A stretch of 56,685 nt of DNA from Candidatus Omnitrophota bacterium. Lineage in GTDB: Bacteria > Omnitrophota > Gorgyraeia > 1-14-0-20-64-10. Made by a program: the position numbers and the translations under genes. How positions within the stretch are numbered: position 1 is the first letter of the stretch; each line of letters begins with the position of its first letter. Shown here piece after piece: positions 1 through 56,685 of the stretch. The stretch spans positions 1 through 56,685 of the forward strand of contig JAMWCF010000003.1 in NCBI GenBank assembly GCA_023818695.1, written 5' to 3'. The notes under the pieces were generated by a model. That model was not told the DNA's origin and made no database searches. It saw only the letters and a list, made by a program, of their open reading frames with translations.

Positions 1-52
1 AAATAACGAGGACGATCACCCCGATCGGAGGGCGTTTCCTGCGTCTTGACAT
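1..52 (-). CDS. 5' end of a gene running off the left edge (MSRRRKRPPIGVIVLVI...), probable N-terminal membrane anchor
   Basis: ATG at 52 with AGGAG 8 nt upstream; basic N-terminus then hydrophobic stretch; frame open to the edge. Not in the ORF track. Confidence 0.5.
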   Translation of the reverse strand, partial: MSRRRKRPPIGVIVLVI

Positions 53-211
53 CTGGCAAGCTCCTGTGCTTGGAAACATCCTTTTTAGGATGCTCAATGG
101 ATGACCACACGGGCCCGCCGCGAACAGCCCTATTATCCCTCCGACGAATCCATTTCTCAAGGAAGAAAGAGGGTACGAAGGAGGGTAAAATATGACTCCC
201 GTTACCCCTCA

Positions 212-240
212 AGTATATTTGAACTTTCAGCAAAAATCAA
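212..240 (-). promoter_or_regulatory. Putative sigma70 promoter for the left-edge gene
   Basis: TTGATT-N17-TATACT on the minus strand, just downstream of the HDAC stop. Confidence 0.45.
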
Positions 241-254
241 GCAAAGTAAGAAAA

Positions 255-1238
255 TCAGACATGAAGACGAATAACATTTCTCAAGATGTTCTCCAGGGAC
301 TTCCCGACGATATCGGCGCTCTTGGTGCTGTAACCGCCGGACAAAACCATCAGGATCGGGACCTGGTTGTCCAGCGCGACCTGGAAGACCATTTCATCCC
401 GCCTGATGATCCCCTGCTCGGAGATGTTCATGCCGCCGAGGGGATCCTCCTCGAAAATATCCGTACCCGCCAAATAGATCAGAATGTCTGGTTGAGTCTG
501 TCGAACGGCTGCGTTTAATTCCCTTTCGATCAACGCTAGATACTCTTTATCCCGGATGCCTGGCTCAACAGGGAAATTGAAATCGATATACCTCTTCACT
601 TCCTCATCCGCCGGGTAATTCAACCTGTTATAAACATCAAAGATGTGAATCGAAGGATCGTCCTGAAAGATAGACTCATAGCCGTTGCCTTGATGAACGT
701 CGAGATCCACGATTAGAAACGTCATGGCGGGGTTGTCCTTCCGGAGGCGATGAACGGCCATTGGGATATCCGCGAAGAAGCAGAATCCGCCGCCTGACTC
801 GGCCTTCGCATGATGGTATCCCCCTGACAAATTGATGCTCCAGCCATGCTTTAAAGCCAGCTCTGCTCCCAGCATCGTTCCGCCTGCGGCATATTTCATG
901 GGAAGGAGGAGCCGCCACTGCAGAAATCCGTTCGGAAGCAATGAAAGCGGCGCCAATTCTGCGATTTCGGCGACGACCCGGGAACTTTTCAAAGAGGCAA
1001 GGTATTCCTTTGTGGGAGTGTGGAAAACGCTCCTTGGGATCCCCATCTTCACCAAATGCCGATAGATCTTTCCGTATTTGGTGGTGTCAAAGGGATGCAG
1101 CTTTTCAAGACCCATGAAGGAAATGTCGTATCTCGGAGAAAAAACGATTGGCATTTTGGGGCTCTCTCTGCTTTGCCCTTCGGCGGCACAGGGGACCACA
1201 GAAAGCAGAATTAGGATAACTCCAATGTTTCTTTTCAT
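255..1238 (-). CDS. Zn-dependent histone-deacetylase-family protein, class IV/HDAC11-like, with a predicted signal peptide
   Basis: PIVFSPRYDISFMGLEKLHPFD, GGYHH, GGFC, DLDVHQGNG, GTD and SGGY motifs; N-terminus MKRNIGVILILLSVVPCAAEG. Confidence 0.9.
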   Translation of the reverse strand: MKRNIGVILILLSVVPCAAEGQSRESPKMPIVFSPRYDISFMGLEKLHPFDTTKYGKIYRHLVKMGIPRSVFHTPTKEYLASLKSSRVVAEIAELAPLSLLPNGFLQWRLLLPMKYAAGGTMLGAELALKHGWSINLSGGYHHAKAESGGGFCFFADIPMAVHRLRKDNPAMTFLIVDLDVHQGNGYESIFQDDPSIHIFDVYNRLNYPADEEVKRYIDFNFPVEPGIRDKEYLALIERELNAAVRQTQPDILIYLAGTDIFEEDPLGGMNISEQGIIRRDEMVFQVALDNQVPILMVLSGGYSTKSADIVGKSLENILRNVIRLHV

Positions 1239-1814
1239 ACGCCCTCGTTCCCTTGATCCTCTTCATCCTTTACAAAGGGGGGGATCCCTTTGTAGGTTGA
1301 GGCGGCTTCGATTTTCGTCCCCTTGGGAAGGATCGCCCCTGCCGCAACAGTCGCCCCGTCCCCTATTTCCGAACCGGGCAAGACCACCGAGTTCAGGCCC
1401 ACGACGACGTTCCTGCCCACTCTGGCTCCCATCAGCCGGAAGAAGAAGGGGGCCCAGGGGGTGAGCAGGATGAAGTCCAGGAAGGTGATGGTGACCAGGA
1501 AGATTAGGACGAACCCGAAGATGAAGAAGGCGGCCGCCCCGGCGGGTGTGCGCTGTGGCGCGCCGGAGCCCTGGCCGGCCAAGATCTGCATCGACCGGCC
1601 CAGCCGCTCGTTTCGTGCGTCCCGGACAAACCGACCGGGACGATGGGAGCCCCTGTCAGGGGGCCAACGCCGCCATCTGCGCCAGCCGGTCTGCCAAGAC
1701 GGAAACGGTGTGGGCCGCCAGGATCCGCTTGACGCCGCCCCTCGGCTCCGGCGGCACGAAACCGGGCTCTTCGCCATCCTGGAAAACATCCTCTGCACTT
1801 TGGTCATCGCTCAT
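1235..1814 (-). pseudogene. Mosaic relic: MFS-like first helix, PlsC-like fragment, and membrane-bound hexapeptide (LbH) acyltransferase C-terminus
   Basis: Frame from ATG 1814 gives 52 aa ending RILAAHTVSVLADRLAQMAALAP* (stop 1656). A second frame gives LTGAPIVPVGLSGTHE. A third frame (ORF 1235..1807) gives FFRLMGARVGRNV...LNSVVLPGSEIGDGATVAAGA...YKGIP. Confidence 0.6.
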
Positions 1815-1826
1815 CCCTCCTCAATA

Positions 1827-1842
1827 ATTGTGTATAACAACT
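1827..1842. promoter_or_regulatory. Putative MarR operator 2 (TTGT-N5-ACAA)
   Basis: ATTGTGTATAACAACT, 15/16 identical to the site upstream of marR; lies just upstream of the relic gene's ribosome-binding site. Confidence 0.7.
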
Positions 1843-1865
1843 ATAAAGCCAAAAAAATGAGCCGT

Positions 1866-2345
1866 TCATCCTTCCAATCCGGCTTTCCAGCCGGATAAAA
1901 TCTCCACTAGCCGGCGTTGGTCCTGCGAGGGCATCCGCCCGATCATCCCCTTGACCGCCTCCTTGTAGACCGGCCAAGCCCCATCCAGCAGGCGGGAGCC
2001 CTCCCTGGTGATCCGGATCCGGTTGGAGCGCCGGTCCGGCCCGGACGCCCGGATCACCCACCCTTTCTTCTCCAGGTCGTCCAAAACGTGCGTCACGTTG
2101 CCCGCGTCGATCAGCAAGCGCCGGGCGATCTCCCGCTGGGACAACCCTTCCTCCTTGCCGATGTGCTTGACGATCATCAGGTAATTCAGCTTCACGGGGG
2201 TCAACCCGAAAGACTTCAGGACCTTTGCCACCCGGCGCTGGGCCTGGTTGGCGATCCAGACGATGCCGTACAAGGCCTCATCTCCCGTCTCCGGCTTGCC
2301 GAGCGGGTACCCTAGCTCTCTTAAGAAAGACTGTGCGGTTTTCAT
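1866..2345 (-). CDS. MarR-family transcriptional regulator
   Basis: GLSQREIARRLLIDAGNVTHVLDDLEKKGWVIR...DRRS winged helix; start moved to MKTAQ (2345) because the longer start falls inside the operator. Confidence 0.9.
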   Translation of the reverse strand: MKTAQSFLRELGYPLGKPETGDEALYGIVWIANQAQRRVAKVLKSFGLTPVKLNYLMIVKHIGKEEGLSQREIARRLLIDAGNVTHVLDDLEKKGWVIRASGPDRRSNRIRITREGSRLLDGAWPVYKEAVKGMIGRMPSQDQRRLVEILSGWKAGLEG

Positions 2346-2355
2346 CTCAACTATG

Positions 2356-2371
2356 ATTGTATATAACAACT
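2356..2371. promoter_or_regulatory. Putative MarR operator 1 overlapping the marR -10 (TACAAT)
   Basis: ATTGTATATAACAACT palindrome core; TTGATA-N18-TACAAT on the minus strand. Confidence 0.7.
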
Positions 2372-2381
2372 GCTGTGTTTA

Positions 2382-2747
2382 TCAATTAAGAATCCTGCTC
2401 GGCGTGGACGGCATCGACGCCCTGCTGCGGGCGGCCCAGGCAAACGGCAGGAAATACCGCCTGAAAGCGGCCTCCGTAGAGCCGTATTGATTGGACCCGT
2501 AGAAATAGTCGACGACGATCTCCCTTAACCGGGCGATCTCCTTCAGGCGGGCGAATCCCCAGGGGGTTTCCAGACTTAAATCAAGCAGCTCGAGAGCGCG
2601 ATCCACCGCCCTGGCGCAGTAATCCTGATTGTTCTTCCCGCGCCAATTCAGGGCGCGTTCAACTTCGCTGCCTATATTCGCCATCTGCTCAACAAGCGGC
2701 AGCTTACGCCATCGTCCTGACGCGAGTTCTCTATGCTGATAACTCAT
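2382..2747 (-). CDS. Small all-helical hypothetical protein, partner of the DUF5674 gene
   Basis: 121-aa ORF overlapping the upstream gene by 17 nt; EQMANIGSEVERA and ALELLDL helical pattern. Confidence 0.75.
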   Translation of the reverse strand: MSYQHRELASGRWRKLPLVEQMANIGSEVERALNWRGKNNQDYCARAVDRALELLDLSLETPWGFARLKEIARLREIVVDYFYGSNQYGSTEAAFRRYFLPFAWAARSRASMPSTPSRILN

Positions 2748-3087
2748 CTTTTATTCTCTTGGAAACAACGTCCGAAATTTTCTTCCGGATCGCTTCGCTC
2801 TCGACACCGCGACTCCTGTTATCCTGGGAAGGCCTCACGTTAATCATGGAATCAAACTCGATGAACTCCTCCCGCCCTTTCAACTCGGGATACAGGTTGA
2901 CGCCCCAGAGGAACTTCTGCTTGGATCCCCCTTCCAGGAGCAGAGCTTCCAAATCCGAATGCAACTCGGCATCAACCGCGAGGAGCTCATTCTCCACATC
3001 CACAACGGCTTTGACCATGTTACCGAATGTGCCGGCCGCCATTCGCCGAAGTTCGTCGAATGTTATCGCTTCCGAAATTATCTGCAC
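2731..3087 (-). CDS. DUF5674-like protein
   Basis: KAVVD...DAELHSDLEALLL.GS.Q..LWG.NLYP...IEFDSMIN.RP.Q.NRSR pattern recognised from memory; GTG start 4 nt after the ftsA stop. Confidence 0.7.
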   Translation of the reverse strand: MQIISEAITFDELRRMAAGTFGNMVKAVVDVENELLAVDAELHSDLEALLLEGGSKQKFLWGVNLYPELKGREEFIEFDSMINVRPSQDNRSRGVESEAIRKKISDVVSKRIKDELSA

Positions 3088-3091
3088 GGTC

Positions 3092-4315
3092 TTAAAAATA
3101 CTCTTCGAAGACCTGTTTGCTCTTTTCCAGGAAGCGGCGCCAGAGAGGGCCGGCCAGGGCCCTGCGGGAGGCGGCGATCCGGCGAGCGTTGTGGGCGAGC
3201 AGTCCCATGACGACGGTGTAGGCGGGCTTTAGCTCCAGGTCGGAATCCACCTCGATGCCGCGGGGGATCCCCAGTCGGACCGGCATGTTGAGGGCCTGTT
3301 CGCAGATCTCCAGGAACCCTTCCAGGCGAGCCAGCTCCCCGACCATCACGACGCCGGCGGCCGACTCCCGGAAATAGGGGATCTCCTCCAGCTTCCTGCG
3401 GATCTTCTCGAGGAACTCGTTGGATTTTTCGGACAGCAGGTGGGAGACCTGCTCCTGGGGGACGGTTCTCGCCAGCGTGCCGGCCTGCACCGTAAACGGC
3501 GTGGCTGCCCACTCCGGCTGTTTTTCGATCGTCTTGACCTGCTCGAAGATCTGCTCAGCGTTGGATTTCGGGAGTTTCAAGCTGCGGCTCATGCTGTCGG
3601 TGAGCTGTTCGATTCCCCACGGCAGGAGGACGCTCTCCTTGACGGCGCCGTCCGTATAAAGGAGGGTCTCGGTCTGAGACTCGCCGATATGGATCAGAGT
3701 AACGCCAAGATCCCTGTCGAGATCAGTCAGAACCGCCTCCCCGGCCGCCACCGACGGCAGGACGAACTGCTCCACCTCCACCCCGGCTCGGTTGACGACC
3801 TTCAGCAGATTGTGGACCGCCAGGTTCTGGGCCGTCACCAGGTGCAGCTCCACCCCCAGCTTGTTGCCGGAAAGCCCAACCGGATCCTTGATGCCGGCCT
3901 GGCCGTCCAGCGTGAAGCCGCGGGTGAAGGTATGGATGATCTGCCGGTCGTAGTCCAGCGAGAGGGTCTTGCAGGCGTTGACCACTTTCTCCACGTCCCG
4001 CCTGGAGATGCCGACGGTAGGATCCGGAATCGGGATGGCGGCGGAGGCGTTGTCAGCGGTCAAGGTGCTGCCCTGGATGGCGGTGTAAACTCGCAGGATC
4101 CGGGCGGACAGTTTTTTCTCGGTCTCCCGCACGAGCCGAGCGATGGTGTCGGAGCACTCGATCGGGTCGGTGATCAGCCCCCGCTCGATCCCCTGCGAGG
4201 GGACCGATTCCAGGGCGCGGACGATCAGCCGGTTCTGCTCGTGGATGAAGCCGGCGGCGAGGGTGAAGATCTTGTCACCCAGCGCCAAGCTGGCGATGAG
4301 CTGCGGTTTTTTCAT
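3092..4315 (-). CDS. ftsA: Cell division protein FtsA (divergent)
   Basis: Follows ftsQ; SQGIERGLITD and DPVGLSG.KL.VELHLVT motifs; C-terminal amphipathic helix WRRFLEKSKQVFEEYF. Confidence 0.85.
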   Translation of the reverse strand: MKKPQLIASLALGDKIFTLAAGFIHEQNRLIVRALESVPSQGIERGLITDPIECSDTIARLVRETEKKLSARILRVYTAIQGSTLTADNASAAIPIPDPTVGISRRDVEKVVNACKTLSLDYDRQIIHTFTRGFTLDGQAGIKDPVGLSGNKLGVELHLVTAQNLAVHNLLKVVNRAGVEVEQFVLPSVAAGEAVLTDLDRDLGVTLIHIGESQTETLLYTDGAVKESVLLPWGIEQLTDSMSRSLKLPKSNAEQIFEQVKTIEKQPEWAATPFTVQAGTLARTVPQEQVSHLLSEKSNEFLEKIRRKLEEIPYFRESAAGVVMVGELARLEGFLEICEQALNMPVRLGIPRGIEVDSDLELKPAYTVVMGLLAHNARRIAASRRALAGPLWRRFLEKSKQVFEEYF

Positions 4316-5079
4316 TTGTTGATCACCGGGTCGTCGAAGCGCAAGTCGATGTACTTCGCCTGCATTATCATCTCACGTTTCTGGATCAAAAGCTCAGTCA
4401 ACTGCTCCCACCCCCGGCGGACTTTCTCGGCGTGGAAACGGATCTCGGTGCCGTTGTTCAGGGCAATCAGGATGTCCGGTTCCCTGCAATAGGCGGCGGC
4501 GGCTGTCCGGCCCGCAACCCCGCGAAGCCGCTGGATGGCGGCCAGGATCTCGAACGTCTGCTGGTAGGCGGGGTTCTCGATCGTCTGGGAAACAGAAAGG
4601 CGCTTCCCCTTCAATCCGTCGGCGTGAAAGATCGGAAGATTCTGCCATGGGGTGGAGCGGCCCTCGGCCACAATGACCCCCTCTTCGCTCACCGGATAGA
4701 AGCGGCCGGCCTGCACCTGGGCGACGATCTGCCTGGGCTGCATCTGGACCACAATCCGGTTCGGGAAACAGCGGATTACCTGCGTCACTTGGGCGGTCGG
4801 GAAACGGCTCTGGAAAGCGGCCCCGATCTCCCGGAGGTCCCCCTCGAAGATGGAGATAACCGGCGTGATCTTGTATCGCTCCACCGGCTTCTTCATGGTG
4901 TCGGGCCAATGGATCTCCGCCTCCCGTACCAGGAAACGGGGGTGCGACGAAATGGTCTTCAATCCCATTGGGACAGCGATGAAAAGGAGGAGCCCGGAGA
5001 TCATGCTCATGCTGAAGAGCTTCACACCGCCGGGCGGCGCCTGCTGCGTCTCATTGAACAGATCCCTTTGCATCATCAT
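4312..5079 (-). CDS. ftsQ: Cell division protein FtsQ/DivIB
   Basis: Single TM, POTRA-like RCFPNRIVV, C-terminal YIDLRF; between ddl and ftsA. Confidence 0.85.
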   Translation of the reverse strand: MMMQRDLFNETQQAPPGGVKLFSMSMISGLLLFIAVPMGLKTISSHPRFLVREAEIHWPDTMKKPVERYKITPVISIFEGDLREIGAAFQSRFPTAQVTQVIRCFPNRIVVQMQPRQIVAQVQAGRFYPVSEEGVIVAEGRSTPWQNLPIFHADGLKGKRLSVSQTIENPAYQQTFEILAAIQRLRGVAGRTAAAAYCREPDILIALNNGTEIRFHAEKVRRGWEQLTELLIQKREMIMQAKYIDLRFDDPVINK

Positions 5080-6035
5080 AGGAGCGCGGAAGCCAGCATT
5101 CGCCGGCAGAGTTCCGGGAAACCGATCCCGGCCGCCTTGGCCGCTTTCGGCAGGAGACTCGACTCGGTCATACCGGGAATCGTATTGATCTCCAGGATCA
5201 CCGGTCCGCGGCCCGGCACCAGGATGAAATCAACGCGGGAAAAGGAGCGGCAGCCCAGCACTTCATGGGCTTTCAAGGCGATTTCCTGGACGCTCGCGGT
5301 CTCTTCTTTCGAGATCGGGGCCGGCACCCGGTACTCGGTCATGCCCGGCGTGTATTTGGCCTCGTAGTCGTAGAACCGGTTCTTGGGGATTACCTGCACC
5401 ACCGGCAGGGGCCGGTCCTCCAGGATGCCGACGGTCACCTCCGGCCCCGGCAGGTACTCTTCCAGGATAATCCTTTCGCCGAACTGGCCTGCCTTCTCGG
5501 CGGCCGGCGCCAGCTCCTCCATCGTGTCGACGATGCTCATCCCGATGGAGGAGCCCTGCCCCGCCGGCTTGACGACGATCGGGAAGACCATGTCTTTCGC
5601 CCGGGTCAGCGCGCTGATCGGCTCCGCCTCCACCACGTACGGCACCGGCAGCTTCGCGGCGATCCAGCGGCGGCGGGCGGAGATCTTGTCCATCGCGTAT
5701 CGGGAGGCCTCCACGTCGGAGCCGGTGTAAGGAATCTTCAGCTCCTCCAGGATCGACTGGACCGTCCCGTCCTCCCCGAAGGGACCGTGCAGGGCGATGA
5801 AGGCACACCGGATGCCGGAGAGCCGGATCTCATCCGGTATCTTCTCCGGATCGGAGGAAAGGGTCACCAACTCCGTGCGAATATCAAGGGAGCTCAGGGC
5901 TTCATGAACCGCTGTGCCGCTCTTGAGAGAAATCTCTCTCTCATGAGAGGGCCCTCCGCAGAGAACGCCGACGAGCCCCAAAGAAGCGATTGTCTTTTCG
6001 ACCGGAACCGTTGTCTGGTTGTTCTGTGTCGTCAT
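5076..6035 (-). CDS. ddl: D-alanine--D-alanine ligase
   Basis: GGPSHEREISLKSG, LHGPFGEDG, FYDYEAKY, LEINTIPG. Confidence 0.97.
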   Translation of the reverse strand: MTTQNNQTTVPVEKTIASLGLVGVLCGGPSHEREISLKSGTAVHEALSSLDIRTELVTLSSDPEKIPDEIRLSGIRCAFIALHGPFGEDGTVQSILEELKIPYTGSDVEASRYAMDKISARRRWIAAKLPVPYVVEAEPISALTRAKDMVFPIVVKPAGQGSSIGMSIVDTMEELAPAAEKAGQFGERIILEEYLPGPEVTVGILEDRPLPVVQVIPKNRFYDYEAKYTPGMTEYRVPAPISKEETASVQEIALKAHEVLGCRSFSRVDFILVPGRGPVILEINTIPGMTESSLLPKAAKAAGIGFPELCRRMLASALL

Positions 6036-6982
6036 TTTCCCTCGCTCTCATTTGGCAACACCTGCACCTCCAGCTCCAATTTTACACCGAAGCGGCGGTC
6101 CACCCGCGCCCGGATCTCTTCGATCAGCTTGAAGACGTCCGAGGCGCCGGCGCCGCCGGTGTTGATGATGAAATTGGAGTGGATCCTGGAAACGGACGCG
6201 CACCCTACGCTGAACCCTTTCAAGCCAGCCCGGTCGATGAGCCACCCGGCCGGCTGTTCCTTCGAAGGGTTCTTGAAAATGCACCCCGAGCTCGGCGCGG
6301 ACCAATCCTGGGTCCGCCGCTTGTATTCCCACAACCGCTTGACCCGGCCGGCAATCTCCTCCTTGTCGCCGGGGACAAGTTCCAACTCCGCCTCCAGCAC
6401 AATCGCCCCCTCCAAGCGGCTTGTCCGGTAGGCGAACCCCGCCAACTTCTTAGGGATGTGGCGGAGCTGTCCCTGGCGGTCCATCATTCGGATCGATCGG
6501 ACGACGTCCCCAGTCTGGTGAAGCGCCCCATCGTCGTCGTGCGTGCCGGCGTTCATCCGGACCGCGCCCCCCATCCTTCCCGGCACGCCGGCTAAGAACT
6601 CCAGGCCCGAAAGCCCCTCCTGCGTCGCCCGGCGGACCAGCCATTCCAGCGGCAGGCCGGCCCCCACGAACAGCCGGCTGCTCTCCCGCCGGCAGCCGTG
6701 GAAGAACGGATGCCCCATGTGAAGCACCAGGCCCGGGATACCCTCGTCCCGGACAAGCAGGTTGGCCCCTCCGCCGACGACGGTGACCGGCATCTTCTCC
6801 TGGTCGGCGATCGCCAGCAGCCGGCGCAACTCTTCCTCCGACTGCGGCTCCGCCCATACTTCCGCCGGCCCGCCGACGCGCATGGTGGTGTGCAGGCGCA
6901 TCGGCTCTGCGAACCGAACCCGGCCAGCTGTTACGGCCGTCAGCTCATCGGACAAGGCGGCTTTAAGCGGCACTTTCCACAA
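6032..6982 (-). CDS. murB: UDP-N-acetylmuramate dehydrogenase
   Basis: GGGANLL, GGAVRMNAG, SSGCIFKNP, HSNFIIN, LELEV. Confidence 0.97.
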   Translation of the reverse strand: MWKVPLKAALSDELTAVTAGRVRFAEPMRLHTTMRVGGPAEVWAEPQSEEELRRLLAIADQEKMPVTVVGGGANLLVRDEGIPGLVLHMGHPFFHGCRRESSRLFVGAGLPLEWLVRRATQEGLSGLEFLAGVPGRMGGAVRMNAGTHDDDGALHQTGDVVRSIRMMDRQGQLRHIPKKLAGFAYRTSRLEGAIVLEAELELVPGDKEEIAGRVKRLWEYKRRTQDWSAPSSGCIFKNPSKEQPAGWLIDRAGLKGFSVGCASVSRIHSNFIINTGGAGASDVFKLIEEIRARVDRRFGVKLELEVQVLPNESEGK

Positions 6983-8354
6983 GCTCCTTTTTTCCCGGAC
7001 CGGCTGCCAGCGCGCGGACCAGGCGGGTGGAGAGGGAACCGACCGACCCGGCCCCCAGGAAAAGAACCATGTCGCCGGACCGGGCCGTTTCCTCGAAGTA
7101 TTCCAGCGCTTCCTGCGGCTCCTTCAAGCAGACGCGGGGTCCGCCGTTGGCCCGAACCTGCTTCAGCACCGACCCGCTCGTCACCCCGTCGATCGGCTCT
7201 TCGGAGGCGGCGTAGATCGGAAGCAGGATCAGCTCATCGGCCTGGTCGAAACAGGAGCCGAACCGATCCAGCAGGTGGAGAGTCCGGCTGTAGCGGTGCG
7301 GCTGGAAAACGACCCGGATCCGCCGTCCCTTCCATTGTCTGGCCGCCTGCAGGGTGGCTTTGATTTCGGCGGGATGGTGGGCGTAATCCTCCACCACCAT
7401 GACGCCGCCCGGCTCGCCCTGAATCTGGAACCGCCGTTTGGTCCCCTTAAAATTCTCGACGGCGCGCACCGCATAGCTGAAGTCGATCTTCAGCCGGTCG
7501 GCCAAGGCGAAGACCGCCAAGCTGTTGAGCGCGTTGTGGAGGCCGGGCACGCTCAAGCGGACGCACCCCTGCTCTTTTCCCCTGACCAGGCATCGGAAAG
7601 AGCTCCATCCCGGCCCGGATTCCAGATCGCCGGCGGTGACGTCGGCCTTCTTCGAGAAACCGTAGGTGATCGCCGGCTTCCTCGTTTTTCGGACCAGCCC
7701 GGCGAGGTGGGGGTCATCCGCACAGGCGACCAGGAATCCCCCCGGCTTGATCCGGTCGATGAAAAGCGAATAGGCCTTTTTGATTTCAGCCAGGTTTCGG
7801 TAATAATCGAGGTGCTCTTCGTCCAGGTTGGTGATGACGGCGGCGAACGGATCGTACCAGAGGAAGGAGCCGTCCGATTCGTCCGCTTCGATGACGGCGT
7901 ACGCTCCTTTGCCGGTCCGGGCGTTGCCTCCCAGGGAATCGATCTGGGCTCCCAGCAGAACGGTCGGGTCCCAGCCGGCGGCGACCAAGAGCTGGGCCGC
8001 CAGCGCGGTGGTCGTGCTCTTGCCGTGCGCCCCGGTAACGGCAATGGTCTTCAACTCCTTCACGAGGCGGCGCACCATCCGGGCCCGGTGCAGGACGGTC
8101 AGCCCCTTCTCCCGAGCTGCCGCCAGTTCCGGGTTGGCGGGGGATATAGAGGAAGAGTAAACCACCGTGTCGGCGTCCCGGAGGGCCTGCGCCGAATGGC
8201 CGATGCGGATCCGGGCCCCGCGGGATTTGAGCTGCTCGATGATGGGCCCGTCGGAGGAGTCGGTCCCGGAAACGGATACCCCCCTGTCCAGGAGGAGCCG
8301 GGCGATGCCGCTCATCCCGATCCCGCCGATGCCGATCAGGTGCACCCGTTTCAT
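6963..8354 (-). CDS. murC: UDP-N-acetylmuramate--L-alanine ligase
   Basis: GIGGIGMSG, GAHGKSTTT, EADESD, DYAHHP. Confidence 0.97.
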   Translation of the reverse strand: MKRVHLIGIGGIGMSGIARLLLDRGVSVSGTDSSDGPIIEQLKSRGARIRIGHSAQALRDADTVVYSSSISPANPELAAAREKGLTVLHRARMVRRLVKELKTIAVTGAHGKSTTTALAAQLLVAAGWDPTVLLGAQIDSLGGNARTGKGAYAVIEADESDGSFLWYDPFAAVITNLDEEHLDYYRNLAEIKKAYSLFIDRIKPGGFLVACADDPHLAGLVRKTRKPAITYGFSKKADVTAGDLESGPGWSSFRCLVRGKEQGCVRLSVPGLHNALNSLAVFALADRLKIDFSYAVRAVENFKGTKRRFQIQGEPGGVMVVEDYAHHPAEIKATLQAARQWKGRRIRVVFQPHRYSRTLHLLDRFGSCFDQADELILLPIYAASEEPIDGVTSGSVLKQVRANGGPRVCLKEPQEALEYFEETARSGDMVLFLGAGSVGSLSTRLVRALAAGPGKKELVESAA

Positions 8355-9466
8355 CTCTCCCGCCCCTTGACCACCTTCTCCACCAGCCGCGCCAGTTTTT
8401 CCACCGCCGGCGTGCCGTTGGTGATGCCGGTCATCGCCTGGCGCATCTCCTCAAGCCGGCGCGGGGACCGAATAAGAGCGTTGATTCTCTTCCATAAATC
8501 GTAGGGGGCCAACTCCGATTGCTCCACCACGATCGCCCCCTGGCGCTGCGCCAGCCACCGGGCATTGGCCCTCTGGTGGCCGCCGGCATGCGGATAAGGG
8601 ATCAGGACCGCCGGCAGCCGGACGGCGGAGAGCTCGCTGATCGTGGTGGCGCCGGCCCTGGAGACCGCCAGGGTCGCCGCCGCGTAAGCCATCTCCATCT
8701 CCCGCAGAAATGGAAAGACGCGGGCCGGAACCCCCAGCAGGCGGTAAGCCTCCCGCAGTTTCTCCGGATCCTCCGAGCCGCACAGGTGGATCACCTGCAT
8801 CCCCGGTTCGTCGAAACCGGCCCTGGCCTCCCACATCTTCAGGATCGCGTCATTCACGGCGCGGGATCCCTGCGACCCGCCCATCACGAGCAGGACCGGC
8901 TCCTCCGATTCAAGCCCGAAAAATTGACGCGCCTCTCTGACCGTCACTTTCCCCTGGAAGGTCCTCAAGGGGTTGCCGGTCACCTCCACCCGGCAACCGC
9001 GGGGCAGATGCTCCCCTGTCTCTTTGAAGTGGACGGCGACCGCGTCGGCGAAACGGGCTAGCAGGCGGTTTGCCCCGCCCGGCAGAACATTTTGCTCATG
9101 AATCACCACCGGCAGGCGCGCCAATTTGGCCGCCACCAGAGCAACCGCGCTGATGTAGCCGCCGAAGCCGATTGCGGCAGCGGGCCGTTCCTTCCGGATG
9201 ACCTGCCGGATCCGCTGAAATCCCTTCCACTGGCCGACCCAGTAACCGGGCCACAGCCAGCGCAGGGAGGGCCGAACCGGCTTCAGGTCCACCCTCACCC
9301 ATTCTACCCCCGAGCCCTCCGACATCAAGCGGTCCACAGGCCTGGCGGTGCTCACCAGAACGCACCTGGCTGTCCGCTGAAGATGCTCCGCCAGCGCTAC
9401 GGCCGGCACCAGGTGCCCGCCGGACCCGCCGGCGACGATGAGGTATGTCGGCTTCAACGCTCCCAT
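8351..9466 (-). CDS. murG: Lipid II N-acetylglucosaminyl transferase
   Basis: GGSGGH, GFGGY, HEQN, GNP, GGSQG, RAGATT. Confidence 0.97.
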   Translation of the reverse strand: MGALKPTYLIVAGGSGGHLVPAVALAEHLQRTARCVLVSTARPVDRLMSEGSGVEWVRVDLKPVRPSLRWLWPGYWVGQWKGFQRIRQVIRKERPAAAIGFGGYISAVALVAAKLARLPVVIHEQNVLPGGANRLLARFADAVAVHFKETGEHLPRGCRVEVTGNPLRTFQGKVTVREARQFFGLESEEPVLLVMGGSQGSRAVNDAILKMWEARAGFDEPGMQVIHLCGSEDPEKLREAYRLLGVPARVFPFLREMEMAYAAATLAVSRAGATTISELSAVRLPAVLIPYPHAGGHQRANARWLAQRQGAIVVEQSELAPYDLWKRINALIRSPRRLEEMRQAMTGITNGTPAVEKLARLVEKVVKGRER

Positions 9467-10575
9467 TTGACCGGGCCTTTCGGAATCACCGCCGGCTGGG
9501 GCCGGCTGACATTGAGAAGGATCGCCACGCTGACCAGGTTCACCACCAGGGCCGACCCTCCGTAGCTGATGAACGGAAACGGCAATCCTTTCGTCGGGAT
9601 GGCGCCGGTGGCCACGCCGATATGCACCAGCGCCTCAAAAGCCAGCAGGAAAACGATTCCGTAGCCGGTGAAAGCGCCGAAGGTGTCCGGCGCCCTGGAG
9701 GCCAGGCGGATCCCGAACCAGACGAAAGCGGCCATCAGCAGGATGACGGCCGTCACGCCGAGCAGGCCCAGCTCTTCCCCCAGGACGGAGAAGATGAAAT
9801 CGGTGTGGGCCGCCGGCAGGTAAAAAAGCTTCTGCTTGGATTCCCCCAGCCCCACTCCCGCCACGCCGCCGGAACCGAGCGCCACCAGCGACTGGATCAG
9901 CTGGAAACCGGCCCCCTCCGGGTCGGCCCAGGGGTTCAGATAAGCGACGATCCGGCGGATCCGGTACGGTTTGAGGGCGATCAGACCCGCCACCACCGGC
10001 ACCGCCATCAGGGCCAAAGAGGCAAGCGCCTTCCCCTCCGCTCCGGCGATGAAAAGAAGAACCAGCGCGACGAAACCGATGGCCACCGCGGTCCCCAGGT
10101 CCGGCTCGGCCAGAATCAGGCAGACCACGCTGCCCAGGACAAGCAGGGGAGGCAGAACCCCCTGGAAGAAATCACCCAGGTGGGCCCGTTTCCGGTTGAG
10201 CACGTCGGCCAGGTAGATCAGCACCGCCAGCTGGGCGATCTCCGAGGGCTGAATGCTCACGGGACCCAGCCGGAACCACCGCCGGGCGCCCGACACCTTG
10301 GCGCCGATACCCGGCACCAGGACCGCCAGCAGAAGCAGGAGAGAGACGAGCAGCAGAGGCTTGGCCGCTTTGCGGATTTGCTGGGGATCCAATGTGAGAA
10401 TCCATCCCGAGAGGAACAGCCCGACGCACAGATACATCAGGTGGCGCCTCAAGAAAAATCCGGCGTCCTCGTAGACCTCCTTCGCGTAGATGGCGCTGGT
10501 GGAATAGACCATGATGACGCCGGTGACGACCAGCAGGGCGGTGGTGATCAGCAAACCGCGTCGGATTCCCTTCAC
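9454..10575 (-). CDS. ftsW: SEDS peptidoglycan polymerase FtsW
   Basis: GARRW, QPSE, EPDLG, LPAAHTDFIF, FISYGGS. Confidence 0.96.
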   Translation of the reverse strand: MKGIRRGLLITTALLVVTGVIMVYSTSAIYAKEVYEDAGFFLRRHLMYLCVGLFLSGWILTLDPQQIRKAAKPLLLVSLLLLLAVLVPGIGAKVSGARRWFRLGPVSIQPSEIAQLAVLIYLADVLNRKRAHLGDFFQGVLPPLLVLGSVVCLILAEPDLGTAVAIGFVALVLLFIAGAEGKALASLALMAVPVVAGLIALKPYRIRRIVAYLNPWADPEGAGFQLIQSLVALGSGGVAGVGLGESKQKLFYLPAAHTDFIFSVLGEELGLLGVTAVILLMAAFVWFGIRLASRAPDTFGAFTGYGIVFLLAFEALVHIGVATGAIPTKGLPFPFISYGGSALVVNLVSVAILLNVSRPQPAVIPKGPVKWER

Positions 10576-12005
10576 GGCCTTCCCCCTTCCAAAGGAAGCA
10601 GGGAGGCCGCGGCCGGCTCCTCCTTCATCAACTCCTCCACCGCCTCATGGAATTTTTCGCCCCTGTCCTCAAAATCCCTGAACATATCGAAGCTCGTGCA
10701 CATCGGCGACAGCAGAACCGATTCCCCCTCTTTCGCCATGCCGAAGGCGGTCCGAACCGCTTCCTTCAGGTCGGCCGCGAAGAAGGAGGGGACGACCCCG
10801 TGAAGAGCCCGGGCGATCGCGGACCCGTCCCGGCCAATCAGCACGGCACTCTTGAGCTTTTTGTCCCACTTCCGGATCAGCCGGAAATCGGATCCCTTGT
10901 CGATCCCGCCGGCTATCAGGATCACTTGCCCCGGCGTCGACTGGATCGCACTTAAACCGGCAGCGACGGTGGTCGACTTGGAATCGTTGATGAAGGTAAC
11001 TCCCTTGAACTGGCCGATCACCTGCTGGCGGTGTGCCAACCCCCTGAAGGAACGGATAACCTCCCCGCTGACCTCGGGCGGGACACCAAAGAGGCCGGCC
11101 AGACAGGCCGCGGCCAGGGCGTTCTCCTCATGGTGAGGCCCCTGCAGCTGCATGGCATCCCGCCGGCAGACGGTGCCGGAACGGTCCGGCAGGTTCAGAT
11201 AAAGGAAAGAGCCGTCGGACCAGGCCCCGCTCACCTTCTTTTTCCTGCTGAAAGAGACGGCGGTCCCTTTGACCAACGGCTTGAAGGAGCGGGAAGCGGG
11301 ATCATCCTCGTTGAGGAGCCCAAAACAGTGCCTCTTCTGAAAGGAAAAGATCCTCCCCTTCGCCTGCCGATACCGCTCGAACGTCCCATGGCGGTCGATG
11401 TGGTTCGTGGTGACGTTCAGAACGCAGGCGGCCTCCGGGGCGAAAGAAAGGGTCTCCTCCAGCTGGAAGGAGCTGACCTCCAGAACCACCACCGTGTTGT
11501 GACGGATCCGGTTGAGCTCCGCGGTGAACGGGGTCCCGATGTTCCCGCAAACCACGGTGTCAAACCCCGCCTTTTTGAAGATCTCGCTGGTCAGGGTGAC
11601 GACGGTCGATTTGCCGTTGGAGCCGGTGACCGCGATGATCCTCCCGGGGCAGTACCAGCTCGCCAGCTCCAGCTCCCCCACGACAGGGATCCCAAGCTCC
11701 CGGGCCCACCGAACCGGCGGCGCCTGCGGCGGCACGCCGGGACTGGTCACCAGGATCTGGGAATCCTCCACCATGCGCCGCGAATGTATTCCCAATTCGA
11801 CCGAGCCGCCCAAAGCGATGATCTCTTGCGCCGCTGAACTCAATTCGGGCGTCTCCTTCGCTTCCGTCACCCGGACGAAGCAGCCGAGCTGGATCAGCCA
11901 CTTGGCGGCGGCGAGACCGCTCTTAGCGAGCCCGACGACCGTTACCGGCGTCGCCGGCCCCGGCCGTAAAACAGCACCGCTTTTCATTCCCCCGCCCTTC
12001 TTCAT
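10572..12005 (-). CDS. murD: UDP-MurNAc-L-Ala--D-Glu ligase
   Basis: GLAKSG, TGSNGKST, EVSSFQL, NDSKST. Start at 12005 (ATGA overlap with the mraY stop) or 11987; the ORF-track start is too far upstream. Confidence 0.95.
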   Translation of the reverse strand: MKKGGGMKSGAVLRPGPATPVTVVGLAKSGLAAAKWLIQLGCFVRVTEAKETPELSSAAQEIIALGGSVELGIHSRRMVEDSQILVTSPGVPPQAPPVRWARELGIPVVGELELASWYCPGRIIAVTGSNGKSTVVTLTSEIFKKAGFDTVVCGNIGTPFTAELNRIRHNTVVVLEVSSFQLEETLSFAPEAACVLNVTTNHIDRHGTFERYRQAKGRIFSFQKRHCFGLLNEDDPASRSFKPLVKGTAVSFSRKKKVSGAWSDGSFLYLNLPDRSGTVCRRDAMQLQGPHHEENALAAACLAGLFGVPPEVSGEVIRSFRGLAHRQQVIGQFKGVTFINDSKSTTVAAGLSAIQSTPGQVILIAGGIDKGSDFRLIRKWDKKLKSAVLIGRDGSAIARALHGVVPSFFAADLKEAVRTAFGMAKEGESVLLSPMCTSFDMFRDFEDRGEKFHEAVEELMKEEPAAASLLPLEGGRP

Positions 12006-13093
12006 CGAAGTTTCAAAGTGCTCAAACTGATCAGCGCCAAAACCGCTCCGATGATCCAGAACCGGATGGTGACCTTTGACTCCGGCCACCCGATGAGCTG
12101 AAAATGGTGATGGATCGGCGTCATCAAAAAGATCCTTCTGCCGGTCAGCTTGAAAGAGGCGACCTGCAGGATGACCGACAGAGTCTCCATCACGAAGATT
12201 CCGCCGATGATCACCAGCAAAAGCTCTTTCTTGATCAGCACCGCGACCGAGCCGATGGCCCCCCCGATGGCCAGCGAGCCAACATCCCCCATGAAGACGT
12301 TGGCCGGCGGGGCGTTGTACCACAGGAACCCCATGCTGGCCCCCACCAGCGCGGCGCAAAAGATGGTCAGCTCCCCCGCCCCCGGGATGAACGGAATCAG
12401 CAGGTAGTCGGCCAGGATCTTATGGCCGGTCAGGTATGTCAGGACGGTCAGTGTCAAGCCGATCAGGATGGTGCAACCGATGGCCAGTCCGTCCAGCCCG
12501 TCGGTGAGATTCACGGCGTTGGTCGTTCCCACCAGCACCAGAAAGGCAAAAGGCATGTACCAATGCGCTAGATTGACGATAGAGTTCTTGACGAACGGGA
12601 TCTCCAGACTGGTCGGATAAGTCACGTCCAGAAGCAAAATCGTCAGGAACGCGACGGAGACCGTCCCCTGCCAGAAAAGCTTGGCACGGGAGCTCAACCC
12701 TTTTGAATTCTCTCTTCTGACTTTCAAAAGATCGTCCCAGAAACCGATCGCCCCGAAAGCAACCGTCACCCCCATCGCCAGGAGGAGCTTCAGGTTCAGG
12801 AAAGCCCCCCAGAGAAAGCTGGAGCCCAGCAGGGCCAGCAGAATCAGCAGCCCCCCCATGGTGGGGATCCCGTGTTTGTGGCTGTGCAGGTGATAAAGAC
12901 CCCTCACCTCCTCCTCCTGCCGGATATGCTGGCCCATCTTCAGTTCGGTCAGCCAACGGATCACCCAGGGAGCCAGGATGAGGGTGAGGAAAAAAGCGGT
13001 GACGGCCGCCATCGCGGCCCGGAAGGTGATGTACTTGAAAACGTTGAAACCGAACCAGAGGTCTCTTAATGAATAGAAGATGTAATAGAGCAT
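12002..13093 (-). CDS. mraY: Phospho-MurNAc-pentapeptide transferase
   Basis: PTMGG, DDLLK, NAVNLTDGLDG, FMGDVGS, PIHHHF; start trimmed to MLYYIF. Confidence 0.97.
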   Translation of the reverse strand: MLYYIFYSLRDLWFGFNVFKYITFRAAMAAVTAFFLTLILAPWVIRWLTELKMGQHIRQEEEVRGLYHLHSHKHGIPTMGGLLILLALLGSSFLWGAFLNLKLLLAMGVTVAFGAIGFWDDLLKVRRENSKGLSSRAKLFWQGTVSVAFLTILLLDVTYPTSLEIPFVKNSIVNLAHWYMPFAFLVLVGTTNAVNLTDGLDGLAIGCTILIGLTLTVLTYLTGHKILADYLLIPFIPGAGELTIFCAALVGASMGFLWYNAPPANVFMGDVGSLAIGGAIGSVAVLIKKELLLVIIGGIFVMETLSVILQVASFKLTGRRIFLMTPIHHHFQLIGWPESKVTIRFWIIGAVLALISLSTLKLR

Positions 13094-14457
13094 AACAGGA
13101 TCCGTTCCATCCGCATCGCCCGGGAGCCCTTGACCAACAGCGCGTCCCCGGGCCGGATGAGCTCCTCCAGAAATTCTTTCGCCTGTTCCACGTCGTCGAA
13201 GGAAATCACCCGTTCCGTCGGCATGCCGGCGGAACGGGCCGCCGCCGCGGTGTGGCGGCTCAAACTCCCCACCGTCATCAGGAAATCGGCGTCCGCCTCT
13301 TTCACCCATACGCCCGCCTGCTGATGGAAAGATTCGGCCTGCCGGCCCAGCTCCAGCATGTCGCCAATCACGGCAATTCGCCTGCCGGTGCAGACCGTCT
13401 GGCGGAAAACCTCCAGCGCCGCCCGCAGAGAGGTCGGATTGGCGTTGTAGGAATCGTCGATCACCAGAAAACCTCCCTGCTGCGTCAGGGAGACACGCCC
13501 GGGAACCGGCTGAAAGCTCTCCAACCGGCCGGCCGCCTGCTCAAGCGGAATTCCGGTCGCCTGGGCGGCCGCCAGAGCCGCCAGCGCGTTCATCAGATTG
13601 TGCCGGCCGGGAACCGGCAGATGCATCCTCCAGACGCCGTTGATGAAAGAGACCGATCCGGCGGCGGTCAACTGGACTTTCTCCGCCCGGACGGCGGAGT
13701 CCGCATGGTTCCCGAACCAGATAAGCCGGTGCGACAGGCGGACTCCTGCCTCCAGGAGAAGGGGATCTTCGGCGTTCAAAACAAGGGAGGCGGTCGGCTT
13801 CATGGTCTCCCACAGTTCCCCCTTGGCCTTGAGCACCCCATGAAGGTCCCCGAACGTTTCCAGGTGGGCATAGCCGATGTTGGTCACCACCCCGATGGTC
13901 GGCTTAGCGATCCGGGTCAGAGAACGGATCTCCCCCCATTGGTTCGTTCCCAGTTCCAGAACGACGGCCTGATGCTCCGCTCGAAGCTTCAGCAGATTCA
14001 AAGGGACGCCGATCAAATTGTTCTGCGTCCCTTCCGTCGCCAGAACCCGCAGCCGCTGCGAGAGGATGTGAGCCAGCATTCCCTTGGTCGTCGTCTTGCC
14101 AGCGGAACCGGTGACGGCGATGACCGGAACATCGAACCGCCGGCGGTGGAAGGCGGCCAGGTTCCCCAAAGCGGCCAGCGTGTCCTGCACCTGCCAAATC
14201 TCCACTCCGCCCGGAACGGTGAATCCTTTCACGGGCCAGCGGTCCACGACGGCGCCGGCGGCCCCCTTGCTGAAGGCCTCCTGAAGAAAATCGTGTCCAT
14301 CCAGCCGTTTGCCGTGGATGGCAACATAAAGCTCGCGGGGCCGAATCGTCCGAGTATCGATGGAAACACCCAGGAGAGGGCTCCTGCCATCTCCCGCGAT
14401 CCGGGTCCCGCCGATGGCTGCCGTGATGTCGGCCGATTGAAAGAGGGCCCTATGCAT
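13066..14457 (-). CDS. murF: UDP-MurNAc-tripeptide--D-Ala-D-Ala ligase
   Basis: TGSAGKTTTK, DDSYNANP, GDMLELG, KGSR. Confidence 0.97.
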   Translation of the reverse strand: MHRALFQSADITAAIGGTRIAGDGRSPLLGVSIDTRTIRPRELYVAIHGKRLDGHDFLQEAFSKGAAGAVVDRWPVKGFTVPGGVEIWQVQDTLAALGNLAAFHRRRFDVPVIAVTGSAGKTTTKGMLAHILSQRLRVLATEGTQNNLIGVPLNLLKLRAEHQAVVLELGTNQWGEIRSLTRIAKPTIGVVTNIGYAHLETFGDLHGVLKAKGELWETMKPTASLVLNAEDPLLLEAGVRLSHRLIWFGNHADSAVRAEKVQLTAAGSVSFINGVWRMHLPVPGRHNLMNALAALAAAQATGIPLEQAAGRLESFQPVPGRVSLTQQGGFLVIDDSYNANPTSLRAALEVFRQTVCTGRRIAVIGDMLELGRQAESFHQQAGVWVKEADADFLMTVGSLSRHTAAAARSAGMPTERVISFDDVEQAKEFLEELIRPGDALLVKGSRAMRMERILLCSITSSIH

Positions 14458-15943
14458 TCGAGCCGACCCCCGAGAGCTTGCTTTTCTTCAGAATATCCCG
14501 CGCGACGTGCCGGTCGTCGAACGGAATCACCTTGTCCCCTATCTTCTGGCCGGTCTCATGGCCTTTGCCGGCGATCAGCACCAGCCAGCCGGCATCGGCC
14601 GACTCGATCGCCTTTCGGATCGCCTCCCTTCTGTCCAAAATCGTTTCCCAGGGGGTCGAAGAACCCCACAGCCCCTGCTCGATCTCTTTGGCGATCCGGG
14701 CCGGATCTTCGCTGCGGGGATTATCCGAGGTAACAATCACCCTGTCGGCCAGCTCCGAAGCGACCTTCCCCATCCGGGGCCTCTTGGTCCGGTCCCGGTC
14801 GCCGCCGCAGCCGAAAACCAGCAGGACCTTCTTCGGGGTGACCGCCTTCACGTTGGCCAGGACCTGGAAAAGGGCATCGTCGGTGTGGGCGTAATCCACG
14901 AAAACAGGGAAAGGCCCTCCCTCATCCACCCTCTCCAGCCGACCCGGAACGCCGGAAAAAGATTCCACCGCCGGGATCACTTTCGAAAGAGGCGTGCCGG
15001 TCCCCATGACGGCGCCGAGAGAGGCCAGCAGGTTCTGAATGTTGTGGCGTCCGACCAGCTTCCATCGCACCGGGAAAGATCCCTCCGGCGTCTGGACTTC
15101 GCAGGTGGTCCCGTCCAGCCGGCAGACGATCTTCGAAGCGGCCAGGTCCGCCTCCTGCCGCAGACTGTAGCGGATCACCCGTCCGCGAGTGACCCAGCGG
15201 ATCCTTTCCCATACCGGATCGTCCCCGTTGATCACCGCCGCGGCCTGCGGCTCCAGCGCTTCGAAGAGGCGCAGCTTGGCCTTGAAATAATCCTCCCATG
15301 TCTCGTGATAATCCAGGTGCTCGGATGTGATATTCGTGAAAACGCCGGCTTTCCAGGAGATCCCGTCGGTCCGGCGCTGGTGGAGAGCGTGCGAGGAAAC
15401 CTCCATCACGCAGGCCTTCAGACCGGCCTGAAGCATCTCGTACAGCATCGATTGAATCGTCACGGCGCCGGGGGTCGTGTTGACCGATTCCTTCATGACC
15501 GGTCCAATCTGGTAATGGATGGTCCCGATCAGTCCGCAGTGGACGCCGGCCGCTTCCAGGAGGTACCGCGTCAGCCACGAAACCGTCGTTTTCCCGTTGG
15601 TGCCGGTCACACCGACCACAGCCATTTTGTCGGATGGGTTCCCGTAAAAGGAGGAGGCCACAGGGCCCAAAAGCGGCTGGGTGGCCGGAACCCGGATGAC
15701 GACCATACCGCCGGGGGCTTGGGCCTCCCTGTCGACCAAAACGGCGCGGGCTCCCTTCGCCGCCGCCTGTTCGATGAACCGGTGACCGTCGGTTTTCGTC
15801 CCGCCGACCGCCACGAACAGGGCCCCTTCGCGCACCTGCCTGGAATCATCCGTGACCTGCGTGACTGTCAGCCCGGCATGAACTCCCGCCTCGATGCCGA
15901 CGCCGCTCAGCAACTCTCCGAGCGCAACGGCCGGCCTATTCAT
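14450..15943 (-). CDS. murE: UDP-MurNAc-dipeptide--meso-DAP ligase
   Basis: TGTNGKTT, MEVSSH, DYAHT, DNPR (meso-DAP-type specificity motif), AGKGHE. Confidence 0.97.
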   Translation of the reverse strand: MNRPAVALGELLSGVGIEAGVHAGLTVTQVTDDSRQVREGALFVAVGGTKTDGHRFIEQAAAKGARAVLVDREAQAPGGMVVIRVPATQPLLGPVASSFYGNPSDKMAVVGVTGTNGKTTVSWLTRYLLEAAGVHCGLIGTIHYQIGPVMKESVNTTPGAVTIQSMLYEMLQAGLKACVMEVSSHALHQRRTDGISWKAGVFTNITSEHLDYHETWEDYFKAKLRLFEALEPQAAAVINGDDPVWERIRWVTRGRVIRYSLRQEADLAASKIVCRLDGTTCEVQTPEGSFPVRWKLVGRHNIQNLLASLGAVMGTGTPLSKVIPAVESFSGVPGRLERVDEGGPFPVFVDYAHTDDALFQVLANVKAVTPKKVLLVFGCGGDRDRTKRPRMGKVASELADRVIVTSDNPRSEDPARIAKEIEQGLWGSSTPWETILDRREAIRKAIESADAGWLVLIAGKGHETGQKIGDKVIPFDDRHVARDILKKSKLSGVGSNA

Positions 15944-17654
15944 CCGATCTCGCCATCATGAAATGCTGGCTCTGATAAGGAACCTGGAGATAGCCCAGCG
16001 TATCAGCCGCCACCTTCTTGAAAACCGGAGCGGCCACCACGCCGCCGTAATAGACCGGCCGGGGCTCATCCAGCACCACCACGATCGTCAGTCTCGGTTT
16101 TTCCACCGGCACAAAACCGATAAAGGAAGCCATGAATTTGGAATGGGAATACCCGCCCGTTGGTTCGATCTTTTGCGCGGTCCCGGTTTTACCGGCCGAC
16201 CGGTATCCTGGAACGGCCGCCATCTTGCCGGTCCCTTCCTCCACGACCCCGGCCAAAATCTCCTTCAATTCAGCTGCCACAGCCGATGGGATGACCCTCC
16301 GGACCGCCTCCGGCCGGCTGCTGTGGACCAGTGCGCCGGAAGGGTCCCGGATTTCCTTAATAATATACGGCTTCATCAGCACCCCTCCGTTGGCCACCAC
16401 GGAGATCGCCTGGGCCAACTGCATCGCGGTAACCGTCACCTCCTGCCCCATCGGGATGGCGGTGATGGAAGTCTTTGACCATTCCATCGGCGTTTTCGCG
16501 ATCCCGGCCACCTCCCCCGGCAGGCCCACACCGGTCGGCATACCGAACCCGAAGGCCTTGATCCCCTGATAAAGAGAAGCAGGCCCCAGCCGCATCGCCA
16601 CCTTGGCCGTCCCGATATTGCTGGAATTCGTGATCACCTGCCGGAATGTCAGCCATCCGTGCGGCATATGGTCATGAAGGATGTGTCCCCCGGGAATCGG
16701 GAACTCCCCGTTTTCGCAGAAAAACCGGTCCGTCGGCCGAACCACCCCCTTGCCAAGCGCGGTGGCGGCCGTTATCACTTTGAAGACGGAGCCGGGCTCG
16801 AACATGTCGGTCACGGCCCGGTTGCGCCGGTGATCCGCGTCGGCCTTGGAAAAAAGGTTCGGGTCGAAGGTGGGGCGGTTGGCGAGAGCGAGAACCTCCC
16901 CCGTGAACGGATCCATCACCACCACGCATCCTCCCTTGGCGTTTCGTTCTTCGAAAGCCCGCTCCAGTTCTTGTTCCGCGAAGAACTGGATGGTGGAGTC
17001 GACCGTCAGCACCAGATGGAGCCCGTCCCTGGGAGCCACCGCCGGCGCCTCCCAGGCCCCGACCGACCTTCTGCGGGCATCCCGCGCCATCCACCGCCAG
17101 CCGGGCTCTCCTCTCAAGATCTGGTTATAAGCCAGCTCCAATCCTTCCAACCCCACGGTATCCATATCGGTGCAGCCGATCACGTGGCTGGCGAGGTAGC
17201 CCTGCGGATAAACGCGCCGGGGTTCCATCACCAGGTCCACGCCCGGCAGTCTCATCCGGCGGATCAGCGAGGCGGTCTGGTTGGGAATCCGCCTGGCCAG
17301 CCAGACGAAGCCCCGCTCTTTATTGGAGAGCTTCGCCAGAAGTTCATCGACCGGCTGGTTTAAAACCGGGGCCAGGCGCCGGGCGATCCTCTGCGGGTCC
17401 TTGACATGCCTGGGATTGGCGAAAACGGAGGTCAGGCGAATGGAGACGGCCAGCGGCTTCCCGTTCCTGTCCAGAATATCCCCCCGTACCGGGAGGAGCT
17501 CCAGCATCTGGAAATGCTGCCGCCTGGCGATAGTCAGCCAATGGTCGGGGTGGAGAACCTGAAGCCAGAACAAACGGCCCCATAGGAGGCAGGTGATCAT
17601 GAGAAATCCCATGACCACGAAAAACAGGCGGGTTTTCTGGGCCGTGGTCAACAC
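15936..17654 (-). CDS. ftsI: Class B penicillin-binding protein (PBP3)
   Basis: RGDILDRNG, GSVFK (SxxK), SSN, KTGT; likely GTG/TTG start near 17654, exact start uncertain. Confidence 0.93.
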   Translation of the reverse strand: MLTTAQKTRLFFVVMGFLMITCLLWGRLFWLQVLHPDHWLTIARRQHFQMLELLPVRGDILDRNGKPLAVSIRLTSVFANPRHVKDPQRIARRLAPVLNQPVDELLAKLSNKERGFVWLARRIPNQTASLIRRMRLPGVDLVMEPRRVYPQGYLASHVIGCTDMDTVGLEGLELAYNQILRGEPGWRWMARDARRRSVGAWEAPAVAPRDGLHLVLTVDSTIQFFAEQELERAFEERNAKGGCVVVMDPFTGEVLALANRPTFDPNLFSKADADHRRNRAVTDMFEPGSVFKVITAATALGKGVVRPTDRFFCENGEFPIPGGHILHDHMPHGWLTFRQVITNSSNIGTAKVAMRLGPASLYQGIKAFGFGMPTGVGLPGEVAGIAKTPMEWSKTSITAIPMGQEVTVTAMQLAQAISVVANGGVLMKPYIIKEIRDPSGALVHSSRPEAVRRVIPSAVAAELKEILAGVVEEGTGKMAAVPGYRSAGKTGTAQKIEPTGGYSHSKFMASFIGFVPVEKPRLTIVVVLDEPRPVYYGGVVAAPVFKKVAADTLGYLQVPYQSQHFMMARSDE

Positions 17655-17698
17655 GTTGAAAAACCAAAGATCCTTTTTTCCGCAAAAGAACCGAGAAG

Positions 17699-18094
17699 CT
17701 ACTCTTCGTGCGCCGGCTTCGCCTGTGCCTGCCGGTTGATTCCCAAGATACTCGTCGCCGCTTTCCTGGCCAACTGAAGCCACATCGGCCGTCCGGATGC
17801 CTGGGCTCTCTGCGTGGAAACAGGGCTTTGAATGGCTTCAGCGCGCAAAACTTCGATCTGTTGTGGCGGGTTGAGTTGAATGTCCCTGCGCTCCAGCCGC
17901 TTGCTCAAGATGACGGGGGATCGGAGCGTTAGAACATTGTAATGGAGCACCCTGTGCTGGTCAAGGAGCTCGTCCTTGAGCTGTCGCAGGCGCTCGACCC
18001 GGTAGCCATCCTCCACCAGCATCACCCGTTGCTGAACGTATCCCAGACAAAACACAGTTGTCACCGTCAAAACTGAAAAGAAGGAGCGGATCAT
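17699..18094 (-). CDS. ftsL: Cell division protein FtsL-like
   Basis: TM plus coiled coil (GYRVERL...L.SP..L) between rsmH and ftsI. Confidence 0.8.
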   Translation of the reverse strand: MIRSFFSVLTVTTVFCLGYVQQRVMLVEDGYRVERLRQLKDELLDQHRVLHYNVLTLRSPVILSKRLERRDIQLNPPQQIEVLRAEAIQSPVSTQRAQASGRPMWLQLARKAATSILGINRQAQAKPAHEE

Positions 18095-18984
18095 GGGGCG
18101 GTCCCTGACCTTTCGGCGATCCGCAGGTTCGCCGACCTGGCCCTGGAATTCCGGGCCACTTCCGCCTCGGCGGGAACCACCGGCCTGGCGGTGATCATTT
18201 TCAACTGGCCGGCCCTTGTCCGGTCTCTGAAAACGTTCCTCACGATACGGTGCTCCAGCGAGTGATAGGACAGCACGGCGATGCGCCCGCCCTCCCGGAG
18301 ATGATCGATCGCCTGGTTCAATCCGGACGGCAGAAGCTCCAGCTCTTTATTGACGGCGATCCGAATCGCCTGAAAGGAACGGGTCGCCGGATTGATCCTT
18401 CCCCGGCGGGCGGTGGGCGGAACGGCCTTTCGGATTGTTTCCGCCAGCACCCCGGTCGTGGCAAACGGCCGCTCTTTGACGATCGCCCTGGCGATGCGGC
18501 CGGCCCACCGCTCCTGGCCGTACAACCTCAACAGTTCTTCCAGATCCCTGGCTGAAATCCGGTTGACCAGCTCGGCCGCCGAAAAACCGCTGTGGGGATC
18601 CATCCGCATGTCCAGAGGGCCGTCCGCCTTGAAGCTGAAACCCCTCTGCGGCCGGTCCAGCTGCAAAGAGGAAACCCCCAGGTCGAACAAAACGGCGTCG
18701 ACCTTCCCCACCTTCAGCCGGTTGAGAAGTTCCGAAATCTTTCCAAAATCCGAATGAATCAGCGTCATCCGCCCACCATACTTTTGAAGCCGTTTCTCCG
18801 CCGCTTCCAGCGCCTCTTTGTCCCGGTCGATGCCGATCAACCGTCCGTCAGGACCAGCTGACTCTAAAAGGGCTTGCGCGTGCCCGCCCAAACCGATGGT
18901 TGCGTCAAGAACAACGCCGCCAGGGCGAACTGCCAGGCCCGATACGACTTCATGAAGCAAAACCGGTTTATGAACGATCTCCAC
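18091..18984 (-). CDS. rsmH: 16S rRNA m4C1402 methyltransferase
   Basis: HKPVLL, DATIGLGGH, DLGVSSLQLD, NSRARSA. Confidence 0.97.
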   Translation of the reverse strand: MEIVHKPVLLHEVVSGLAVRPGGVVLDATIGLGGHAQALLESAGPDGRLIGIDRDKEALEAAEKRLQKYGGRMTLIHSDFGKISELLNRLKVGKVDAVLFDLGVSSLQLDRPQRGFSFKADGPLDMRMDPHSGFSAAELVNRISARDLEELLRLYGQERWAGRIARAIVKERPFATTGVLAETIRKAVPPTARRGRINPATRSFQAIRIAVNKELELLPSGLNQAIDHLREGGRIAVLSYHSLEHRIVRNVFRDRTRAGQLKMITARPVVPAEAEVARNSRARSANLRIAERSGTAP

Positions 18985-19013
18985 ACGGCTCCCTTACCTC
19001 CTCAAGCGCGCTC

Positions 19014-19451
19014 TTAGCCGTCGATGAGCTTTTCCGCGATCTCTTCATAGGACGGCTTGAACTGCTCGTAGAACTTCTGCCACGCCTCCTTGTCCCAAAC
19101 CTCGATCCGGTTGGAAACCCCCACCAGCGTGACGTCCCTCTTTATCCCCGCGTAATCCTTCAGGTACTGGGGGATCAGAATTCGGCCCTGCTTGTCGAAG
19201 CTTAATTCCGCCGCTCCGGAAAAATAAAAGCGGTTGAACTGCCTCGCTTCCTGTTTCGTGAAGGAGAGAGAGCGGAAGCGGTTCTCCTGCGCCTTCCACT
19301 CATCTTCCGGAAAGAGGAAAAGGCACTTGTCCAGCCCCCTGGTCACCACCAGGTGCTCGACGAAGTGCTCCTTCATCGCCTCACGAAATCGCGAGGGGAT
19401 GATCAGCCGTCCCTTCCGGTCGATCGTATGTTCGTGCTCTCCGTAGAACAT
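19014..19451 (-). CDS. mraZ: Division/cell-wall cluster repressor MraZ
   Basis: IDRKGR and DKQGRI (two DXXXR motifs); strong SD GAGGAG. Confidence 0.97.
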   Translation of the reverse strand: MFYGEHEHTIDRKGRLIIPSRFREAMKEHFVEHLVVTRGLDKCLFLFPEDEWKAQENRFRSLSFTKQEARQFNRFYFSGAAELSFDKQGRILIPQYLKDYAGIKRDVTLVGVSNRIEVWDKEAWQKFYEQFKPSYEEIAEKLIDG

Positions 19452-19459
19452 CTCTCCTC

Positions 19460-19513
19460 AAAAAACCAGAGGGGCAGTCATTCCTGGTTGTGTATTCGGC
19501 GACTGCCCCTCTG
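19460..19513 (-). terminator. Terminator-like hairpin immediately upstream of the mraZ ribosome-binding site
   Basis: Perfect 13-bp stem CAGAGGGGCAGTC/GACTGCCCCTCTG, 21-nt loop, followed by GTTTTTT on the minus strand. Confidence 0.6.
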
Positions 19514-19521
19514 TTCATAAG

Positions 19522-19632
19522 GGTTGTGGATGCTTTATCAGGCACGATCGGTCATCCCGAATCGTCCCTTGTTGTTGCCTTTCCCCCGAAGGGGGCTCCC
19601 CGATAAAGGCAAACCCGACGGCATCCACAACC
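19522..19632 (-). ncRNA. Candidate structured cis-regulatory RNA (or MITE) in the dcw leader
   Basis: Perfect 12-bp closing stem GGTTGTGGATGC/GCATCCACAACC enclosing a TTGCCTTT/AAAGGCAA arm with a CCCCC-UUCG-GGGGG tip and an ACGAT.CGG/CCG.ATCGT arm. Confidence 0.55.
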
Positions 19633-19650
19633 AAGCTCTTTGGAATAATC

Positions 19651-19676
19651 TCTACTTTCCTCCACTTTGCTCCACA
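19651..19676 (-). promoter_or_regulatory. MraZ binding direct repeats
   Basis: GTGGAGCAAA-GTGGAGGAAA-GTAGA, three units at 10-nt period just after the predicted transcription start. Confidence 0.8.
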
Positions 19677-19685
19677 CAGTGACAA

Positions 19686-19714
19686 AATATACAATGCATA
19701 TGGGATGGTGTCAA
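19686..19714 (-). promoter_or_regulatory. Sigma70 promoter of the dcw operon
   Basis: TTGACA-N17-TATATT. Confidence 0.8.
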
Positions 19715-19836
19715 GCAAAAATGGAGGAAAATTTTTATATCACAAGATGTTGCGATGATTTTCGGCGGCGGCTACAAGGGATTGCGGAAAACGCGGAAAA
19801 GAGGAATAATCAGGAAGAAAAAAGAATACCCTTGGA

Positions 19837-20364
19837 CTACGGCAAGATATTGGAGAACATGCTCGAGCCCTTGCGGGCCGCGAAACGGCGGGCCAACTGG
19901 CGCAGAGACCTCTGGAACTGCTGCTGCTGGGTCCGGAAACTCATGAACTCCGCCCCCACGCCGAGGGAATAGGTGCCGGACCAGATCACCTCCTGGGCGG
20001 CCGGGTCATGCAGCTGCACATGGACGACGGCCCCCTGGGCGTCATCCACCCCTCCGGTGAAAACGGCGTCTGCCTCATACTTTCGGGCGATCTCATCGAT
20101 ACTGGGAGAAACGGTTTCCGTCAAGGGATCTTCCATCGGAACCTCCACCACCTCGACCACTTTTGTCTGCCGCAGCTCTTGGGCGAAAAGCTGCGTCATT
20201 ACCTGCCGGCGGACGGGGCTCTCGAAGGTCAAACGAAACGGCATCACCGCCACCCGCTGAATCGCTCTCCATTGGGCATTCTTGCTGGCGTAATAGGTCG
20301 CCGACGTGCACCCGGAAAGCGACAGGAGCGCTGCCAGAAGCAGAACAACAGGACGAATCCGCAC
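19837..20364 (-). CDS. Lipoprotein, TolB-N/LpoB/DUF799-like fold
   Basis: Lipobox LSGC; RVAVMPF; ARKYEADAVFTG; GTG start after AGGAGGGTGATC. Confidence 0.7.
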   Translation of the reverse strand: MRIRPVVLLLAALLSLSGCTSATYYASKNAQWRAIQRVAVMPFRLTFESPVRRQVMTQLFAQELRQTKVVEVVEVPMEDPLTETVSPSIDEIARKYEADAVFTGGVDDAQGAVVHVQLHDPAAQEVIWSGTYSLGVGAEFMSFRTQQQQFQRSLRQLARRFAARKGSSMFSNILP

Positions 20365-20460
20365 TTGAACGATCACCCTCCTGTTTTCGGCCATTATACG
20401 GCAAGCGTGCATCGAATGCATCCGATTTTACGGTGACGCGCCCTTCCCGCGCCTTTCCCG

Positions 20461-20469
20461 TGCTATACT
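20461..20469 (+). promoter_or_regulatory. Extended -10 promoter, predicted leaderless transcript
   Basis: TGcTATACT exactly 7 nt before ATG 20477; no SD. Confidence 0.55.
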
Positions 20470-20476
20470 CCACCTG

Positions 20477-21898
20477 ATGAACGGCCAGGTTCAGGAACCC
20501 CGGTTCCATCCGATCCCCACCCTGATCAGCTGGGGCATCGTCATTCTCTCCCTGGGATTCGGCCTTTTGGCGCACATGGTCTTCTCGCCGCTCATGCGCG
20601 TCGAACACCCGGAACGAGCCTTGCTTCTGATCATCAACAGGGAACTGGAGCTGCGCGACGCCGTGAAAGCGAGGCCCTCCTGGGAACAGCGATTTTTCGA
20701 AATCTATGACGGCATCTCAAATGAGGAGGACACCAACCGTCAGCTGATCCAATGGCAGGAGGAGCTGGCCGTTTTCTCCAAGGAGCCGACGGCCCACATT
20801 CATCTGGCCATCCTGGAAGGAGAAATCGGCCGACTGGAAGATCTGCGGCAGCGGTTAGCCGGATGGGAAAAAGAGGGAGGCGGGCTTCTTTCCCTCTTCA
20901 GGATTTTGGTCGGGGCGGCGTATCTGGACACCCCCTTTCCTTTTCCTTTCGGAAACCGCCGGTGGGTTCAACCGTTGATCCATGAACTCCTGCCTCCGGG
21001 AGAACTCCGCAGCCGCCTTCTCAACCGGCTTGAAGAGCGGGAGATCCTTTCCGGGCCCCCGGAAGAAAAAGACCCGCCGGAGCGCGGCGGACGGATTGGC
21101 CGGATCTGGTTCATGACGGTTGTCGATCTTTTCCTCACGGCCTGCTTTTTATGGGCCTTCTGGCGGATTCTCCGAGGCCGGTCGCAAGCGTGGCGCTCCG
21201 GAACAGCGCTCATTCCACCGCCATGGAGCGGATGGACGAGCTTGACCGTCCTTGTGCGCGGGGCGGCCATCGCCTGTCTCATCAGTTTTCTGGGGTTCTT
21301 CATTCCGGTGGACCAGTATCCGGGCGGAGAGCTCGTCTTTTACACCCTTTTTTATTTTCCCCTGTTGCTGCTTCCCTTCCGGTACCTCCTGAAACCCCAC
21401 GGCTTGAATTTTACGCAGACCTTCGGTCTGACCCTTCCGAAGGGCGGCGTCCGCCGACTGCTGATTGTCACCTTCGCCGGGATGGGGTTTGAGTTAATCG
21501 GGAATATCGCCCTGGACATCGGGGCCAATTTTGCCGAAGCGGGGTATCACTGGGGAGAAAGTTTCGACGCCGACCTGGTCTGGGGATCGACCGCCTACGT
21601 CGCGGCCGGCATGGCGGCCAATGTCCTGATGGCCCCCTTTTTCGAGGAGTTCATTTTCAGGGGACTGCTCTTCGGGACCCTGCGCCGGCGATTCAGCTGG
21701 GTACCCACTGCCATCATCAGCGCCGGCGTCTTTTCAATCCTGCACGGATACGGGATACTGGGCTTCTCGACCGTCTTCTTGAGCGGGGTCGTCTGGGCCT
21801 GGACCTACGAAAAGAGCGGGTCGCTGCTACCCGGCATGTTCGCGCACGCCGTGAACAATCTCTTCTATTCGCTGGGACTGCTACTGCTCCTGCGATAG
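20477..21898 (+). CDS. CPBP (CAAX protease/Abi) family intramembrane metalloprotease with a large N-terminal soluble domain
   Basis: PFFEEFIFRG, FSILHG, AHAVNN motifs; multiple TM segments. Confidence 0.9.
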   Translation: MNGQVQEPRFHPIPTLISWGIVILSLGFGLLAHMVFSPLMRVEHPERALLLIINRELELRDAVKARPSWEQRFFEIYDGISNEEDTNRQLIQWQEELAVFSKEPTAHIHLAILEGEIGRLEDLRQRLAGWEKEGGGLLSLFRILVGAAYLDTPFPFPFGNRRWVQPLIHELLPPGELRSRLLNRLEEREILSGPPEEKDPPERGGRIGRIWFMTVVDLFLTACFLWAFWRILRGRSQAWRSGTALIPPPWSGWTSLTVLVRGAAIACLISFLGFFIPVDQYPGGELVFYTLFYFPLLLLPFRYLLKPHGLNFTQTFGLTLPKGGVRRLLIVTFAGMGFELIGNIALDIGANFAEAGYHWGESFDADLVWGSTAYVAAGMAANVLMAPFFEEFIFRGLLFGTLRRRFSWVPTAIISAGVFSILHGYGILGFSTVFLSGVVWAWTYEKSGSLLPGMFAHAVNNLFYSLGLLLLLR

Positions 21899-21906
21899 GA
21901 GAAAAC

Positions 21907-22266
21907 GAAGAGGCGGCCTGTAAGCCGGATTCTGTGCCCCACCTTTCGGCGGGCGACGGTCATTCCTCTAGGCCGGGCCTTACGGCCCGGCTCAAGCGAC
22001 CTACCCACCCTGCCTTCCACCTTTCGGTCGAACGGAACGGGCCGTTCCAAGCAAGGTCTATTTGGTCTTGCACCGCGGAGAGATTGCCTCGTTGCACCCT
22101 TCGACAAGCTCAAGGCAGGCTTCCCTGCCCGGCAGCCGAAGACTCGTCTCTGTGGCTCTGATCCGCCCCTCGCGGGGGGTGGGTGTTACCCACTCCGCTG
22201 CCCTGTGGAGTCCGGACTTTCCTCCCGCCGAAAACCGCCGGAGGGCGACCATCCGGCCACCTCTTC
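21907..22266 (-). ncRNA. rnpB: RNase P RNA
   Basis: GAGGAAAGUCCGGACUCCACAGGG...ACAGAAUCCGGCUUA; P1 GAAGAGGUGGCC/GGCCGCCUCUUC; TATAAT at 22274-22279, 7 nt before the 5' end. Confidence 0.97.
22097..22129. repeat. REP-like unit (CCCTTCGACAAGCTCA.GGCAGG) inside RNase P helix P12
   Basis: Resembles the widespread 'PFDKLR/ACPELVEG' palindromic repeat recalled from other genomes; single copy in this window. Confidence 0.5.
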
Positions 22267-22352
22267 GACATCTATTATATACCGGCGCACCGGCCGGCAA
22301 TCCTCCTTTCCTTTCCTCCTCCCATCCCGTAAAATAGAATTTTGTGTTCCTG

Positions 22353-22429
22353 GGGCGGTTAGCTCAGCCGGTTAGAGCGCATGCCTCACATGCATGAGGT
22401 CACAGGTTCGAGTCCTGTACCGCCCACCA
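22353..22429 (+). tRNA. tRNA-Val(CAC)
   Basis: GGGCGGT/ACCGCCC acceptor stem, anticodon loop CT-CAC-AT, GGTTCGA, encoded CCA. Confidence 0.96.
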
Positions 22430-22444
22430 TAGGATAGGATAAAC

Positions 22445-23176
22445 ATGTCAACCGTATCGATCCAAGATCAGCTGAAAGCGCTCCTGGAATTGCAGACGCT
22501 GGACGCCGAGCTTTACCAGCTCAAGCGCCGGAAGGAGGCGAAACCCCAGGAGGCGTCCGCTTTAAAAGAGCAGCAGCAGCAGAACGCCAAAGCGGTCCAG
22601 GATCTGGAGCAGAAATTCAAGGGCTTTGAGGTCAAACGCAAGGAACTGGAGCTCGAACTGGAGCAGAAAGAGGGCCAGATCCGCAAGCTGCAATCCCAGC
22701 TTTTCCAGTGCAAGACAAACAAAGAGTACAGCGCCATGCAGTCGGAGATCGAAGGGGCCAAGGCGGATAAATCGGTCCTCGAGGAAGAGCTGATCAAGCG
22801 GATGGATGAATCGGACAGCTTGAAAAAACGTCAGGACGAGGAGCGGGCGGCTCTTAAGGTCAAAGAGGAAGAGATCAAGAAACAGCTTGCTCAAATCGAT
22901 CAGGAGATGCAGGGACTCCAAAAGAGGATCGAGGAGCTTCAGCAGAATCGAACATCCCTGACCCCGAAAGTGGACCCTCAAATCCTCGCCAGGTACGAAA
23001 AGATTCTTTCAAAGAAAGACGGAATCGCGCTGGTCCCCGTCAAGGGGGACGCCTGCGGAGGATGCAACATGATCCTGCCGCCCCAGCAGATCAACGAGAT
23101 CATGGGCGGCACCCGATTGATCCCCTGCGAAAACTGCGCCCGGATCCTTTACATCGAACCCAATGCCGCCTCATAA
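22445..23176 (+). CDS. C4 zinc-ribbon coiled-coil protein (DUF164/HP0958/CdsZ family)
   Basis: Long coiled coil, KTNKEY, CGGC...CENC. Confidence 0.9.
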   Translation: MSTVSIQDQLKALLELQTLDAELYQLKRRKEAKPQEASALKEQQQQNAKAVQDLEQKFKGFEVKRKELELELEQKEGQIRKLQSQLFQCKTNKEYSAMQSEIEGAKADKSVLEEELIKRMDESDSLKKRQDEERAALKVKEEEIKKQLAQIDQEMQGLQKRIEELQQNRTSLTPKVDPQILARYEKILSKKDGIALVPVKGDACGGCNMILPPQQINEIMGGTRLIPCENCARILYIEPNAAS

Positions 23177-23672
23177 AAAGGCAGCCAAACCCGCCCCTTC
23201 AACCGTTAAAATCCACATAGACGGCGCCGCGCGGGGAAACCCGGGACCGGCCGGCGTGGGGATCGTCATCTCGGGGCGCAAACCTGTTGAGATGGGCCTC
23301 TCTATCGGCGAGGCGACCAACAACGTCGCGGAGACGGTCGCCTTGATCATCGCCCTGCAGGAAGCGCTCAAGCGGGGGGAAAAACGGGTGCTCGTTTGCA
23401 CCGACAGCGAACTCCTGGCGAACCAGGTGGCCGGGCTGTACAAGGTGAAAGACAAGCAGCTTCAGTGGCTCCACGCGATCATCCGTTCCCTGACGGGAGG
23501 GTTCGATTCTTTCGATATCCGGCATGTCCCCCGGGCGGAGAACCGCCAGGCGGACCGCCTGGCCGGCAAAGCGGTGATCGACGGCTTAAGGGAACACTCT
23601 CGCGACAGGAAGAGAAAGACGATTCAACCGGACAGCTCGCAGGCGGGCATTCAGCAACCGACGTTTTGGTGA
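23163..23672 (+). CDS. rnhA: Ribonuclease HI
   Basis: IDGAARGNPG, TNNVAE, TDSEL, HVPRAENRQAD. Confidence 0.93.
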   Translation: MPPHKKAAKPAPSTVKIHIDGAARGNPGPAGVGIVISGRKPVEMGLSIGEATNNVAETVALIIALQEALKRGEKRVLVCTDSELLANQVAGLYKVKDKQLQWLHAIIRSLTGGFDSFDIRHVPRAENRQADRLAGKAVIDGLREHSRDRKRKTIQPDSSQAGIQQPTFW

Positions 23673-23683
23673 TCTTGTTCGCC

Positions 23684-23756
23684 GGGCCCGTAGCTCAGCG
23701 GTTAGAGCAGGTCACTCATAATGACTTGGTCCCTGGTTCGAATCCAGGCGGGCCCA
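23684..23756 (+). tRNA. tRNA with CAU anticodon, probably tRNA-Ile2 (lysidine type)
   Basis: GGGCCCG/CGGGCCC acceptor stem, loop CT-CAT-AA, A discriminator, CCA not encoded. Confidence 0.9.
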
Positions 23757-23757
23757 A

Positions 23758-25422
<1,665 letters not shown>

Positions 25423-25433
25423 CCTTTTCAACC

Positions 25434-27203
25434 TCACCTAAAAGACGTTGTTTTGATCAACCGGTTCATCTCCAGAACCAACAAGACCGCCTTTTCCTGA
25501 TCGCCCGCCTCTTCCGCCTGCCGAATGGAAGCCTTCAAGGACTCCACCGACGCTTTTCGCCGCTCCTCCTCGATCCGGCGAAGGAGGTCATTGACGGTCC
25601 ACTCTTTTTCCTCCTCCTCCACCGTGTCCGCCCATGCCAGCCACCGCACGAACCTGCTCTGCGCGTCACCGGCATCCCGGCCCAGAGCGTCGACGATCCG
25701 TCGGTGATCCTCCGGCAGCTGCTGTTCCGAGAACCGCTCCGTCAGCCATTCGATGACCCGGCGAACAAGGGGGTCCTGAATCATCTGGGTGGACAGACGA
25801 TCCGCCACCAGAGCCATCCTCTGCGGATTCTCCATCAGCAAACCGGCCAGTGATTCCTCGGCTGTCGGGACCGACGCGGAAACAGCTTCCGCCGCCGTCA
25901 GCGAGGAGGGCTTCCACCTAGCATCCAGCTTGACCTTTCCCAATTCCGTCCACAGGAGATCCTCGGCGACGCCTAAAAGATCGCCGAGCCGTCTGATGTA
26001 CTCACCCCTCTGGATCGTGTTGGCGACCCTTTTGATGGTCGGCAGCATCTCCTCACAGATTCGGACCCGCCCTTCCATCATTTTCGGGTCAAACCGTTTT
26101 TTCAAGAGGTTCAGCTTATAATCGAAAAGATCTTCCGAACCCTGAATCGCCTTGGCGAAGGCCTTGATCCCCTGCGTCCGGATCATGGAGTCGGGGTCCA
26201 GCCCCTCCGGTAATCCCGCCACCTTGACCCGCATCTGGCCCGCCAGCAGGAGGTCCAGCCCCCTCAAGGTGGCCATCTCTCCGGCGTAATCCCCGTCGTA
26301 GACCATCACCACATTCTTGGTATACCGGCGGATCAGCTGAATCTGGGACTCCGTCAAACTGGTCCCCATGGAGGCAACCACGTTGCGGATCCCCTGCTGG
26401 TAAGGGGCGATCATGTCCAAATACCCCTCCACCACGATGCAGAAATCCTTTTCCCGGATATGAGGCGCTGCCAGGTGAATCCCGTAAAGGATCTTTCCCT
26501 TGACGTAAAGCTCCGTTTCCGGGGAGTTCAGGTACTTCGGGCCTTCCTCGTCGAAGACCCTTCCTCCGAAGGCGATCACCCGCCCTCTGGTGTCCCAGAT
26601 CGGGAAGACGACCCTGTTGCGGAACCGATCATACCATCCAGCCTTCCCTTCGCGGGCGACGGCCAGACCGGCCCGTTCCAACACCTGGGGAGTCAACCCC
26701 TCGCCGGCCGCCTTCTGCAGGAACCGATCCCAGCCGGAGGGGGCATAACCGACCGAGAAAGTCTCCCATGTCTCCTCGGTCAAACCTCTCTTTTTGAGAT
26801 ATGCCCTCGCCGCCTCCCCTTCCGGCGACATCAGAAGCTCCTGGAAAAACCGGGCCGCCGATTCATGCGCCTGGTATAGCTTCAGATGGGCGTTCGTTTT
26901 CCTGCCGCCGCGGCCGAAGCTGATCTCCAGACCGGCCTTCTGGGCCAACAGTTCAACCGCCTCCGGGAACTCCATATGCTCATGCTTCATCACAAAGGAG
27001 ACCATGTCTCCTCCCGCGCCGCACCCATAGCAGATGAAAAACTGCTTGTGCGGATAGATCATGAAGGAGGGAGTCTTCTCCGGATGAAACGGGCAGAGCG
27101 CTTTGAAATTCTTGCCTGATCTGCGCAGGGTGACGTATCCCCCGACCACCTCCACAATGTCCAGACGATCCTGGATCTCCCGGAGCGTCCGATCAGAGAT
27201 CAT
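25434..27203 (-). CDS. dnaG: DNA primase
   Basis: CPFH..KTPS zinc finger, [27 protein letters not shown]. Confidence 0.97.
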
Positions 27204-27274
27204 GGAGCCGCATTCCTTTCAACGAGTCGACTGTCTTTTTGAGCGTGCAGGCGTAGCGCGGGAACGTCGCCGAG

Positions 27275-27814
27275 TCACGATGCCGGAGCACGAAAACCGG
27301 ACCAGATGTGGTGAACCCACGGCGTGGCGGCGGAGTAAACCGCCGGAGCCACCCGGACCATGGCGTGCCCTGTCAAGGAGTGCTGTTCAATCGAAGCGCT
27401 CAAGTACTCCGAAGGAAGCTGGCTGCAAATCACCAAAATCACACTGGTGACAAACCCGGCTCTGATGAGACCGACCGCCAAACCGCCTATCTGGGCGAGT
27501 TTCGGCTGGAACGACACCTGCACCAACTTTTCCAGCAACCGGAGTCCCCTCGTGACGGCGAAGTACCCGACGAGAATTAAACTCACCATGACAAGGGCCT
27601 TGGCCCACTCTTCGGAGAGAAACGTCCACTTTCCGATAAAGCCGCCTATTCCGTGAAACAACCCGAAACTGACAAAGAACCCCACGAGTACGCCGGCCAA
27701 TTTCAGAAGCTCGGGAGCAAGTCCGAGCTTAAAACCGACGTAACCCATTCTGATAAAAAGAATTATAGAAAATAAATCAACCCAGTTAAAGTGAATAATC
27801 TTAGATTCTCCCAC
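27275..27814 (-). CDS. cvpA: CvpA family membrane protein
   Basis: NWVD...GFKLG, four TM segments, GGL.VGLIR. Confidence 0.8.
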   Translation of the reverse strand: MGESKIIHFNWVDLFSIILFIRMGYVGFKLGLAPELLKLAGVLVGFFVSFGLFHGIGGFIGKWTFLSEEWAKALVMVSLILVGYFAVTRGLRLLEKLVQVSFQPKLAQIGGLAVGLIRAGFVTSVILVICSQLPSEYLSASIEQHSLTGHAMVRVAPAVYSAATPWVHHIWSGFRAPAS

Positions 27815-27849
27815 GCCCCTTATAGAAGGAGAATGTTGAGTTTTATCAA

Positions 27850-27879
27850 AGTATACCCGACCGAGTTAAACAATGTCAA
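27850..27879 (-). promoter_or_regulatory. Sigma70 promoter for cvpA-dnaG-rpoD
   Basis: TTGACA-N18-TATACT in an AT-rich gap. Confidence 0.7.
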
Positions 27880-27932
27880 GGGAGGCAGAAAATAACTTCT
27901 TATCCTGATTGGCGTTAGCTAAACTAAAAAGG

Positions 27933-28688
27933 CTAGGGTTCCTGGATCCTAGAGAGGAACTTTTCGGCCTCGAAGGAGGGTTCCATCACCTTGAGCTGGT
28001 TGACCAGGGTCAGCAGGCGTTGCAGTATGGCCCCGTCCCGTTCCCCTTTGAGCCATCTGGAGTAGAGGTCAAGAAACTCATCCTGGACTTGCTGGTAAGG
28101 GATCTTTTTTTCCAGCTCCCGGACCTGTTCCTGAAGCTCCGCCATTTCGTTTTCATGCAGGCGGTAGCTAAAATGGAAATAAGTCGAGCGCATGGCCGAC
28201 AGGATCGACAGGTATCTTTCGGTCCCGGACGCCAATTTGGTATGGATATCGGCAAGGGCCGTCGGCTTTCTGTAAATCCGGCGGTTGCATTCGCAGGCAT
28301 GGGAGTAATACCTTTTCATTCGTAGAACCTCCGCCTGCTTCTCCTGCCAGATATGGTGAAAAACCCCCAGCGAAACCAGCAGATCGTCGGCGTTGACCTT
28401 ATAAATCCAGTAAGCCCGGTAACGGTCTTCCGTCTTGGAAACCGCCTGAAAAATCTCCTCGTCATAGCGGGAGAGAACCTCTGAAATGGAGGAGAGATAG
28501 ACGGGATCGAGATAGGCGGTCAGCAGACCAGCAAGATAGGCATTGACGTCCTCATCGGTTGAACCCGGCGCCGACTCCAATTTCATGCGCAGCCGGGTCT
28601 TCAAGAGCATTTCCACCAACCGCCCGTAGACCTGCTCCTCCCGCTTACCCTGGATCTCGTAATATCGGGTATTCAGATGAAACGCCAT
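27933..28688 (-). CDS. Hypothetical helical protein (251 aa)
   Basis: Clean ORF; DEDVNAYLAGLL and KVNADDLLVSLG blocks; C-terminal coiled coil. Confidence 0.8.
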   Translation of the reverse strand: MAFHLNTRYYEIQGKREEQVYGRLVEMLLKTRLRMKLESAPGSTDEDVNAYLAGLLTAYLDPVYLSSISEVLSRYDEEIFQAVSKTEDRYRAYWIYKVNADDLLVSLGVFHHIWQEKQAEVLRMKRYYSHACECNRRIYRKPTALADIHTKLASGTERYLSILSAMRSTYFHFSYRLHENEMAELQEQVRELEKKIPYQQVQDEFLDLYSRWLKGERDGAILQRLLTLVNQLKVMEPSFEAEKFLSRIQEP

Positions 28689-28711
28689 ACCGATGGGTCC
28701 GATGCTTATTA

Positions 28712-29059
28712 TTATACAAGTCCCGACCGGTTTCTCTTCGGCTGTGCTTTCGGAACACCTCTGGCCGGCTCCTTGGGCGAAAAGTCAGACGGCGGCAGCA
28801 GTTGCTGCGTCGATTCTACGGATGTATTCTGCGGTGCTGTCGCTTGGGCGTCCGTCGGCGGCACGCCCATCCTCGAGCTCATCAGCAGAACCCCGAGGGC
28901 CATGCCCATCCCCAGCATCAGCCACGGTAAAACTCTATTCATCAGGGTCGGCTGCTTCACTCGGATGGCATGCTTCGGGAACCTCCACGGAACCGTTGGA
29001 TCCCAGGAGCCGGACGGTACCGGAAAATTATCCCCGTAATAATCCGACACCGTGCTCAC
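28712..29059 (-). CDS. Small single-pass membrane protein with a Pro/Gln-rich tail
   Basis: VLPWLMLGMGMALGVLLM TM segment; GTGA overlap with the upstream stop. Confidence 0.7.
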   Translation of the reverse strand: MSTVSDYYGDNFPVPSGSWDPTVPWRFPKHAIRVKQPTLMNRVLPWLMLGMGMALGVLLMSSRMGVPPTDAQATAPQNTSVESTQQLLPPSDFSPKEPARGVPKAQPKRNRSGLV

Positions 29060-29349
29060 GGCTTCAACAGCTCCCCGGCCAAGCGCTTGGCTTCCGGCAG
29101 ACCGGCGGCCAGTTTCTTGACCAACCTTTCCTCCAAATCCTGATCCGACCGCAAACCCTCCCCCGTGACGCCAGACCTGCGCAACAGATCGATCAGCGCC
29201 GAAATCACCCGTGTGCGCGGAAACTTGACCCCGGTTGAGAAAAGGGCGTCCTTGCCCATCTTGTCCAGATAGTCAACCTGCTCCCTGTCCAGGAAGGTGA
29301 CGACCCTGTGGACCTGCTTGCCCTGCTCCATTCTCGCGTTGCTTTTCAT
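29056..29349 (-). CDS. Hypothetical protein, ribbon-helix-helix-like DNA-binding pattern (97 aa)
   Basis: SD GGAGG before ATG 29349; HRVVTFL strand followed by DREQVDYLDK and RTRVISALIDLL helices. Confidence 0.75.
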   Translation of the reverse strand: MKSNARMEQGKQVHRVVTFLDREQVDYLDKMGKDALFSTGVKFPRTRVISALIDLLRRSGVTGEGLRSDQDLEERLVKKLAAGLPEAKRLAGELLKP

Positions 29350-29402
29350 GCGATTCCTCCTCGCTTGCCTCTCCGACTTATTAAATCCGCGAACTTTCCT
29401 CC

Positions 29403-29451
29403 AAAACAAAACGCCTGAAGGCAGCCACCACGTGAAAACCCTCAGGCGTTT
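29403..29451 (-). terminator. Intrinsic terminator, riboswitch expression platform
   Basis: 13-bp stem AAACGCCTGAGGG/CCTTCAGGCGTTT followed by TGTTTT. Confidence 0.8.
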
Positions 29452-29456
29452 CGTCT

Positions 29457-29631
29457 GCACCCTTGGCGGTTCAGCCGCCGAATTCAATCGTAAGTATATG
29501 AAATTTAATTACTTACAACTTGTTGTCGGCCTGTAACTTTGCCCCCCGCTTCAACAGCTTTGCGAAGCGGGAGCCCTGCGGTCTAGGCAGGGGCCCCACC
29601 GTTTCCGGTGGTTTGCCTTTTTCACTGGTGC
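29457..29631 (-). ncRNA. c-di-GMP-I (GEMM-I)-like riboswitch aptamer with two insertions
   Basis: GAAAAAGGCAAAC-CACCG-GAAA-CGGUG-GGGC...GCAAAG-UUACAGGCC...GGCGGCUGAAC-CGCC; P1 GCACC/GGUGC. Confidence 0.8.
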
Positions 29632-29642
29632 CAAATTGTCCT

Positions 29643-31001
29643 TCACCTCAAGCTTGGCACATCTTTTGCCAAATTGTCAAGGGGACCTGTTAAAAAAGGT
29701 GTAGGGCGCACCACCGTCCCGAGGAGGACCTCATCGGTGGCGCCGGTGATCATTATAGGAAGGAGTCTCCCGGCCTCATCAGGGAAGGCCTCGAATCGGA
29801 CCCGAATAAACTGGCTGGTGAACCCCGACCCGTTCTCTTCTACGAGGACCTGCTGTTCGCTGCCGATAAACCCAGCCCTGAACCGGCCTGCTGTTTCGGC
29901 CGCCGTTTGCCTCAAAACCGCCGCGCGTCGCTTGATCTCGTCGCGGGGAACGTGGTTTTTGAAAAAAGAGGCGGAGGTCCCTCCGCGACGGCTGTAGGGG
30001 AAAACGTGAACCTTCAGGAAACGAATTTCGCCGCAGAAGGCCAGGGTCTCCTCGAACTCCCGTCGGCTTTCTCCCGGAAAGCCGACGATCAGATCGGTGG
30101 TGAGCCCTAGGTCCGGCCAAAACTCCCGGACCCGGTCAACCTGGCGCCGATAATCCCCAGTGGTGTAGCCGCGATTCATCCGGGCAAGGACGGCATCGGA
30201 GCCGCTCTGAAGAGACAGGTGCAGATGGTGGCAAATCTTTGACGAGTTTTTCAACGCGTCGATCAGCCGATCGTCCAAATCGCGGGGATCCAGAGAGCTC
30301 AAGCGAACCCGGAATGAACCCGGCAGGCGGTCGATCTCTTCCATCAGATCCCCCAAAGAAGCGCCTATTTCCCATTCCCTGCCCCAGAGGCCGACGGCCA
30401 CACCGGCCACGGTCAGCTCCCGGTACCCCGCCTCCAGAAGGCGCCTGGCCTCATCGAGGATCTCCTTCATTCCCCTGCTCCTGGAGCGGCCCCTGACAAG
30501 AGGAATCTTGCAGAAGGCGCAGGAGCGGTCGCAGCCGTCCTGCACCTTCAGAAAGGCCTTGCTCCTTCCTTCAAAAGAGGAGATCGTAAGGGGGGAGTAG
30601 ACGCGGGTCAGCTCCAGCTCCAGACGGGGCTCTGCAGCCCAGGGATCGATCTCCCGGACCAGTTCGGCGATCCGGTGTTTCTGGCCGGTACCGGCCAGGA
30701 CCTTGACGCCAGGAAGCCCTTTCAACAGATCCGCGTCCCGCTGGACGAGACATCCGGTCACCAGGATCTGGGTTGCCGGCCGCTGTTTGTGGAGGTTCCG
30801 GATGGCGCACATGCATTCATTGTCGGCCGCCTGGGTCACGGTGCAGCTGTTGATCACCACCAGGTCCGCCTCCGGGGAATCCGGCGTCCGCTCCTGGTAG
30901 CCGGCTTCGAGAAGCTGTTCCCGGATCGCCTGGGTCTCGTACTGGTTAACCCGGCATCCGAACGTGATCAGCTGAAAAAATTTGACCGGCCGGTCACTCA
31001 T
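29643..31001 (-). CDS. mtaB: tRNA t6A37 methylthiotransferase
   Basis: TFGCRVNQYE, NSCTVT, QDGCDRSCAFC radical SAM motif, TDLIVGFPGE, HVFPYS. Confidence 0.95.
   Translation of the reverse strand: MSDRPVKFFQLITFGCRVNQYETQAIREQLLEAGYQERTPDSPEADLVVINSCTVTQAADNECMCAIRNLHKQRPATQILVTGCLVQRDADLLKGLPGVKVLAGTGQKHRIAELVREIDPWAAEPRLELELTRVYSPLTISSFEGRSKAFLKVQDGCDRSCAFCKIPLVRGRSRSRGMKEILDEARRLLEAGYRELTVAGVAVGLWGREWEIGASLGDLMEEIDRLPGSFRVRLSSLDPRDLDDRLIDALKNSSKICHHLHLSLQSGSDAVLARMNRGYTTGDYRRQVDRVREFWPDLGLTTDLIVGFPGESRREFEETLAFCGEIRFLKVHVFPYSRRGGTSASFFKNHVPRDEIKRRAAVLRQTAAETAGRFRAGFIGSEQQVLVEENGSGFTSQFIRVRFEAFPDEAGRLLPIMITGATDEVLLGTVVRPTPFLTGPLDNLAKDVPSLR
29654..29672. promoter_or_regulatory. Sigma54-type -24/-12 element, palindromic
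   Basis: TTGGCA-N7-TGCCAA; plus strand TGGCAC-N5-TTGC, minus strand TGGCAA-N5-GTGC; GG-N10-GC on both strands. Confidence 0.55.
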
Positions 31002-31755
31002 TTTCCATTCCGCCCCGCAGGACATAAGAGATCAAACTCAAGGCGGCAACGGCCGCCGTCTCGCAGCGCAGCACCGTCGGCCCCAGGGAAAACCGTCTGG
31101 CCCCGGCGGCATCCGCCTGGGCGAGCTCCTCCGGCGTCAGGTCCCCTTCCGGCCCGATGATCAGCAGGATGCTTGACCGCTCTCTTCCTTTGAGGAGCCC
31201 GGCAAGCGGCTCGTGTGGCCCCTCCACGGCCGCGACCAACGCCAGATCGAATTCCTTGAATCGGCAGACGAGGCGGTCCCACGGAAGCGCCGGATCGATG
31301 AGAGGCAGATGGCTGACCTTCGACTGTTTGGCCGCCTCCACCGCAATCCGGTTCCAGCGCAGAAGCTTCTTCTTCGAGTCCTCCTGGGAGATACGGACAA
31401 CCCCGCGGGCGGTCGTGACCGGGATGATCCGCCGAACCCCGAACTGCGTCGCCTGGTCGATGATCTGATCGATCTTCCCGCTCTGGGGAATCGCCGACGC
31501 CAGGGTGATCCCCCCGGAGAGCGGCGGCAGTCTCTTTTTCTCCTTTATCTCCAGATCGATCCCCGCCCGCGGATCGACGCTCCGGACGCAGGCAACGGCT
31601 TCCGTCCCCGCGCCGTCAAAGCAGGAGACCCAGTCCCCCGGCTTGATGCGAAGCACGCGGGAGAGATGATGGGCCTCCCTCCCGCTTAATCGCAAACGGC
31701 CGTTCCCTTCCCATGCATCGGAGGGGATGTAGCACCGGGCTTTGAGCTGCGGCAT
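30994..31755 (-). CDS. rsmE: 16S rRNA m3U1498 methyltransferase
   Basis: HHLSRVLR, EAAKQS, IGPEGD, LG..VLRCETA. Confidence 0.96.
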   Translation of the reverse strand: MPQLKARCYIPSDAWEGNGRLRLSGREAHHLSRVLRIKPGDWVSCFDGAGTEAVACVRSVDPRAGIDLEIKEKKRLPPLSGGITLASAIPQSGKIDQIIDQATQFGVRRIIPVTTARGVVRISQEDSKKKLLRWNRIAVEAAKQSKVSHLPLIDPALPWDRLVCRFKEFDLALVAAVEGPHEPLAGLLKGRERSSILLIIGPEGDLTPEELAQADAAGARRFSLGPTVLRCETAAVAALSLISYVLRGGMENE

Positions 31756-31757
31756 TC

Positions 31758-32126
31758 CTACTCGCTTGAAACTGTTTCGGTCGGCTTTTCAACCTTCCAG
31801 CGGACCATCGTCTCCCCCTCGAAGAAAAGATGCTTGGTCCGGGAGACGTACTCCACATCGATCGGGAGATTCGGCAGGCGCCCCTTGTAGATCCACTCTT
31901 CCTTGGGAACTCCCAGCTCGTCCACCCCGAGATAGACGATGTGGTCCGGCGGCCCCCAGGAATCCAGGACCTTGTCCTTGGTGGTCCCGCGAACGAATGG
32001 CCCCCCCGTTCCAAATGGCTGTTCAGCGGCTTCCCGGGCGGTTGGAACCACAAAATCAGCGCAGCCGGCCGCCAGGACAGCCGTCAAAAATACCGCCCAG
32101 ATGCTTGTCCATTGTTGCGTTATCAC
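31758..32126 (-). CDS. SmpA/OmlA (BamE)-like lipoprotein
   Basis: Lipobox AAGC; GTTKDKVLDSWGPPD...EEWIY; GTG start after AAGGAGG. Confidence 0.7.
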   Translation of the reverse strand: MITQQWTSIWAVFLTAVLAAGCADFVVPTAREAAEQPFGTGGPFVRGTTKDKVLDSWGPPDHIVYLGVDELGVPKEEWIYKGRLPNLPIDVEYVSRTKHLFFEGETMVRWKVEKPTETVSSE

Positions 32127-32200
32127 GTTCCCTCCTTCGTATGGATCAACTCGCTCAACCGGCACCTCGTCAACCCGCTCACTCGCCAATCATTGTATCT

Positions 32201-32237
32201 AAAAAGCGAGCCCCCGGGAGGATCGCTCCCGGGGGCT
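32201..32237 (-). terminator. Intrinsic terminator of the outer-membrane barrel gene
   Basis: 12-bp stem AGCCCCCGGGAG/CTCCCGGGGGCT followed by cgcTTTTT. Confidence 0.8.
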
Positions 32238-32286
32238 TTATGATCTCTTTCCGGCACGTCAGGGTAATAACGCGCCGATCGGAGAC

Positions 32287-33738
32287 TTAGAACTTGACGC
32301 TGGCCGAACCGACGACCGTGTACGCGAGGTCATCGCCGCGAACGTTTGAGTTCGGGGCATCCTCGTAATACTGGCCAGGGATGAACCAGCCGGCACCCAA
32401 ACCGAGATCGACATCCTCGGTGTAGGCATAAACGACCTTCATATCGAGTTCGTCTCCAGCATGGCTGCTGCGTCCCTGAATCGGCTCCTCATCGAACCGG
32501 ATGTGGGAATAGCGGGCCCACACCGTGATATCCTCCATCGGCATGAAAGAAAGGTCGCCGTAGAAGAGATGCCGGTTCGTGTTGGAAGCGGTGTCGGTGG
32601 TGTCGAACGTGGTGTACAGGTTCGTCCCACCGAAACCGGCGAAGAACTCGTTGATGTAGGTGAAGAAACTGCCGCGGTACATCTGGTCCCACGACTCCAC
32701 ATCATCAACTTGCTGCTGGTTCGCTTGCGGCGTGTTTGGATTCACTCCCTCATCACCCGAGAAAAACACCCAACCGAAACCGGTGGTCGGCGTCCAGGAG
32801 CAGTCGGCCCAGGTGTAATGGGCCTCGATCAGGGCGGCATAGGCCTCCCGATCCCGCTCCAGCTGGAGCGTCCGCTCTTCCAGTTCGCCGAACTGGCCAG
32901 CACCTTCGAGATTGAGCTTCAGGTTCTGCACCGGGCTTGAGGCGATCCGCAAACCGATGGTGTGAACCCGGTTCACATCGTAGGTGGTGGTCCCAATGCT
33001 ATCGAAGAACGACAGAGCCGCGCTCTCATCGTTCTTATGGAACCAGTACGGCTCCAGTTCGGAGTTCCACTCGTCCCCGACCTTGTAGTTCACGATCACG
33101 CCGTACAGGTCCTGGTCATCGGTGCTGACACCGGTTTCGTTGATCTTGGCGATCAACCCTTCGATCGTCACCGGCGCGAAATCCAGTATCATGCGGATCG
33201 CATCATACGAATTGTACGCGCTGTGCTCCTGACCGATCTGGCCTTGGGAACCAGTCGCCACGGTCGAAAAGGCGCCGTTCGGGTCAGCCAAAAGGCCGGG
33301 GCCGACGATGAAGCCGGTGCCGTAGTTCAAATCCTGGCGACCGACCATCACCGTCAACGGTGAGTAGAGGAACTCCTTCAGAACGACATACGCGTTGTCG
33401 ATGTTGATCTGATCGGTTGCTGAAATCGCGGCGTCCCAAATCCTCTGGTTGAGCAACCGGACATGAGCGGACACGTTGTCCGTCAAGTCCGCATCCACGG
33501 TCACCCGGACCGTAGACAGAAAAAAGGAGGAGTTGTCATCGTTTGTGACAGCCCCTCCCTGAAATGCCGCGCCACCCCCAGGAACGTTGAGGTTCTTCTC
33601 CTTCAGGTCATAGTTGTGCGTGGAGATGGCTTTCAAGTCGATGTCGCCACCGACCTTGATGTTTTGCACTTCCGCGTACGCGGTACCCGCCAGGGCCACG
33701 GCGAACGCCAGAAGTCCCACGAGTAACAATTTACGCAT
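32287..33738 (-). CDS. Alginate-export (AlgE-like) outer-membrane beta-barrel protein
   Basis: Signal peptide ending AYA; GRQDL.YG.GFIVG; alternating beta-strand pattern; GDELD; C-terminal Phe. Confidence 0.8.
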   Translation of the reverse strand: MRKLLLVGLLAFAVALAGTAYAEVQNIKVGGDIDLKAISTHNYDLKEKNLNVPGGGAAFQGGAVTNDDNSSFFLSTVRVTVDADLTDNVSAHVRLLNQRIWDAAISATDQINIDNAYVVLKEFLYSPLTVMVGRQDLNYGTGFIVGPGLLADPNGAFSTVATGSQGQIGQEHSAYNSYDAIRMILDFAPVTIEGLIAKINETGVSTDDQDLYGVIVNYKVGDEWNSELEPYWFHKNDESAALSFFDSIGTTTYDVNRVHTIGLRIASSPVQNLKLNLEGAGQFGELEERTLQLERDREAYAALIEAHYTWADCSWTPTTGFGWVFFSGDEGVNPNTPQANQQQVDDVESWDQMYRGSFFTYINEFFAGFGGTNLYTTFDTTDTASNTNRHLFYGDLSFMPMEDITVWARYSHIRFDEEPIQGRSSHAGDELDMKVVYAYTEDVDLGLGAGWFIPGQYYEDAPNSNVRGDDLAYTVVGSASVKF

Positions 33739-33957
33739 CGTGTTTTAACCCTCCCTCCCTATCTGTTAACTGCATCCTTGATGTCGTGCGTGGTTCAGGT
33801 TAACACTTTCTTTGGTAGTCGGGGGAGCTAACGACTTCCTGTTTCCCCGTTGCCCTGGCCACAAGCGGCCGGGTTCCTACCGAGCTTCGTGCGAACAAAC
33901 AACACGTCGTTCAGACAGGCCCGGAGCCTATCCAGAGCATCCGAACAACATGGGGCG

Positions 33958-33987
33958 ATCATAATATGCAGAAGCTGACATTGTCAA
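33958..33987 (-). promoter_or_regulatory. Sigma70 promoter of the barrel gene (about 210-nt leader)
   Basis: TTGACA-N18-TATGAT. Confidence 0.7.
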
Positions 33988-34117
33988 GATTTTTTTCTTA
34001 CAAGCCATCGATAACCTCAAACAGATCAAGCTATTAGCGATGCAAGGAACGGGAAAGGGCGGATACTTGTAGGGGAAACGGGGGTTCTTATATATAATGT
34101 GAAGGCGTTTTTCATGG

Positions 34118-34194
34118 GCGCCTGTAGCTCAGATGGATAGAGCGCCTCACTCCTAAGGAGGATGCCGGCCGTTCGAATCGGCCCAGGCGCACCA
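34118..34194 (+). tRNA. tRNA-Arg(CCT)
   Basis: GCGCCTG/CAGGCGC acceptor stem, loop CT-CCT-AA, GTTCGAAT, encoded CCA; A.G mismatch at the base of the anticodon loop; TATAAT at 34093. Confidence 0.92.
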
Positions 34195-34195
34195 T

Positions 34196-34729
34196 TTAAT
34201 CGTATTGGATGAGGGAGAATACTTCCAGGCCGAACGGTTTCAACCGCTCCCGCCCCTTCAGGAAACCCAGCTCCACCAGGAAAGCGAGGCCGGCCACCTC
34301 CCCCCCGAGCTCCTTGACCAGCTTGACCGCCGCTTCCGCCGTGCCTCCGGTGGCCAGCAGGTCGTCCACGATCAGCACCCTGGTCCCCGGATGGATCGCG
34401 TCAACGTGCATCTCGGTGGTGGCCTGGCCGTATTCCAGGTCGTAGGAGACGCGCACCGTTTTCCAGGGAAGCTTTCCCTCCTTCCGGATCGGAACCAGCC
34501 CGGTTTTCAAGGTGTAGGCGATGGCGGAGCCGAGGATCAGTCCCCTGGACTCGATCGCGGCAATCGTCTCTACCCCCGCCTTTCGGAAATGGCCCGCCAG
34601 TTCGTCGATCATCAACTGGAAAGCGGCCGGGTTCTGCCACAGGGGAGTCAGATCCTTGAAGAGAATACCCGGTTTCGGGTAGTCCGGAATGTCCCGGATG
34701 TATGATTTCAGGTCGAGGGTGGCGTTCAA
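34196..34729 (-). CDS. apt: Adenine phosphoribosyltransferase
   Basis: IPDYPKPGILFKD, IESRG, LEYG, IVDDLLATGGT. Confidence 0.97.
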   Translation of the reverse strand: MNATLDLKSYIRDIPDYPKPGILFKDLTPLWQNPAAFQLMIDELAGHFRKAGVETIAAIESRGLILGSAIAYTLKTGLVPIRKEGKLPWKTVRVSYDLEYGQATTEMHVDAIHPGTRVLIVDDLLATGGTAEAAVKLVKELGGEVAGLAFLVELGFLKGRERLKPFGLEVFSLIQYD

Positions 34730-34730
34730 T

Positions 34731-35549
34731 TCAGTTTCTCACCTTTTCCAGGTCGGCCAGGAAGGTGTACAGCTTTTTTTCCGCGGAGAGCTGGATCTGC
34801 CGGACCCGTTCTCGGGTGATTCCCAACCGTTTCGCCGTCTCTCCTAGGGTATAGGTGACGCCATCCCTCAAACCGTACCGGAAGCTCAAAACTTCCCGTT
34901 CCCGCTCGGTCAGGCGGCTTAAAAGGTCTTCCACCTGCTCTTTCTTGAGGAACTCCGCCAGTTCATCCCGCGTCGCTGGGGAGTCGGGGGATTCCAGCAG
35001 ATCGATGAACTGGGAGGTCCCTTCCTCTCCCAGAGGGGCGTCCAAGGAAGCCGGCTGCAGGAGCATCGATTCGATCTCCCGGATCTTCTTGACCGGCATC
35101 TTCATGGAGTGGGCCACCTCGCTGGCGGTCGGCTTGCGCCCCATCCGCTGACTCAAACGCTCCGTGACCTTCCGGTATTTGGAGATGATGTCAACCATGT
35201 AGACCGGGATTCGGATCGTTTTGCCCTGGTTGGCGATCGCCCGCAAGACATACTGTTTGATCCACCAGGCGGCATAGGTTGAGAAACGGAACCCCTTACC
35301 TGGATTAAACTTGGAAACAGCCCGCATGAGTCCCAGGTTCCCTTCCTCAATCAGATCCGACATCGGTAGTCCCAGGTGGCCGTACTTTTTAGCGATGCTG
35401 ATGACCAGCCGCAGGTTGGACTGAATCATCTTTTCCCTGGCGGCCGGGTCCCCCTTGCGAACCTTCCTGGCGAGGACTATCTCTTCTTCAGGTGTCAGAA
35501 GGGGAATATCCTTGATATCTTTCAAATAGAGTTTCAGGGGATCAGGCAT
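34731..35549 (-). CDS. Group 2-like sigma70 factor (RpoD/RpoS family, no region 1.1)
   Basis: [35 protein letters not shown]. Confidence 0.92.
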
Positions 35550-38343
35550 GAGAATGCGCTTTTCCTTTCGCGGGTTTGCGTTGAACGCCTTTTCCGGCCG
35601 GGGCGGAGCCGTTGGGACCCTTGGCCTGCTTCTCCCTCAAGACGGCCTGCGCCGCGGCCAACCGGGCCACCGGCACCCGGAACGGAGAGCAGCTGACGTA
35701 GTTCAACCCCAGCCGGTGGCAAAATTCGATGGTGGCCGGGTCGCCCCCATGCTCGCCGCAGATGCCAACCTTCAGGTCGGGCCGGACCTTCCTTCCCTCC
35801 TGAATGGCCAACTCCATCAGGCGGCCAACCCCGGTCTGGTCTACGGAAGCGAACGGGTTGGTCTTAAATATCTCATGCTCGACATAGACCGGCAGGAAGG
35901 AGCCGCTGTCGTCGCGGCTCATCCCCAGAACGGTCTGGGTCAGATCGTTGGTCCCGAAACTGAAGAACTGGGCGCTCTCGGCAATCTCACCCGCCACCAG
36001 CGCGGCCCGGGGGATCTCGATCATCGTGCCGACCAGGTAATGAATCTTCTGTTTGGCGGCCGCCTGGACCTCCTTGGCAACCCTCTCGACGATCTCCAGT
36101 TGCAGCTTCAGCTCCTTTGGAAAACCGACCAATGGAATCATGATCTCCGGAGCGACTTTGATCCCCTCTTTCTGAACCTCCGAGGCCGCCTCAAAAATCG
36201 CCCGAACCTGCATTTCGGTGATCTCCGGGTAGGAGATCCCCAAACGGCAGCCCCGGTGGCCGAGCATGGGGTTGGCCTCATGCAACTGGGAAACGCGGGC
36301 GGCCACCTTTTCGTACGATTTGCCGAGTTTGTCCGCCAGCTCCCGAATCAAGTCCCCGTCATTGGGGAGAAATTCATGCAGGGGCGGATCCAGCGTCCGG
36401 ATCGTCACCGGCAGACCCTTCATTTCCCGGAAGATGCCGGCGAAATCCTCCCGCTGATAGGGCAGAAGCTTGGCCAGCGCCTTCTGCCTTTCATGGCTTG
36501 TCTCAGCGATGATCATCTGCCGAACGGCGTCGATCCGGTTGCCGCCGAAGAACATGTGCTCGGTTCGGCACAGCCCGATCCCCTCCGCGCCAAAAGCAAT
36601 GGCGTTGGCCGCCTGGTCCGGCTGATCCGCGTTGGTCCGGATTCCCAGACGGCGAATCTCGTCGGCCCACTTCATCAGAGTGGAGAAATACCGGTAGACC
36701 TGGCTCTTCCTCGGATCCAGAGTCTTGTTGAGCAAAACCTGGACGATCTCACTGGGAGCTGTCTGCACCTTGCCTTCGAAGACCTCGCCGGTCGTCCCGT
36801 CGATAGAGAGGAACTCCCCTTCCTTAATCTCCTTGCCCCGGACATGAATCCGGCGGGCTGAATAATCGATGTGCAGATCCGCCGCGCCGCAGACACAAAC
36901 CTTGCCCATCTGTCGCGCTACCAGCGCGGCGTGCGAGCTGACACCCCCGCGGGAGGTCAGGATCCCTTCAGCCGCGATCATCCCCCGCAAATCCTCCGGC
37001 GTCGTCTCGATCCGGACCAGCAAAACTTTTTCGCCCCGGTGGGCCGCTTCGGCGGCGTCCTCGGCGTTGAAGGTCACCTTGCCCGACGCCGACCCCGGCC
37101 CGGCCGGAAGCCCCTTGCACAGCAGACGGCCGGCGTTTTCCGCCTCCTGCCGGCTTTTCCTGTCGAAAACAGGAGCCAGCAGCTGGCTCAAGGAATCGGC
37201 CGGGACCCGCATCACCGCCGTCTTCGAATCGATCAGCTTCTCTTCCACCATCTCCACGGCGATCCGGACCGCCGCCAGGCCGGTCCGTTTGCCGCTGCGG
37301 GTCTGCAGCATGTAGACCTTGTTGTCCTCGATGGTGAACTCGAAATCCTGCATGTCCCTGAAATGTTTTTCCAGGAGCTGCCGAACCTTTTCCAGCTCCT
37401 GATGCGCCCTGGGCATCTCCCGCGCCAGGTCGGAGATCGGGTTGGGCGTCCGGGTGCCGGCCACCACATCCTCCCCCTGCGCGTTGATCAGGTACTCCCC
37501 GTAAAACTCTTTGGCGCCGGTCGCTGGGTCCCGGGTGAAGGCGACGCCGGTGGCGCTGGTGTTGCCGAGGTTTCCGAAGACCATCGCCTGCACGTTGACC
37601 GCCGTGCCCCAGTCGTGGGGGATGTTGTACTTCCGGCGGTAGACAATCGCCCTGTCATTGTTCCAGGAGCCGAACACCGCCCCGACGGCGCCCCACATCT
37701 GTTTGCGGGGATCCTGCGGGAACTCTTTGTTTGTCCTGGTCTTGATAAGCTGTTTGAAGAGGCGGACGATCTCCTGGAGGTTGCCAGCCGACAGATCCGT
37801 GTCTTTCGTCACGCCGGCCTCCTTTTTGACGGAGGAGAGAATCTGCTCGAACGGGTCGTGCGCGTCCCTGCCCTGCGCGCGGACCCCCATGACCACGTCC
37901 CCGTACATCTGGATGAACCGGCGGTAGCTGTCCCAGGCGAACCGGGGATTGCCGGAGCGCCGGGCCAAAACCTCGACGGTCTGGTCGTTGAGGCCCAGGT
38001 TGAGGATGGTATCCATCATCCCCGGCATCGATTCCCGCGCACCGGAGCGAACCGACACGAGCAGCGGGTTTTGCCTGTCGCCGAACTTTTTGCCGGTCAG
38101 CTTCTCCAGGCGGGCGACCGCCTCTTCCACCTGGCCGTTCAAAACCTTCGGATAGGTCAGCTTATTGTTGTAATAGTAGGTGCAGACCTCGGTGGTGATG
38201 GTAAAGCCCGGCGGGACCGGCAAGCCGATGCGGGTCATCTCGGCGAGGTTGGCCCCCTTGCCCCCGAGCAGGCCCTTCATCTTAGCATCCCCGTCCGCCT
38301 TGCCGGCGCCGAAGAAATAAACGTATTTTAGCTGTTTAGGCAT
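35542..38343 (-). CDS. ppdK: Pyruvate, phosphate dikinase
   Basis: [16 protein letters not shown] (phospho-His), [22 protein letters not shown]. Confidence 0.98.
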
Positions 38344-38359
38344 TCCAACGGCTTCCTTT

Positions 38360-40624
38360 CTACGAATGACTTGATAAAGACGGCTCGACCCCGGTCAGCG
38401 GAAGCTTGGAAAGGTCCGCGAACCCGGCGGCCAACGACTGGTGAATCTCCCGCATCATTGCCAGACGGTTGCGCCTGACATTCTGGTCCTCATCCATCAC
38501 AAAAACAGTCTCGAAAAACTGGTGGATCTGGGGATACAGCGAACTGTACGTTTTGACGGCTTCCCTGTACCGACGCTGTTTGACCTGTTCCTTGAGAACC
38601 GGGGAGAGCTCCTCAAAAAGATCCCACAGCTGCTTCTCGATCGCCTCTTTGAAAGCATTGGGGTCGACCGATCCGAAGCCGTTTGTTCCCTTCACCGACT
38701 TGACGATCCGGCTGGTCCGCTCGGCCACCTTGGCCGCCTTGATCAACTCTTCCTTCCCTGAACGGTCCCCCCACAGCTCCCGCAGGACGTTCAGCCGCTC
38801 CCAGGCGCCGCTCAAATCATCGGCGTCCGATTCCAAAACCGCCTCGATCAGCTCCCGGCCGACCCCGTTTTGAGCGAAAGACCACCATTCGAACCTTTCG
38901 CGCAAGAAGGAGTGAAGGTCTTTCTTGAGGCCGGCCGCCTCGGCAGTCAGAATGGAGCCCCATGATTGTATCCCTTCGTCGAAGAGTCTGTCAATCGACA
39001 GACCCGCGAAGGAAACCCCTTTGGGCGGTTCAACCAGGATTCTCACCAGACCGATCGCCTGACGGCGAAGTCCGTACTGGTCGTAGGAGCCGGTCGGCTT
39101 CAGCCCGACGCCGAAGTAGCCGATGAGGGCGTCGAGGCGGTCGGCCAGACTCACCAGGGCGCCCGGCATCGTCGAAGGGACCGGATCTTTCGCCGTGCGC
39201 GGAGCGTAATGCTCCCTGATCGCCTTCACGACGGCGTCTGGCTCGGCGTCATGGGCCGCATAGCGGGAACCGATCAATCCCTGCAGTGTCGGAAATTCCC
39301 GGACCATCTGGGTCACTAGGTCGGCCTTGCACAACCGGGCGGCTCGAACCGCCGAATGGATGGCCTCCGGCGGAAGGTTGATCCCCTTGCCGATCACTCC
39401 GATCAAGCGCTCGATCCGGGGAATCCTCTGGCCGACGGTCCCCAGCTTTTCATGGAAAACAACGCTGTTCAGCTGGGAGACTTTGGCCTCCAATTCCGTC
39501 TTGGTGTCTTCCCTGTAGAAAAATCTCGCATCGGTGAACCGGGCCTCAATGATCCGCTCTACGTTGGCCATGACCACCGCGGGATTCGTGGGCTTGCCTT
39601 CCAGCACCGCGAGGAAATTCGGCAGGAGTTTTTCGCTGTTCTTTTCCCGGATGCTGAAAAGTTTCAAATGCTTCGCCATCGAGGTGGCCAGCACCTCCGC
39701 GGGAAGATCCAGATACTCCTTCAGAAAGGAGCCGGACTCCACCACCGGGTGCTCGGCAAGAAAGGTGACCGTGTTGAGCAGCCACTCGAATTCCTCTGTG
39801 TTCTGATCCTGTAAACGACCTTTCAGCGCCTGGGCTTTGGCGGTTAGCTGTTTCAACAAGTCCTTCCGTTTCTCCTTCCGCTTTGACCCGCGACTCTGAT
39901 CATAGGAAAAAGCGCTTCCTGGACCGGGAGGGCTCATAGTCACCCCTTCCTGGAAGGTGATGCCGGCTTTTTCCAACACCTCGAGATACGCGGAGGCGGA
40001 AGGGACGGAGATGGCTTTCGCACCGGAACGGCGGGTTCCCTGACTCACCCGCCCTGTTTGTATGAAACCGAACTTGGCCGGAACGACTTGAGGACCGTAA
40101 AGCGCCACAAGCCACCGAATCGGCCGTGCAAACCGAACGCCGGAGGAGTCCCATTTCATCGTTTTTGGGAAAGCTATACCGCCGATGATCGCCGGAATCG
40201 CTTGCGAAAGGACCTCTGTTACCGGCACGGAATACTCGGCGAAAACCCCCTTCCCCTTGGGTGTCTCCTTTAGGATGAGCTGGGAAACCTTGAGCCCGTG
40301 CCGCTGGGCGAATGCCTCCGCCGCGCGGGTCGGCTTGCCTTGGGCATCAAACGCCACCTGCTCCGGAGGTCCCTTCTCCTCTCGACGGACATCAGGAGCC
40401 ACCGCCTCCACCGTGAGGACCAGCCGGCGCGGCGTGCCGAAACACCGGATATTCCCCCTCTTGATCCCACACTCCGACAAGACCCGATTGGCCGAGAAGA
40501 CAAGGCCGGTCGGAGTCGGCGGATCGTCTAAACCCAGCGCAGTCGGCAGGTAGTCGGCCGGCAGTTCCTCGCAGCCAATCTCCAGCAGGAAATCTTGTGG
40601 TTTAGCTTCGCCTTTTTTCTTCAT
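38360..40624 (-). CDS. glyS: Glycine--tRNA ligase beta subunit
   Basis: [33 protein letters not shown]. Confidence 0.96.
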
Positions 40625-41477
40625 CTTTTCCGATATACCGTTCGGCACAACGCTTGGCAAGGTTGCGCACCCCGGCGATCAGTGTGGGCCGCTCGTTGGC
40701 GCTGACCGCGCCCCGCGCATCCAACAGGTTGAAGGCGTGGGAGGTCTTCAACAGCTGCTCGTAAGCCGGCAGGAGGAGCCCCTCGTTCAAAAGCTTTTTC
40801 GACTGCGCGAACGCCTCCTCGAAATAGCGGCGCTGGAGCTGCGTGTCGGCATGCTCGAAATTGTAGGCCGACCCTTCGATCTCCTCCTTCTTGTGAAGGT
40901 CCCCATAGGTCAGGTCCTCGTTCCATTGGATGGCGTACAGGTCCAGCTTGCCCTGCAGGAACATGGCGATCCGCTCCAGGCCGTAGGTGATCTCCGCCGA
41001 CACATGCTCCAAATCGATGCCGCCGACCTGCTGGAAGTAGGTGAACTGGGTCACCTCCAGCCCGTCCAGCCAGACTTCCCATCCCAGCCCCCAGGCACCG
41101 AGGGTTGGGGATTCCCAGTCGTCCTGCACGAAGCGCAGGTCGTGCGCCTTCAGGTCGATTCCCAAGGTTCGGAGAGAATTCAGGTAAAGATCCAGGACAT
41201 CGCCGGGGGATGGCTTGAGTATCACCTGGTACTGGTAATACCGCTGGGCCCGCAGGGGATTCTGGGCGTAGCGGCCGTCGGTGGGGCGGCGGGAGGGCTG
41301 GACAAAGGCCACCTTCCACGGTTCCGGCCCCAGCGCCTTGAAAAAGGTGAATGGATGGAAGGTGCCGGCCCCCATCTCCATGTCGTACGGCTGGGCGATC
41401 ACGCATCCCTGGCCGGCCCAGAACTTCTCCAGCCGCATGATCAGCTCCTGGAAGGTCGCTACTTTTTTTGTTTTCAT
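40602..41477 (-). CDS. glyQ: Glycine--tRNA ligase alpha subunit
   Basis: [31 protein letters not shown]. Confidence 0.98.
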
Positions 41478-42163
41478 GAGAAATGGGGTTCGGCGGCCCA
41501 TTTGGCCTCCACGATCCCTTCCACCCCGACCGACGCCAGAAAAGCGCGGGCTTTCAGATTCCTCTCGGCGGTGTTCCGGAAGATCCCCTGGAAAAGACCC
41601 CGCAGTTCCTCCTCCACCTCCCTTCCCAGCACAAGACGCCGAAGCCGGTCAGGGGAGGTCTGGAAGATCTGCGCCAGCGAGGCCCTGGCGCCAGCCGAGA
41701 CAGGCAGAGTGTCTGTATCCGGCAGAATGCCGGTCATCCTTAAGAGATGGGCCTCAAAATACCGGGCCATCGAGCGGGGATCGGCCGGCGAGCCGAGCGC
41801 GGTCAGGGTCTGCCGCAGAAGATCGAAAATCTCCGGATGCGGGTCGCCGGTCTCGGTCATGACGTCAGTGAGGTCGAGGCATAGGCCGGCGTAGGCGGTC
41901 CGGGTGAAATCCCTCCGGATGGAATCAAACCCGTCGAGCAGGTCAAAACCGCTGATGAGCGACATCGTGGAGCGCCGGCGTTCGTAAACGACCAGTGACT
42001 GCAGGGTCAGCGGCTCCAGGTACCAGGGGACGGCGGCTCTCGCCCCGCGCACCCCCTTGACCAGCCCGTGGATCTTCCCCATGTCCCGGGTAAAAACGAT
42101 CAGGATCAAGCTCGTTTCCCGGATCTCCTGGCGCCTCAAGACGATCCCTTCTGTCTTCTGCAT
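41474..42163 (-). CDS. recO: DNA repair protein RecO
   Basis: EGIVLR...ETSLI..FTRD.GKI...KG.R OB fold; position before glyQ. Confidence 0.9.
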
Positions 42164-42166
42164 CTT

Positions 42167-42802
42167 TCAACCGTTTCTCGAAATTTTGCCGACCTCGGGA
42201 CCTACCACCCCGCCGGAGATCACCAGCTTCATCGCGTCCTCGACCGACATCTCCAGGTTGATCACCGTGGACCTGTCGGCCAGAAACAGAAAGCCGGTGG
42301 TCGGGTTGGGGGTCGTGGGGACAAAAACGTTGATGACATATTCCGGCGTCTTCTCCTGAACCTCCCCTTTCCCCTCGGAGGTGACGAACCCGATCACGTA
42401 CTGGCCCTTGACAGGCCATTCCAACAGGACGGCCCGGTTGAAAACTCCTTTCTTCTGGCCCTTGAAGGCGTCGGCGATGCCCTTCATGGTGTTATAGATT
42501 TTCCCAACGATGGGGACCCGCCGGACCAAATTCTCCCCCATCACAAAGAACCGCTGGATCAGCAGGATCCGAGTGCCGAAACCGATCAGGGCGATGGCCA
42601 GAAAGAAACCGATGACGATGGCAGCTTTCGCCAGCACAGTAGACAACCCGGGTGTTACAAAAGGGGCCAGAAGACCGTCAAAAGGACCGATGATAAGACC
42701 GTGGAACCAGGAAAATATAATCCTCAAAATCGTGTAGGTGAGGAAGGCCGGGAGGATCACCAGCAGCCCCGTGATAAAGTTCCTGCTGAAAACCCGCATC
42801 AT
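42167..42802 (-). CDS. DUF502 family membrane protein
   Basis: FITGLL, RVPIVGKIY, VFVPTTPNPTTGFL, AMKLVISGG. Confidence 0.9.
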   Translation of the reverse strand: MMRVFSRNFITGLLVILPAFLTYTILRIIFSWFHGLIIGPFDGLLAPFVTPGLSTVLAKAAIVIGFFLAIALIGFGTRILLIQRFFVMGENLVRRVPIVGKIYNTMKGIADAFKGQKKGVFNRAVLLEWPVKGQYVIGFVTSEGKGEVQEKTPEYVINVFVPTTPNPTTGFLFLADRSTVINLEMSVEDAMKLVISGGVVGPEVGKISRNG

Positions 42803-43269
42803 AGCAAAAGGGTCTCCGCGATGCTCATCAGCCGCCGCCCGAACAGAAAGATCCCGACCGCCACCGATCCCGCCACCGCCAGGAGGACTCCTCCGGCCGC
42901 CACATCCTTGGCCATCTTGGCGACCGGATGGTTCCTGGCCTCCAGAAGGTTCAGGGTCAACTCAATGGCGGTGTTCAGCATCTCTCCCAGGATAACAAGG
43001 GAGATCGTTAAAATCAGCAGGATCACCTCCAACCGGGTCAGCTTAAGCACCCACGCCAAAGAGAGGGCGGCGCACCCGGCCAAGCAATGGACCCGTAAGT
43101 TCCTCTGGGAGCGCAGGGCAAACAGAAAACCCCGGATGGCGTGACCGAAACTGACCCCTATCCCCCCCAGCTGTTCCGCCAGATCGGCGCTGAAAGTCCT
43201 GGGCGGCGGAGGCCCTGTTTTGGCGCCGCCGGTTTCCGAAGAATCTTCCTTCCGCTCGAAAGGTTTCAT
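42799..43269 (-). CDS. dgkA: Diacylglycerol/undecaprenol kinase family
   Basis: SF.HAIRG, QRNLRVH, EMLNTAIE, AKDVAAGGV. Confidence 0.92.
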   Translation of the reverse strand: MKPFERKEDSSETGGAKTGPPPPRTFSADLAEQLGGIGVSFGHAIRGFLFALRSQRNLRVHCLAGCAALSLAWVLKLTRLEVILLILTISLVILGEMLNTAIELTLNLLEARNHPVAKMAKDVAAGGVLLAVAGSVAVGIFLFGRRLMSIAETLLL

Positions 43270-43733
43270 TCGTCTGCGATGAGCCCCGTCAGTTCGCGCG
43301 CCTTCCGCTCCATCCTGACCCGGTCCCGACGGCGCACGTGATCATAACCGATCAGGTGCAAAAACCCGTGAACCAGGTAGCGGATGATTTCCCCCATCGG
43401 ATTGCCCGGGCGGCGGCGAGCCGCCGTTTCCACGGAGATCACCACGTCCCCCAGCAGTTCGGGGGGAGCGCCGTCGGACGCCTGCTTTCGCCGGCACCGC
43501 GGGCCGCCCCTTGTCCATTCCATCTGCGAAAAAGAGAGCACGTCGGTCGGTTCCACCTCTCCCATCCATTGTCCATGGATCCACGCCATCTGTCTGTCAT
43601 CCACCAGGAGGATGGACAGCCACGCTCGCGGCCGACCGATCCCTTTCAACAGTTTTCGGGCTGCTCTTTCAAGCCGGCGGCGGTCAACGGCAACCCGTTT
43701 CTGGCTGTTGCGCAACTCCACACCCATCGTCAC
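43266..43733 (-). CDS. ybeY: rRNA maturation endoribonuclease YbeY
   Basis: PTDVLSF, LGDVVIS, HGFLHLIGYDH. Confidence 0.95.
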   Translation of the reverse strand: MTMGVELRNSQKRVAVDRRRLERAARKLLKGIGRPRAWLSILLVDDRQMAWIHGQWMGEVEPTDVLSFSQMEWTRGGPRCRRKQASDGAPPELLGDVVISVETAARRRPGNPMGEIIRYLVHGFLHLIGYDHVRRRDRVRMERKARELTGLIADE

Positions 43734-44692
43734 GTCTCTTTCTTCTTTTCCCCGTTCCTATCGTAGGCCTGGATGATCCGTTGGACCAGCTCATGCCGCA
43801 CCACATCCACTCCCGAAAACTCGATGAACCGGATACCGGGAATCTCCTTAAGGATGTCGCGGGCTTGCACAAGGCCGGAGACCTTGCCCTGCGGCAGATC
43901 CGACTGGGTGACGTCACCGGTGATAACCGCCTTGGAATCGAACCCCAGGCGGGTCAAAAACATCTTCATCTGCTCCTGGGTGCAATTCTGGGCCTCATCC
44001 AAGATGACGAAGGAGTCGTTGAGCGTCCGGCCGCGCATATAGGCCAGCGGAGCGATCTCGATGATCCCCCGTTCGATGGACCGCTGGATCCGGTCTACAT
44101 CCATCATGTCGTAGAGGGCGTCGTACAGGGGCCTCAAGTACGGAGAGACTTTTTCCTCATAGGTCCCCGGCAGGTAGCCGAGCGATTCCCCCGCCTCTAC
44201 CGCCGGCCGGGTGAGAATGATCCGGGAAACCACCTGGTTCTTCAGCGCGTTGACCGCCATCGCCATCGCCAGGTACGTCTTACCGGTGCCGGCCGGACCG
44301 ATGGCGAAGACAATGTCATGGCGGCGGATGGCGTCGACGTACTCCTTCTGGCCGACCGTCCTCGGAGAGATGAACTGCTTCTTGGAGAGGACCTCAATCT
44401 TCTCCTGGAACACCTTGTTGAGATCGACGCCGCTGTCGGATTCCATGGCCCGGATGGCGTAAACGATGTCGTGGCGCCTCAAGTACTGGCCGCCCCGAAT
44501 CGTCGCCAGGAGCTGTTCGACCAGCCGGCTGACCTTCTGAACGGACCCTTCATGGCCGGAGATGGTCAGCTCCTGCCCTCTGGCCTTGATCTTGACGCCG
44601 AAATCGGCTTCGATCAGCCGCAGATGCTCGTCGTGCAGGCCGTAGAGGGTGGAGGCCTCATGGTCGGAGAGCAGGTTGAAAGTTTTCTCCAT
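43730..44692 (-). CDS. phoH: PhoH-family ATPase
   Basis: GPAGTGKT, LRPLYDAL, RGRT, DEAQN, RHELV. Confidence 0.95.
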   Translation of the reverse strand: MEKTFNLLSDHEASTLYGLHDEHLRLIEADFGVKIKARGQELTISGHEGSVQKVSRLVEQLLATIRGGQYLRRHDIVYAIRAMESDSGVDLNKVFQEKIEVLSKKQFISPRTVGQKEYVDAIRRHDIVFAIGPAGTGKTYLAMAMAVNALKNQVVSRIILTRPAVEAGESLGYLPGTYEEKVSPYLRPLYDALYDMMDVDRIQRSIERGIIEIAPLAYMRGRTLNDSFVILDEAQNCTQEQMKMFLTRLGFDSKAVITGDVTQSDLPQGKVSGLVQARDILKEIPGIRFIEFSGVDVVRHELVQRIIQAYDRNGEKKKET

Positions 44693-44707
44693 GAGGGCCG
44701 GCGTTTC

Positions 44708-45310
44708 TTACTTCCACTCGCTTTGCGACGCCGCTTTCTTCTGCGCCTGCGAGCCGGCGGGAATCACCAGCTTCTGTCCCGGAAAGATTTTGTTCGGGCT
44801 TTTGAGGGTGTCCCGGTTCGCCTCGTAGATCGGCCGCCAGCGGGACCCGTCCCCGTAAAACCGCGCCGCGATCTTTTCCAGGGTGTCCCCCTTCTTCACG
44901 GTGTAAATGGTCCCCGACTTCTGCGAGGAAGCGGGGGCCGGAACGGCCGCGACCGACTCCACCGGTTCATCCCAGCTCTTTATGGTGCCGGAAGCGCTCG
45001 GCTCCTGCTGCGGGACAACCGGCTGCCGGACCGCCGCCTGCGGCGACTGGTGAACCGTTTTCTGGCCCTTCTGGACTTTCCAGGGAGTCAGCTCCTTCGC
45101 CGTCGCCATTTCGATGTCGGCCTGGAAAATCTGCCGCGTCGTTTTCCTCTCCCCCGACTGGGGAGCGGAGCCGACCAGGAACCCTCGATTGCCCGACGCC
45201 AGTTCCTGATCGACCCTCGGTTTCTCCACCACCTGGGTCGACACCCTGGCGCAACCGGTTATCGCAAACCCAACCACCGCCGCCATCAATCCTGTCGACA
45301 ACTGTTTCAT
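44708..45310 (-). CDS. LysM-domain lipoprotein
   Basis: Lipobox ITGC; YTVKKGDTLEKIAARFYG...IFPGQKLVIP. Confidence 0.92.
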   Translation of the reverse strand: MKQLSTGLMAAVVGFAITGCARVSTQVVEKPRVDQELASGNRGFLVGSAPQSGERKTTRQIFQADIEMATAKELTPWKVQKGQKTVHQSPQAAVRQPVVPQQEPSASGTIKSWDEPVESVAAVPAPASSQKSGTIYTVKKGDTLEKIAARFYGDGSRWRPIYEANRDTLKSPNKIFPGQKLVIPAGSQAQKKAASQSEWK

Positions 45311-45360
45311 CCTTTTCTCCTTTTCACCTGCTTAGTCACTACTCCATTCATAATAAGCCG

Positions 45361-47142
45361 TCAGGGTCGCGGAACGCTGCTGATCATTTTCCGCACGCTG
45401 ATTCCGACCTCTTTGAGCTGATCCTCTCGAACATCGGAGGGGGCCTGCGTCATCAGGTCCACTCCTTTCTGCGTTTTCGGGAAGGCGATCACTTCACGGA
45501 TGGATGGGGCATCGGTCATCAGGGTGATCAAACGGTCGATGCCCGGGGCGATGCCGCCGTGGGGAGGAGCGCCGTACTGGAAGGCCTCCAGCAGAAACCC
45601 GAAACGCTCCTGCACCTCTCTGGGCTCGAGCCCCAGCACGCGGAAGATCGCCTCCTGCACGTTCCTTTCATGAATCCTGATGGAACCGGAGCCCAGCTCC
45701 ACGCCGTTGACCACCAGGTCGTAGGAACGGGAGCGGACCTTCTGCGGTTCCTTCTCGAGCAGGGGGATATCCTCCTGTCGGGGAGCGGTGAACGGATGGT
45801 GCTCCGACTGCCAGCGCTTCAGCTCCGGATCCCATTGGAACAGGGGGAAATCGGTCAGCCAGACAAACCGGAACTCCCCTTTCGGGATCAATTCCATCAG
45901 CCGGGCGCTGTGCTCCCGCAGGCCGCTCAAAACGCGGGCTGTAATCGCTGGCTGGTCAGCCACCATCAGGATCAGGTCGCCGGGCCGGGCCTTGGCCTGT
46001 CCCACCGCCCGCTGAAGGGTCTCCTCCCCCAGGTGTTTGGCAACCGGGCAGATCCATTCCTTCTCCGTCAACCGGATCGTCACTAGTCCCTGCGCCCCCA
46101 GATGCTTGGCCGCCTCCGTGAAACCGTCGATCACCTTGCCACTCAAGCGGGTCGCCTCCGGAACCACCACGCACTTGACCACCCCCCCTTTGGCCACCAC
46201 CTCCCGGAAACGCTGGAACGAGGTCTCGGCGAAAAGCGGGGTCAGGTCGATCAGCTCCATCCCGTAACGCAGGTCCGGCTTGTCGGTGCCGAACCGCCGC
46301 ATCGACTCTTCGTAGGTCAGCCGCGGAAACGGGACAGGCAGATCCCGGTGGAGGACCTCTTTCCAGACGTCGGAAAACAACTTCTCCATCAGGGAAAAGA
46401 TCATCTCCTCGTTCACGAACGACATCTCCAGGTCCAACTGTGTGAACTCCGGCTGGCGGTCGGCCCGCAGATCTTCATCCCGGAAACACCGGGCGATCTG
46501 GTAATACCTCTCGAAACCGGCCACCATCAGGATCTGCTTGAACAGCTGGGGGGACTGCGGCAGGGCGTAAAATTTGCCGGGGTTCAACCGGCTGGGAACC
46601 AGGTAATCCCGGGCCCCTTCCGGCGTCGACTTGGTTAAAACCGGCGTCTCCACCTCGATGAAACGCTCATCCTCCAGAACCCGCCGCATCACCCGCAGGA
46701 CCTCATGGCGCAGGACCAGCCGCTGAAGGTTCGACTGCCGCCGCAGATCCAGATACCGGTACTGGTAGCGCAGTTCCTCGTTGAGCTCCGTCTCCTCGGC
46801 GATCTCAAACGGAGGGGTCAAACTCGGGTTGAAGATCTCCAGGCGGTTGGCGATCAGTTCGATCATCCCGGTGGCGATTTTCGGGTTCTCGGTGCCGGCC
46901 GGCCGCTTCGCTACCGTCCCCTTCACGGCCACGCAGTACTCGGACCGGAGATCCTTCGCCTTGGTGTGCGTGTCGGTTCCCTGGGCCGGATTGAAAACCA
47001 CTTGGGTGATCCCCCAGCGGTCCCGCAGATCGATAAAGATCAGCCCGCCGTGGTCCCGCCGGCGGTGGACCCAGCCGTTGAGGACCGCTTCCTGGCCGAT
47101 CGCTTTTTCCGTCAGTTCCCCGCAGGTGCGCGTGCGAATCAT
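45361..47142 (-). CDS. aspS: Aspartate--tRNA ligase, likely non-discriminating (Asp/Asn)
   Basis: RDHGG (His typical of non-discriminating enzymes), STPEGARD, FRDEDLR, PPHGG. Confidence 0.97.
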   Translation of the reverse strand: MIRTRTCGELTEKAIGQEAVLNGWVHRRRDHGGLIFIDLRDRWGITQVVFNPAQGTDTHTKAKDLRSEYCVAVKGTVAKRPAGTENPKIATGMIELIANRLEIFNPSLTPPFEIAEETELNEELRYQYRYLDLRRQSNLQRLVLRHEVLRVMRRVLEDERFIEVETPVLTKSTPEGARDYLVPSRLNPGKFYALPQSPQLFKQILMVAGFERYYQIARCFRDEDLRADRQPEFTQLDLEMSFVNEEMIFSLMEKLFSDVWKEVLHRDLPVPFPRLTYEESMRRFGTDKPDLRYGMELIDLTPLFAETSFQRFREVVAKGGVVKCVVVPEATRLSGKVIDGFTEAAKHLGAQGLVTIRLTEKEWICPVAKHLGEETLQRAVGQAKARPGDLILMVADQPAITARVLSGLREHSARLMELIPKGEFRFVWLTDFPLFQWDPELKRWQSEHHPFTAPRQEDIPLLEKEPQKVRSRSYDLVVNGVELGSGSIRIHERNVQEAIFRVLGLEPREVQERFGFLLEAFQYGAPPHGGIAPGIDRLITLMTDAPSIREVIAFPKTQKGVDLMTQAPSDVREDQLKEVGISVRKMISSVPRP

Positions 47143-48416
47143 GACCGGTTCAGCCGTTTCTGCAAGACGTTGAGCCACATCTTCTCCGGGATCTCCTCTT
47201 GAGAGCGGCTTGCCATGTTCTTCACCACAAAAACCCCTTTCTCTCGCTCCATCTCACCCCGAATCACTACCCATTGGAAACCCCACTTGTCCGCCTGTTC
47301 CAGCTGGCGCTTCAAGGGCCTCTCTTCCAGATTCGCCACCGCGGGAATCCCCTTCTCCCGCAAAAGCTCCACCCACTGCAGCCCGTCCGTGATATCGGAG
47401 CCGGCGGTCGAAACAAAAACCGCGGCGGCCCGGTCCGCGACGGCCCCCTGTGCCGCGCCGGAAGAGGTCTCCTGCGCCATCAGCACCCTCTCCAGTCCGA
47501 CGGCGAAACCGACCGCCGGAACAGGGGATCCCCCCATCAGCTCCACCAGGTCGTCGTACCGGCCCCCGCCGCCCAGCGCATTTTGGGCCCCCAGGCCGCC
47601 GTGGATCACCTCGAAGGCGGTCCGGGTGTAGTAGTCCAGACCGCGCACCATGTGCGGATCCTTCTCAAAGGGAATCTTCAGGCGGCCGAGGGTCCGGCTC
47701 ACCTTCTCGAAATGGTCCCGGCACGCGCCGCAGACAGCCGTCGACACGTCGATCCCGAAGCTCAACTCCTGGCACCGGGACTCCTTGCAGTCCAGAATCC
47801 GAAGCGGATTCTTTTCGAAGCGGACTTGGCAATCCTCGCACAGCTTCTGCCGGTGCGGGCTCAATTTCGCGCGGACCTGCTCGATGATCGCCTCCCGGTC
47901 CTGCCGGCACCCCAAAGAATTCAGCTTTAGAACCCACCCCCGGACGTCCCACCCCTTCAGGAGCCGGACCAGCAAAAGCAGAACTTCCGCGTCCTGATAG
48001 GGGCTGGCCGACCCGAAAACCTCCACCCCCAGTTGGTGAAACTGGCGGCGCCGGCCGGCCTGCGGCCTTTCCGCCCGAAACATCGGACCCATGTAATAGA
48101 AACGGGTCAACCCTCCGCTCTTGTCGAGCCCATGCTCGATGAAAGCCCGAACCACCGACGCGGTCCCCTCGGGCCGCAAGGCAACTTTCCTGCCGCCCCG
48201 GTCCTCAAACAGATACATCTGTTTGGTGACAATCTCCGCGGCCTCCCCGAGGGAACTGGTAAAGACGGCCGATTCTTCAAAGAGGGGGGTCCGGATCTCT
48301 CTGAACCCATGAAGTTTAAGAACCCGGCGGGCCGTCTCTTCCATTTTCTGCCACCGGTCGGCCTCATCCGGAAGAATATCACTGGTTCCACCCAGCGCTT
48401 TTAGCGGAGACATCAA
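47139..48416 (-). CDS. hisS: Histidine--tRNA ligase
   Basis: LRPEGTA, FRAERPQ.GR, VRGLDYY, GGGRYD. Confidence 0.98.
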   Translation of the reverse strand: MMSPLKALGGTSDILPDEADRWQKMEETARRVLKLHGFREIRTPLFEESAVFTSSLGEAAEIVTKQMYLFEDRGGRKVALRPEGTASVVRAFIEHGLDKSGGLTRFYYMGPMFRAERPQAGRRRQFHQLGVEVFGSASPYQDAEVLLLLVRLLKGWDVRGWVLKLNSLGCRQDREAIIEQVRAKLSPHRQKLCEDCQVRFEKNPLRILDCKESRCQELSFGIDVSTAVCGACRDHFEKVSRTLGRLKIPFEKDPHMVRGLDYYTRTAFEVIHGGLGAQNALGGGGRYDDLVELMGGSPVPAVGFAVGLERVLMAQETSSGAAQGAVADRAAAVFVSTAGSDITDGLQWVELLREKGIPAVANLEERPLKRQLEQADKWGFQWVVIRGEMEREKGVFVVKNMASRSQEEIPEKMWLNVLQKRLNRS

Positions 48417-48549
48417 TCGAGAAGAGTCTGTCTGTTTAACTCGTGAAAGGTGAAAACAACTCGCTTGTTGACAGGTGAACCGGCCGACCTCAAAAGCGGG
48501 GTTATCCTCTTGTCAGCCCTTCACTTATCAACGCAGCCGAATCGCGCGA

Positions 48550-48822
48550 TCAGCGGACATCCCGCTTCATCAGGAGCCCCGGCTTGAAGACCACCACTTT
48601 TTTCGGCGGAACCGGAACCTTCTCTCCCGTGCGGGGATTTCGGCCTGTGCGGCCTTTGCGCGCTTTGACCTTGAAGATCCCGAAATTGCGCAGTTCGACG
48701 GTCTCTCCTTTGGCCAAAGCGTCCACAACCGTTTCTAAACTCTTTTGCACGACATGTTTTACATCAAGTTGCTTTAAGCCGGTTTCGGCGGCTACCTTCA
48801 AGACGATATCCTTCTTCGTCAT
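48550..48822 (-). CDS. HU/IHF-family nucleoid protein
   Basis: MTKKD, FGIF, GRNPRTGE, FKPG. Confidence 0.96.
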   Translation of the reverse strand: MTKKDIVLKVAAETGLKQLDVKHVVQKSLETVVDALAKGETVELRNFGIFKVKARKGRTGRNPRTGEKVPVPPKKVVVFKPGLLMKRDVR

Positions 48823-48915
48823 GTTGAAAAACCTCCTTGCATGATCGGCGCAACTCCGCCTGCTGCAAACTTCCTTATCGTAACACTTGGCAGGAACAAA
48901 TGATACGAGAATTTT

Positions 48916-51900
48916 TTAACTGGAGCGTTGGAAGGACCTCGTGAAGGCGGGTTGGGGCGGCAATCTCTTGGGAACGATATGAATGGCGTCCGCTCCCAGA
49001 AGAGAGTCGACGGTCTGAAAGAAATCAACGGATGGGTTGACCCGGAAACCGGATCCGGCGGCGATGCGAACCCCGCCGTTTTCCGGTTTGCCAACGAACA
49101 GCTCGACCGGCACCTCCCCCGGGTGGGCGTTCAAAAGCTCTTTCAACCGCTCCAAGGTTTCCCGCTTGACCTCCTGCCCCAGTTTGAACCGCAGGGTCTG
49201 TATCTTTTTTTTCCAGACATCCTCCAGAGGGGTGATCTCCGTAGCAATCAAGCGGGGCTGATCCTCCCGCAGAGAAACCCGCCCGCTGACGAAAACCACC
49301 ACGTCCGCCCTCAAATGCCCTTCCACCTCCGGGAAGGTTCTGGGGAAGACCAGCACCTCGACCGCCCCGTCGAAATCCTCGCAGCGCAGGATCGCCATCC
49401 GTTCGCCGGTTTTCTTCGTGGTGGTCACCTTCAAGCGGGTCACCACCCCTGCCAGAGAAATCTCCTGCCCGTCCTGGCAGGAGGCCAACCCTGCCGTCGT
49501 GACGCTGGAATAGACCTTCAGAAGGGGACGGAACCGTTCCAGCGGGTGGCCCGTCAGATAAAAACCCAGCAGCGCCTTCTCGGCGGCCAACCGCTGGGAC
49601 TCCGGCCACTCGGGAAGATCCGGGATCTTCACCTGATCCTGCGGGTGCTCCCCTGAATGGCCGAAGACATCGAAGAAGGAGAGCTGCCCCCCCTGGACCT
49701 CTTTCTGGCGGGTGCCGGCCACCTCCAGCACCTTGTCCAAGACAGCCGTCAACTGGGAGCGCTTCATCTTCAGGGAATCGAAAGCGCCGCACTGGATGAG
49801 CGATTCGATCACCTTCCGGTTGACGGCTCGGCCGTCGACCAACTCGCAGAACTGAATCAGAGACTCAAAAGCCCCCTTCTCCCGCCGGGCTTCGATGATC
49901 GATTCGATCGCCTTCTCCCCCACGTTCTTGATCCCCAGAAAACCATACCGGATCTTTCCGTCCTCAACGGTGAACCGGGCGAAGCTCCTGTTGACGTCCG
50001 GCGGCAGGATGGTAATGTCCATCCGGCGGCTCTCCTCGACGTACTGGGCAATCTTATCGGTGTTGTCCCGCTCGCTGGTCAGCAGGGCGGTCATGAACTC
50101 CACGGGAAAGTTGGCCTTGAGGTACGCCGTCTGGTAGGAAATCAAAGCGTAGGCGGCGCTGTGGGAGCGGTTGAAGGCGTAGCCGGCGAAATACTCGATC
50201 TTCTCGAAGATCTTCTGCGCGATCCGTTTGTCCACCCCGTTGGCAACGCACCCCGAGATAAACTTCTCCCGTGCCTGTTCCATTACCTCGGGGTTTTTCT
50301 TCCCCATCGCCTTGCGCAGGGTGTCGGCTTCCCCGAGAGTGAAGCCGGCCAGCTCGTGGGCGATCCGCATGACCTGCTCCTGGTAGACGCACACCCCGTA
50401 GGTGTCCCGCAGGATCGGTTCCAACTTCGGGTGGTCGAAGCTGACCTTGATCTGCCCGTGGCGGCGCTTGATGAAATCGTCCACGATCCCTGAACCGATC
50501 GGCCCTGGCCTGAACAGTGCCACCAGGGCGATCAGGTCCCCGAACCGCTGGGGTTTGAGCCGCCGCATCAGATCCCGCATCCCTCCCGACTCCAGCTGGA
50601 AGACGCCGGCCGACTCCGCCCTGGCGAGCATCGCGTAGGTGGCCGGATCGTCCATCGGGATCTTCTGGATGTCGAAAGACGCGTCGCGACCGGCGCGAAT
50701 CAGCTCGGAGGCCTCATGGATGACGGTAAGGGTCCGCAGCCCTAGAAAATCCATCTTCAGGAGACCGATTTTCTCCAGCGCCTCCATGGAATAGCCGGTG
50801 GAGATCTGATCGTCCGCCGACTTATAGAGGGGAACGTAGTCGGTCAGATCGCCGTCGGCGATGACAACCCCGGCGGCATGGGTGGAGGCATGCCGGGTGA
50901 GCCCCTCCAGCACCTTCGAGGTGTCCAGCAGTTCGGTCACCCGGGGGTCCGACTGGTAAAGGGCCTTGAGCTCCGGAACCACCTCTATCGCCTTCTGAAG
51001 CGTGATCCCCAGTTCGAAGGGAATCATCTTGGCGATCCGGTCCGCCTCCGGATAGGAGAAACCCATCACCCGGGCCACGTCCCGGACCACCGCCTTCGCC
51101 TGCATGGTCCCGAAGGTGATCACCTGGGCAACGTTGCCGGCGCCGTATTTCCGAGTCACGTAGTCGATGACCTCGGAGCGTCTCTCGTAGCAGAAATCGA
51201 TGTCGATGTCCGGCATGGAAATCCTGTCTGGATTCAGGAATCTCTCGAAGATCAGATCGTGCTCCAGGGGATCCAGGTCGGTAATCCCCAGCGCGTAGCT
51301 GACCACCGAGCCGGCGGCGGATCCCCTTCCCGGGCCGACGGGGATTCCCTTCGATTTGGCATACTGAACGAAATCCCAGGTGATCAGAAAATAGCTGGTG
51401 AAGCCGGTCTTCCGGATGATGGCCAGCTCATGGTCGAGGCGCTGCCGTACGCGGCTGTCGGCGTTGGGGTAGCGGCGGGCGATTCCCTCCTCCACAAGCT
51501 CCTGGAGATAGCTGTCCTGCGTCTTTCCCTCCGGCGGGGTGAACTGGGGCAGGTGCAGCTGATTGAACTCCAGCTTCAGGTTTACCTTCTCGGCCACTTC
51601 CCTCGTGCGCAGGACCGTTTCTTTGATCTCGGCAAACGCCTGCATCATCTCTTCCGGGGACTTGAAATAAAACTCGCTCGTCTCGAACCGGAATCTCTTC
51701 GGGTCGTCAAGGGTAGTCTGGGTCTGAATGCACAGAAGGGCTTCGTGGGCGGCCGCTTCGTTCTTGCGCAGGTAATGCAAATCGTTGGTCGCCACTACCG
51801 GGAGATTCAGCTCCTTGGAAAGGGAGAGCATCCCCGGGATGATTTTGCGCTGGTCGCCAATACCGTGGTCCTGGATTTCCAGGTAGAAATCCCCCTTTTG

Positions 51901-52410
51901 GAAAATGGCCGCCAGCTCCGCCGCCGCCGCGGCCGCCCTGGCCCGCTCCCCTTTGGCCATCCAAAAGCTGACCTCTCCCTGCAGACAGCTGGAGAGCCCG
52001 ATCAACCCCTTGGAATGGCGCGATAAGATTTCCTTGTCGATGCGCGGCCGGTAGTAAAACCCTTCGAGGTAAGCGCTGGAAACCAGCTTGATGAGGTTGC
52101 GGTATCCCTCTGTATCTTTGGCCAGCAGAATCAGATGGTAGGAGGCCTCCGAGATCCCTTTCGATTCCTTGTCATGTCTGGAGCCGGGAGCGATGTAGGC
52201 CTCCACCCCGATGATCGGCTGGATCCCCCCCTTCTGGCAGGCCTGGTAAAATTCGATCGCCCCGAACATATTACCGTGGTCGGTGATCGCCAGCGCCGGC
52301 ATGCTGTGGCGCCGGGCCGCCTCTACCAGCTCCTCCAGCCGGGAGGCACCGTCCAGAAGGGAATACTGGCTGTGGACGTGCAGGTGGACGAAATCAGCCG
52401 TCTTATTCAT
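48916..52410 (-). CDS. dnaE: DNA polymerase III alpha subunit
   Basis: HLHVHS PHP domain, PDIDID, KMDFLGL, FNRSH; no intein. Confidence 0.98.
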   Translation of the reverse strand: MNKTADFVHLHVHSQYSLLDGASRLEELVEAARRHSMPALAITDHGNMFGAIEFYQACQKGGIQPIIGVEAYIAPGSRHDKESKGISEASYHLILLAKDTEGYRNLIKLVSSAYLEGFYYRPRIDKEILSRHSKGLIGLSSCLQGEVSFWMAKGERARAAAAAAELAAIFQKGDFYLEIQDHGIGDQRKIIPGMLSLSKELNLPVVATNDLHYLRKNEAAAHEALLCIQTQTTLDDPKRFRFETSEFYFKSPEEMMQAFAEIKETVLRTREVAEKVNLKLEFNQLHLPQFTPPEGKTQDSYLQELVEEGIARRYPNADSRVRQRLDHELAIIRKTGFTSYFLITWDFVQYAKSKGIPVGPGRGSAAGSVVSYALGITDLDPLEHDLIFERFLNPDRISMPDIDIDFCYERRSEVIDYVTRKYGAGNVAQVITFGTMQAKAVVRDVARVMGFSYPEADRIAKMIPFELGITLQKAIEVVPELKALYQSDPRVTELLDTSKVLEGLTRHASTHAAGVVIADGDLTDYVPLYKSADDQISTGYSMEALEKIGLLKMDFLGLRTLTVIHEASELIRAGRDASFDIQKIPMDDPATYAMLARAESAGVFQLESGGMRDLMRRLKPQRFGDLIALVALFRPGPIGSGIVDDFIKRRHGQIKVSFDHPKLEPILRDTYGVCVYQEQVMRIAHELAGFTLGEADTLRKAMGKKNPEVMEQAREKFISGCVANGVDKRIAQKIFEKIEYFAGYAFNRSHSAAYALISYQTAYLKANFPVEFMTALLTSERDNTDKIAQYVEESRRMDITILPPDVNRSFARFTVEDGKIRYGFLGIKNVGEKAIESIIEARREKGAFESLIQFCELVDGRAVNRKVIESLIQCGAFDSLKMKRSQLTAVLDKVLEVAGTRQKEVQGGQLSFFDVFGHSGEHPQDQVKIPDLPEWPESQRLAAEKALLGFYLTGHPLERFRPLLKVYSSVTTAGLASCQDGQEISLAGVVTRLKVTTTKKTGERMAILRCEDFDGAVEVLVFPRTFPEVEGHLRADVVVFVSGRVSLREDQPRLIATEITPLEDVWKKKIQTLRFKLGQEVKRETLERLKELLNAHPGEVPVELFVGKPENGGVRIAAGSGFRVNPSVDFFQTVDSLLGADAIHIVPKRLPPQPAFTRSFQRSS

Positions 52411-52999
52411 TGACCGCGTTCTCGAGGGCGCTCAAATCCAGCAGTCGTCTTGATTCAAAGAGATGCCGCCACTTTTCATACTCGGCAGGGTCCAGCTTCC
52501 CGTCCCGGACCATCAGCGCGAAATATTCGCACAGCCGCATCCCTCTCTGTTTGGCGTCGACATCGAACCACGCCGCCGCTTCGAACTCATTGAGAAGAGT
52601 GGTCAAATCCTCTTTGACCCGCTCCCGATCGCCGGCCGCCAACTCCATCATGTCGACCTGCTCCATGGAGTCGATCTTCTGCCGAATCAGGCGGGGCGTG
52701 GCGGTCATCATGGAGGAATAGGCCGCGCCCAGCACGATGACAAACAGGACGCTGAAAGCCAGCGCCGTCGCCGAAATCCACTTGAAATACCGCTTCCCGG
52801 AGGCGAAAAAACCGTAGAGGGCGCCTCCAACCGTCCAGAAAAGGAGGATCAGAACAACCCAGAAGGCCTTCCCTCTGCCGCCGACCTCTCTGGCGGAGGC
52901 GCAGTGGATCAGCGCCCAGATCGGAAAAACGATCAGATAAAAAAGCATCGCCGCAACGATGGCGAGGACCAGTGCGATGGAAAGAATGACATTCGGCAT
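52403..52999 (-). CDS. Membrane protein with a PLDc_N-like N-terminus and an EF-hand-like loop
   Basis: IWALIHC...KAFWVVLILLF..VG..LY; C-terminal VRDGKLDPAEY. Confidence 0.65.
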   Translation of the reverse strand: MPNVILSIALVLAIVAAMLFYLIVFPIWALIHCASAREVGGRGKAFWVVLILLFWTVGGALYGFFASGKRYFKWISATALAFSVLFVIVLGAAYSSMMTATPRLIRQKIDSMEQVDMMELAAGDRERVKEDLTTLLNEFEAAAWFDVDAKQRGMRLCEYFALMVRDGKLDPAEYEKWRHLFESRRLLDLSALENAVNE

Positions 53000-53013
53000 G
53001 GATCAGCGTCCGT

Positions 53014-53640
53014 TCATTTCTTCGTTTTTGTTTCTGCCTTTTTTGCTTTCTTGGCTTTCTTCCGGTTTTTCTCCGCGTCCCGTTTCTTCTTTTCGGAGTC
53101 CCGCTTCTTTTTCTCCGCCTCCCTCACTTTCTTCGCCTTCATCCTCTCTTTCTTTCTGTCGAGCTTGCGTTGCTTCTTCTCCTGCTCCGCGCGCCTCTTT
53201 TCGCTTTTTTCCCGGAGATCCTCTTTTTTCTTTTCCTCTTTCCTCTTGAGTTTTGCCTTCTTCCTCTCCGTCGCTTTGACCTTCTTCTTCGCCTTGCGCG
53301 CCTTCTCCGACGTCACGCGCTCCCGCTTGGCGTCCTTCCTGCCGGCTTTTCTCTGCTTCTTTTTCAACCACTTGGCCCGCAGCCGCTTCTTGGCTCTCTC
53401 CGACTTGTACTTTTTGGGGGCGACGGGGCCTTTGGGCGTTTTGGCTTTCGTCTTCTTGTCCTTCTTGCGCATCTTCTCCTGATTGCGAAGGAAGATATCT
53501 CCGGCGAGGGATCGGGAGTGGTCGATCTCCTCCTGGGAACCCGGTTTTTTTTCAGCGGCCCGGACGGGCGGCGCCCCGCTGAAGGCGAACAGGACTGTCA
53601 GCAGGATGGAAAGGCAGCGGCGCCATCCGGAAACCGCCAT
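53014..53640 (-). CDS. Exported lysine-rich low-complexity protein
   Basis: Signal peptide ending VRA; about 60 Lys in the 180-aa mature part (hand count). Confidence 0.7.
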   Translation of the reverse strand: MAVSGWRRCLSILLTVLFAFSGAPPVRAAEKKPGSQEEIDHSRSLAGDIFLRNQEKMRKKDKKTKAKTPKGPVAPKKYKSERAKKRLRAKWLKKKQRKAGRKDAKRERVTSEKARKAKKKVKATERKKAKLKRKEEKKKEDLREKSEKRRAEQEKKQRKLDRKKERMKAKKVREAEKKKRDSEKKKRDAEKNRKKAKKAKKAETKTKK

Positions 53641-53648
53641 AATCCGCT

Positions 53649-54056
53649 CTACTCTTTCTTCGGTTCAGGCGGCTCTGGAGTCGGCCTTCCCTGCATCGGG
53701 GGCAAACCCGGCGGCTCCGACGAAGACCTGTCCGGCAGATCGAACATGGGCGGCCTCGTCGGAAAGGCGGCCTTCTCTCCCGTCGCGCCCGGAGGCGGAA
53801 ACCCGACTGGAGGGGCGGGCATCCTGAACTGGCCGGACATCGGGGAACGTTCCATTCCGGGCAGCATTCCCTGCATGCCCTGCATCTTCTTCATCTGGGA
53901 AGGGATCGCCGCGATCCCCACGACGCTCAAAACGATCGCCGCCAGTCCGAGGACCAGCCCCAACCACTTGATCCAGCCCGATTTCTCCACCGCTTTGGCC
54001 AAAACCAGATATCCCGCCGACGCAGAGATCAGAAGAATCGCGATCGCCGCTAGCAT
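53649..54056 (-). CDS. Two-TM membrane protein with a Met/Gly- then Pro-rich tail
   Basis: GYLVLAKA..K.GWIKWLG; MKKMQGMQGMLPGM; AAGGAGG SD. Confidence 0.75.
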   Translation of the reverse strand: MLAAIAILLISASAGYLVLAKAVEKSGWIKWLGLVLGLAAIVLSVVGIAAIPSQMKKMQGMQGMLPGMERSPMSGQFRMPAPPVGFPPPGATGEKAAFPTRPPMFDLPDRSSSEPPGLPPMQGRPTPEPPEPKKE

Positions 54057-54086
54057 AAATCCTCCTTCACGGTTTAGTCGGAATCC

Positions 54087-54494
54087 TTATCCGACGGACA
54101 TCGCCTTCGCGAACAGGTAAAAAATCCCAACCCAGATGAACCAGGCGCCTGTGAGCCACACCAAGCGGGTGAGCCAGCGGTCCGCCATCTGGTAGATGAG
54201 CCAGCCGACAAAAAGGCCCACCCCCCCCTCCACCCAGAACAGGAGGATTCTCTGGTCAGGGGTCAGAACGGAACCCAGGGCCCCCCACCGCTCTCCCATC
54301 TTCGGGAAAACCAGATAAAGAAGCTGCAGATGGAACAGCATCTGCGGTTCTCCGGTCAGCCAATGTTCCTTCGGCCAGCCCGGAACAACCGAAGGCCCCC
54401 ACAACGGCAGAGTGAACAGGCCTATCCCCAGCAGAAAGAGGATAACCTCGTCTACGATCCCTCTGGAACTCCACAATGGCAGATCGTCAGCCAT
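54087..54494 (-). CDS. Hypothetical Trp-rich membrane protein (3-4 TM)
   Basis: ORF starting 6 nt after the guaA stop; hydrophobic segments. Confidence 0.7.
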   Translation of the reverse strand: MADDLPLWSSRGIVDEVILFLLGIGLFTLPLWGPSVVPGWPKEHWLTGEPQMLFHLQLLYLVFPKMGERWGALGSVLTPDQRILLFWVEGGVGLFVGWLIYQMADRWLTRLVWLTGAWFIWVGIFYLFAKAMSVG

Positions 54495-54500
54495 TTTATC

Positions 54501-56051
54501 TCACTCCCATTCAATGGTCCCGGGCGGTTTGGAGGTCACATCGTAGACAACCCGGTTGACTCCCCGGACTTCGTTGACGATCCGATTGGCGGCCGCTTCC
54601 AGCAGCTTCGCCGGCAAACGGGCCCAATCGGCGGTCATCCCATCGGTGCTGATGACGGCTCTCAGGGCGACGATGTTTTCGTACGTCCGCTCATCCCCCA
54701 TCACGCCGACCGTCTTCAGCGGCAGCAAAACCGCGAAGGCCTGCCAAACCTTCGAATACCAGCCGCTGGCGCGTAGCTCTTCAATGAACCGGCTGTCTGC
54801 CTCCTGCAGGAGGCGGATCCTTTCCTCAGTCACCTCTCCCAGGATCCGGACCGCCAGCCCAGGCCCCGGAAACGGGTGCCGGCCCAGGATGCTCTCCGGG
54901 ATCTCCAGCGAGCGGCCGATCTCCCGGACCTCATCCTTGAAAAGGAACCGCAGCGGTTCGATGAGCTTCAAATGCATCTTCTCCGGCAACCCGCCGACAT
55001 TGTGATGGGTCTTGATGGTGGCTGATGGCCCCCCGTTGGGGGAGACCGACTCGATCACGTCCGGATAGAGAGTTCCCTGCGCGAGGAACTCCACGTTTTT
55101 GTGCTTCCGGGCCTCCTCCTCAAAACAGCTGACGAACTGGCGGCCGATCCGGCGGCGCTTCTCCTCCGGATCCTCCACCCCTTGAAGGGCCGCAAGGAAC
55201 TGTCTGCCGGCATCCACCACCACCAACGGGATCTTCAGGTTCTTCTCGAAGGCCTGCACAACCTCCTGCCTCTCGTTCTTCCTCAAAAGACCGGTGTCGA
55301 CGAAGATCGGAATCAGCTGATCCCCGATCGCCCGGTGGACCAGAACGGCCACAACCGAGGAATCGACCCCGCCGGAAAGCCCCAACACGACCTTCGAGGC
55401 GCCCACAGTCCGGTGGATCTCCGCCACCGTGGTGTCGATGAAGTAGGCGGAGGACCATTCCCCTTTACAGCCGCAGACCTTGAAAAGGAAATTCGCCAGA
55501 ATCTCCCTGCCCTTTGGGGTGTGGACCACCTCTGGGTGGAACTGGACGCCGAATTTTCGGCCGGTCCGGTCCGCCATGGCAGCGATCGGCGTATTGGAGG
55601 TGTGGGCGATTGCCTTGAACCCGGTCGGCAGCTGATTCACGTAATCCCCGTGGCTCATCCAGGAGACGAGACGGGAAGGCAACCCTTCGAAAAGAGGGTG
55701 CGGATCGTCCACCTGCAAATCGGCCTTCCCGAACTCCCGGTTGGCCGCTTTGGAGACTCCGCCCCCCAGGACCTGGCCCATCAGCTGCATCCCGTAGCAG
55801 ATCCCCAGGGTCGGAATAGGGAGCTTCAGGATTTCCGGGTCCGGCCTGGGAGAGGCCGGATTCCAGACCGAGGCCGGCCCTCCGGAGAGGATGATCCCCT
55901 TGGGGGATTCCTCCATCAGTTTTTCTTTCGGGATCCTGTAGGGCAGGATTTTGCAGAAGACCTTCAGTTCCCGGACACGGCGGGCAATCAGCTGGGCGTA
56001 CTGGGAACCGAAATCAAGAATGACAATCGTCTCTTCGGGTGACTTCTGCAT
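54501..56051 (-). CDS. guaA: GMP synthase
   Basis: [36 protein letters not shown]. Confidence 0.98.
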
Positions 56052-56075
56052 AAGGGGAGCTTCTCGTAAAGTAAC

Positions 56076-56104
56076 ATTCTATCCCTCCCGAAAAGAGGGG
56101 TCAA
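56076..56104 (-). promoter_or_regulatory. Sigma70 promoter of guaA
   Basis: TTGACC-N17-TAGAAT. Confidence 0.75.
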
Positions 56105-56170
56105 TCTTCAGCGAGGCAATCTGTAATGCTCCCCCTTTTTAACCCGCCTGCGGGGAGAGTTCCGGGTTAT

Positions 56171-56191
56171 TGAGGTTACCCCAAAAACTGG
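56171..56191. repeat. Second IS3-type terminal-repeat-like sequence
   Basis: TGAGGTTACCCCAAAAACTGG versus TGAGGTGCTCCCCATCAAACTGT at 56559, same orientation. Confidence 0.45.
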
Positions 56192-56201
56192 CTTAGATTA
56201 T

Positions 56202-56546
56202 TCACATTTTCGATATAAAAGAAGGGTAAACAGTCCTAAAAAGCGAAACAGCAATCCAAGCATAAAAAATTAGCCCTACCACAAGCACTAACTTCTCGTA
56301 AGGTCTTAATTCTTGCCACGTTCCAAACTGCCCCTCCCTTTTGATCTTACGAAGGGCATATAAAATAATGGCCCAAGAAAGGCTGCCGGTTAAACCACAG
56401 ACGAGCATAATTTCATCCGGTTTCGCATTAAGAATCCTAATACCAATTAAGACATACAGCTCTAATCCAACAGCGGTTGTAAGCAACAATGCCAAATACA
56501 AGAAAAACATGGGCGTTCGATATTTCTTACCTTCTGAAAGAGTCAT
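56202..56546 (-). CDS. AT-rich small membrane protein (about 114 aa, 3 TM)
   Basis: Markedly lower GC than the flanks; ATG at 56546, 12 nt outside the IS end; the ORF-track start lies inside the IS repeat. Confidence 0.6.
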   Translation of the reverse strand: MTLSEGKKYRTPMFFLYLALLLTTAVGLELYVLIGIRILNAKPDEIMLVCGLTGSLSWAIILYALRKIKREGQFGTWQELRPYEKLVLVVGLIFYAWIAVSLFRTVYPSFISKM

Positions 56547-56558
56547 TTTTAGACACCC

Positions 56559-56685
56559 TGAGGTGCTCCCCATCAAACTGTACCATTTTGAGCCTTGGAT
56601 AAGACAAGGTCCAAAGCCCCATGCCTGACCGCTTGAGGGGTCCGATAGCCGAGGGATTGATGAATCCGCTCGGCCTCGTACCAGA
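56559..56685 (-). mobile_element. Right end of an IS3-family (rve/DDE) element, partial
   Basis: Frame reads WYEAERIHQSLGYRTPQAV...* (stop 56573), the typical integrase-core C-terminus; terminal repeat ends ...GGGGAGCACCTCA-3'. Not in the ORF track. Confidence 0.8.

Follow-up and report, generated by a model that had tools for sequence, protein, structure and literature searches.

The minus-strand gene at positions 255 to 1238 (a 327-aa ORF) of the 56,685-nucleotide stretch of Candidatus Omnitrophota DNA analyzed here, hereafter the window, is predicted to encode the precursor of a class IV (HDAC11-like), clade B, zinc-dependent deacylase. We read this deacylase as an exported variant of an already known family, and we consider it likely that it is a class IV clade B zinc amidohydrolase with a Sec signal, that this particular copy is probably impaired, and that the ORF upstream of it is a decayed remnant. 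HDAC11 is the least understood of the classical HDACs. Its bacterial relatives have been surveyed only recently (2024 and 2026), and both surveys implicitly treat them as cytoplasmic enzymes.

Family, clade, and N-terminus of the deacylase

The 327-aa translation matched PF00850, the arginase/deacetylase-fold family, with an E value of 5.6e-49 and 167.5 bits against a cut-off of 27.9, and a search of the same translation against NCBIfam matched zero families. Comparison by BLASTP with human HDAC11 (NP_079103.2, taken from Table S1 of PMC13325672) revealed 43% identity over 306 aa (E 8e-92), confirming the resemblance to HDAC11 that an earlier note on this DNA had claimed from the sequence, and the identity to a metazoan clade-A enzyme was 30%. 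The top PDB sequence matches were class IV enzymes, namely, Leptospira HDAC11 (9gz5/9rjd), VcHdaH (9gkv), and 9rje, at E values of 1e-39 to 1e-34, while single class I and class II domains reached only about 1e-18 to 1e-20 in the same search. An AlphaFold2 model of the deacylase (pTM 0.85) matched HDAC folds, and Foldseek ranked the dodecenoic acid-bound structure of L. interrogans HDAC11 first (E 4e-21).

In the alignment with human HDAC11, residues H142, H143, D180, H182, D260, and Y303 of the deacylase correspond to human H142, H143, D181, H183, D261, and Y304. The putative catalytic His pair, H142-H143, is encoded at positions 810 to 815 within an SGGYHH motif, whose Y141 would be the aromatic foot-pocket gatekeeper of clade B (PMC13325672); the predicted zinc ligands are D180 and H182 in DLDVHQGNG (positions 693 to 701) and D260 in AGTD (positions 459 to 461), and the predicted catalytic Tyr303 lies in SGGY (positions 330 to 332), all on the minus strand. 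The earlier statement that the zinc and catalytic residues are intact thus stands for all six of them, but it overlooked a 12-aa deletion elsewhere in the domain.

Clade B enzymes carry an HPFD motif in loop L1, where Arg replaces Pro in clade A, a Glu in loop L2 (human position 94), where clade A has Gly, and an aromatic foot-pocket gatekeeper (Phe or Tyr at human position 141), and they lack the Arg-Glu salt bridge that closes the foot pocket (human P113 position); bacterial members of the clade are active on acyl-lysine peptides (PMC13325672). The deacylase has H48-P49-F50-D51 in L1, E94 in L2 (Glu in 118 of 119 homologues), and Y141 together with P113 at the foot pocket. Grouping with ordinary cytoplasmic AcuC/APAH enzymes, the outcome by which the earlier note had proposed to judge its own assignment, was not observed, since both the sequence and the fold searches of the PDB ranked class IV first and the protein bears a predicted signal peptide. 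Judged by pairwise scores and by PDB sequence and fold scores, the product of 255 to 1238 is class IV, clade B (HDAC11-type), and not AcuC/APAH-type.

The N-terminus of the deacylase reads MKRNIGVILILLSVVPCAA, followed after the predicted cleavage by EGQ. Sequence inspection was based on three features of Sec/SPase I signals, a positive n-region, a hydrophobic h-region of 7 to 15 residues, and small residues at −3/−1 of the c-region, and all of them were recognized in residues 1 to 19 (positions 1182 to 1238, minus strand), where the n-region MKR and the h-region NIGVILILLSVV are followed by P-C-A-A, with the predicted cleavage before E20. The VVPC sequence is not a lipobox because it has Pro at −1, and no twin-Arg motif was found in the N-terminus. 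An orthologue with 75% identity to the deacylase has a hydrophobic extension of equal length (29 codons), in which 13 of the 29 residues are identical. The anatomy and this conservation bear out the Sec-type signal peptide of the earlier note.

The database gene call on this contig starts at the internal Met29 (positions 1152 to 1154, minus strand) and yields a 299-aa protein (P0001). Were translation to begin there (MPIVF...), the start that the earlier note had set as a test of its own proposal, the hydrophobic codons would be an untranslated leader and the product an ordinary cytoplasmic class IV deacylase. Besides the gene call itself, 39 to 40 of 120 close homologues lack the extension and begin M-x-x-PIVF, and the GAGG at −8 of Met1 is weak evidence for a start because Shine-Dalgarno (SD) use is sporadic in this genome; an SD-like motif is absent upstream of Met29. 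The orthologue, however, has Ile (ATT) at this position, with a stop 3 codons upstream of its Met1 and no other ATG, GTG, or TTG before the domain, and its sole possible start therefore takes in the hydrophobic segment. The extension is also equally long in both genomes, with pN (0.35) below pS (0.68), its n/h/c-region anatomy is textbook-like, and in several "short" database entries the signal peptide has visibly been cut off partway (e.g., P0013 compared with P0018). A start at Met29 is, in our judgment, quite improbable. The N-terminal extension appears to be translated, and by every test made on the sequence the export signal seems real; the actual export of the deacylase and its cleavage site are what we infer from it. 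A cytoplasmic isoform may exist alongside the exported form, since many relatives keep a Met right before the domain.

A 12-residue deletion and the neighboring genes

Alignment of 122 full-length sequences revealed an in-frame deletion of 36 nt (12 aa) that is present in this deacylase alone. The deletion point lies between P75 and T76 (nt 1014/1013; junction codons at positions 1011 to 1016, minus strand), where the orthologue has KPVSEKELLSVH. The lost residues include a Leu found in 117 of 118 homologues as well as a Val/Ile and a His found in 118 of 118, and the deacylase does not retain the complete conserved core with its LLxVH(T/S)xxYL helix. The His of F-H-T-P was considered as a compensatory replacement for the lost one and was rejected, as His occurs at that column in 12 of 118 homologues. 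When modeled by AlphaFold2 with the same alignment, the 30 residues after the junction had pLDDT values of 79/52/64 in the deacylase versus 97/97/97 in the orthologue. In the model, the low-confidence stretch is the L2/foot-pocket region adjoining the deletion, and a drop in AlphaFold2 confidence is no proof of lost function. Because a surface helix and an invariant His are lost beside the L2 loop, which forms the rim and the distal foot pocket, the activity or specificity of this copy is probably impaired. Amino-acid change on the deacylase lineage is not accelerated relative to the orthologue; therefore, the deletion either arose recently or has been tolerated.

The ORF directly upstream of the deacylase gene (190 aa; positions 1235 to 1807, minus strand) is protein-like only in its last ~70 aa, which comprise a TM segment and about one hexapeptide-repeat unit, and a separate frame at 1656 to 1814 carries a plausible N-terminus for it. 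One 34-aa stretch matched Pfam Hexapep with 29.5 bits, and the best NCBIfam scores were 16 to 32 bits against cut-offs of 160 to 475 (5 to 20 times below), while the N-terminal half is Arg-rich, has a GC2 of 0.68, and is compositionally non-coding. The several consecutive repeats and the family cut-off score that mark a left-handed beta-helix (hexapeptide) acyltransferase were not found in this ORF. From its sequence, we regard the upstream "acyltransferase" as a frameshifted, decayed remnant.

The relic ORF and the deacylase ORF share an ATGA start/stop overlap (positions 1235 to 1238, minus strand), the former ending at 1235 and the latter starting at 1238, exactly as the earlier note had reported. 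On this basis, the two genes had been proposed to encode a translationally coupled envelope acylation/deacylation pair. The overlap is real, a strong SD sequence (GGAGG at −13) precedes the relic ORF, and a common 26-nt leader ties the pair to a nearby MarR gene. However, the hexapeptide match extends over only about 34 aa, the family scores and the non-coding N-terminal half are those of a remnant, and an acyltransferase neighbor was absent at the orthologue and at eight other homologue loci (9 of 9 examined), a non-conservation that already contradicts the proposal. Since the acyltransferase is a frameshifted remnant and is missing from all nine other loci, the pair is unsupported and, in our estimate, very unlikely indeed; the ATGA overlap could at best serve to couple translation and is no sign of a functional pair.

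The leader is a 26-nt operator-like sequence with a TTGTGTATAACAA core. One copy lies at 1817 to 1842, just upstream of the relic ORF, and a second lies at 2346 to 2371, before the MarR-family regulator gene identified by profile matches (positions 1866 to 2345, minus strand); the two copies, which form repeat family D3, are 81% identical. The MarR regulator probably controls itself and the relic/deacylase transcript via these two repeated sites. Synteny of the MarR gene with the deacylase was considered and rejected: the only good MarR orthologue (in genome G003) sits in an unrelated context without the deacylase.

The GC content of the deacylase gene is 0.508, compared with 0.600 in the window. 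The claim that it is lower than that of its neighbors holds against the window, but not against the DUF5674 gene at 2731 to 3087, which is equally GC-poor (0.513), and low GC is therefore not unique to the deacylase gene. An orthologue was found in 1 of 19 same-family genomes. Patchy in its distribution and lower in GC, the deacylase gene belongs to the accessory genome; the copy carried here is probably impaired and adjoins a dead neighbor.

These observations bear on another reading, in which a horizontally acquired locus of relic acyltransferase and deacylase is being lost from a small genome, the deletion being the first inactivating lesion of a decaying, non-functional gene. Such decay would account for the unique loss of the helix and of a His that every one of the 118 homologues retains, and it accords with the drop in AlphaFold2 confidence beside the deletion, in the L2/foot-pocket region, relative to the orthologue, with the frameshifted state of the adjacent ORF, and with the absence of the gene from 18 of 19 related genomes. 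Yet all 327 codons are open, the catalytic residues are all intact, the deletion is exactly in frame, and unique substitutions are not commoner than in the orthologue. In addition, dN is about 0.13 and dS about 1.7 between the two copies, which indicates strong purifying selection for most of the gene's history. We take decay to be a serious possibility but lean away from it, and we prefer to regard the gene as an exported deacylase whose present copy is probably impaired.

Homologues with export signals and a proposed mode of action

Signal-, lipobox-, or anchor-like N-termini were found in 65 of the 120 nearest 90%-identity clusters and in 76 of 129 N-complete 50%-identity representatives, whose domain start was placed from phmmer coordinates, so that about 54 to 59% of the nearest homologues bear export- or anchor-like N-termini. 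This N-terminal state is clustered on the homologue tree, with 17 changes versus 40 in shuffles, a value reached by 0 of 500 shuffles. We looked for a disulfide, compositional, or other extracytoplasmic signature that splits signal-bearing from signal-less homologues, and none was found. By its predicted N-terminus, the deacylase belongs to a large class IV group whose members bear a signal peptide, a lipobox, or a membrane anchor. In the literature covered, which included both main bacterial class IV surveys, Sec signals of bacterial class IV HDACs go unmentioned; this coverage is incomplete and an earlier description is possible.

The neighborhoods of nine other homologue loci yielded no recurring neighbor that could serve as a clue to the substrate. 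The orthologue is followed downstream by GT2, exosortase EpsH, and EpsI genes, whose counterparts elsewhere in this genome (61% complete) were limited to a weak 28-bit match. An Omnitrophota homologue shares an ATGA overlap with a gene for a 2021-aa alpha-2-macroglobulin, a metagenome-contig homologue neighbors gyrase and serS genes, and a GGDEF gene lies upstream of the Desulfatibacillum homologue. The Elusimicrobiota locus has PEGA and GT87 neighbors and the Desulfuromonadales locus an ankyrin gene; a second metagenome contig and Kangiellaceae were also among the loci examined.

For the enzyme itself, we propose that the MKR n-region and the 12-residue hydrophobic core would route the unfolded chain through SecYEG and that signal peptidase I would most likely cleave after Ala19, between P-C-A-A and E. 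The domain would then fold and take up zinc outside the cytoplasm; after cleavage, the protein would be soluble in the periplasm, and without cleavage it would stay anchored in the membrane with its domain on the outer side. Judging from assayed homologues in clade B, it may hydrolyze N-epsilon-acyl-lysine amide bonds with short to long chains, and the released fatty acid could leave through the foot pocket.

The exported deacylase has also been suggested to be an effector that deacylates host or prey proteins instead of those of its own envelope. In some relatives (P0116, P0136, P0181, and P0198), the domain does come fused to both a signal peptide and ankyrin repeats, the Desulfuromonadales homologue adjoins the ankyrin gene mentioned above, and clade B enzymes work on peptide substrates. 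In a diderm, however, a Sec signal alone takes a protein no farther than the periplasm. None of the loci examined had linked secretion-system genes, and free-living sulfate reducers (Desulfatibacillum) have signal-bearing forms as well. An effector role thus seems unlikely to us, and we retain the exported deacylase without that specialization.

More broadly, it is conceivable, though we hold it to be doubtful, that the signal-, lipobox-, or anchor-bearing clade B enzymes constitute a widespread, so far undescribed family of extracytoplasmic lysine (or amine) de-fatty-acylases, carried by diderms such as Omnitrophota/PVC-like lineages, Elusimicrobiota, Desulfobacterota, and Gammaproteobacteria. 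Were this so, envelope, secreted, or host/prey proteins would be reversibly N-acylated outside the bacterial cytoplasm, and the eukaryotic HDAC11 branch would likewise have its origin among bacterial enzymes that are mostly exported. If export of more than half of the nearest bacterial clade B homologues holds, de-fatty-acylase chemistry may have had its ancestral setting in the envelope or the exterior, and N-acylated substrates would be expected there, e.g., lipoproteins, surface proteins, amine lipids, or other cells' proteins. In practical terms, many database entries, including that of this contig, begin at an internal Met and so hide the signal, the signal peptide should be removed in recombinant work on such enzymes, and experiments could start from cultured Desulfatibacillum strains.

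Comparison with known deacylases

The best PDB match of the deacylase is the clade B enzyme liHDAC11/B of L. interrogans (PDB 9GZ5/9RJD), both by sequence (E 2.8e-39) and by fold (E 4e-21). This enzyme is an assayed acyl-lysine deacylase with a fatty acid bound in the foot pocket (PMC13325672), and the HPFD motif, the L2 Glu, the aromatic gatekeeper, and the catalytic set are common to both proteins. Unlike liHDAC11/B, which was described without an apparent signal peptide, the deacylase has a predicted 19-residue signal and lacks 12 core residues.

V. cholerae HdaH (PDB 9GKV/9GKY), the second-best fold match, was placed in cluster 5b by Graf et al. (2024) and in clade A by Novakova et al. (2026, PMC13325672). 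This clade A enzyme has very weak peptide activity, whereas the deacylase carries the rim signatures of clade B.

With respect to its proposed site of action, the deacylase resembles LphD/Smh1 of Legionella pneumophila, zinc-dependent HDAC-family enzymes that act outside the producer's cytoplasm. These histone H3K14 deacetylases leave the cell through the Dot/Icm type IV system and not by a Sec signal, and by description they are set apart from the deacylase, belonging to cluster 3 and not to class IV.

Human HDAC11, a clade B lysine de-fatty-acylase, is identical to the deacylase at the catalytic, zinc, and clade-B positions except for F141, which is Tyr in the deacylase, and Tyr at this position is the bacterial norm. 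The human enzyme is cytoplasmic/nuclear, has no targeting signal, and carries a C-terminal tail; the deacylase, in contrast, combines an export signal of prokaryotic type with the 12-aa deletion. N-terminal targeting signals on a class IV domain are, nevertheless, known from eukaryotic class IV HDACs with presequences, which are plastid or mitochondrial in clade A and include signal anchors in clade B of ciliates (PMC13325672). The localization analysis in that study left out bacterial members, and the bacterial species names that we searched for in its Table S1 are absent. The deacylase is thus like these eukaryotic enzymes in bearing a predicted N-terminal targeting signal on a class IV domain, and it differs from them in that their presequences direct organellar or ER targeting, whereas its own would be a bacterial export signal.

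Assignment of the deacylase to class IV clade B

The minus-strand ORF at 255..1238 encodes a deacylase of 327 aa, which matched PF00850 (histone-deacetylase domain) with an E value of 5.6e-49 and none of the NCBIfam models. In a search of PDB sequences, the top match was Leptospira interrogans HDAC11 (9gz5/9rjd, E 2.8e-39), followed by Vibrio cholerae HdaH (9gkv/9gky, E 1.6e-35) and the Chlamydomonas clade A HDAC11 (9rje, E 1.1e-33), and single class I and II domains gave E values of about 1e-18 to 1e-20 (identities of the PDB codes were from PMC13325672 and Foldseek output). Human HDAC11, with the query sequence from Table S1 of PMC13325672, was 43% identical over 306 residues by BLASTP (E 8e-92), and the figure for a metazoan clade A enzyme listed in that table was 30%. 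Novakova et al. (2026; PMC13325672) distinguished two clades, A and B, within class IV, each with signature residues, and the window protein carries all those of clade B: the HPFD motif (H48-P49-F50-D51), the L2 glutamate (Glu94), the aromatic gatekeeper (Tyr141, within SGGYHH) and a Pro at the position of human residue 113, where clade A has Arg. Its AlphaFold2 model (mean pLDDT 85.4, pTM 0.85) was closest in fold to L. interrogans HDAC11 with bound cis-5-dodecenoic acid and then to VcHdaH with decanoic acid (Foldseek). These results indicated that the earlier description of the protein as HDAC11-like was correct and that it is almost certainly a member of class IV clade B; an ordinary AcuC/APAH enzyme, the grouping considered in the earlier note, was rejected, since the clade B signatures are present and class IV structures ranked first by both sequence and fold.

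Predicted N-terminal export signals in the window protein and its homologues

As read from the sequence, the window protein starts with a predicted Sec-type signal peptide (MKRNIGVILILLSVVPCAA/EGQSRESPK-MPIVF), with an n-region of +2, a hydrophobic core of 12 residues, a helix-breaking Pro and small residues at -3/-1. This N-terminus contains neither a lipobox (the Cys has Pro at -1) nor a twin arginine. In the public annotation of the contig the gene is called from Met29 (P0001, 299 aa), the internal start (MPIVF) that the earlier note raised as an alternative and that would remove the signal. The orthologue P0002 (L001/L014 in genome G016), which is 73-75% identical, has the N-terminus MRIGIGVFLLLLSASFGISESQGIEEPK-IPIVF, an extension of equal length with 13 of 29 residues identical and the same hydrophobic profile, in which Met29 is replaced by Ile. 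Because a stop codon lies three codons 5′ of its Met1 and no further ATG, GTG or TTG precedes its catalytic domain, the signal-bearing form is the sole possible product in the orthologue. Over the 29 extension codons pN was 0.35 versus a pS of 0.68, as against 0.12 versus 0.67 in the mature part, which is the pattern expected of a translated, fast-evolving signal peptide. A GAGG is found at -8 of Met1 and none before Met29, which is weak evidence because such motifs precede only about a third of the window genes. A start at Met29 is opposed by all these data, and we consider the export signal of the window protein very probably genuine; from this predicted signal, the protein would be exported.

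When the 90%-identity clusters closest to the window protein were compared, 65 of the nearest 120 proved to be extended N-terminally by a segment that begins with charge and contains a hydrophobic core (9 of these 65 have a lipobox-like L-x-[GAS]-C); 40 have no such extension (the typical form is MKLPIVFSPRY, 314 aa) and the remainder are ambiguous. P0013 (MCDTISLGEEKMSNKI), for instance, corresponds to the tail of P0018 (...LIILLMCGTISFGEEEMSKKI), and several homologue entries scored as ambiguous or without signal are visibly truncated calls of signal-bearing genes, so the signal-bearing fraction is an underestimate. Internal-Met starts, 4-6 residues ahead of the PI(V/I)F strand, are common among database entries of the family, with the signal peptide cut off or bisected in P0001, P0013-P0017, P0023 and P0037 versus P0018 and P0052; the recurrent Met could also yield a second, cytoplasmic isoform.

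In a second, independent sample, comprising the 150 best 50%-identity cluster representatives out of 1.8 billion proteins, a signal-type segment was found in 76 of the 129 representatives whose N-terminus is complete. On a maximum-likelihood tree of the mature domains only, the signal state changed 17 times versus 40 expected, a value reached by 0 of 500 shuffles, and the trait is thus strongly clustered. The tree contains one well-supported signal-less clade of 27 members, most other branches being signal-bearing, and human and mouse HDAC11 join at the unresolved base of the bacterial radiation. Signal-type N-termini occur in Omnitrophota, Kangiellaceae and cultured Desulfatibacillum species, an Elusimicrobiota homologue has a lipobox (LTSC) and a Parcubacteria homologue a long anchor, and homologues of Anaerolineae and Bacteroidota have no signal-type N-terminus. 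The interest of the finding lies at the level of the family, in that most of the closest bacterial HDAC11-type enzymes carry signals for export or anchoring.

In some homologues (P0116, P0136, P0181 and P0198; 534-563 aa) the HDAC11-like domain occurs together with ankyrin repeats and a signal peptide, and in P0132, P0134, P0143, P0258 and P0270 a second hydrophobic segment comes after the signal peptide, an arrangement that would return the domain to the cytoplasm or be suited to host-membrane insertion. Both forms are possible effector-type architectures.

The upstream remnant, a 12-residue deletion and the gene neighborhood

The deacylase ORF does overlap, by ATGA, a minus-strand ORF of 190 aa at 1235..1807. 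Its hexapeptide-repeat match is a single 34-aa stretch, its NCBIfam scores reach 16-32 bits where the cut-offs are 160-475, and the first 100 codons are rich in Arg, Trp and Pro, with a GC2 of 0.68; by composition the first half is non-coding, and the ORF is a remnant, in line with the acyltransferase relic first proposed. A 52-aa ORF in another frame (1656..1814), with the plausible N-terminus MSDDQSAEDVF... and an ATG preceded at 13 nt by a strong GGAGG, appears to encode the original N-terminus of a lost gene. Neither an acyltransferase nor a recurring neighbor of any type was found at the nine homologue loci, the orthologue's included. Since the neighbor is a remnant and no acyltransferase is conserved, the envelope acylation/deacylation pair suggested by the earlier note is unsupported. 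A 26-nt repeat with a TTGT-N5-ACAA core, present before the relic (1817-1842) and before a MarR gene (2346-2371) in copies 81% identical, is probably a shared MarR operator/leader, and its placement suggests that MarR may control itself and the relic-deacylase transcript.

The Zn and catalytic residues called intact in the earlier note are all present (H142, H143, D180, H182, D260 and Y303), but a deletion elsewhere had been overlooked: alone of 123 aligned sequences, the window protein is missing a run of 12 residues between P75 and T76, where the orthologue has KPVSEKELLSVH; the sole other partial gap is in the fragment P0074. At the DNA level this is a clean in-frame loss of 36 nt, and the lost columns include the Leu (117/118), Val/Ile (118/118) and His (118/118) of an LLxVH(T/S)xxYL motif. 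When both proteins were folded from one 80-sequence alignment, the orthologue reached a mean pLDDT of 90.5 (97/97/97/92 over residues 71-110), and the window model fell to 79/52/64 over the 30 residues past the junction, which form loop L2, and was lower in loop L3 too. Loop L2 contains the Glu that positions the substrate, and it lines the distal foot pocket (Novakova et al., PMC13325672); given this location and the lost pLDDT, activity or acyl-chain specificity is probably compromised, and we put impairment of the window copy at even chances. The copy could be a pseudogene in the making, but its frame is open with every catalytic residue present, its lineage shows no excess of unique substitutions (12-21 versus 11-23 in the orthologue, by outgroup), and dN is 0.13 versus a dS of about 1.7. 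The lesion is therefore recent or tolerated, and the window copy is probably a damaged representative of its family.

The gene is separated from the contig end by 254 nt. The GC of the deacylase gene is indeed below that of the window (0.51 versus 0.60), but the DUF5674 gene directly after ftsA (2731-3087) is also at 0.51, so low GC is not specific to the deacylase. An orthologue was found in 1 of 19 same-family genomes, which fits an accessory, horizontally moving gene. The FtsA-like protein (3092-4315) exceeds 50% identity with just two relatives, each of them in a MAG labelled Planctomycetia, and its remaining matches in a 185,579-species genome collection are at most 31% identical, so the lineage is deep-branching. 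At the orthologue locus (L001 5189-10734), a 157-aa TM protein is encoded 28 nt downstream, and the overlapping genes beyond it, whose products are a 752-aa GT2 glycosyltransferase, exosortase EpsH and EpsI, look like an exopolysaccharide/PEP-CTERM operon; the window contig ends short of the equivalent position. In an Omnitrophota MAG (L023 1-7035), the signal-bearing homologue P0021 overlaps by ATGA the end of a gene for a 2021-aa alpha-2-macroglobulin, in bacteria a periplasmic protein, with methyltransferase and radical SAM/SPASM genes next in line.

Comparison with characterized class IV enzymes

Every clade B enzyme assayed by Novakova et al. (PMC13325672) deacylated acyl-lysine peptides; the basal homologues in the tree (Acidobacteriia, L. 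interrogans and a Deltaproteobacterium) preferred acetyl over octanoyl, and most others preferred C10-C18. Acyl-lysine in extracytoplasmic proteins is a tentative candidate for the substrate of the window-type enzyme. According to Graf et al. (2024; PMC11532494), bacterial enzymes of class IV were undescribed until their study, in the text of which "signal peptide", "signal sequence", "periplasm" and "transmembrane" are all absent. Novakova et al. predicted the localization of class IV HDACs, but their Table S1 has none of the bacterial species names looked for, and signal peptides are mentioned in the text for eukaryotic enzymes only, bar one remark on liHDAC11/B. An exported bacterial class IV subgroup is thus undescribed in the literature reached, coverage of which is incomplete. 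The secreted example of Graf et al., Legionella LphD, belongs to cluster 3 and is a type IV secretion substrate, and liHDAC11/B is described in passing as having no signal peptide (PMC13325672), whereas the window protein has a predicted one.

Follow-up and report, generated by a model that had tools for sequence, protein, structure and literature searches.

What can FtsA do once its nucleotide-binding motifs have changed and its partner FtsZ is missing? The question is raised by an ftsA gene in the window, the whole stretch of DNA analysed here (56,685 nucleotides of contig JAMWCF010000003.1 of a Candidatus Omnitrophota bacterium, assembly GCA_023818695.1).

A single FtsA at the end of a dcw operon

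Two features define the locus:

3092..4315, minus strand: ftsA coding sequence, 407 aa (TIGR01174, Pfam SHS2_FTSA and FtsA, AF2, Foldseek)
4312..19451, minus strand: dcw operon genes preceding ftsA, mraZ to ftsQ (open reading frames, Pfam and homology)

The open reading frame is full length, as a preliminary description of the sequence had claimed. It covers positions 2-369 of the 371 in the FtsA model TIGR01174 with 239.4 bits (cut-off 175.85), and profile searches place the Pfam domains SHS2_FTSA and FtsA on it. The AF2 model of the protein (pLDDT 89.1, pTM 0.87) has the four-subdomain FtsA fold (1A, 1C, 2A, 2B), in which the SHS2 insert 1C occupies the place that 1B has in actin. When this model was compared with known structures by Foldseek, FtsA structures ranked at the top and PilM and MreB below them; TM values against 7Q6G, 7Q6D, 7Q6F and 7Q6I were 0.78-0.88, with about 385 columns matched. 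The protein is not a PilM, scoring 33.6 bits against the pilM model TIGR01175 (cut-off 133) and having no adjacent pilN. A search of the window's genome for a second, canonical FtsA paralogue found none; the remaining actin-fold matches in that genome were an MreB with canonical motifs, beside MreC, and a PilM, which forms a pair with PilN elsewhere (L003). The open reading frame is a genuine FtsA orthologue and the only one of its genome. As the genome is only 61% complete, what is said here of its gene content relies on its relatives.

The dcw operon is complete from mraZ to ftsA, its final gene. Upstream of ftsA it comprises mraZ, rsmH, a 131-aa open reading frame in the position of FtsL, ftsI, murE, murF, mraY, murD, ftsW, murG, murC, murB, ddl and ftsQ (murG, murC, murB and ddl were named through homology to L034/L035 and the order of the cluster, the others through Pfam). 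The stop codon of ftsQ (4312-5079) and the ATG of ftsA overlap (ATGA), and a comparison of gene order placed ftsA directly after ftsQ in the relatives too. Nothing conserved occupies the ftsZ slot after ftsA in these relatives. In the window, a gene for a DUF5674 protein and a 121-aa open reading frame begin 4 nt past ftsA. We rejected them as a stand-in for FtsZ, as neither lies 3' of ftsA in the two closest genomes that have long contigs; ftsA is followed there by a gene for an AAA-type ATPase and a transposase-like one. Profile searches revealed no tubulin or actin signature in either of them.

Remodelling of the nucleotide-binding motifs

The three motifs that had been described as degenerate lie at:

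4268..4291, minus strand: remodelled phosphate-1 motif, residues 9-16, SLALGDKI (canonical G-L-[DE]-I-G-[TS]-x-K)
3668..3697, minus strand: remodelled phosphate-2 motif, residues 207-216, LIHIGESQTE (canonical L-x-D-I-G-G-G-T-T-D)
3329..3352, minus strand: remodelled adenosine motif, residues 322-329, VVMVGELA (canonical V-V-L-T-G-G-x-[SA])

Translation gives exactly the strings quoted in that description (LALGDKI, HIGESQT and MVGELA). In a phmmer comparison with E. coli FtsA (7Q6D) they pair with LEIGTAK, VVDIGGGTMD and VLTGGAAQ, and two independent MAFFT alignments produced the identical register. EIGTAK has thus become ALGDKI, DIGGGT has become HIGESQ and TGG has become VGE, with the acid, Thr and Lys of phosphate-1 changed to Ala, Asp and Ile, respectively. 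The earlier claim that both acidic residues and the glycine pairs are lost proved correct for the acids (A11 and H209 are the equivalents of E14 and D210) and only partly so for the glycines: phosphate-2 lacks its second and third and the adenosine motif its second, but the first persists in each motif. Thr215/Glu216 of phosphate-2 are also still present. In the AF2 model the phosphate-1 loop (residues 13-15) lies between strands 5-12 and 16-24, and the phosphate-2 loop (211-214) between strands 205-210 and 215-221. The loops are thus at their expected sites, and the motif residues are not merely shifted. Judged by these alignments, all three nucleotide motifs of the window FtsA are altered.

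In E. coli FtsA, the substitutions E14R, S84L, A188V and D210A each give a protein that is non-functional in vivo, and these four residues have side chains 2-8 Å away from Mg (PMC10213515). At the corresponding positions the window carries Ala, Gln, Pro and His, respectively. Overall, 3 of 11 canonical positions are kept in the window FtsA and 2-6 across its family, while among 173 cluster representatives of FtsA from outside the family 110 keep 11, 28 keep 10 and a single one keeps no more than 5.

Alignment with related FtsA proteins revealed the motif loss throughout the family, with about 51 homologues of at least 45% identity sharing the altered motifs in a conserved new form. The family consensus of phosphate-1 is GLELGxRQF, with the basic residue one position ahead of the canonical Lys. 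Loss of its acid is confined to the window and its closest two or three relatives, the majority of the family having Glu, as E. coli does. In phosphate-2, Asp is replaced by Arg in 38/51 sequences (His in the window), Gly by Glu/Asp in 49/51 and Thr by Gln in 44/51, while the second Gly of the adenosine motif is retained in only 3/52 family members. The newly conserved residues are Arg209 (38/51), Arg15 (37/51), Arg330 (39/51), Gln214 (44/51) and Glu/Asp212, together with Glu332, which lies with Arg330 just downstream of the adenosine motif. Altogether, the glycine-rich phosphate loops of the family have acquired Glu/Asp, Phe and Gln.

Replacements that are conserved rather than random might mean that the pocket has been re-tooled and not closed. 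The three conserved arginines near the cleft (15, 209 and 330) could bind a nucleotide independently of metal, or another anionic ligand (GTP, (p)ppGpp, a cyclic dinucleotide, polyphosphate or a lipid head group are candidates), and FtsA would stay a ligand-regulated switch. If a side chain had replaced Mg at the phosphates, a charge reversal such as that from Asp to Arg would be expected, and the persistence of the first Gly of each loop and of Thr215/Glu216 fits as well. However, bulky Glu/Asp and Phe stand in place of glycines whose backbone amides bind phosphates, and the second Gly of the adenosine motif, which leaves space for ribose and phosphate, has given way to Pro, Glu, His or Ser with no conservation. 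In addition, the new acids equal the new bases in number, a balance more in keeping with salt bridges inside the protein than with a ligand site, and the window has His, not Arg, at 209. We regard a re-tooled pocket as rather unlikely.

The ftsA gene is 67% identical to that of the nearest genome, on par with Ddl and MurB, and its dN/dS, about 0.22, is like that of the neighbouring genes (ddl 0.14, murB 0.21, murC 0.33, murG 0.31, ftsQ 0.40); NG86 and LWL85 gave 0.22-0.26 for ftsA at a dS of about 1.1, and these ratios are approximate because synonymous sites are saturated. Full-length ftsA frames are open in about 50 family homologues, and conservation inside the family equals, subdomain by subdomain, that of canonical FtsA. 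We conclude that ftsA is under purifying selection comparable to that on its mur neighbours and that the loss of the motifs is not decay.

The FtsA tree places all Omnitrophota FtsA on long branches, and the window's family has a long stem (0.59) followed by short branches. The sister family, f2, retains the near-canonical motifs DIGT / DIGGSHTD / TGGT, which dates the motif loss to the stem of the window's family. Another family, f21 (L025, L141), has different replacements (DISEDFV / IFISYSATH / AGDLTS) and is parted from the window's family on the tree by the motif-keeping f2, indicating that its erosion was independent. In some Omnitrophota families FtsA matches the first ~235 profile positions only, and these short variants appear to be without, or to have lost, a recognisable C-terminal half. 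Both f21 and the short variants share with the window's family the phylum, the FtsZ-less background and eroded nucleotide motifs; unlike the short variants, the window's family keeps all four subdomains.

Erosion of such varying degree across the phylum, once independently in f21, would be expected if ftsA were a decaying relic, relaxed from selection after FtsZ was lost and heading for the loss seen in Chlamydiota and most Planctomycetota. Among the relatives, one ftsA has an in-frame stop and one is split. Against this stand the full-length frames, the low dN/dS and the identity on par with Ddl and MurB, the canonical level of conservation in every subdomain, the conservation of the changed positions themselves and the occurrence of FtsA throughout the phylum (below). 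The relic explanation is largely refuted by these conservation data, and we consider it very improbable.

Division genes of a phylum without FtsZ

A search with the FtsZ model found no FtsZ in any of 301 Omnitrophota genomes, 270 of which are at least 90% complete and some of which are in 1-10 contigs, and no tubulin Pfam match passed the cut-off in the same 301. The sole tubulin Pfam match was a 17-bit fragment carrying an internal stop. Applied to control genomes, the FtsZ search detected the protein in 13/14, and it succeeded for 15/15 MAGs from other phyla, among them some of only 0.7-0.9 Mb. ZapA and MinC were each found in 0/101 Omnitrophota genomes, and MreB in 100/101. FtsA was found in 301/301, with 164 passing the FtsA cut-off. 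The window's own genome, at its 61% completeness, likewise yielded neither FtsZ nor tubulin. The link that had been drawn to the FtsZ-less division of other PVC lineages is borne out by these counts.

Three parts of the window FtsA bear on what it may contact:

3833..4072, minus strand: subdomain 1C (SHS2 insert), residues 82-161 (PF02491, E=1.2e-21)
3419..3628, minus strand: subdomain 2B, residues about 230-299 (consensus comparison, AF2)
3095..3151, minus strand: C-terminal amphipathic helix GPLWRRFLEKSKQVFEEYF, putative membrane-targeting sequence (AF2 helix 391-406)

Subdomain 2B, in canonical FtsA the lobe that binds the FtsZ peptide, is still present, although no other subdomain has diverged as far from canonical FtsA (consensus identity 0.19; conservation within the family 0.64). 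AF2 models helices and strands over residues 235-310, with pLDDT down to about 73 at 261-280. Subdomains 1C and 2A-N are the two nearest to canonical FtsA (consensus-to-consensus identity 0.40 for 1C); in Vibrio FtsA, of which structure 7Q6I is among the top Foldseek matches, 1C is the subdomain that binds FtsN. The membrane-targeting helix was earlier said to be intact, and indeed the tail is a predicted helix with a hydrophobic moment of 0.69, a value reached by 2.3% of shuffles. The pattern W..[FL]......[FL][DE]E[YL]F is common to the window and canonical FtsA; the family conserves an ...LEEYF end, which resembles that of canonical tails (...W.F.[DE][LF]F).

Our FtsZ result agrees with that of Pende et al. 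2021, who listed Omnitrophica as lacking FtsZ (PMC8178401). It conflicts with an older survey reporting FtsZ in 'Omnitrophica bacterium OLB16' (PMC5147048), with a 2025 survey placing Omnitrophota among phyla with 'highly conserved' dcw genes (PMC12283558) and with a 2025 review in which planctomycetes are the only free-living FtsZ-less bacteria (PMC12673574). The absence of FtsZ in Omnitrophica is therefore already published, and we found no published description of the FtsA remodelling. The OLB16 report and the 'highly conserved' grouping, together with the incompleteness of the window's genome, might suggest that an FtsZ, hidden by MAG gaps or extreme divergence, is still tethered by FtsA. 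We give this explanation the slimmest chance of those considered: in 301 mostly near-complete genomes the FtsZ model found no FtsZ and the tubulin Pfam nothing above its cut-off, the FtsZ search did work in the controls and the MAGs of other phyla, ZapA and MinC are missing likewise, Pende et al. reached the same result, and 2B is the very part of FtsA that diverged most.

With its canonical partner gone, FtsA might also have been repurposed outside division, for cell shape, for a pilus or attachment machinery or for host interaction in these possibly host-dependent nanobacteria, its dcw position being mere inertia. The long branches of all Omnitrophota FtsA and the count of only 164/301 above the FtsA cut-off are compatible with such a change of role. 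It is made improbable, however, by the place of ftsA as the last gene, translationally coupled to ftsQ, of a dcw operon that is intact in the window and in the relatives, and by the retention of 1C as one of the two subdomains closest to canonical FtsA; moreover, separate PilM-PilN and MreB-MreC pairs exist for those other roles.

A proposed nucleotide-independent scaffold and its known relatives

The reading we favour, and hold to be probable, is that the window FtsA is functional, as a nucleotide-independent, membrane-anchored scaffold of an FtsZ-free divisome. Omnitrophota have lost FtsZ and its accessory proteins while keeping peptidoglycan synthesis, FtsQ, FtsW, FtsI, MreB and FtsA, and the Mg-ATP site of FtsA was rebuilt on the stem of the window's family, with the metal-coordinating Asp turned into Arg (His in the window) and new Arg and Glu placed around the cleft. 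From its sequence, the window FtsA has most likely lost Mg-ATP binding and hydrolysis, although some features that count against lost binding persist, namely the first Gly in all three motifs, Thr215/Glu216 and, for most of the family, Glu in phosphate-1. The part of the nucleotide in joining the two lobes may have passed to side-chain salt bridges, such as that of Arg209 with Glu11 or Glu216, the geometry of such an Arg-Glu staple being suggested only by analogy. The window's lineage has replaced both partners (His209 and Ala11), so there the staple can at best be part of the explanation. In a covariation test, all three sequences without the phosphate-1 acid were also without Arg209; they form one clade and thus represent a single event, which makes the covariation unusable as evidence for a salt bridge.

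The C-terminal amphipathic helix would keep this scaffold on the membrane, and the well-kept 1C would act on FtsQ, the FtsL-like protein, FtsI and FtsW from the same operon by docking or regulating their cytoplasmic tails, a role in division without FtsZ that we assume from the operon position. The conserved remodelling, the purifying selection and the intact fold and tail thus lend support to the initial suggestion of an ATP-independent or repurposed FtsA. More tentatively, Omnitrophota may possibly represent a third independent Z-ring-free route in PVC, in which FtsA, and not FtsZ or MreB alone, organises the septal synthase. The FtsA of the window's family would then be a pseudo-actin whose Arg/Glu network locks the cleft in place of Mg-ATP, assembling on the membrane and engaging FtsQ/L/W/I constitutively without a nucleotide cycle. 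If this is true, the FtsZ-tethering and ATPase activities of FtsA are separable from, and dispensable for, its activation of the divisome.

In model bacteria, the tethering of FtsZ, ATP cycling, membrane remodelling and the recruitment and activation of the late divisome by FtsA are hard to separate. In E. coli, single active-site substitutions in FtsA are lethal (PMC10213515). Here, a phylum is without FtsZ and a family is without the nucleotide site, yet FtsA is as conserved as the Mur enzymes; an FtsA role independent of FtsZ and ATP would thereby be isolated, most plausibly signalling to FtsQLB-FtsWI through 1C. The near-canonical f2, the rebuilt site of the window's family and the independently eroded f21 make up a comparative series within one phylum, and a natural test case for FtsA function without FtsZ and probably without ATP.

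The window protein resembles canonical FtsA (E. coli 7Q6D, Vibrio maritimus 7Q6F/7Q6I, Xenorhabdus 7Q6G, Thermotoga maritima 1E4G/4A2A, S. aureus 3WQT) in profile, fold, 1C insert, position after ftsQ and amphipathic tail, and differs in its remodelled motifs, its FtsZ-less phylum, its diverged 2B and the new Arg, Glu and Gln lining the former ATP cleft. PilM has an FtsA-like fold and serves in the cytoplasm as a static scaffold, clamping its bitopic membrane partner PilN by the N-terminal peptide. Its structures (P. aeruginosa 5EOU, T. thermophilus 2YCH) are the next-best relatives of the window protein after FtsA; PilM, however, was crystallised with nucleotide, and so still binds ATP or ADP, and is without a membrane helix. 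TsaB/YeaZ is a pseudo-enzyme of the ASKHA/actin fold, nucleotide-free and acting as a structural partner, from an unrelated subfamily and process. As a paralogue it works next to an active enzyme, whereas the window protein is the only FtsA in its genome. Chlamydiota, whose division is organised by MreB, RodZ and FtsK, and Planctomycetota are, like Omnitrophota, FtsZ-less members of PVC with peptidoglycan genes, FtsQ/W/I and MreB (PMC5147048, PMC12283558), but in all or most of their members FtsA has been lost too (PMC8178401, PMC12673574). Omnitrophota, FtsZ-less yet with FtsA in every genome, are in a different gene-content state, suggesting that the cytoplasmic side of their division machinery may depend for its organisation on FtsA and not on MreB alone.

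Identity of the gene and its operon

The product of the window ORF scored 239.4 bits against the NCBIfam FtsA equivalog TIGR01174 (cut-off 175.85), and Pfam recognized in it the domains SHS2_FTSA (residues 82-161) and FtsA. The gene is the last of a complete dcw operon (mraZ, rsmH, a 131-aa ORF, ftsI, murE, murF, mraY, murD, ftsW, murG, murC, murB, ddl, ftsQ, ftsA), all on the minus strand, and its ATG overlaps the ftsQ stop codon as ATGA.

19014-19451, minus strand, mraZ, start of the dcw operon
17699-18094, minus strand, 131-aa ORF in the FtsL position between rsmH and ftsI, no Pfam match
3092-4315, minus strand, ftsA, 407-codon ORF

The 131-aa ORF is probably a divergent FtsL. An AlphaFold2 model of the window FtsA, built on a 79-sequence alignment, was confident (mean pLDDT 89.1, pTM 0.87). 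Its top structural matches in the PDB were all FtsA (7Q6G, 7Q6D, 7Q6F and 7Q6I; TM 0.78-0.88), followed by FtsA of T. maritima and S. aureus, and only then by PilM and MreB. All four subdomains are present, and the protein is orthologous to FtsA. Descent and fold make it a member of the family; of the canonical functional features it lacks two, the nucleotide motifs and an FtsZ partner.

In the window, two further minus-strand genes look operonic with ftsA: a DUF5674 gene (2731-3087; Pfam E=3e-35), beginning 4 nt past the ftsA stop, and an overlapping 121-aa ORF without a family match (2382-2747). In the two nearest genomes neither lies downstream of ftsA. In the closest relative (FtsA identity 67%; L034, 3286-5220), a single open frame of 644 aa is read through murB and ddl, giving a MurB-Ddl fusion; the window has the two as separate genes with a 4-nt overlap.

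Remodelling of the nucleotide-binding site

The motif register was taken from a phmmer alignment against E. coli FtsA (7Q6D). The window protein has LALGDKI for LEIGTAK in phosphate-1, LIHIGESQTE for VVDIGGGTMD in phosphate-2 and VMVGELAR for VLTGGAAQ in the adenosine motif, keeping 3 of the 11 canonical positions and confirming the preliminary description, in which all three motifs were called degenerate. Among 173 representatives of FtsA clusters outside the family, 110 keep 11 positions, 28 keep 10 and one alone keeps five or fewer. The register was identical in two MAFFT alignments built on different sequence sets. In the model, the two phosphate loops lie where expected, residues 13-15 joining strands 5-12 and 16-24, and residues 211-214 joining strands 205-210 and 215-221, and thus the idea that the catalytic residues are present but shifted is unsupported. 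In E. coli FtsA, complementation is lost with any one of the substitutions E14R, S84L, A188V and D210A, at residues whose side chains are 2-8 Å from the Mg of the active site (Morrison et al. 2023, PMC10213515); the window residues there are Ala11, Gln81, Pro187 and His209.

The remodelling is common to about 52 homologues (45-74% identity; those named are "Candidatus Omnitrophica") found among 5.8 billion proteins, the total behind the counts below being 51 or 52 according to the alignment used. The phosphate-2 Asp is found in none and is Arg in 38-39, the following Gly is Glu/Asp in 49, and the phosphate-2 Thr is Gln in 44-45; the second adenosine Gly is retained in 3. The phosphate-1 Lys is replaced by Gln, His or Glu, with a basic residue (Arg/Lys15) conserved one position ahead of it. 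Newly conserved are Arg15 (37/51), Arg330 (39/51) and Glu332 (41 Glu and 10 Asp). As in E. coli, the phosphate-1 acid is Glu in most members; it is lost only in the window and its nearest relatives, which have also exchanged Arg209 for His or Tyr.

Comparison with the nearest genome (67% identity) gave a dN/dS of 0.22 for ftsA and of 0.14 for ddl, 0.21 for murB, 0.33 for murC, 0.31 for murG and 0.40 for ftsQ, figures that are only rough because dS is ~1.1-1.7. Conservation per subdomain within the family equals that inside canonical FtsA. Closest to canonical FtsA are 2A-N (consensus identity 0.49) and 1C (0.40); most distant are the FtsZ-binding lobe 2B (0.19) and the N-terminal portion of 1A (0.23). 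At the C terminus, GPLWRRFLEKSKQVFEEYF is predicted to fold as an amphipathic helix (hydrophobic moment 0.69), and the ...EEYF ending, similar to canonical FtsA tails, is kept across the family. The remodelled site is a family trait under selection and the gene is not broken; decay of ftsA is a less likely reading. In one family relative ftsA is split into two adjacent pieces (G013:C100:1399-2661), and in another genome of the phylum it carries an in-frame TAA (G295:C179:1824-2858), signs either of faulty assembly or sequencing or of genuine inactivation now and then.

A maximum-likelihood tree was built from 59 Omnitrophota FtsAs and 8 outgroups. In it f1, the family of the window protein (19 sequences; 3-5 of 11 positions), was sister, with support 99, to f2, a family of the same order retaining 8 of 11 (DIGTHQ / DIGGSHTD / TGGT). 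A long stem (0.59) leads to f1, whose inner branches are short, the pattern left by a functional shift that then stabilized. A separate family, f21 (loci L025 and L141, genomes G040 and G064), is more eroded, with 2 of 11 positions and replacements unlike those of f1 (GLDISEDFVT / IFIFISYSATHI / AGDLTSLG). Its erosion is independent, since f21 branches outside f1+f2 and is parted from f1 by the motif-bearing f2. No Omnitrophota FtsA of the sample scored 11/11. In families f22, f23 and f17, the match to the FtsA model covers no more than profile positions 2 to ~235, in open frames of ~360-386 aa (for example, G049:C1:1013-1708 and G246:C42:22990-23697), which suggests that the C-terminal half (2B/2A) is lost or unrecognizable.

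FtsA in a phylum without FtsZ

FtsZ (TIGR00065) was found neither in the window's own genome (937 kb, 5 contigs, 61% complete), nor in 41 relatives, nor in any of 301 genomes sampled across the phylum (270 at least 90% complete), where no tubulin Pfam exceeded its cut-off either. The same search detected FtsZ in 13 of 14 model genomes and in 15 of 15 MAGs of other phyla chosen via FtsA loci, including Patescibacteria of 0.7-0.9 Mb, and again found none in the two Omnitrophota of that set. The ftsZ slot in relatives holds no conserved gene, and ZapA and MinC were each absent from 101 Omnitrophota genomes. An FtsZ that is present but was missed, as the window's incomplete genome might suggest, is less likely than real absence. 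Omnitrophica have been listed as lacking FtsZ (Pende et al. 2021, PMC8178401); an earlier study found FtsZ in "OLB16" only and left other genomes undecided (Rivas-Marin et al. 2016, PMC5147048). A 2025 survey places Omnitrophota among phyla with highly conserved dcw genes (PMC12283558), a 2025 review calls planctomycetes the sole free-living FtsZ-less bacteria (PMC12673574), and the main Omnitrophota genomics paper mentions neither FtsZ nor FtsA (PMC10066038). We found no published description of FtsA nucleotide-site remodelling.

The phylum has no FtsZ, and the window's FtsA is orthologous, well folded and under purifying selection without the canonical nucleotide motifs. The family-wide remodelling, the selection and the lack of FtsZ support the earlier proposal of an ATP-independent or repurposed FtsA. 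Judging from its residues, the window protein would no longer bind Mg-ATP, because bulky acidic or aromatic residues stand in for the glycines that hold the phosphates through their backbone amides, the ribose/phosphate glycine position is occupied by a non-Gly residue and the charge is reversed at the metal-coordinating Asp. The new Arg/Glu/Gln set may form an internal network linking lobes 1A and 2A where Mg-ATP once sat; the E. coli equivalents of positions Arg209 and Glu11 both lie within a few ångströms of the Mg ion. The main alternative is a pocket re-tooled for metal-independent anion binding. FtsA would still be membrane-anchored and would act via 1C on the late-divisome proteins whose genes share its operon; a non-division role for this FtsA is less likely.

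FtsA was detected at E<=1e-5 in 301/301 genomes of the phylum sample (above the cut-off in 164), with scores from 1e-14 to 1e-95. MreB exceeded its cut-off in 100 of 101 genomes at ~500-530 bits (E ~1e-150 to 1e-160); in the window's genome, MreB with canonical motifs adjoins MreC, and PilM adjoins PilN. In this phylum without FtsZ, the constraint on the actin homologue MreB thus differs greatly from that on the actin homologue FtsA.

Follow-up and report, generated by a model that had tools for sequence, protein, structure and literature searches.

In E. coli, B. subtilis, and Mycoplasma, the dcw promoter is followed by repeats that bind MraZ. Beyond this operator, the control of dcw output is to our knowledge largely unknown, and the sole RNA layer that has been worked out is that of UpsM and StsR in Rhodobacteraceae. 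The dcw operon of Rhodobacter (Cereibacter) sphaeroides starts with a 268-nt leader containing a Rho-independent terminator (PMC5089854; PMC8266604). Termination gives rise to an abundant 206-nt small RNA, UpsM, and approximately one in 100 transcripts reads into mraZ (PMC5089854; PMC8266604). StsR, a second small RNA, and RNase E act on the UpsM leader (PMC5089854; PMC8266604), and UpsM acts in trans on the ftsW and mraY mRNAs (PMC8266604). According to its authors, this layout is exclusive to Rhodobacteraceae; a riboswitch role was suspected for that leader, but its riboswitch-like refolding is not conserved (PMC5089854; PMC8266604). The mraW motif (RF01746) of Actinomycetales is a candidate cis-regulatory RNA (Weinberg et al. 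2010, PMC2864571). It resembles the leader described here in being a structured RNA at the start of a dcw cluster. The two differ in structure and in the taxa that carry them, and the mraW motif gave no hit to the Omnitrophota leader at E ≤ 10.

The window, which is the whole 56,685-nucleotide stretch of Omnitrophota DNA that was analysed, encodes MraZ, RsmH/MraW, and a class B PBP downstream of the leader, which therefore heads a dcw operon (Table 1). The promoter has 11 of 12 matches, is the only promoter-like site within positions 19000–20100, and is located 235 nt before the mraZ ATG. Transcription is predicted to start at about position 19679. CTTGACA and the T/A positions of the −10 element are invariant in 22 relatives, and the MraZ repeats are kept in all relatives examined. 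A promoter followed by phased GTGG repeats is the arrangement of the Pmra/MraZ operator, which all Omnitrophota examined possess. That operator is DNA and constitutes the ordinary first layer of control, whereas the Omnitrophota leader adds approximately 180 nt of folded RNA before the start codon. Most other Omnitrophota have this promoter and these boxes too, but lack such a leader, and their mraZ ATG comes only about 5–15 nt after the boxes. Because of this spacing, the element is read as a lineage-specific insertion of about 100–200 nt that separates the MraZ operator from the start codon, and it is likely to have a function of its own.

Table 1 Features of the leader and of the head of the dcw operon in the window.
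Feature	Position	Strand	Sequence or remark
Sigma-70-type promoter	19714-19686	minus	TTGACA (19714-19709), 17-nt spacer, TATATT (19691-19686)
MraZ operator, three direct repeats	19675-19650	minus	10-nt period, within transcribed region
MraZ boxes	19675-19670 / 19665-19660 / 19655-19650	minus	GTGGAG / GTGGAG / GTAGAG
Three-helix RNA domain, 113 nt	19633-19521	minus	Covariance model R1, 102.6 bits, E 3e-21
P1, 12-bp closing stem	19632-19621 with 19533-19522	minus	GGUUGUGGAUGC / GCAUCCACAACC
J1/2	19620-19611	minus	CGUCGGGUUU
P2	19610-19605 with 19582-19577	minus	GCCUUU / AAAGGC
UUCG-capped arm	19610-19577	minus	
Bulge in P2, 9 nt	19604-19596	minus	AUCGGGGAG; family consensus RUCGGGGAG
P2a hairpin	19595-19583	minus	CCCCC-UUC(G)-GGGGG
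P3 hairpin (second arm)	19568-19541	minus	Sequence variable
Linker, 8 nt	19521-19514	minus	
Terminator-like hairpin	19513-19467	minus	CAGAGGGGCAGUC...GACUGCCCCUCUG, 13-bp stem, 21-nt loop
U6 tract	19465-19460	minus	One G between stem and U6
SD	19459-19452	minus	GAGGAGAG; outside terminator-like hairpin
mraZ	19014-19451	minus	ATG at 19451; Pfam MraZ 5e-43
rsmH (RsmH/MraW)	18091-18984	minus	Downstream of mraZ; Pfam MraW methylase 7e-105
Small ORF in ftsL position	17699-18094	minus	From ORF table
PBP/ftsI gene, class B PBP	15936-17783	minus	Pfam transpeptidase 3e-81

The original prediction described a promoter, MraZ boxes, a multibranch fold, a 13-bp hairpin with a U6 tract, and an SD, all of which are present to the base on the minus strand. 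The 229-nt leader folds with a minimum free energy of −94.4 kcal/mol, compared to −69.6 ± 4.9 kcal/mol for 200 dinucleotide shuffles (z = −5.03), none of which was as good. A scan of the window leader against Rfam 15 (E ≤ 10, both strands, permissive filters) gave no family match, and the orthologous leader of genome G003 likewise had none at E ≤ 10. The models of c-di-GMP-I/II, c-di-AMP, glmS, T-box, 6S, SRP, and the mraW motif RF01746 were all without a hit at this threshold. The scan returned chance matches only, to miRNA and snoRNA models and to a model of a frameshift site, which responds to the GGGGCAGUC hairpin. The leader is a conserved structured RNA outside the families catalogued in Rfam 15, and the earlier proposal that the RNA is an undescribed one is thereby borne out. 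Coding of a leader peptide was considered and rejected, as the sole open reading frame across the leader (19515-19718) begins upstream of the inferred transcription start site and the indels in P3 are not multiples of three. The boxA-like reading of UGCCUUUAUCGG was likewise dismissed, since the resemblance, judged by eye, is too weak.

The leader is retained in close relatives. A BLAST search against 60 related genomes identified it in 19 of the 20 genomes of the window's own family (f1) and in both genomes of a sister family (f2); one genome of a further family gave a weak match. The covariance model R1, which was built on the P1/P2/P2a domain, matches 38 of 401 genomes of the class, exactly once in each. 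The matches are distributed among f1 (19 of 20), f2, f21 (14 genomes), and f54 (3 genomes). A phylum-wide sample of 401 genomes added a single divergent member, from family f45, with a score of 24 bits. Metagenome contigs, searched with a motif word and then with R1, contain at least 17 further distinct copies. The R1 matches amount to at least 54 strong hits, at least 48 of them distinct, and one weak divergent hit (f45), in five Omnitrophota families and metagenomes. When 185,579 species genomes were scanned for a 16-mer, most matches were due to chance, as is expected from the length of the word, and the loci positive with the covariance model were those of Omnitrophota only. All copies checked have CTTGACA-17-TAnAnT and phased GTGG boxes upstream and are followed by mraZ, and the distance from the domain to mraZ is 28–135 nt (55 nt in the f45 member). 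A mobile or repeated element was rejected as an explanation, because each positive genome has one R1 hit and the assembly of the window contains the leader copy alone.

Base pairing was counted in an alignment of 54 sequences, 48 rows of which are distinct. Standard pairs occupy 97.2% of 1200 cells, compared to 48–57% when the 3′ partners are slid by 1–3 columns. None of 500 column shuffles reached the observed pairing, a control that kinship of the sequences alone can beat. Compensatory changes occur at five pairs; positions in P1 are occupied by GC, UA, CG, and UG, and P2a exhibits compensatory replacement of CG by UA at two pairs. The covariation is real but modest, since the family is young and its members differ little in sequence; half of the pairs never vary. 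G.U pairs are frequent, and are found, for example, in 15, 10, and 26 sequences at three pairs. The RNA strand is the strand of mraZ, because G.U pairs would turn into C.A mismatches on the opposite one. The R1 scores agree, with 57–121 bits for the sense and at most 24 bits for the antisense strand. These mismatches and antisense scores, together with the lack of a covariance-model hit, led us to reject the readings that the opposite strand encodes a functional RNA or that the element is a degenerate c-di-GMP-I riboswitch.

The domain is composed of an invariant core and optional modules. The bulge RUCGGGGAG is invariant in the 54 strong hits except for its A/G position, with the sole exception of G020/L021 (GGGGAA). 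In the same set, the outer eight pairs of P1 show little or no variation. P2a is optional, as it is absent in f45, and relatives carry UNCG or GNRA-type loops. P3 keeps its hairpin with differing sequences (29 distinct members, median z = −1.9) and is missing in five lineages (G015, G009, G019, G011, and G020). The outer part of P1 in f45 has a different sequence and is still paired (UAUGGAUGCGCCC / GGGCGCAUCCAUA). In this f45 member, which lacks P2a, the conserved UGUCGGGG forms the loop of a simple GCCUU/GAGGC hairpin. Minimal forms of the motif are 77 nt long.

Conservation beyond the needs of a helix is seen in the RUCGGGGAG loop, the GCC/GGC pairs of P2, and the outer eight pairs of P1. 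It points to sequence-specific recognition, and the bulge in P2 is presumed to be the docking site. The recognizing partner might be a protein. RsmH is an RNA-binding methyltransferase, and the domain could be an RNA operator for RsmH, MraZ, or another protein of the operon or of division, providing autogenous feedback as in ribosomal-protein leaders. Its single-copy, clade-restricted occurrence and its location immediately upstream of mraZ-rsmH would fit such an operator, and the combination of an invariant loop with a sequence-invariant helix suggests sequence-specific recognition of double-stranded RNA. However, comparison by eye gave no convincing likeness to the region of 16S rRNA modified by RsmH, MraZ is known as a DNA binder only, and no candidate protein co-varies with the presence of the motif in the data examined. 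We regard a protein operator as unlikely.

The opposite view is that the fold has no regulatory role, being a passive 5′ stabilizer or insulator, or an inherited remnant of an inverted fragment of a c-di-GMP-I riboswitch. The members are close relatives, and their conservation could largely reflect inheritance; moreover, 22–28 nt of the antisense strand resemble the 5′ half of c-di-GMP-I with the tip of P2 deleted. Nevertheless, the loop and P1 exceed the promoter spacer, the flanks, and the synonymous sites of mraZ in conservation, across at least 25 genera and five families. The helices stay paired through compensatory changes, and a terminator placed between a promoter and an essential operon would be costly unless used. 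We regard a passive fold as very improbable.

The hairpin that follows the domain has the features of an intrinsic terminator. A GC-rich stem directly precedes a U tract on the transcribed strand, and no U run follows the hairpin on the opposite strand. The first reading of the sequence had placed a terminator ahead of the whole dcw operon, and the wider comparison is consistent with it: in 21 of 21 f1 and f2 leaders, a GC-rich hairpin located 7–12 nt past P1 is followed by 3–6 U and forms a predicted terminator. The base and top of the stem covary (AGAGGGG/CCCCUCU, GGAGGGG/CCCCUCC, GUAGGGG/CCCCUGC), and both f2 genomes have terminator stems of other sequence. A pattern scanner calls the orthologous hairpin of genome G005, with 13 pairs and a 4-nt loop, a terminator. 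The hairpin in the window was not called by the simple terminator scanner, because its 21-nt loop is larger than the scanner limit of 8.

Families f21, f54, and f45 lack the second hairpin, and a U-rich tract (UUUAAUUUCUUU, AUUUUAUUUU, and U6 in f45) directly adjoins their P1, with U in 6–10 of the first 12 positions past P1. What all families share is a domain with a stable fold and, behind it, a U-rich predicted stop signal before mraZ. The U tracts of several members are short or interrupted (3–4 U); therefore, termination may be weak and leaky. As a terminator, the branched 75–110-nt "loop" closed by P1 in f21, f54, and f45 is atypical.

The Omnitrophota leader bears a similarity to UpsM. 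In both, a long structured 5′ untranslated region separates the sole promoter, a predicted one in Omnitrophota, from mraZ. The 5′ region contains multiple hairpins closed by a stem of approximately 11 bp, and an intrinsic, Rho-independent terminator, or in Omnitrophota a hairpin resembling one, is positioned shortly before mraZ. The Omnitrophota leader differs from UpsM in belonging to another phylum, in having the MraZ boxes inside the transcript and only one or two hairpins inside P1, and in lacking a separate terminator in three families. The terminated product of the Rhodobacter leader is a small RNA, and its read-through feeds the dcw operon; the Omnitrophota leader would act in the same way. 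The partners of UpsM, on which its processing depends, are Hfq, RNase E, and StsR. An unfiltered R1 search of four Rhodobacteraceae mraZ loci gave no evidence of homology, its best match being a bare palindrome scoring 12 bits (E 0.26), and no Rfam family covers these loci. The element is best read as a non-homologous analogue that would work like UpsM, and not as a member of the UpsM family.

We propose, with a probability of about 60%, that the leader is an uncatalogued, lineage-specific, cis-acting dcw leader RNA that serves as a transcription attenuator with a factor-docking loop. By analogy with the unrelated UpsM, it probably limits the number of transcripts that reach the division genes. 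Transcription would start at the MraZ-controlled promoter, and the MraZ boxes would make up the first ~35 nt of the transcript. The compact domain would then fold, with P1 closing the P2 hairpin, which displays the invariant loop URUCGGGGAG, and the optional P3. RNA polymerase would next meet an intrinsic terminator, formed in f1 and f2 by the separate GC-rich hairpin and U run, and in f21, f54, and f45 by P1 itself and the U-rich tract. Many transcripts would end at this point as a leader RNA of ~215 nt, and the remainder would extend past the terminator into mraZ-rsmH-ftsL-ftsI and the genes that follow. A trans-acting factor, which may be a protein, a small molecule, or an RNA, would most likely dock at the invariant loop and the outer, nearly invariant part of P1, and the docked factor would set the fraction of read-through. 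We infer that termination actually takes place, stops only part of the transcripts, and is modulated by a factor. The readings of the element as an attenuator, riboswitch, small RNA, protein operator, or remnant are not mutually exclusive.

If the attenuator reading is correct, ultra-small, uncultured bacteria of an unrelated phylum have independently come to carry, between their MraZ operator and mraZ, a conserved folded RNA and a stop signal. This would suggest that leader attenuation, perhaps with leader-derived small RNAs, is a recurrent means of controlling division genes. A compact motif with an invariant 9-nt loop and optional modules is tractable for the fishing of ligands or proteins, and is a candidate for a new Rfam family.

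The original prediction regarded the leader as switch-like, based on two competing pairings. Pairing of UGGUUGUG with CACAACCA in the loop of the terminator-like hairpin (19492-19485), and of CCUGAUAAA (19542-19534) with UUUAUCGG, is possible in the window, but both pairings are absent from every relative. They are specific to the window, P1 is clear of the terminator, and no conserved antiterminator or alternative pairing of the domain with the terminator is visible in the full-length alignment; the switch-like label is accordingly not upheld. Of the proposed undescribed attenuator or riboswitch, the conserved structured leader with a terminator-like hairpin stands, and the conservation of the switching pairings does not. 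Since no alternative pairing between domain and terminator is conserved, attenuation may be constitutive rather than regulated. Two other pairings were tried and rejected. Duplexes of the linker acting as an anti-SD have a mean energy of −7.0 kcal/mol, no better than the −6.5 kcal/mol of shuffled linkers. The GGGGAGCC bulge or P2a can pair with the 3′ arm of the terminator over 8 bp with one bulge in f1, as judged by eye, and this pairing is lost in both f2 genomes.

These pairings bear on whether the domain is the aptamer of a new class of metabolite or ion riboswitch, responding for example to a cell-envelope precursor or a nucleotide signal. The ligand would stabilize the P1/junction fold and thereby change the efficiency of termination. 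The domain has the makings of an aptamer, as its helices covary or come and go and its invariant nucleotides are confined to the loop and junctions. It is also strictly associated with one gene, has a terminator downstream, and matches no known class. However, mutually exclusive conserved pairings of an expression platform were not found, neither as an antiterminator nor as an alternative that sequesters the SD, and those first suggested for the switch are not conserved. The 12-bp, GC-rich P1, with its nearly invariant outer eight pairs and no overlap with the terminator, is too stable for an obvious ligand-gated helix. Furthermore, occurrence once per genome and within a narrow clade is a pattern seen more often among leaders that depend on a protein or an RNA. 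We consider both a riboswitch aptamer and its ligand-dependent termination unlikely.

The possibility that the leader recognizes other RNAs is raised by its relation to c-di-GMP-I riboswitches. BLAST matches to leader positions 101–125 elsewhere in f1 genomes are c-di-GMP-I-GGC riboswitches on the opposite strand (RF03167, 67–78 bits; the true copies across the same genomes score 57–78 bits). Neither strand of the leader scores with c-di-GMP-I or c-di-GMP-I-GGC (RF01051 and RF03167, which belong to one clan) at E ≤ 10 in the window or G003. The leader and c-di-GMP-I-GGC have in common the word AAAGGCAA on the leader sense strand, and a 17–24-nt stretch of the leader antisense strand is identical to the riboswitch 5′ edge CUCCCCGAUAAAGGCAAACCCG; the riboswitch is abundant in the same genomes. 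The two differ in that the order of elements is not collinear and the leader lacks the GGGACGCAAAG half and the P3/tetraloop-receptor part. In addition, the G.U pairs put the leader fold on the strand antisense to the shared stretch.

Some of the riboswitches carry at their 5′ edge the sequence CUCCCCGAUAAAGGCAAACCCGAC, to which the leader segment GUCGGGUUUGCCUUUAUCGGGGAG, consisting of J1/2, the 5′ strand of P2, and the bulge, is exactly complementary. Complementarity between leaders and riboswitches extends over 21–24 of 26 nt, and exact 15-mers are found at extra loci in four of ten f1 genomes. Approximately 17 nt of the shared stretch, CGAUAAAGGCAAACCCG, are the consensus of the local riboswitch copies.

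The original prediction also considered a standalone small RNA with read-through, and UpsM, as the closest known system, agrees with such an option. According to this alternative, the terminated leader would be mainly a trans-acting small RNA, with J1/2 and the GGGGAG loop pairing with other RNAs, and read-through would merely feed the operon. The order of promoter, structured RNA, and terminator is that of UpsM, whose trans targets are the ftsW and mraY mRNAs (PMC8266604). The f1 and f2 sequence GGGUUUGCCUUUAUCGGGGAG is a perfect complement of the 5′ edges of some c-di-GMP-I-GGC riboswitches of the same genome. Even the other allele at the one variable position is matched in f45, where the leader carries G and its four riboswitch-like sites carry C. 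However, most f21 genomes have no such riboswitch and still keep the loop, and f21 and f54 have no separate terminator that would define a small RNA. Much of the shared stretch (CGAUAAAGGCAAACC) is plain riboswitch consensus, and the CUCCCC flank occurs in a minority of the copies only. The dcw operon of the window has no complementary site beyond chance. In the whole window, the complement of the invariant 15-mer has five hits with up to three mismatches, compared to 2.6 expected, and the only exact one is the leader. A predominantly trans-acting small RNA is, on balance, rather improbable.

A more specific form of trans action can be imagined for f1 and f2, and perhaps f45, in which the terminated leader would be an "anti-riboswitch" RNA that overrides the c-di-GMP sensing of its target operons; we regard it as a long shot. 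The segment GUCGGGUUU-GCCUUU-AUCGGGGAG, in which the P2 strand is flanked by two conserved single-stranded stretches, would pair with the edge CUCCCCGAU-AAAGGC-AAACCCGAC in a subset of c-di-GMP-I riboswitches. This edge is made up of the flank, of J1/2, which forms the pocket, and of the 5′ strand of P2. Pilin, sigma-factor, and small-protein operons would then be overridden according to the activity of the division-operon promoter. If true, a riboswitch aptamer class would for the first time be known as the target of a small RNA, and MraZ control would be tied to c-di-GMP signalling. Families f1, f2, and f45, with 1–14 riboswitch copies per genome and at least three in most genomes, have the longest complementarity past the 15-mer; it is shortest in f21 and f54, with 0–1 copies per genome. 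Only four or five independent lineages contribute to this trend, which therefore could be due to chance or to descent from an inverted fragment. One f1 genome carries a single, weak copy of the riboswitch.

Genomes from the window's own family (f1) carry c-di-GMP-I-GGC riboswitches (RF03167) at other loci, and some of these have a 5' edge that is the exact reverse complement, across as many as 24 of 26 nt, of the mraZ leader segment composed of J1/2, the P2 5' strand, and the bulge. In family f45, the leader and riboswitch carry the matching G/C allele pair. The number of riboswitch copies per genome is highly uneven when genomes G000–G021 are set against G040, G077, G107, and others. Genomes of f1 mostly contain 3–14 copies, with the exception of G008, which has one weak copy. 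Among the other leader-carrying families, the two f2 genomes contain one and nine copies, f45 contains nine, and f21 and f54 contain zero to one.

The intergenic word (C)AACATCTTGTG is retained in several f1 genomes, approximately 30–45 nt 5' of the -35 hexamer, and may constitute a further regulatory site. The 194-aa open reading frame preceding the promoter is without a Pfam match. In several other Omnitrophota, a candidate RNase P RNA 3' end (..ACAGAACCCGGCUUACAG..), recognized by eye, and a terminator are positioned just 5' of the mraZ promoter. The same rnpB-mraZ arrangement has been tabulated for Pelagibacter (PMC2704228).

Features of the mraZ leader and its surroundings in the window and in relatives' loci (L numbers)
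Feature	Position	Strand	Loci and remarks
Leader stretch complementary to riboswitch 5' edge	window 19596-19620	minus	J1/2, P2 5' strand, bulge; compared loci L268, L269, L270, L273, L347, others
Conserved word (C)AACATCTTGTG	window ~19741-19752	minus	equivalent position in L111, L114, L118, L016
194-aa ORF	window 19837-20421	minus	directly 5' of mraZ promoter
Candidate RNase P RNA 3' end	~100-250 nt upstream of mraZ		L046, L049, L051, L058; by eye
50-75-nt insert	between leader terminator and mraZ start		L122 (G001), L117 (G008), metagenome L424, L414

The apparent mraZ start codon is GTG in three relatives, G018/G006 (L114/L115) and G012 (L119), and CTG in G016 (L116), where an in-frame TGA lies three codons 5' of the CTG and there is no in-frame ATG, GTG, or TTG. 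The additional insert found in a few members contains another strong hairpin.

What the first reader, a model, noticed from the sequence alone, without database searches (positions are those of the whole stretch)
29457..29631. Double-sized c-di-GMP-I-like riboswitch with a 50-nt two-hairpin insertion next to the ligand pocket
Seen on the minus strand: every GEMM-I landmark, in order. These are GAAAAAGGCAAAC, P2 CACCG-GAAA-CGGUG, GGC, GCAAAG, P3 GUU.CAG.GCC pairing with GGC..CUG.AAC, GCC, and P1 GCACC/GGUGC. By eye-alignment to the Vibrio Vc2 aptamer, the pocket triad G20/A47/C92 maps to G29617/A29540/C29466 and the C44-G83 tertiary pair to C29593/G29475. G20 indicates c-di-GMP rather than the cGAMP subclass. 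Between C44 and G45, normally adjacent, lie 50 nt (29543-29592) forming two hairpins (CCCUGC/GCAGGG and CCCGCUUC/GAAGCGGG). P3 is also extended by an AU-rich 11-bp stem (AGUUGUAAGUA/UACUUACGAUU), and the tetraloop receptor is degenerate. Total about 175 nt versus about 90 nt. Inference: a variant that covariance models may miss or split, possibly with a second input or altered ligand or kinetics.
Basis: partly seen in the sequence, partly recalled or inferred. Interest (0 to 1): 0.88.

Follow-up and report, generated by a model that had tools for sequence, protein, structure and literature searches.

The report
c-di-GMP riboswitch with two-hairpin insert
This is a genuine c-di-GMP-sensing RNA switch in an uncultured Omnitrophota bacterium whose core carries an extra pair of hairpins beside the ligand pocket, an apparently undescribed variant that recurs across this phylum, that standard annotation misses, and that looks like a tolerated insertion rather than a second sensor.

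Summary
Minus strand 29631-29457 holds every GEMM-I (c-di-GMP-I) landmark in order, with G20/A47/C92 at 29617/29540/29466. A 50-nt insert (29592-29543) lies exactly between C44 and G45 and folds as two abutting hairpins, and P3 carries an 11-bp AU-rich extension. Rfam misses it at gathering threshold and splits it. A model built from orthologous aptamers recovers it whole (46.4 bits, E about 2e-12). It sits before a terminator whose loop pairs with the 5' strand of P1, and that pairing covaries in relatives, so it is most likely a kinetic OFF switch. It controls a conserved 97-aa protein of unknown function.

The insert is one case of a class. More than 130 Omnitrophota genomes carry an insert of 26-72 nt at the same junction. 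These inserts fold as two hairpins in 93% of cases against 3.6% of shuffles, mostly with no linker bases, and their sequences and loops are unrelated. Among leaders of the same gene the insert comes and goes. In sister genera a 42-nt double-hairpin element also sits in RNase P RNA, tmRNA and in frame in proteins. A second ligand input is therefore unlikely, and a tolerated four-way-junction expansion is the best reading. I found no published description.

The parts
29651..29680 (-). Promoter-like block: TTGACA (29680-29675), an 18-nt spacer, then TG-n-CAAGCT (29659-29651). It lies inside the 3' end of the upstream MiaB/MtaB-like ORF.
   Evidence: Read. The block TTGACA-N18-(TGC)CAnnnT recurs upstream of orthologous aptamers. 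The consensus scanner did not call it because the -10 hexamer is weak. Inferred, not shown.
29627..29631 (-). P1 5' strand, GCACC.
   Evidence: Pairs with 29461-29457 in the MFE fold. Aligned to P1 of model R1.
29617..29626 (-). J1/2, AGUGAAAAAG, ending in the G20 equivalent (G29617).
   Evidence: Aligned to the AAAGGCAAAC core of RF03167. The G20 contact is described in PMC5888326.
29596..29616 (-). P2: base pairs G29616-C29541 and C29615-G29542, an AAA bulge, and the hairpin CCACCG-GAAA-CGGUGG (29611-29596) with a GNRA tetraloop.
   Evidence: The same element is present in all orthologues.
29593..29595 (-). GGC, equivalent to G42-A43-C44. C29593 is the C44 equivalent, the partner of the tertiary C44-G83 pair.
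   Evidence: Orthologues have GAC or GGC here, directly followed by GCAAAG.
29574..29592 (-). Insert hairpin 1: CCCUGC-CUAGACC-GCAGGG.
   Evidence: MFE fold. It has no second copy in the genome.
29543..29573 (-). Insert hairpin 2: CUCCCGCUUC-GCAAAGCUGUU-GAAGCGGGGG. This is 10 bp including one U-G pair, and it abuts hairpin 1 and G45 with no linker bases.
   Evidence: MFE fold. It has no second copy in the genome.
29537..29542 (-). GCAAAG: G45 and C46, then the A47 equivalent (A29540).
   Evidence: An A at position 47 excludes the GGC variant.
29468..29538 (-). P3: the proximal stem (29537-29527 with 29480-29469), bulged A29534, and the GG bulge 29476-29475 (G29475 is the G83 equivalent). It also includes the lineage-specific AU-rich 11-bp extension (29520-29510 with 29496-29486).
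   Evidence: A homologous extension occurs in L030 and L064.
29457..29467 (-). GCC with the C92 equivalent (C29466), then the P1 3' strand GGUGC (29461-29457).
29426..29438 (-). Antiterminator strand UUUUCACGUGGUG, in the terminator loop. It pairs with 29630-29619, which is the P1 5' strand plus J1/2.
   Evidence: 12 bp, -15 kcal/mol. It is the unconstrained MFE of the transcript that ends before the terminator's 3' strand. The pairing covaries in orthologues.
29403..29449 (-). Intrinsic terminator: ACGCCUGAGGG (29449-29439) pairs with CCUUCAGGCGU (29421-29411), followed by UUUUGUUUU.
   Evidence: full leader -107.6 kcal/mol, z -6.3. It is conserved in orthologues. The scanner missed it because its loop exceeds the 8-nt limit.
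29056..29360 (-). GGAGG ribosome-binding site (29360-29356) and the regulated 97-aa ORF (ATG at 29349, end at 29056). It is followed by a 115-aa membrane protein (29059-28712) and a 251-aa helical protein (28688-27933).
   Evidence: Orthologues occur in 18 of 19 same-family genomes. There is no Pfam, NCBIfam or PDB match.

Best explanation
The element is a functional c-di-GMP-I (GEMM-I) riboswitch that works as a transcriptional OFF switch.

Mechanism. While the RNA is being made, the 5' strand of P1 plus J1/2 (29630-29619) has two possible partners. One is the 3' strand of P1. That pairing is stabilised when c-di-GMP fills the pocket formed by G29617, A29540 and C29466. The other is a complementary stretch in the terminator loop (29438-29426). 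Without ligand the second pairing forms first and blocks the terminator, so the 97-aa gene and its neighbours are transcribed. With ligand, P1 holds, the terminator (29449-29403) forms, and transcription stops.

The insert. The 50 extra bases between C44 and G45 fold into two abutting hairpins, which turn the P2 internal loop into a four-way junction. This leaves the P2 helix, its GNRA loop and the pocket geometry intact, so the insert is tolerated. It is most likely a passenger, or at most a modulator of folding, and not a second sensor.

Origin. The insert most probably comes from a short palindromic double-hairpin DNA insertion of the kind that is still recognisable in sister genera.

Shown here: the anatomy, homology to GEMM-I, the class of inserts, their lability, and covariation of the switching helix. 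Inferred: ligand binding, the direction of regulation, neutrality of the insert, and its origin.
For: Core and family:
- Rfam clan hit over 29461-29626.
- Full-length hit with the orthologue-derived model R1, 46.4 bits, E 1.7e-12.
- Orthologous leaders without the insert score 57-79 bits against Rfam, at or above the gathering score.
- L030 has the same P3 extension but no P2 insert. It scores 61.7 bits against 30.8 for the window, which serves as a natural 'insert-deleted' control.

Pocket: G, A and C at positions 20, 47 and 92. Their roles are described in PMC5888326 and PMC6140456.

Switch:
- Terminator fold, z -6.3.
- The antiterminator is the unconstrained MFE of the transcript cut before the terminator's 3' strand. 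The full-length RNA prefers P1 plus terminator, -107.6 against -96.2 kcal/mol.
- The alternative helix covaries with P1's 5' strand in orthologues: CACCAC/GUGGUG, UUCCAG/CUGGA, UACCAG/CUGGUA, AUCCCG/CGGGA, GGCCAC/GUGGAC.

Insert class:
- At least 119 matches with a 35-65 nt gap at this junction among GTDB species representatives, nearly all Omnitrophota.
- 76 of 82 inserts fold as exactly two abutting hairpins, against 3.6% of shuffles. The median MFE z is -5.
- Inserts of 26-35 nt follow the same rule, and no class of single-hairpin inserts was found.
- 79 of 91 inserts have no linker bases.
- 11 of 151 evenly sampled genomes of the phylum match the strict pattern, and the reversed-pattern control matches none.

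Dispensability:
- Most orthologous leaders lack the insert.
- Insert presence needs 13 changes on the gene tree. The shuffled mean is 14.2, and at least 6 changes are forced by well-supported branches. Well-supported sister pairs differ in state.
- Loops are not conserved.

Origin:
- A 42-nt double-hairpin module occurs at three different sites of orthologous aptamers.
- The same module occurs in RNase P RNA, in tmRNA and next to a tRNA.
- It appears as an exact in-frame insertion of 14-15 codons in three protein genes, relative to the orthologues in the window's own genome.
Against: - No ligand binding or termination assay exists. All functional statements are computational.
- The window's insert is single-copy in its own genome, which is 61% complete, and it is unrelated in sequence to the UCCGCCA module. 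Its origin from a mobile element is therefore an inference.
- L152's insert is also single-copy in its genome.
- The strict two-hairpin, zero-linker rule, and minimal versions capped by GNRA loops, would equally fit an RNA domain kept by selection for a function.
- The gene tree rests on about 94 columns and is poorly resolved, so the count of gains and losses is rough.
- The full-length RNA favours the terminator even without ligand, so regulation has to be kinetic. That was not tested.
Confidence: 0.6

Rival explanations
1. The two hairpins are a functional accessory domain of a distinct four-way-junction subclass of c-di-GMP-I aptamers. They would brace the fold, set the folding or ligand-binding time window during transcription, or serve as a protein-binding platform, and selection would maintain them for that reason.
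For: - The two-hairpin architecture is strict, with no linker bases in 79 of 91 cases. It spans insert sizes of 26-72 nt and unrelated sequences.
- Minimal versions have 4-5 bp stems and GNRA or GAAA loops.
- The class is present in several classes and families of the phylum.
- The window's insert and L152's insert are single-copy in their genomes, so they are not active repeats.
- The base of hairpin 1 is partly conserved: the third pair is C-G in 68 of 91 cases.
Against: - Orthologous leaders of the same gene with the same terminator and antiterminator mostly lack the insert, and well-supported sister leaders differ in state.
- Loops vary freely. Only 11 of 91 first hairpins carry a GNRA loop, and the window's first hairpin has a 7-nt loop.
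- The same kind of module sits at other aptamer positions and in unrelated RNAs and proteins.
Confidence: 0.25
2. The insert is a second sensor, so that the riboswitch integrates c-di-GMP with another ligand or has a changed ligand specificity.
For: - The insert emerges next to the pocket, between C44 and G45.
- The loop of hairpin 2 repeats the GCAAAG motif, here and in L044.
Against: - No nucleotide of either loop is conserved across about 90 inserts, and loop lengths range from 3 to 13 nt.
- GCAAAG occurs in the hairpin 2 loop in only 2 of the 12 orthologous inserts.
- The alternative register lacks P3 complementarity (read).
- The pocket positions are the canonical G, A and C.
Confidence: 0.03
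3. The aptamer has been disabled by the insertion. On this reading it is a decaying riboswitch, and the leader now acts only as a constitutive terminator or attenuator.
For: The Rfam score is below threshold. The full-length RNA favours the terminator without ligand.
Against: - All core and pocket nucleotides, P1, the GNRA loop and the antiterminator complementarity are intact.
- The two insert hairpins are perfect helices, not decayed sequence.
- The same architecture recurs in more than 130 genomes, which is not expected of dead elements.
Confidence: 0.07

Closest known systems
c-di-GMP-I (GEMM-I) riboswitch, type 1, e.g. Vibrio cholerae Vc2 (Rfam RF01051, clan CL00126)
   Same: - The P1/P2/P3 architecture.
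- The AAAGGCAAAC and GCAAAG junction sequences.
- A GNRA loop on P2.
- G20, A47 and C92.
- The GAC/GGC bulge carrying C44.
- A terminator-type expression platform.
- Four canonical copies in the same genome.
   Different: - 50 nt forming two hairpins are inserted between C44 and G45, which are adjacent in all described examples. P2 therefore becomes a four-way junction.
- P3 is extended by an 11-bp AU-rich stem.
- Total length is about 175 nt against about 90 nt.
- It scores below Rfam's gathering thresholds.
c-di-GMP-I-GGC variant (Rfam RF03167)
   Same: It is the best-scoring Rfam model, both for the window and for its orthologues.
   Different: In the Rfam consensus printed, the model has G at position 47 (GCGAAG). 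The window and its orthologues have A there (GCAAAG). The hit name should not be taken as a statement about ligand specificity.
Rickettsia palindromic elements and similar intragenic palindromic repeats
   Same: In sister genera, a 42-nt double-hairpin element occurs at a few to about nine loci per genome. It sits in frame in protein genes, in tmRNA and RNase P RNA genes, and in GEMM-I aptamers. For comparison, R. bellii has 526 such elements, 53 of them in protein genes and one in the tmRNA gene (PMC1458961).
   Different: - The window's own insert is single-copy and unrelated in sequence.
- The element is far shorter than Rickettsia palindromic elements and low in copy number.
- No transposase was linked to it here.
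Tandem c-di-GMP riboswitches (e.g. Bc3-5 of Bacillus thuringiensis, PMC4759541)
   Same: The leader is longer than normal and contains a second GCAAAG motif.
   Different: Only one set of core elements is present. The extra sequence consists of two plain hairpins inside P2, not a second aptamer.

Membership tests
c-di-GMP-I (GEMM-I), Rfam RF01051 / clan CL00126 | A covariance-model score at or above the curated gathering score. | tested here: not met
   - RF03167 scores 30.8 bits against a gathering score of 59.
- RF01051 splits the site into 25.3 and 15.4 bits against a gathering score of 35.
- The default scan reports nothing.
- The shortfall is due to the inserts. Insert-free orthologues score 57-79 bits, and the orthologue-derived model R1 gives 46.4 bits, E 1.7e-12, end to end.
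c-di-GMP-I (GEMM-I), Rfam RF01051 / clan CL00126 | A three-helix architecture (P1, P2, P3) with conserved J1/2 (AAAGGCAAAC) and J2/3 (GCAAAG). | tested here: met
c-di-GMP-I (GEMM-I), Rfam RF01051 / clan CL00126 | Pocket nucleotides G20, A47 and C92. | tested here: met
   G29617, A29540 and C29466, by alignment to the Rfam consensus and to R1. Their roles are described in PMC5888326 and PMC6140456.
c-di-GMP-I (GEMM-I), Rfam RF01051 / clan CL00126 | Type-1 tertiary contacts: the GNRA tetraloop on P2 docking into P3, and the C44-G83 pair. | tested here: inconclusive
   The GAAA loop (29605-29602), C29593, and the invariant bulged G (29475) are present at the aligned positions, as in canonical orthologues. 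Docking itself cannot be tested by sequence.
c-di-GMP-I (GEMM-I), Rfam RF01051 / clan CL00126 | C44 and G45 are adjacent, so that P2 is a single hairpin with an internal loop. | tested here: not met
   50 nt (29592-29543) forming two hairpins lie between them. This is the variant feature.
c-di-GMP-I (GEMM-I), Rfam RF01051 / clan CL00126 | Selective binding of c-di-GMP and ligand-dependent gene control. | not testable with these tools
   Only the computational platform is available: a terminator plus a covarying antiterminator.
c-di-GMP-I-GGC variant (RF03167) | G at position 47 (GCGAAG). | tested here: not met
   The window has A29540 (GCAAAG), and so do all orthologues.
3',3'-cGAMP riboswitch (GEMM-Ib) | A at position 20. 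| tested here: not met
   G29617. The role of position 20 is described in PMC6140456.
Palindromic insertion element (RPE-, MITE- or REPIN-like) | Several similar copies in the same genome. | tested here: not met
   - For the window's insert, blastn-short and stem patterns find no second copy in the 0.94-Mb assembly, which is 61% complete.
- Model R2 finds none of its module there either.
- For the UCCGCCA module in sister genera the feature is met.
Tandem riboswitch | Two complete aptamer cores in one leader. | tested here: not met
   There is one core only. The extra sequence is two simple hairpins.

The most novel reading that the evidence does not exclude
The C44|G45 double hairpin defines a separate, selectively maintained four-way-junction subclass of c-di-GMP-I riboswitches in Omnitrophota. 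The extra coaxial stack beside the pocket would change how the sensor works, through its folding pathway, its ligand on and off rates and hence the kinetic window of the OFF switch, or through recruitment of a protein. On this reading a domain born from a selfish palindromic insertion has been co-opted by a riboswitch.
Probability: 0.2. Interest if true: 0.75.

Novelty: new variant of a known kind. Interest (0 to 1): 0.55.

Why it matters
- **Annotation.** A whole set of c-di-GMP riboswitches in a large uncultured phylum is invisible to, or split by, standard Rfam annotation. c-di-GMP regulons there are therefore under-counted. A dedicated covariance model would fix this.
- **RNA structure.** Nature has inserted helices of 26-72 nt at the backbone link between C44 and G45, one step from the ligand pocket, more than a hundred times, and essentially always as two abutting hairpins. 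That is a natural experiment on which expansions an aptamer tolerates. It also marks a ready-made site for engineering or for cryo-EM scaffolding.
- **Evolution.** The link to a 42-nt palindromic element that also sits in RNase P RNA, in tmRNA and in frame in proteins shows how selfish insertions can expand structured RNAs.

Tried and rejected
1. The default Rfam scan gave no riboswitch hit. Only the permissive scan showed the clan match.
2. I rejected filing the element under the best Rfam hit, the GGC variant, because position 47 is A.
3. I rejected the tandem-aptamer reading and the alternative register using the second GCAAAG. The motif occurs in the hairpin 2 loop of only 2 of 12 orthologous inserts, and the alternative register lacks P3 complementarity.
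4. I tested whether the window's insert is a repeat in its own genome. It has no second copy, and there is no other insert-bearing GEMM-I in the assembly.
5. I tested whether unrelated inserts elsewhere are repeats. The result was mixed: L152's insert is single-copy, while part of L170's first hairpin has about five more copies.
6. The promoter/terminator scanner found neither signal.
7. The regulated protein stayed unidentified. There were no hits in Pfam, NCBIfam or PDB sequences. The AlphaFold model has mean pLDDT 67, and no fold match has E below 4. 'RHH-like' remains only an impression from the sequence.
8. The shuffle z-scores for the antiterminator were noisy, and more distant orthologues use other expression platforms. 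The covariation claim is therefore limited to the window's own family.
9. Two pattern calls failed on syntax.
11. Running the Rfam model on the sequence with 29543-29592 removed was not possible, because the tool takes no edited sequences and Infernal is not in the Python box. L030 served as a natural control instead.
12. Literature searches for this architecture found nothing. The library lacks most subscription journals, so a prior description cannot be excluded.

Full report
**Observation.** On the minus strand, 29631-29457 carries every GEMM-I landmark in the canonical order.
- P1: GCACC/GGUGC, 29631-29627 with 29461-29457.
- J1/2: AGUGAAAAAG, ending in G29617 (G20).
- The G-C/C-G base of P2.
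- The P2 hairpin CCACCG-GAAA-CGGUGG, 29611-29596.
- The GGC bulge, 29595-29593 (C44 at 29593).
- GCAAAG, 29542-29537 (A47 at 29540).
- P3, with its bulged A and GG bulge.
- GCC (C92 at 29466).

Between C29593 and G29542 lie 50 nt that fold into two hairpins, CCCUGC/GCAGGG and CUCCCGCUUC/GAAGCGGGGG. P3 carries an 11-bp AU-rich extension. The MFE fold of the 175-nt RNA reproduces all of this (-73.8 kcal/mol, z -5.2). With the downstream terminator included, z is -6.3.

**Detection by Rfam.** RF01051 splits it into 25.3- and 15.4-bit pieces, although the same genome has four canonical GEMM-I aptamers at 41-71 bits. A permissive scan gives a full-length clan hit of 30.8 bits against a gathering score of 59, with 60 nt left unaligned in P2. 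That hit is to the GGC variant model. The name is misleading, because position 47 here is A.

**Orthologues.** The window comes from a Candidatus Omnitrophota MAG (record titles). The 97-aa ORF downstream (29349-29056) has orthologues in 18 of 19 genomes of the same family and in further families of the class. Nearly every orthologue has a GEMM-I aptamer in its leader.

Most of these aptamers are of canonical size and score 57-79 bits with Rfam. L030 shares the window's P3 extension but lacks the P2 insert, and it scores 61.7 bits. It therefore acts as a natural insert-deleted control: the insert alone costs about 30 bits. A covariance model built from eleven canonical-size orthologues (R1) finds the window aptamer end to end at 46.4 bits, E 1.7e-12.

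**The insert is one case of a class.** Twelve orthologous leaders carry an insert at exactly the same junction, GG(G/A)C | GCAAAG, and each insert is two hairpins of different sequence. They are the window, L064, L032, L093, L044, L131, L118, L138, L034, L043, L129 and L086. They include orthologues with only 45-50% protein identity.

These were overwhelmingly Omnitrophota. Many are labelled 'uncultured Planctomycetia', as are the window's own family members.
- *Folding of the sampled inserts.* Of 82 inserts, 76 (93%) fold as exactly two abutting hairpins filling the gap, against 3.6% of shuffled sequences. The median MFE z is -5.
- *False positives.* The hits from other phyla were canonical aptamers or unstructured chance matches.
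- *Pattern scan, 6-34 nt gap.* This gave only 50 hits. Of the 13 Omnitrophota hits, 11 were again two hairpins, some as small as 26 nt with GNRA-type loops. No class of single-hairpin inserts exists.
- *Anatomy.* 79 of 91 inserts have no linker base at any of the three positions, which makes a perfect four-way junction, and the window's insert fits this. Loop lengths (3-13 nt) and loop sequences are not conserved.
- *Prevalence.* In an even sample of 151 genomes of the phylum, 11 match the strict pattern, from several classes and families. The reversed-pattern control matches none. This is a lower bound, because the pattern demands one particular P2 length.

**Lability and other sites.** Other orthologous leaders carry a two-hairpin insert in the 5' strand of P2 (L072, L035, L034, L137, L140) or in J1/2 (L043), and some carry inserts at two sites. 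On a tree of the regulated protein, insert presence needs 13 changes. The shuffled mean is 14.2, and at least 6 changes are forced by well-supported branches. Well-supported sister pairs differ in state, for example L039 without and L043 with inserts, from one genus. The tree rests on few columns, so the numbers are rough. Even so, the insert is clearly not required to regulate this gene.

**A palindromic element in sister genera.** The 5'-side inserts are copies of a 42-nt module, UCCGCCAC-N5-GUGGCGGA followed by YCCGCCAA-N6-UGGCGGA.
- A model of this module (R2) finds none in the window's genome or in seven relatives. It finds about 4-9 loci in others.
- The hosts include an RNase P RNA gene (in the opposite orientation), a tmRNA gene, a tRNA flank, several GEMM-I aptamers and long ORFs.
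- In three ORFs the module is an exact in-frame insertion of 14-15 codons relative to the orthologue in the window's genome.

This behaviour matches Rickettsia palindromic elements: R. bellii has 53 in protein genes and one in tmRNA (PMC1458961). Some C44|G45 inserts elsewhere are of this sequence type (L118, L210, L162, L168, L169, L197). The window's insert is not. It is single-copy in its genome, as is L152's in its genome, while part of L170's first hairpin is a repeat.

**Why two hairpins (inference).** Two abutting helices inserted into one strand of a helix give a four-way junction. In such a junction the original helix can stay coaxially stacked, so the P2 GNRA loop and the pocket keep their geometry. 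One hairpin, or unstructured sequence, would not allow this. The rule can therefore reflect tolerance alone, or a function of the extra stack. The data do not separate the two readings.

**Mechanism.** The terminator is ACGCCUGAGGG/CCUUCAGGCGU followed by UUUUGUUUU (29449-29403). Its loop contains UUUUCACGUGGUG (29438-29426), which is complementary to CACCAGUGAAAA (29630-29619), the 5' strand of P1 plus J1/2.
- For the transcript that ends before the terminator's 3' strand, this antiterminator is the unconstrained MFE.
- The full-length RNA prefers P1 plus terminator, -107.6 against -96.2 kcal/mol.
- In the window's family the loop segment covaries with the P1 5' strand.

This supports a kinetic OFF switch in which c-di-GMP locks P1 and allows termination. 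With G at position 20, the ligand is expected to be c-di-GMP and not cGAMP (PMC5888326, PMC6140456). No binding or transcription data exist.

**Regulated genes.** The 97-aa protein is highly conserved (74% mean column identity). It has no Pfam, NCBIfam or PDB relative. Its AlphaFold model is of modest confidence (pLDDT 67, four helices) and has no fold match. It is followed by a 115-aa membrane protein, a 251-aa helical protein and a CvpA-like gene. What c-di-GMP controls here is unknown.

**Comparison and novelty.** The element works like, and descends from, type-1 GEMM-I. It fails two membership features: the curated score, and the adjacency of C44 and G45. I found no description of this architecture in the held literature, and Rfam 15 has no model for it. 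Most subscription journals are not in the library, so prior description cannot be excluded. Earlier notes of this scan report the same architecture in other Omnitrophota genomes. They agree with this analysis but are not independent evidence.

I rate the finding a new variant of a known kind and of moderate interest. It is a real and widespread blind spot in annotation and a neat natural experiment in aptamer expansion, but the evidence points away from a second sensory input.

Noticed in passing
L263 (G001:C34), L264 (G015:C89), L266/L055 (G016:C21), L276, L278, L285: A 42-nt double-hairpin palindromic element (UCCGCCAC-N5-GUGGCGGA followed by YCCGCCAA-N6-UGGCGGA) occurs in sister genera. It sits inside tmRNA and RNase P RNA genes, next to a tRNA, and as an exact in-frame insertion of 14-15 codons in three protein genes (for example SATRRGGSANPFGG). 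There are about 4-9 loci in some genomes and none in others, including the window's own. It is analogous to Rickettsia palindromic elements.
   Followed up: yes
window 27933-29349 (minus strand): The riboswitch-controlled genes are a highly conserved 97-aa protein, a 115-aa single-pass membrane protein overlapping it by 4 nt, and a 251-aa helical protein with a weak BAR-like hit. The 97-aa protein has no family or fold match. Its HRVVTFLDRxQVDYLDKLGKD segment looks like a ribbon-helix-helix start, but that is unproven. None of the three is a known c-di-GMP target.
   Followed up: partly
window 29651-29680 (minus strand): A block TTGACA-N18-TGnCAnnnT, conserved upstream of the orthologous aptamers, lies inside the 3' end of the MiaB/MtaB-like radical-SAM ORF (29643-31025).
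   Followed up: partly
G070:C5:2719-2946 and G008:C11:35337 / C12:36606: One Omnitrophota genome has two insert-bearing aptamers 154 nt apart, with near-identical inserts. This may be a tandem arrangement. Another genome has two near-identical insert-bearing aptamers on different contigs.
   Followed up: no
L170 (G062:C7:85172-85237): The first hairpin of this genome's C44|G45 insert contains an inner hairpin (GCUCCAAAACUUUUGUGUUGGAGC) with about five further copies in the genome at 84-94% identity. A repeat appears to be nested inside the riboswitch insert.
   Followed up: partly
L029-L047 (orthologous leaders): Rfam's clan competition assigns these A47 aptamers to RF03167 (c-di-GMP-I-GGC) and not to RF01051. 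Automated annotation would therefore label canonical c-di-GMP pockets as the GGC variant.
   Followed up: partly
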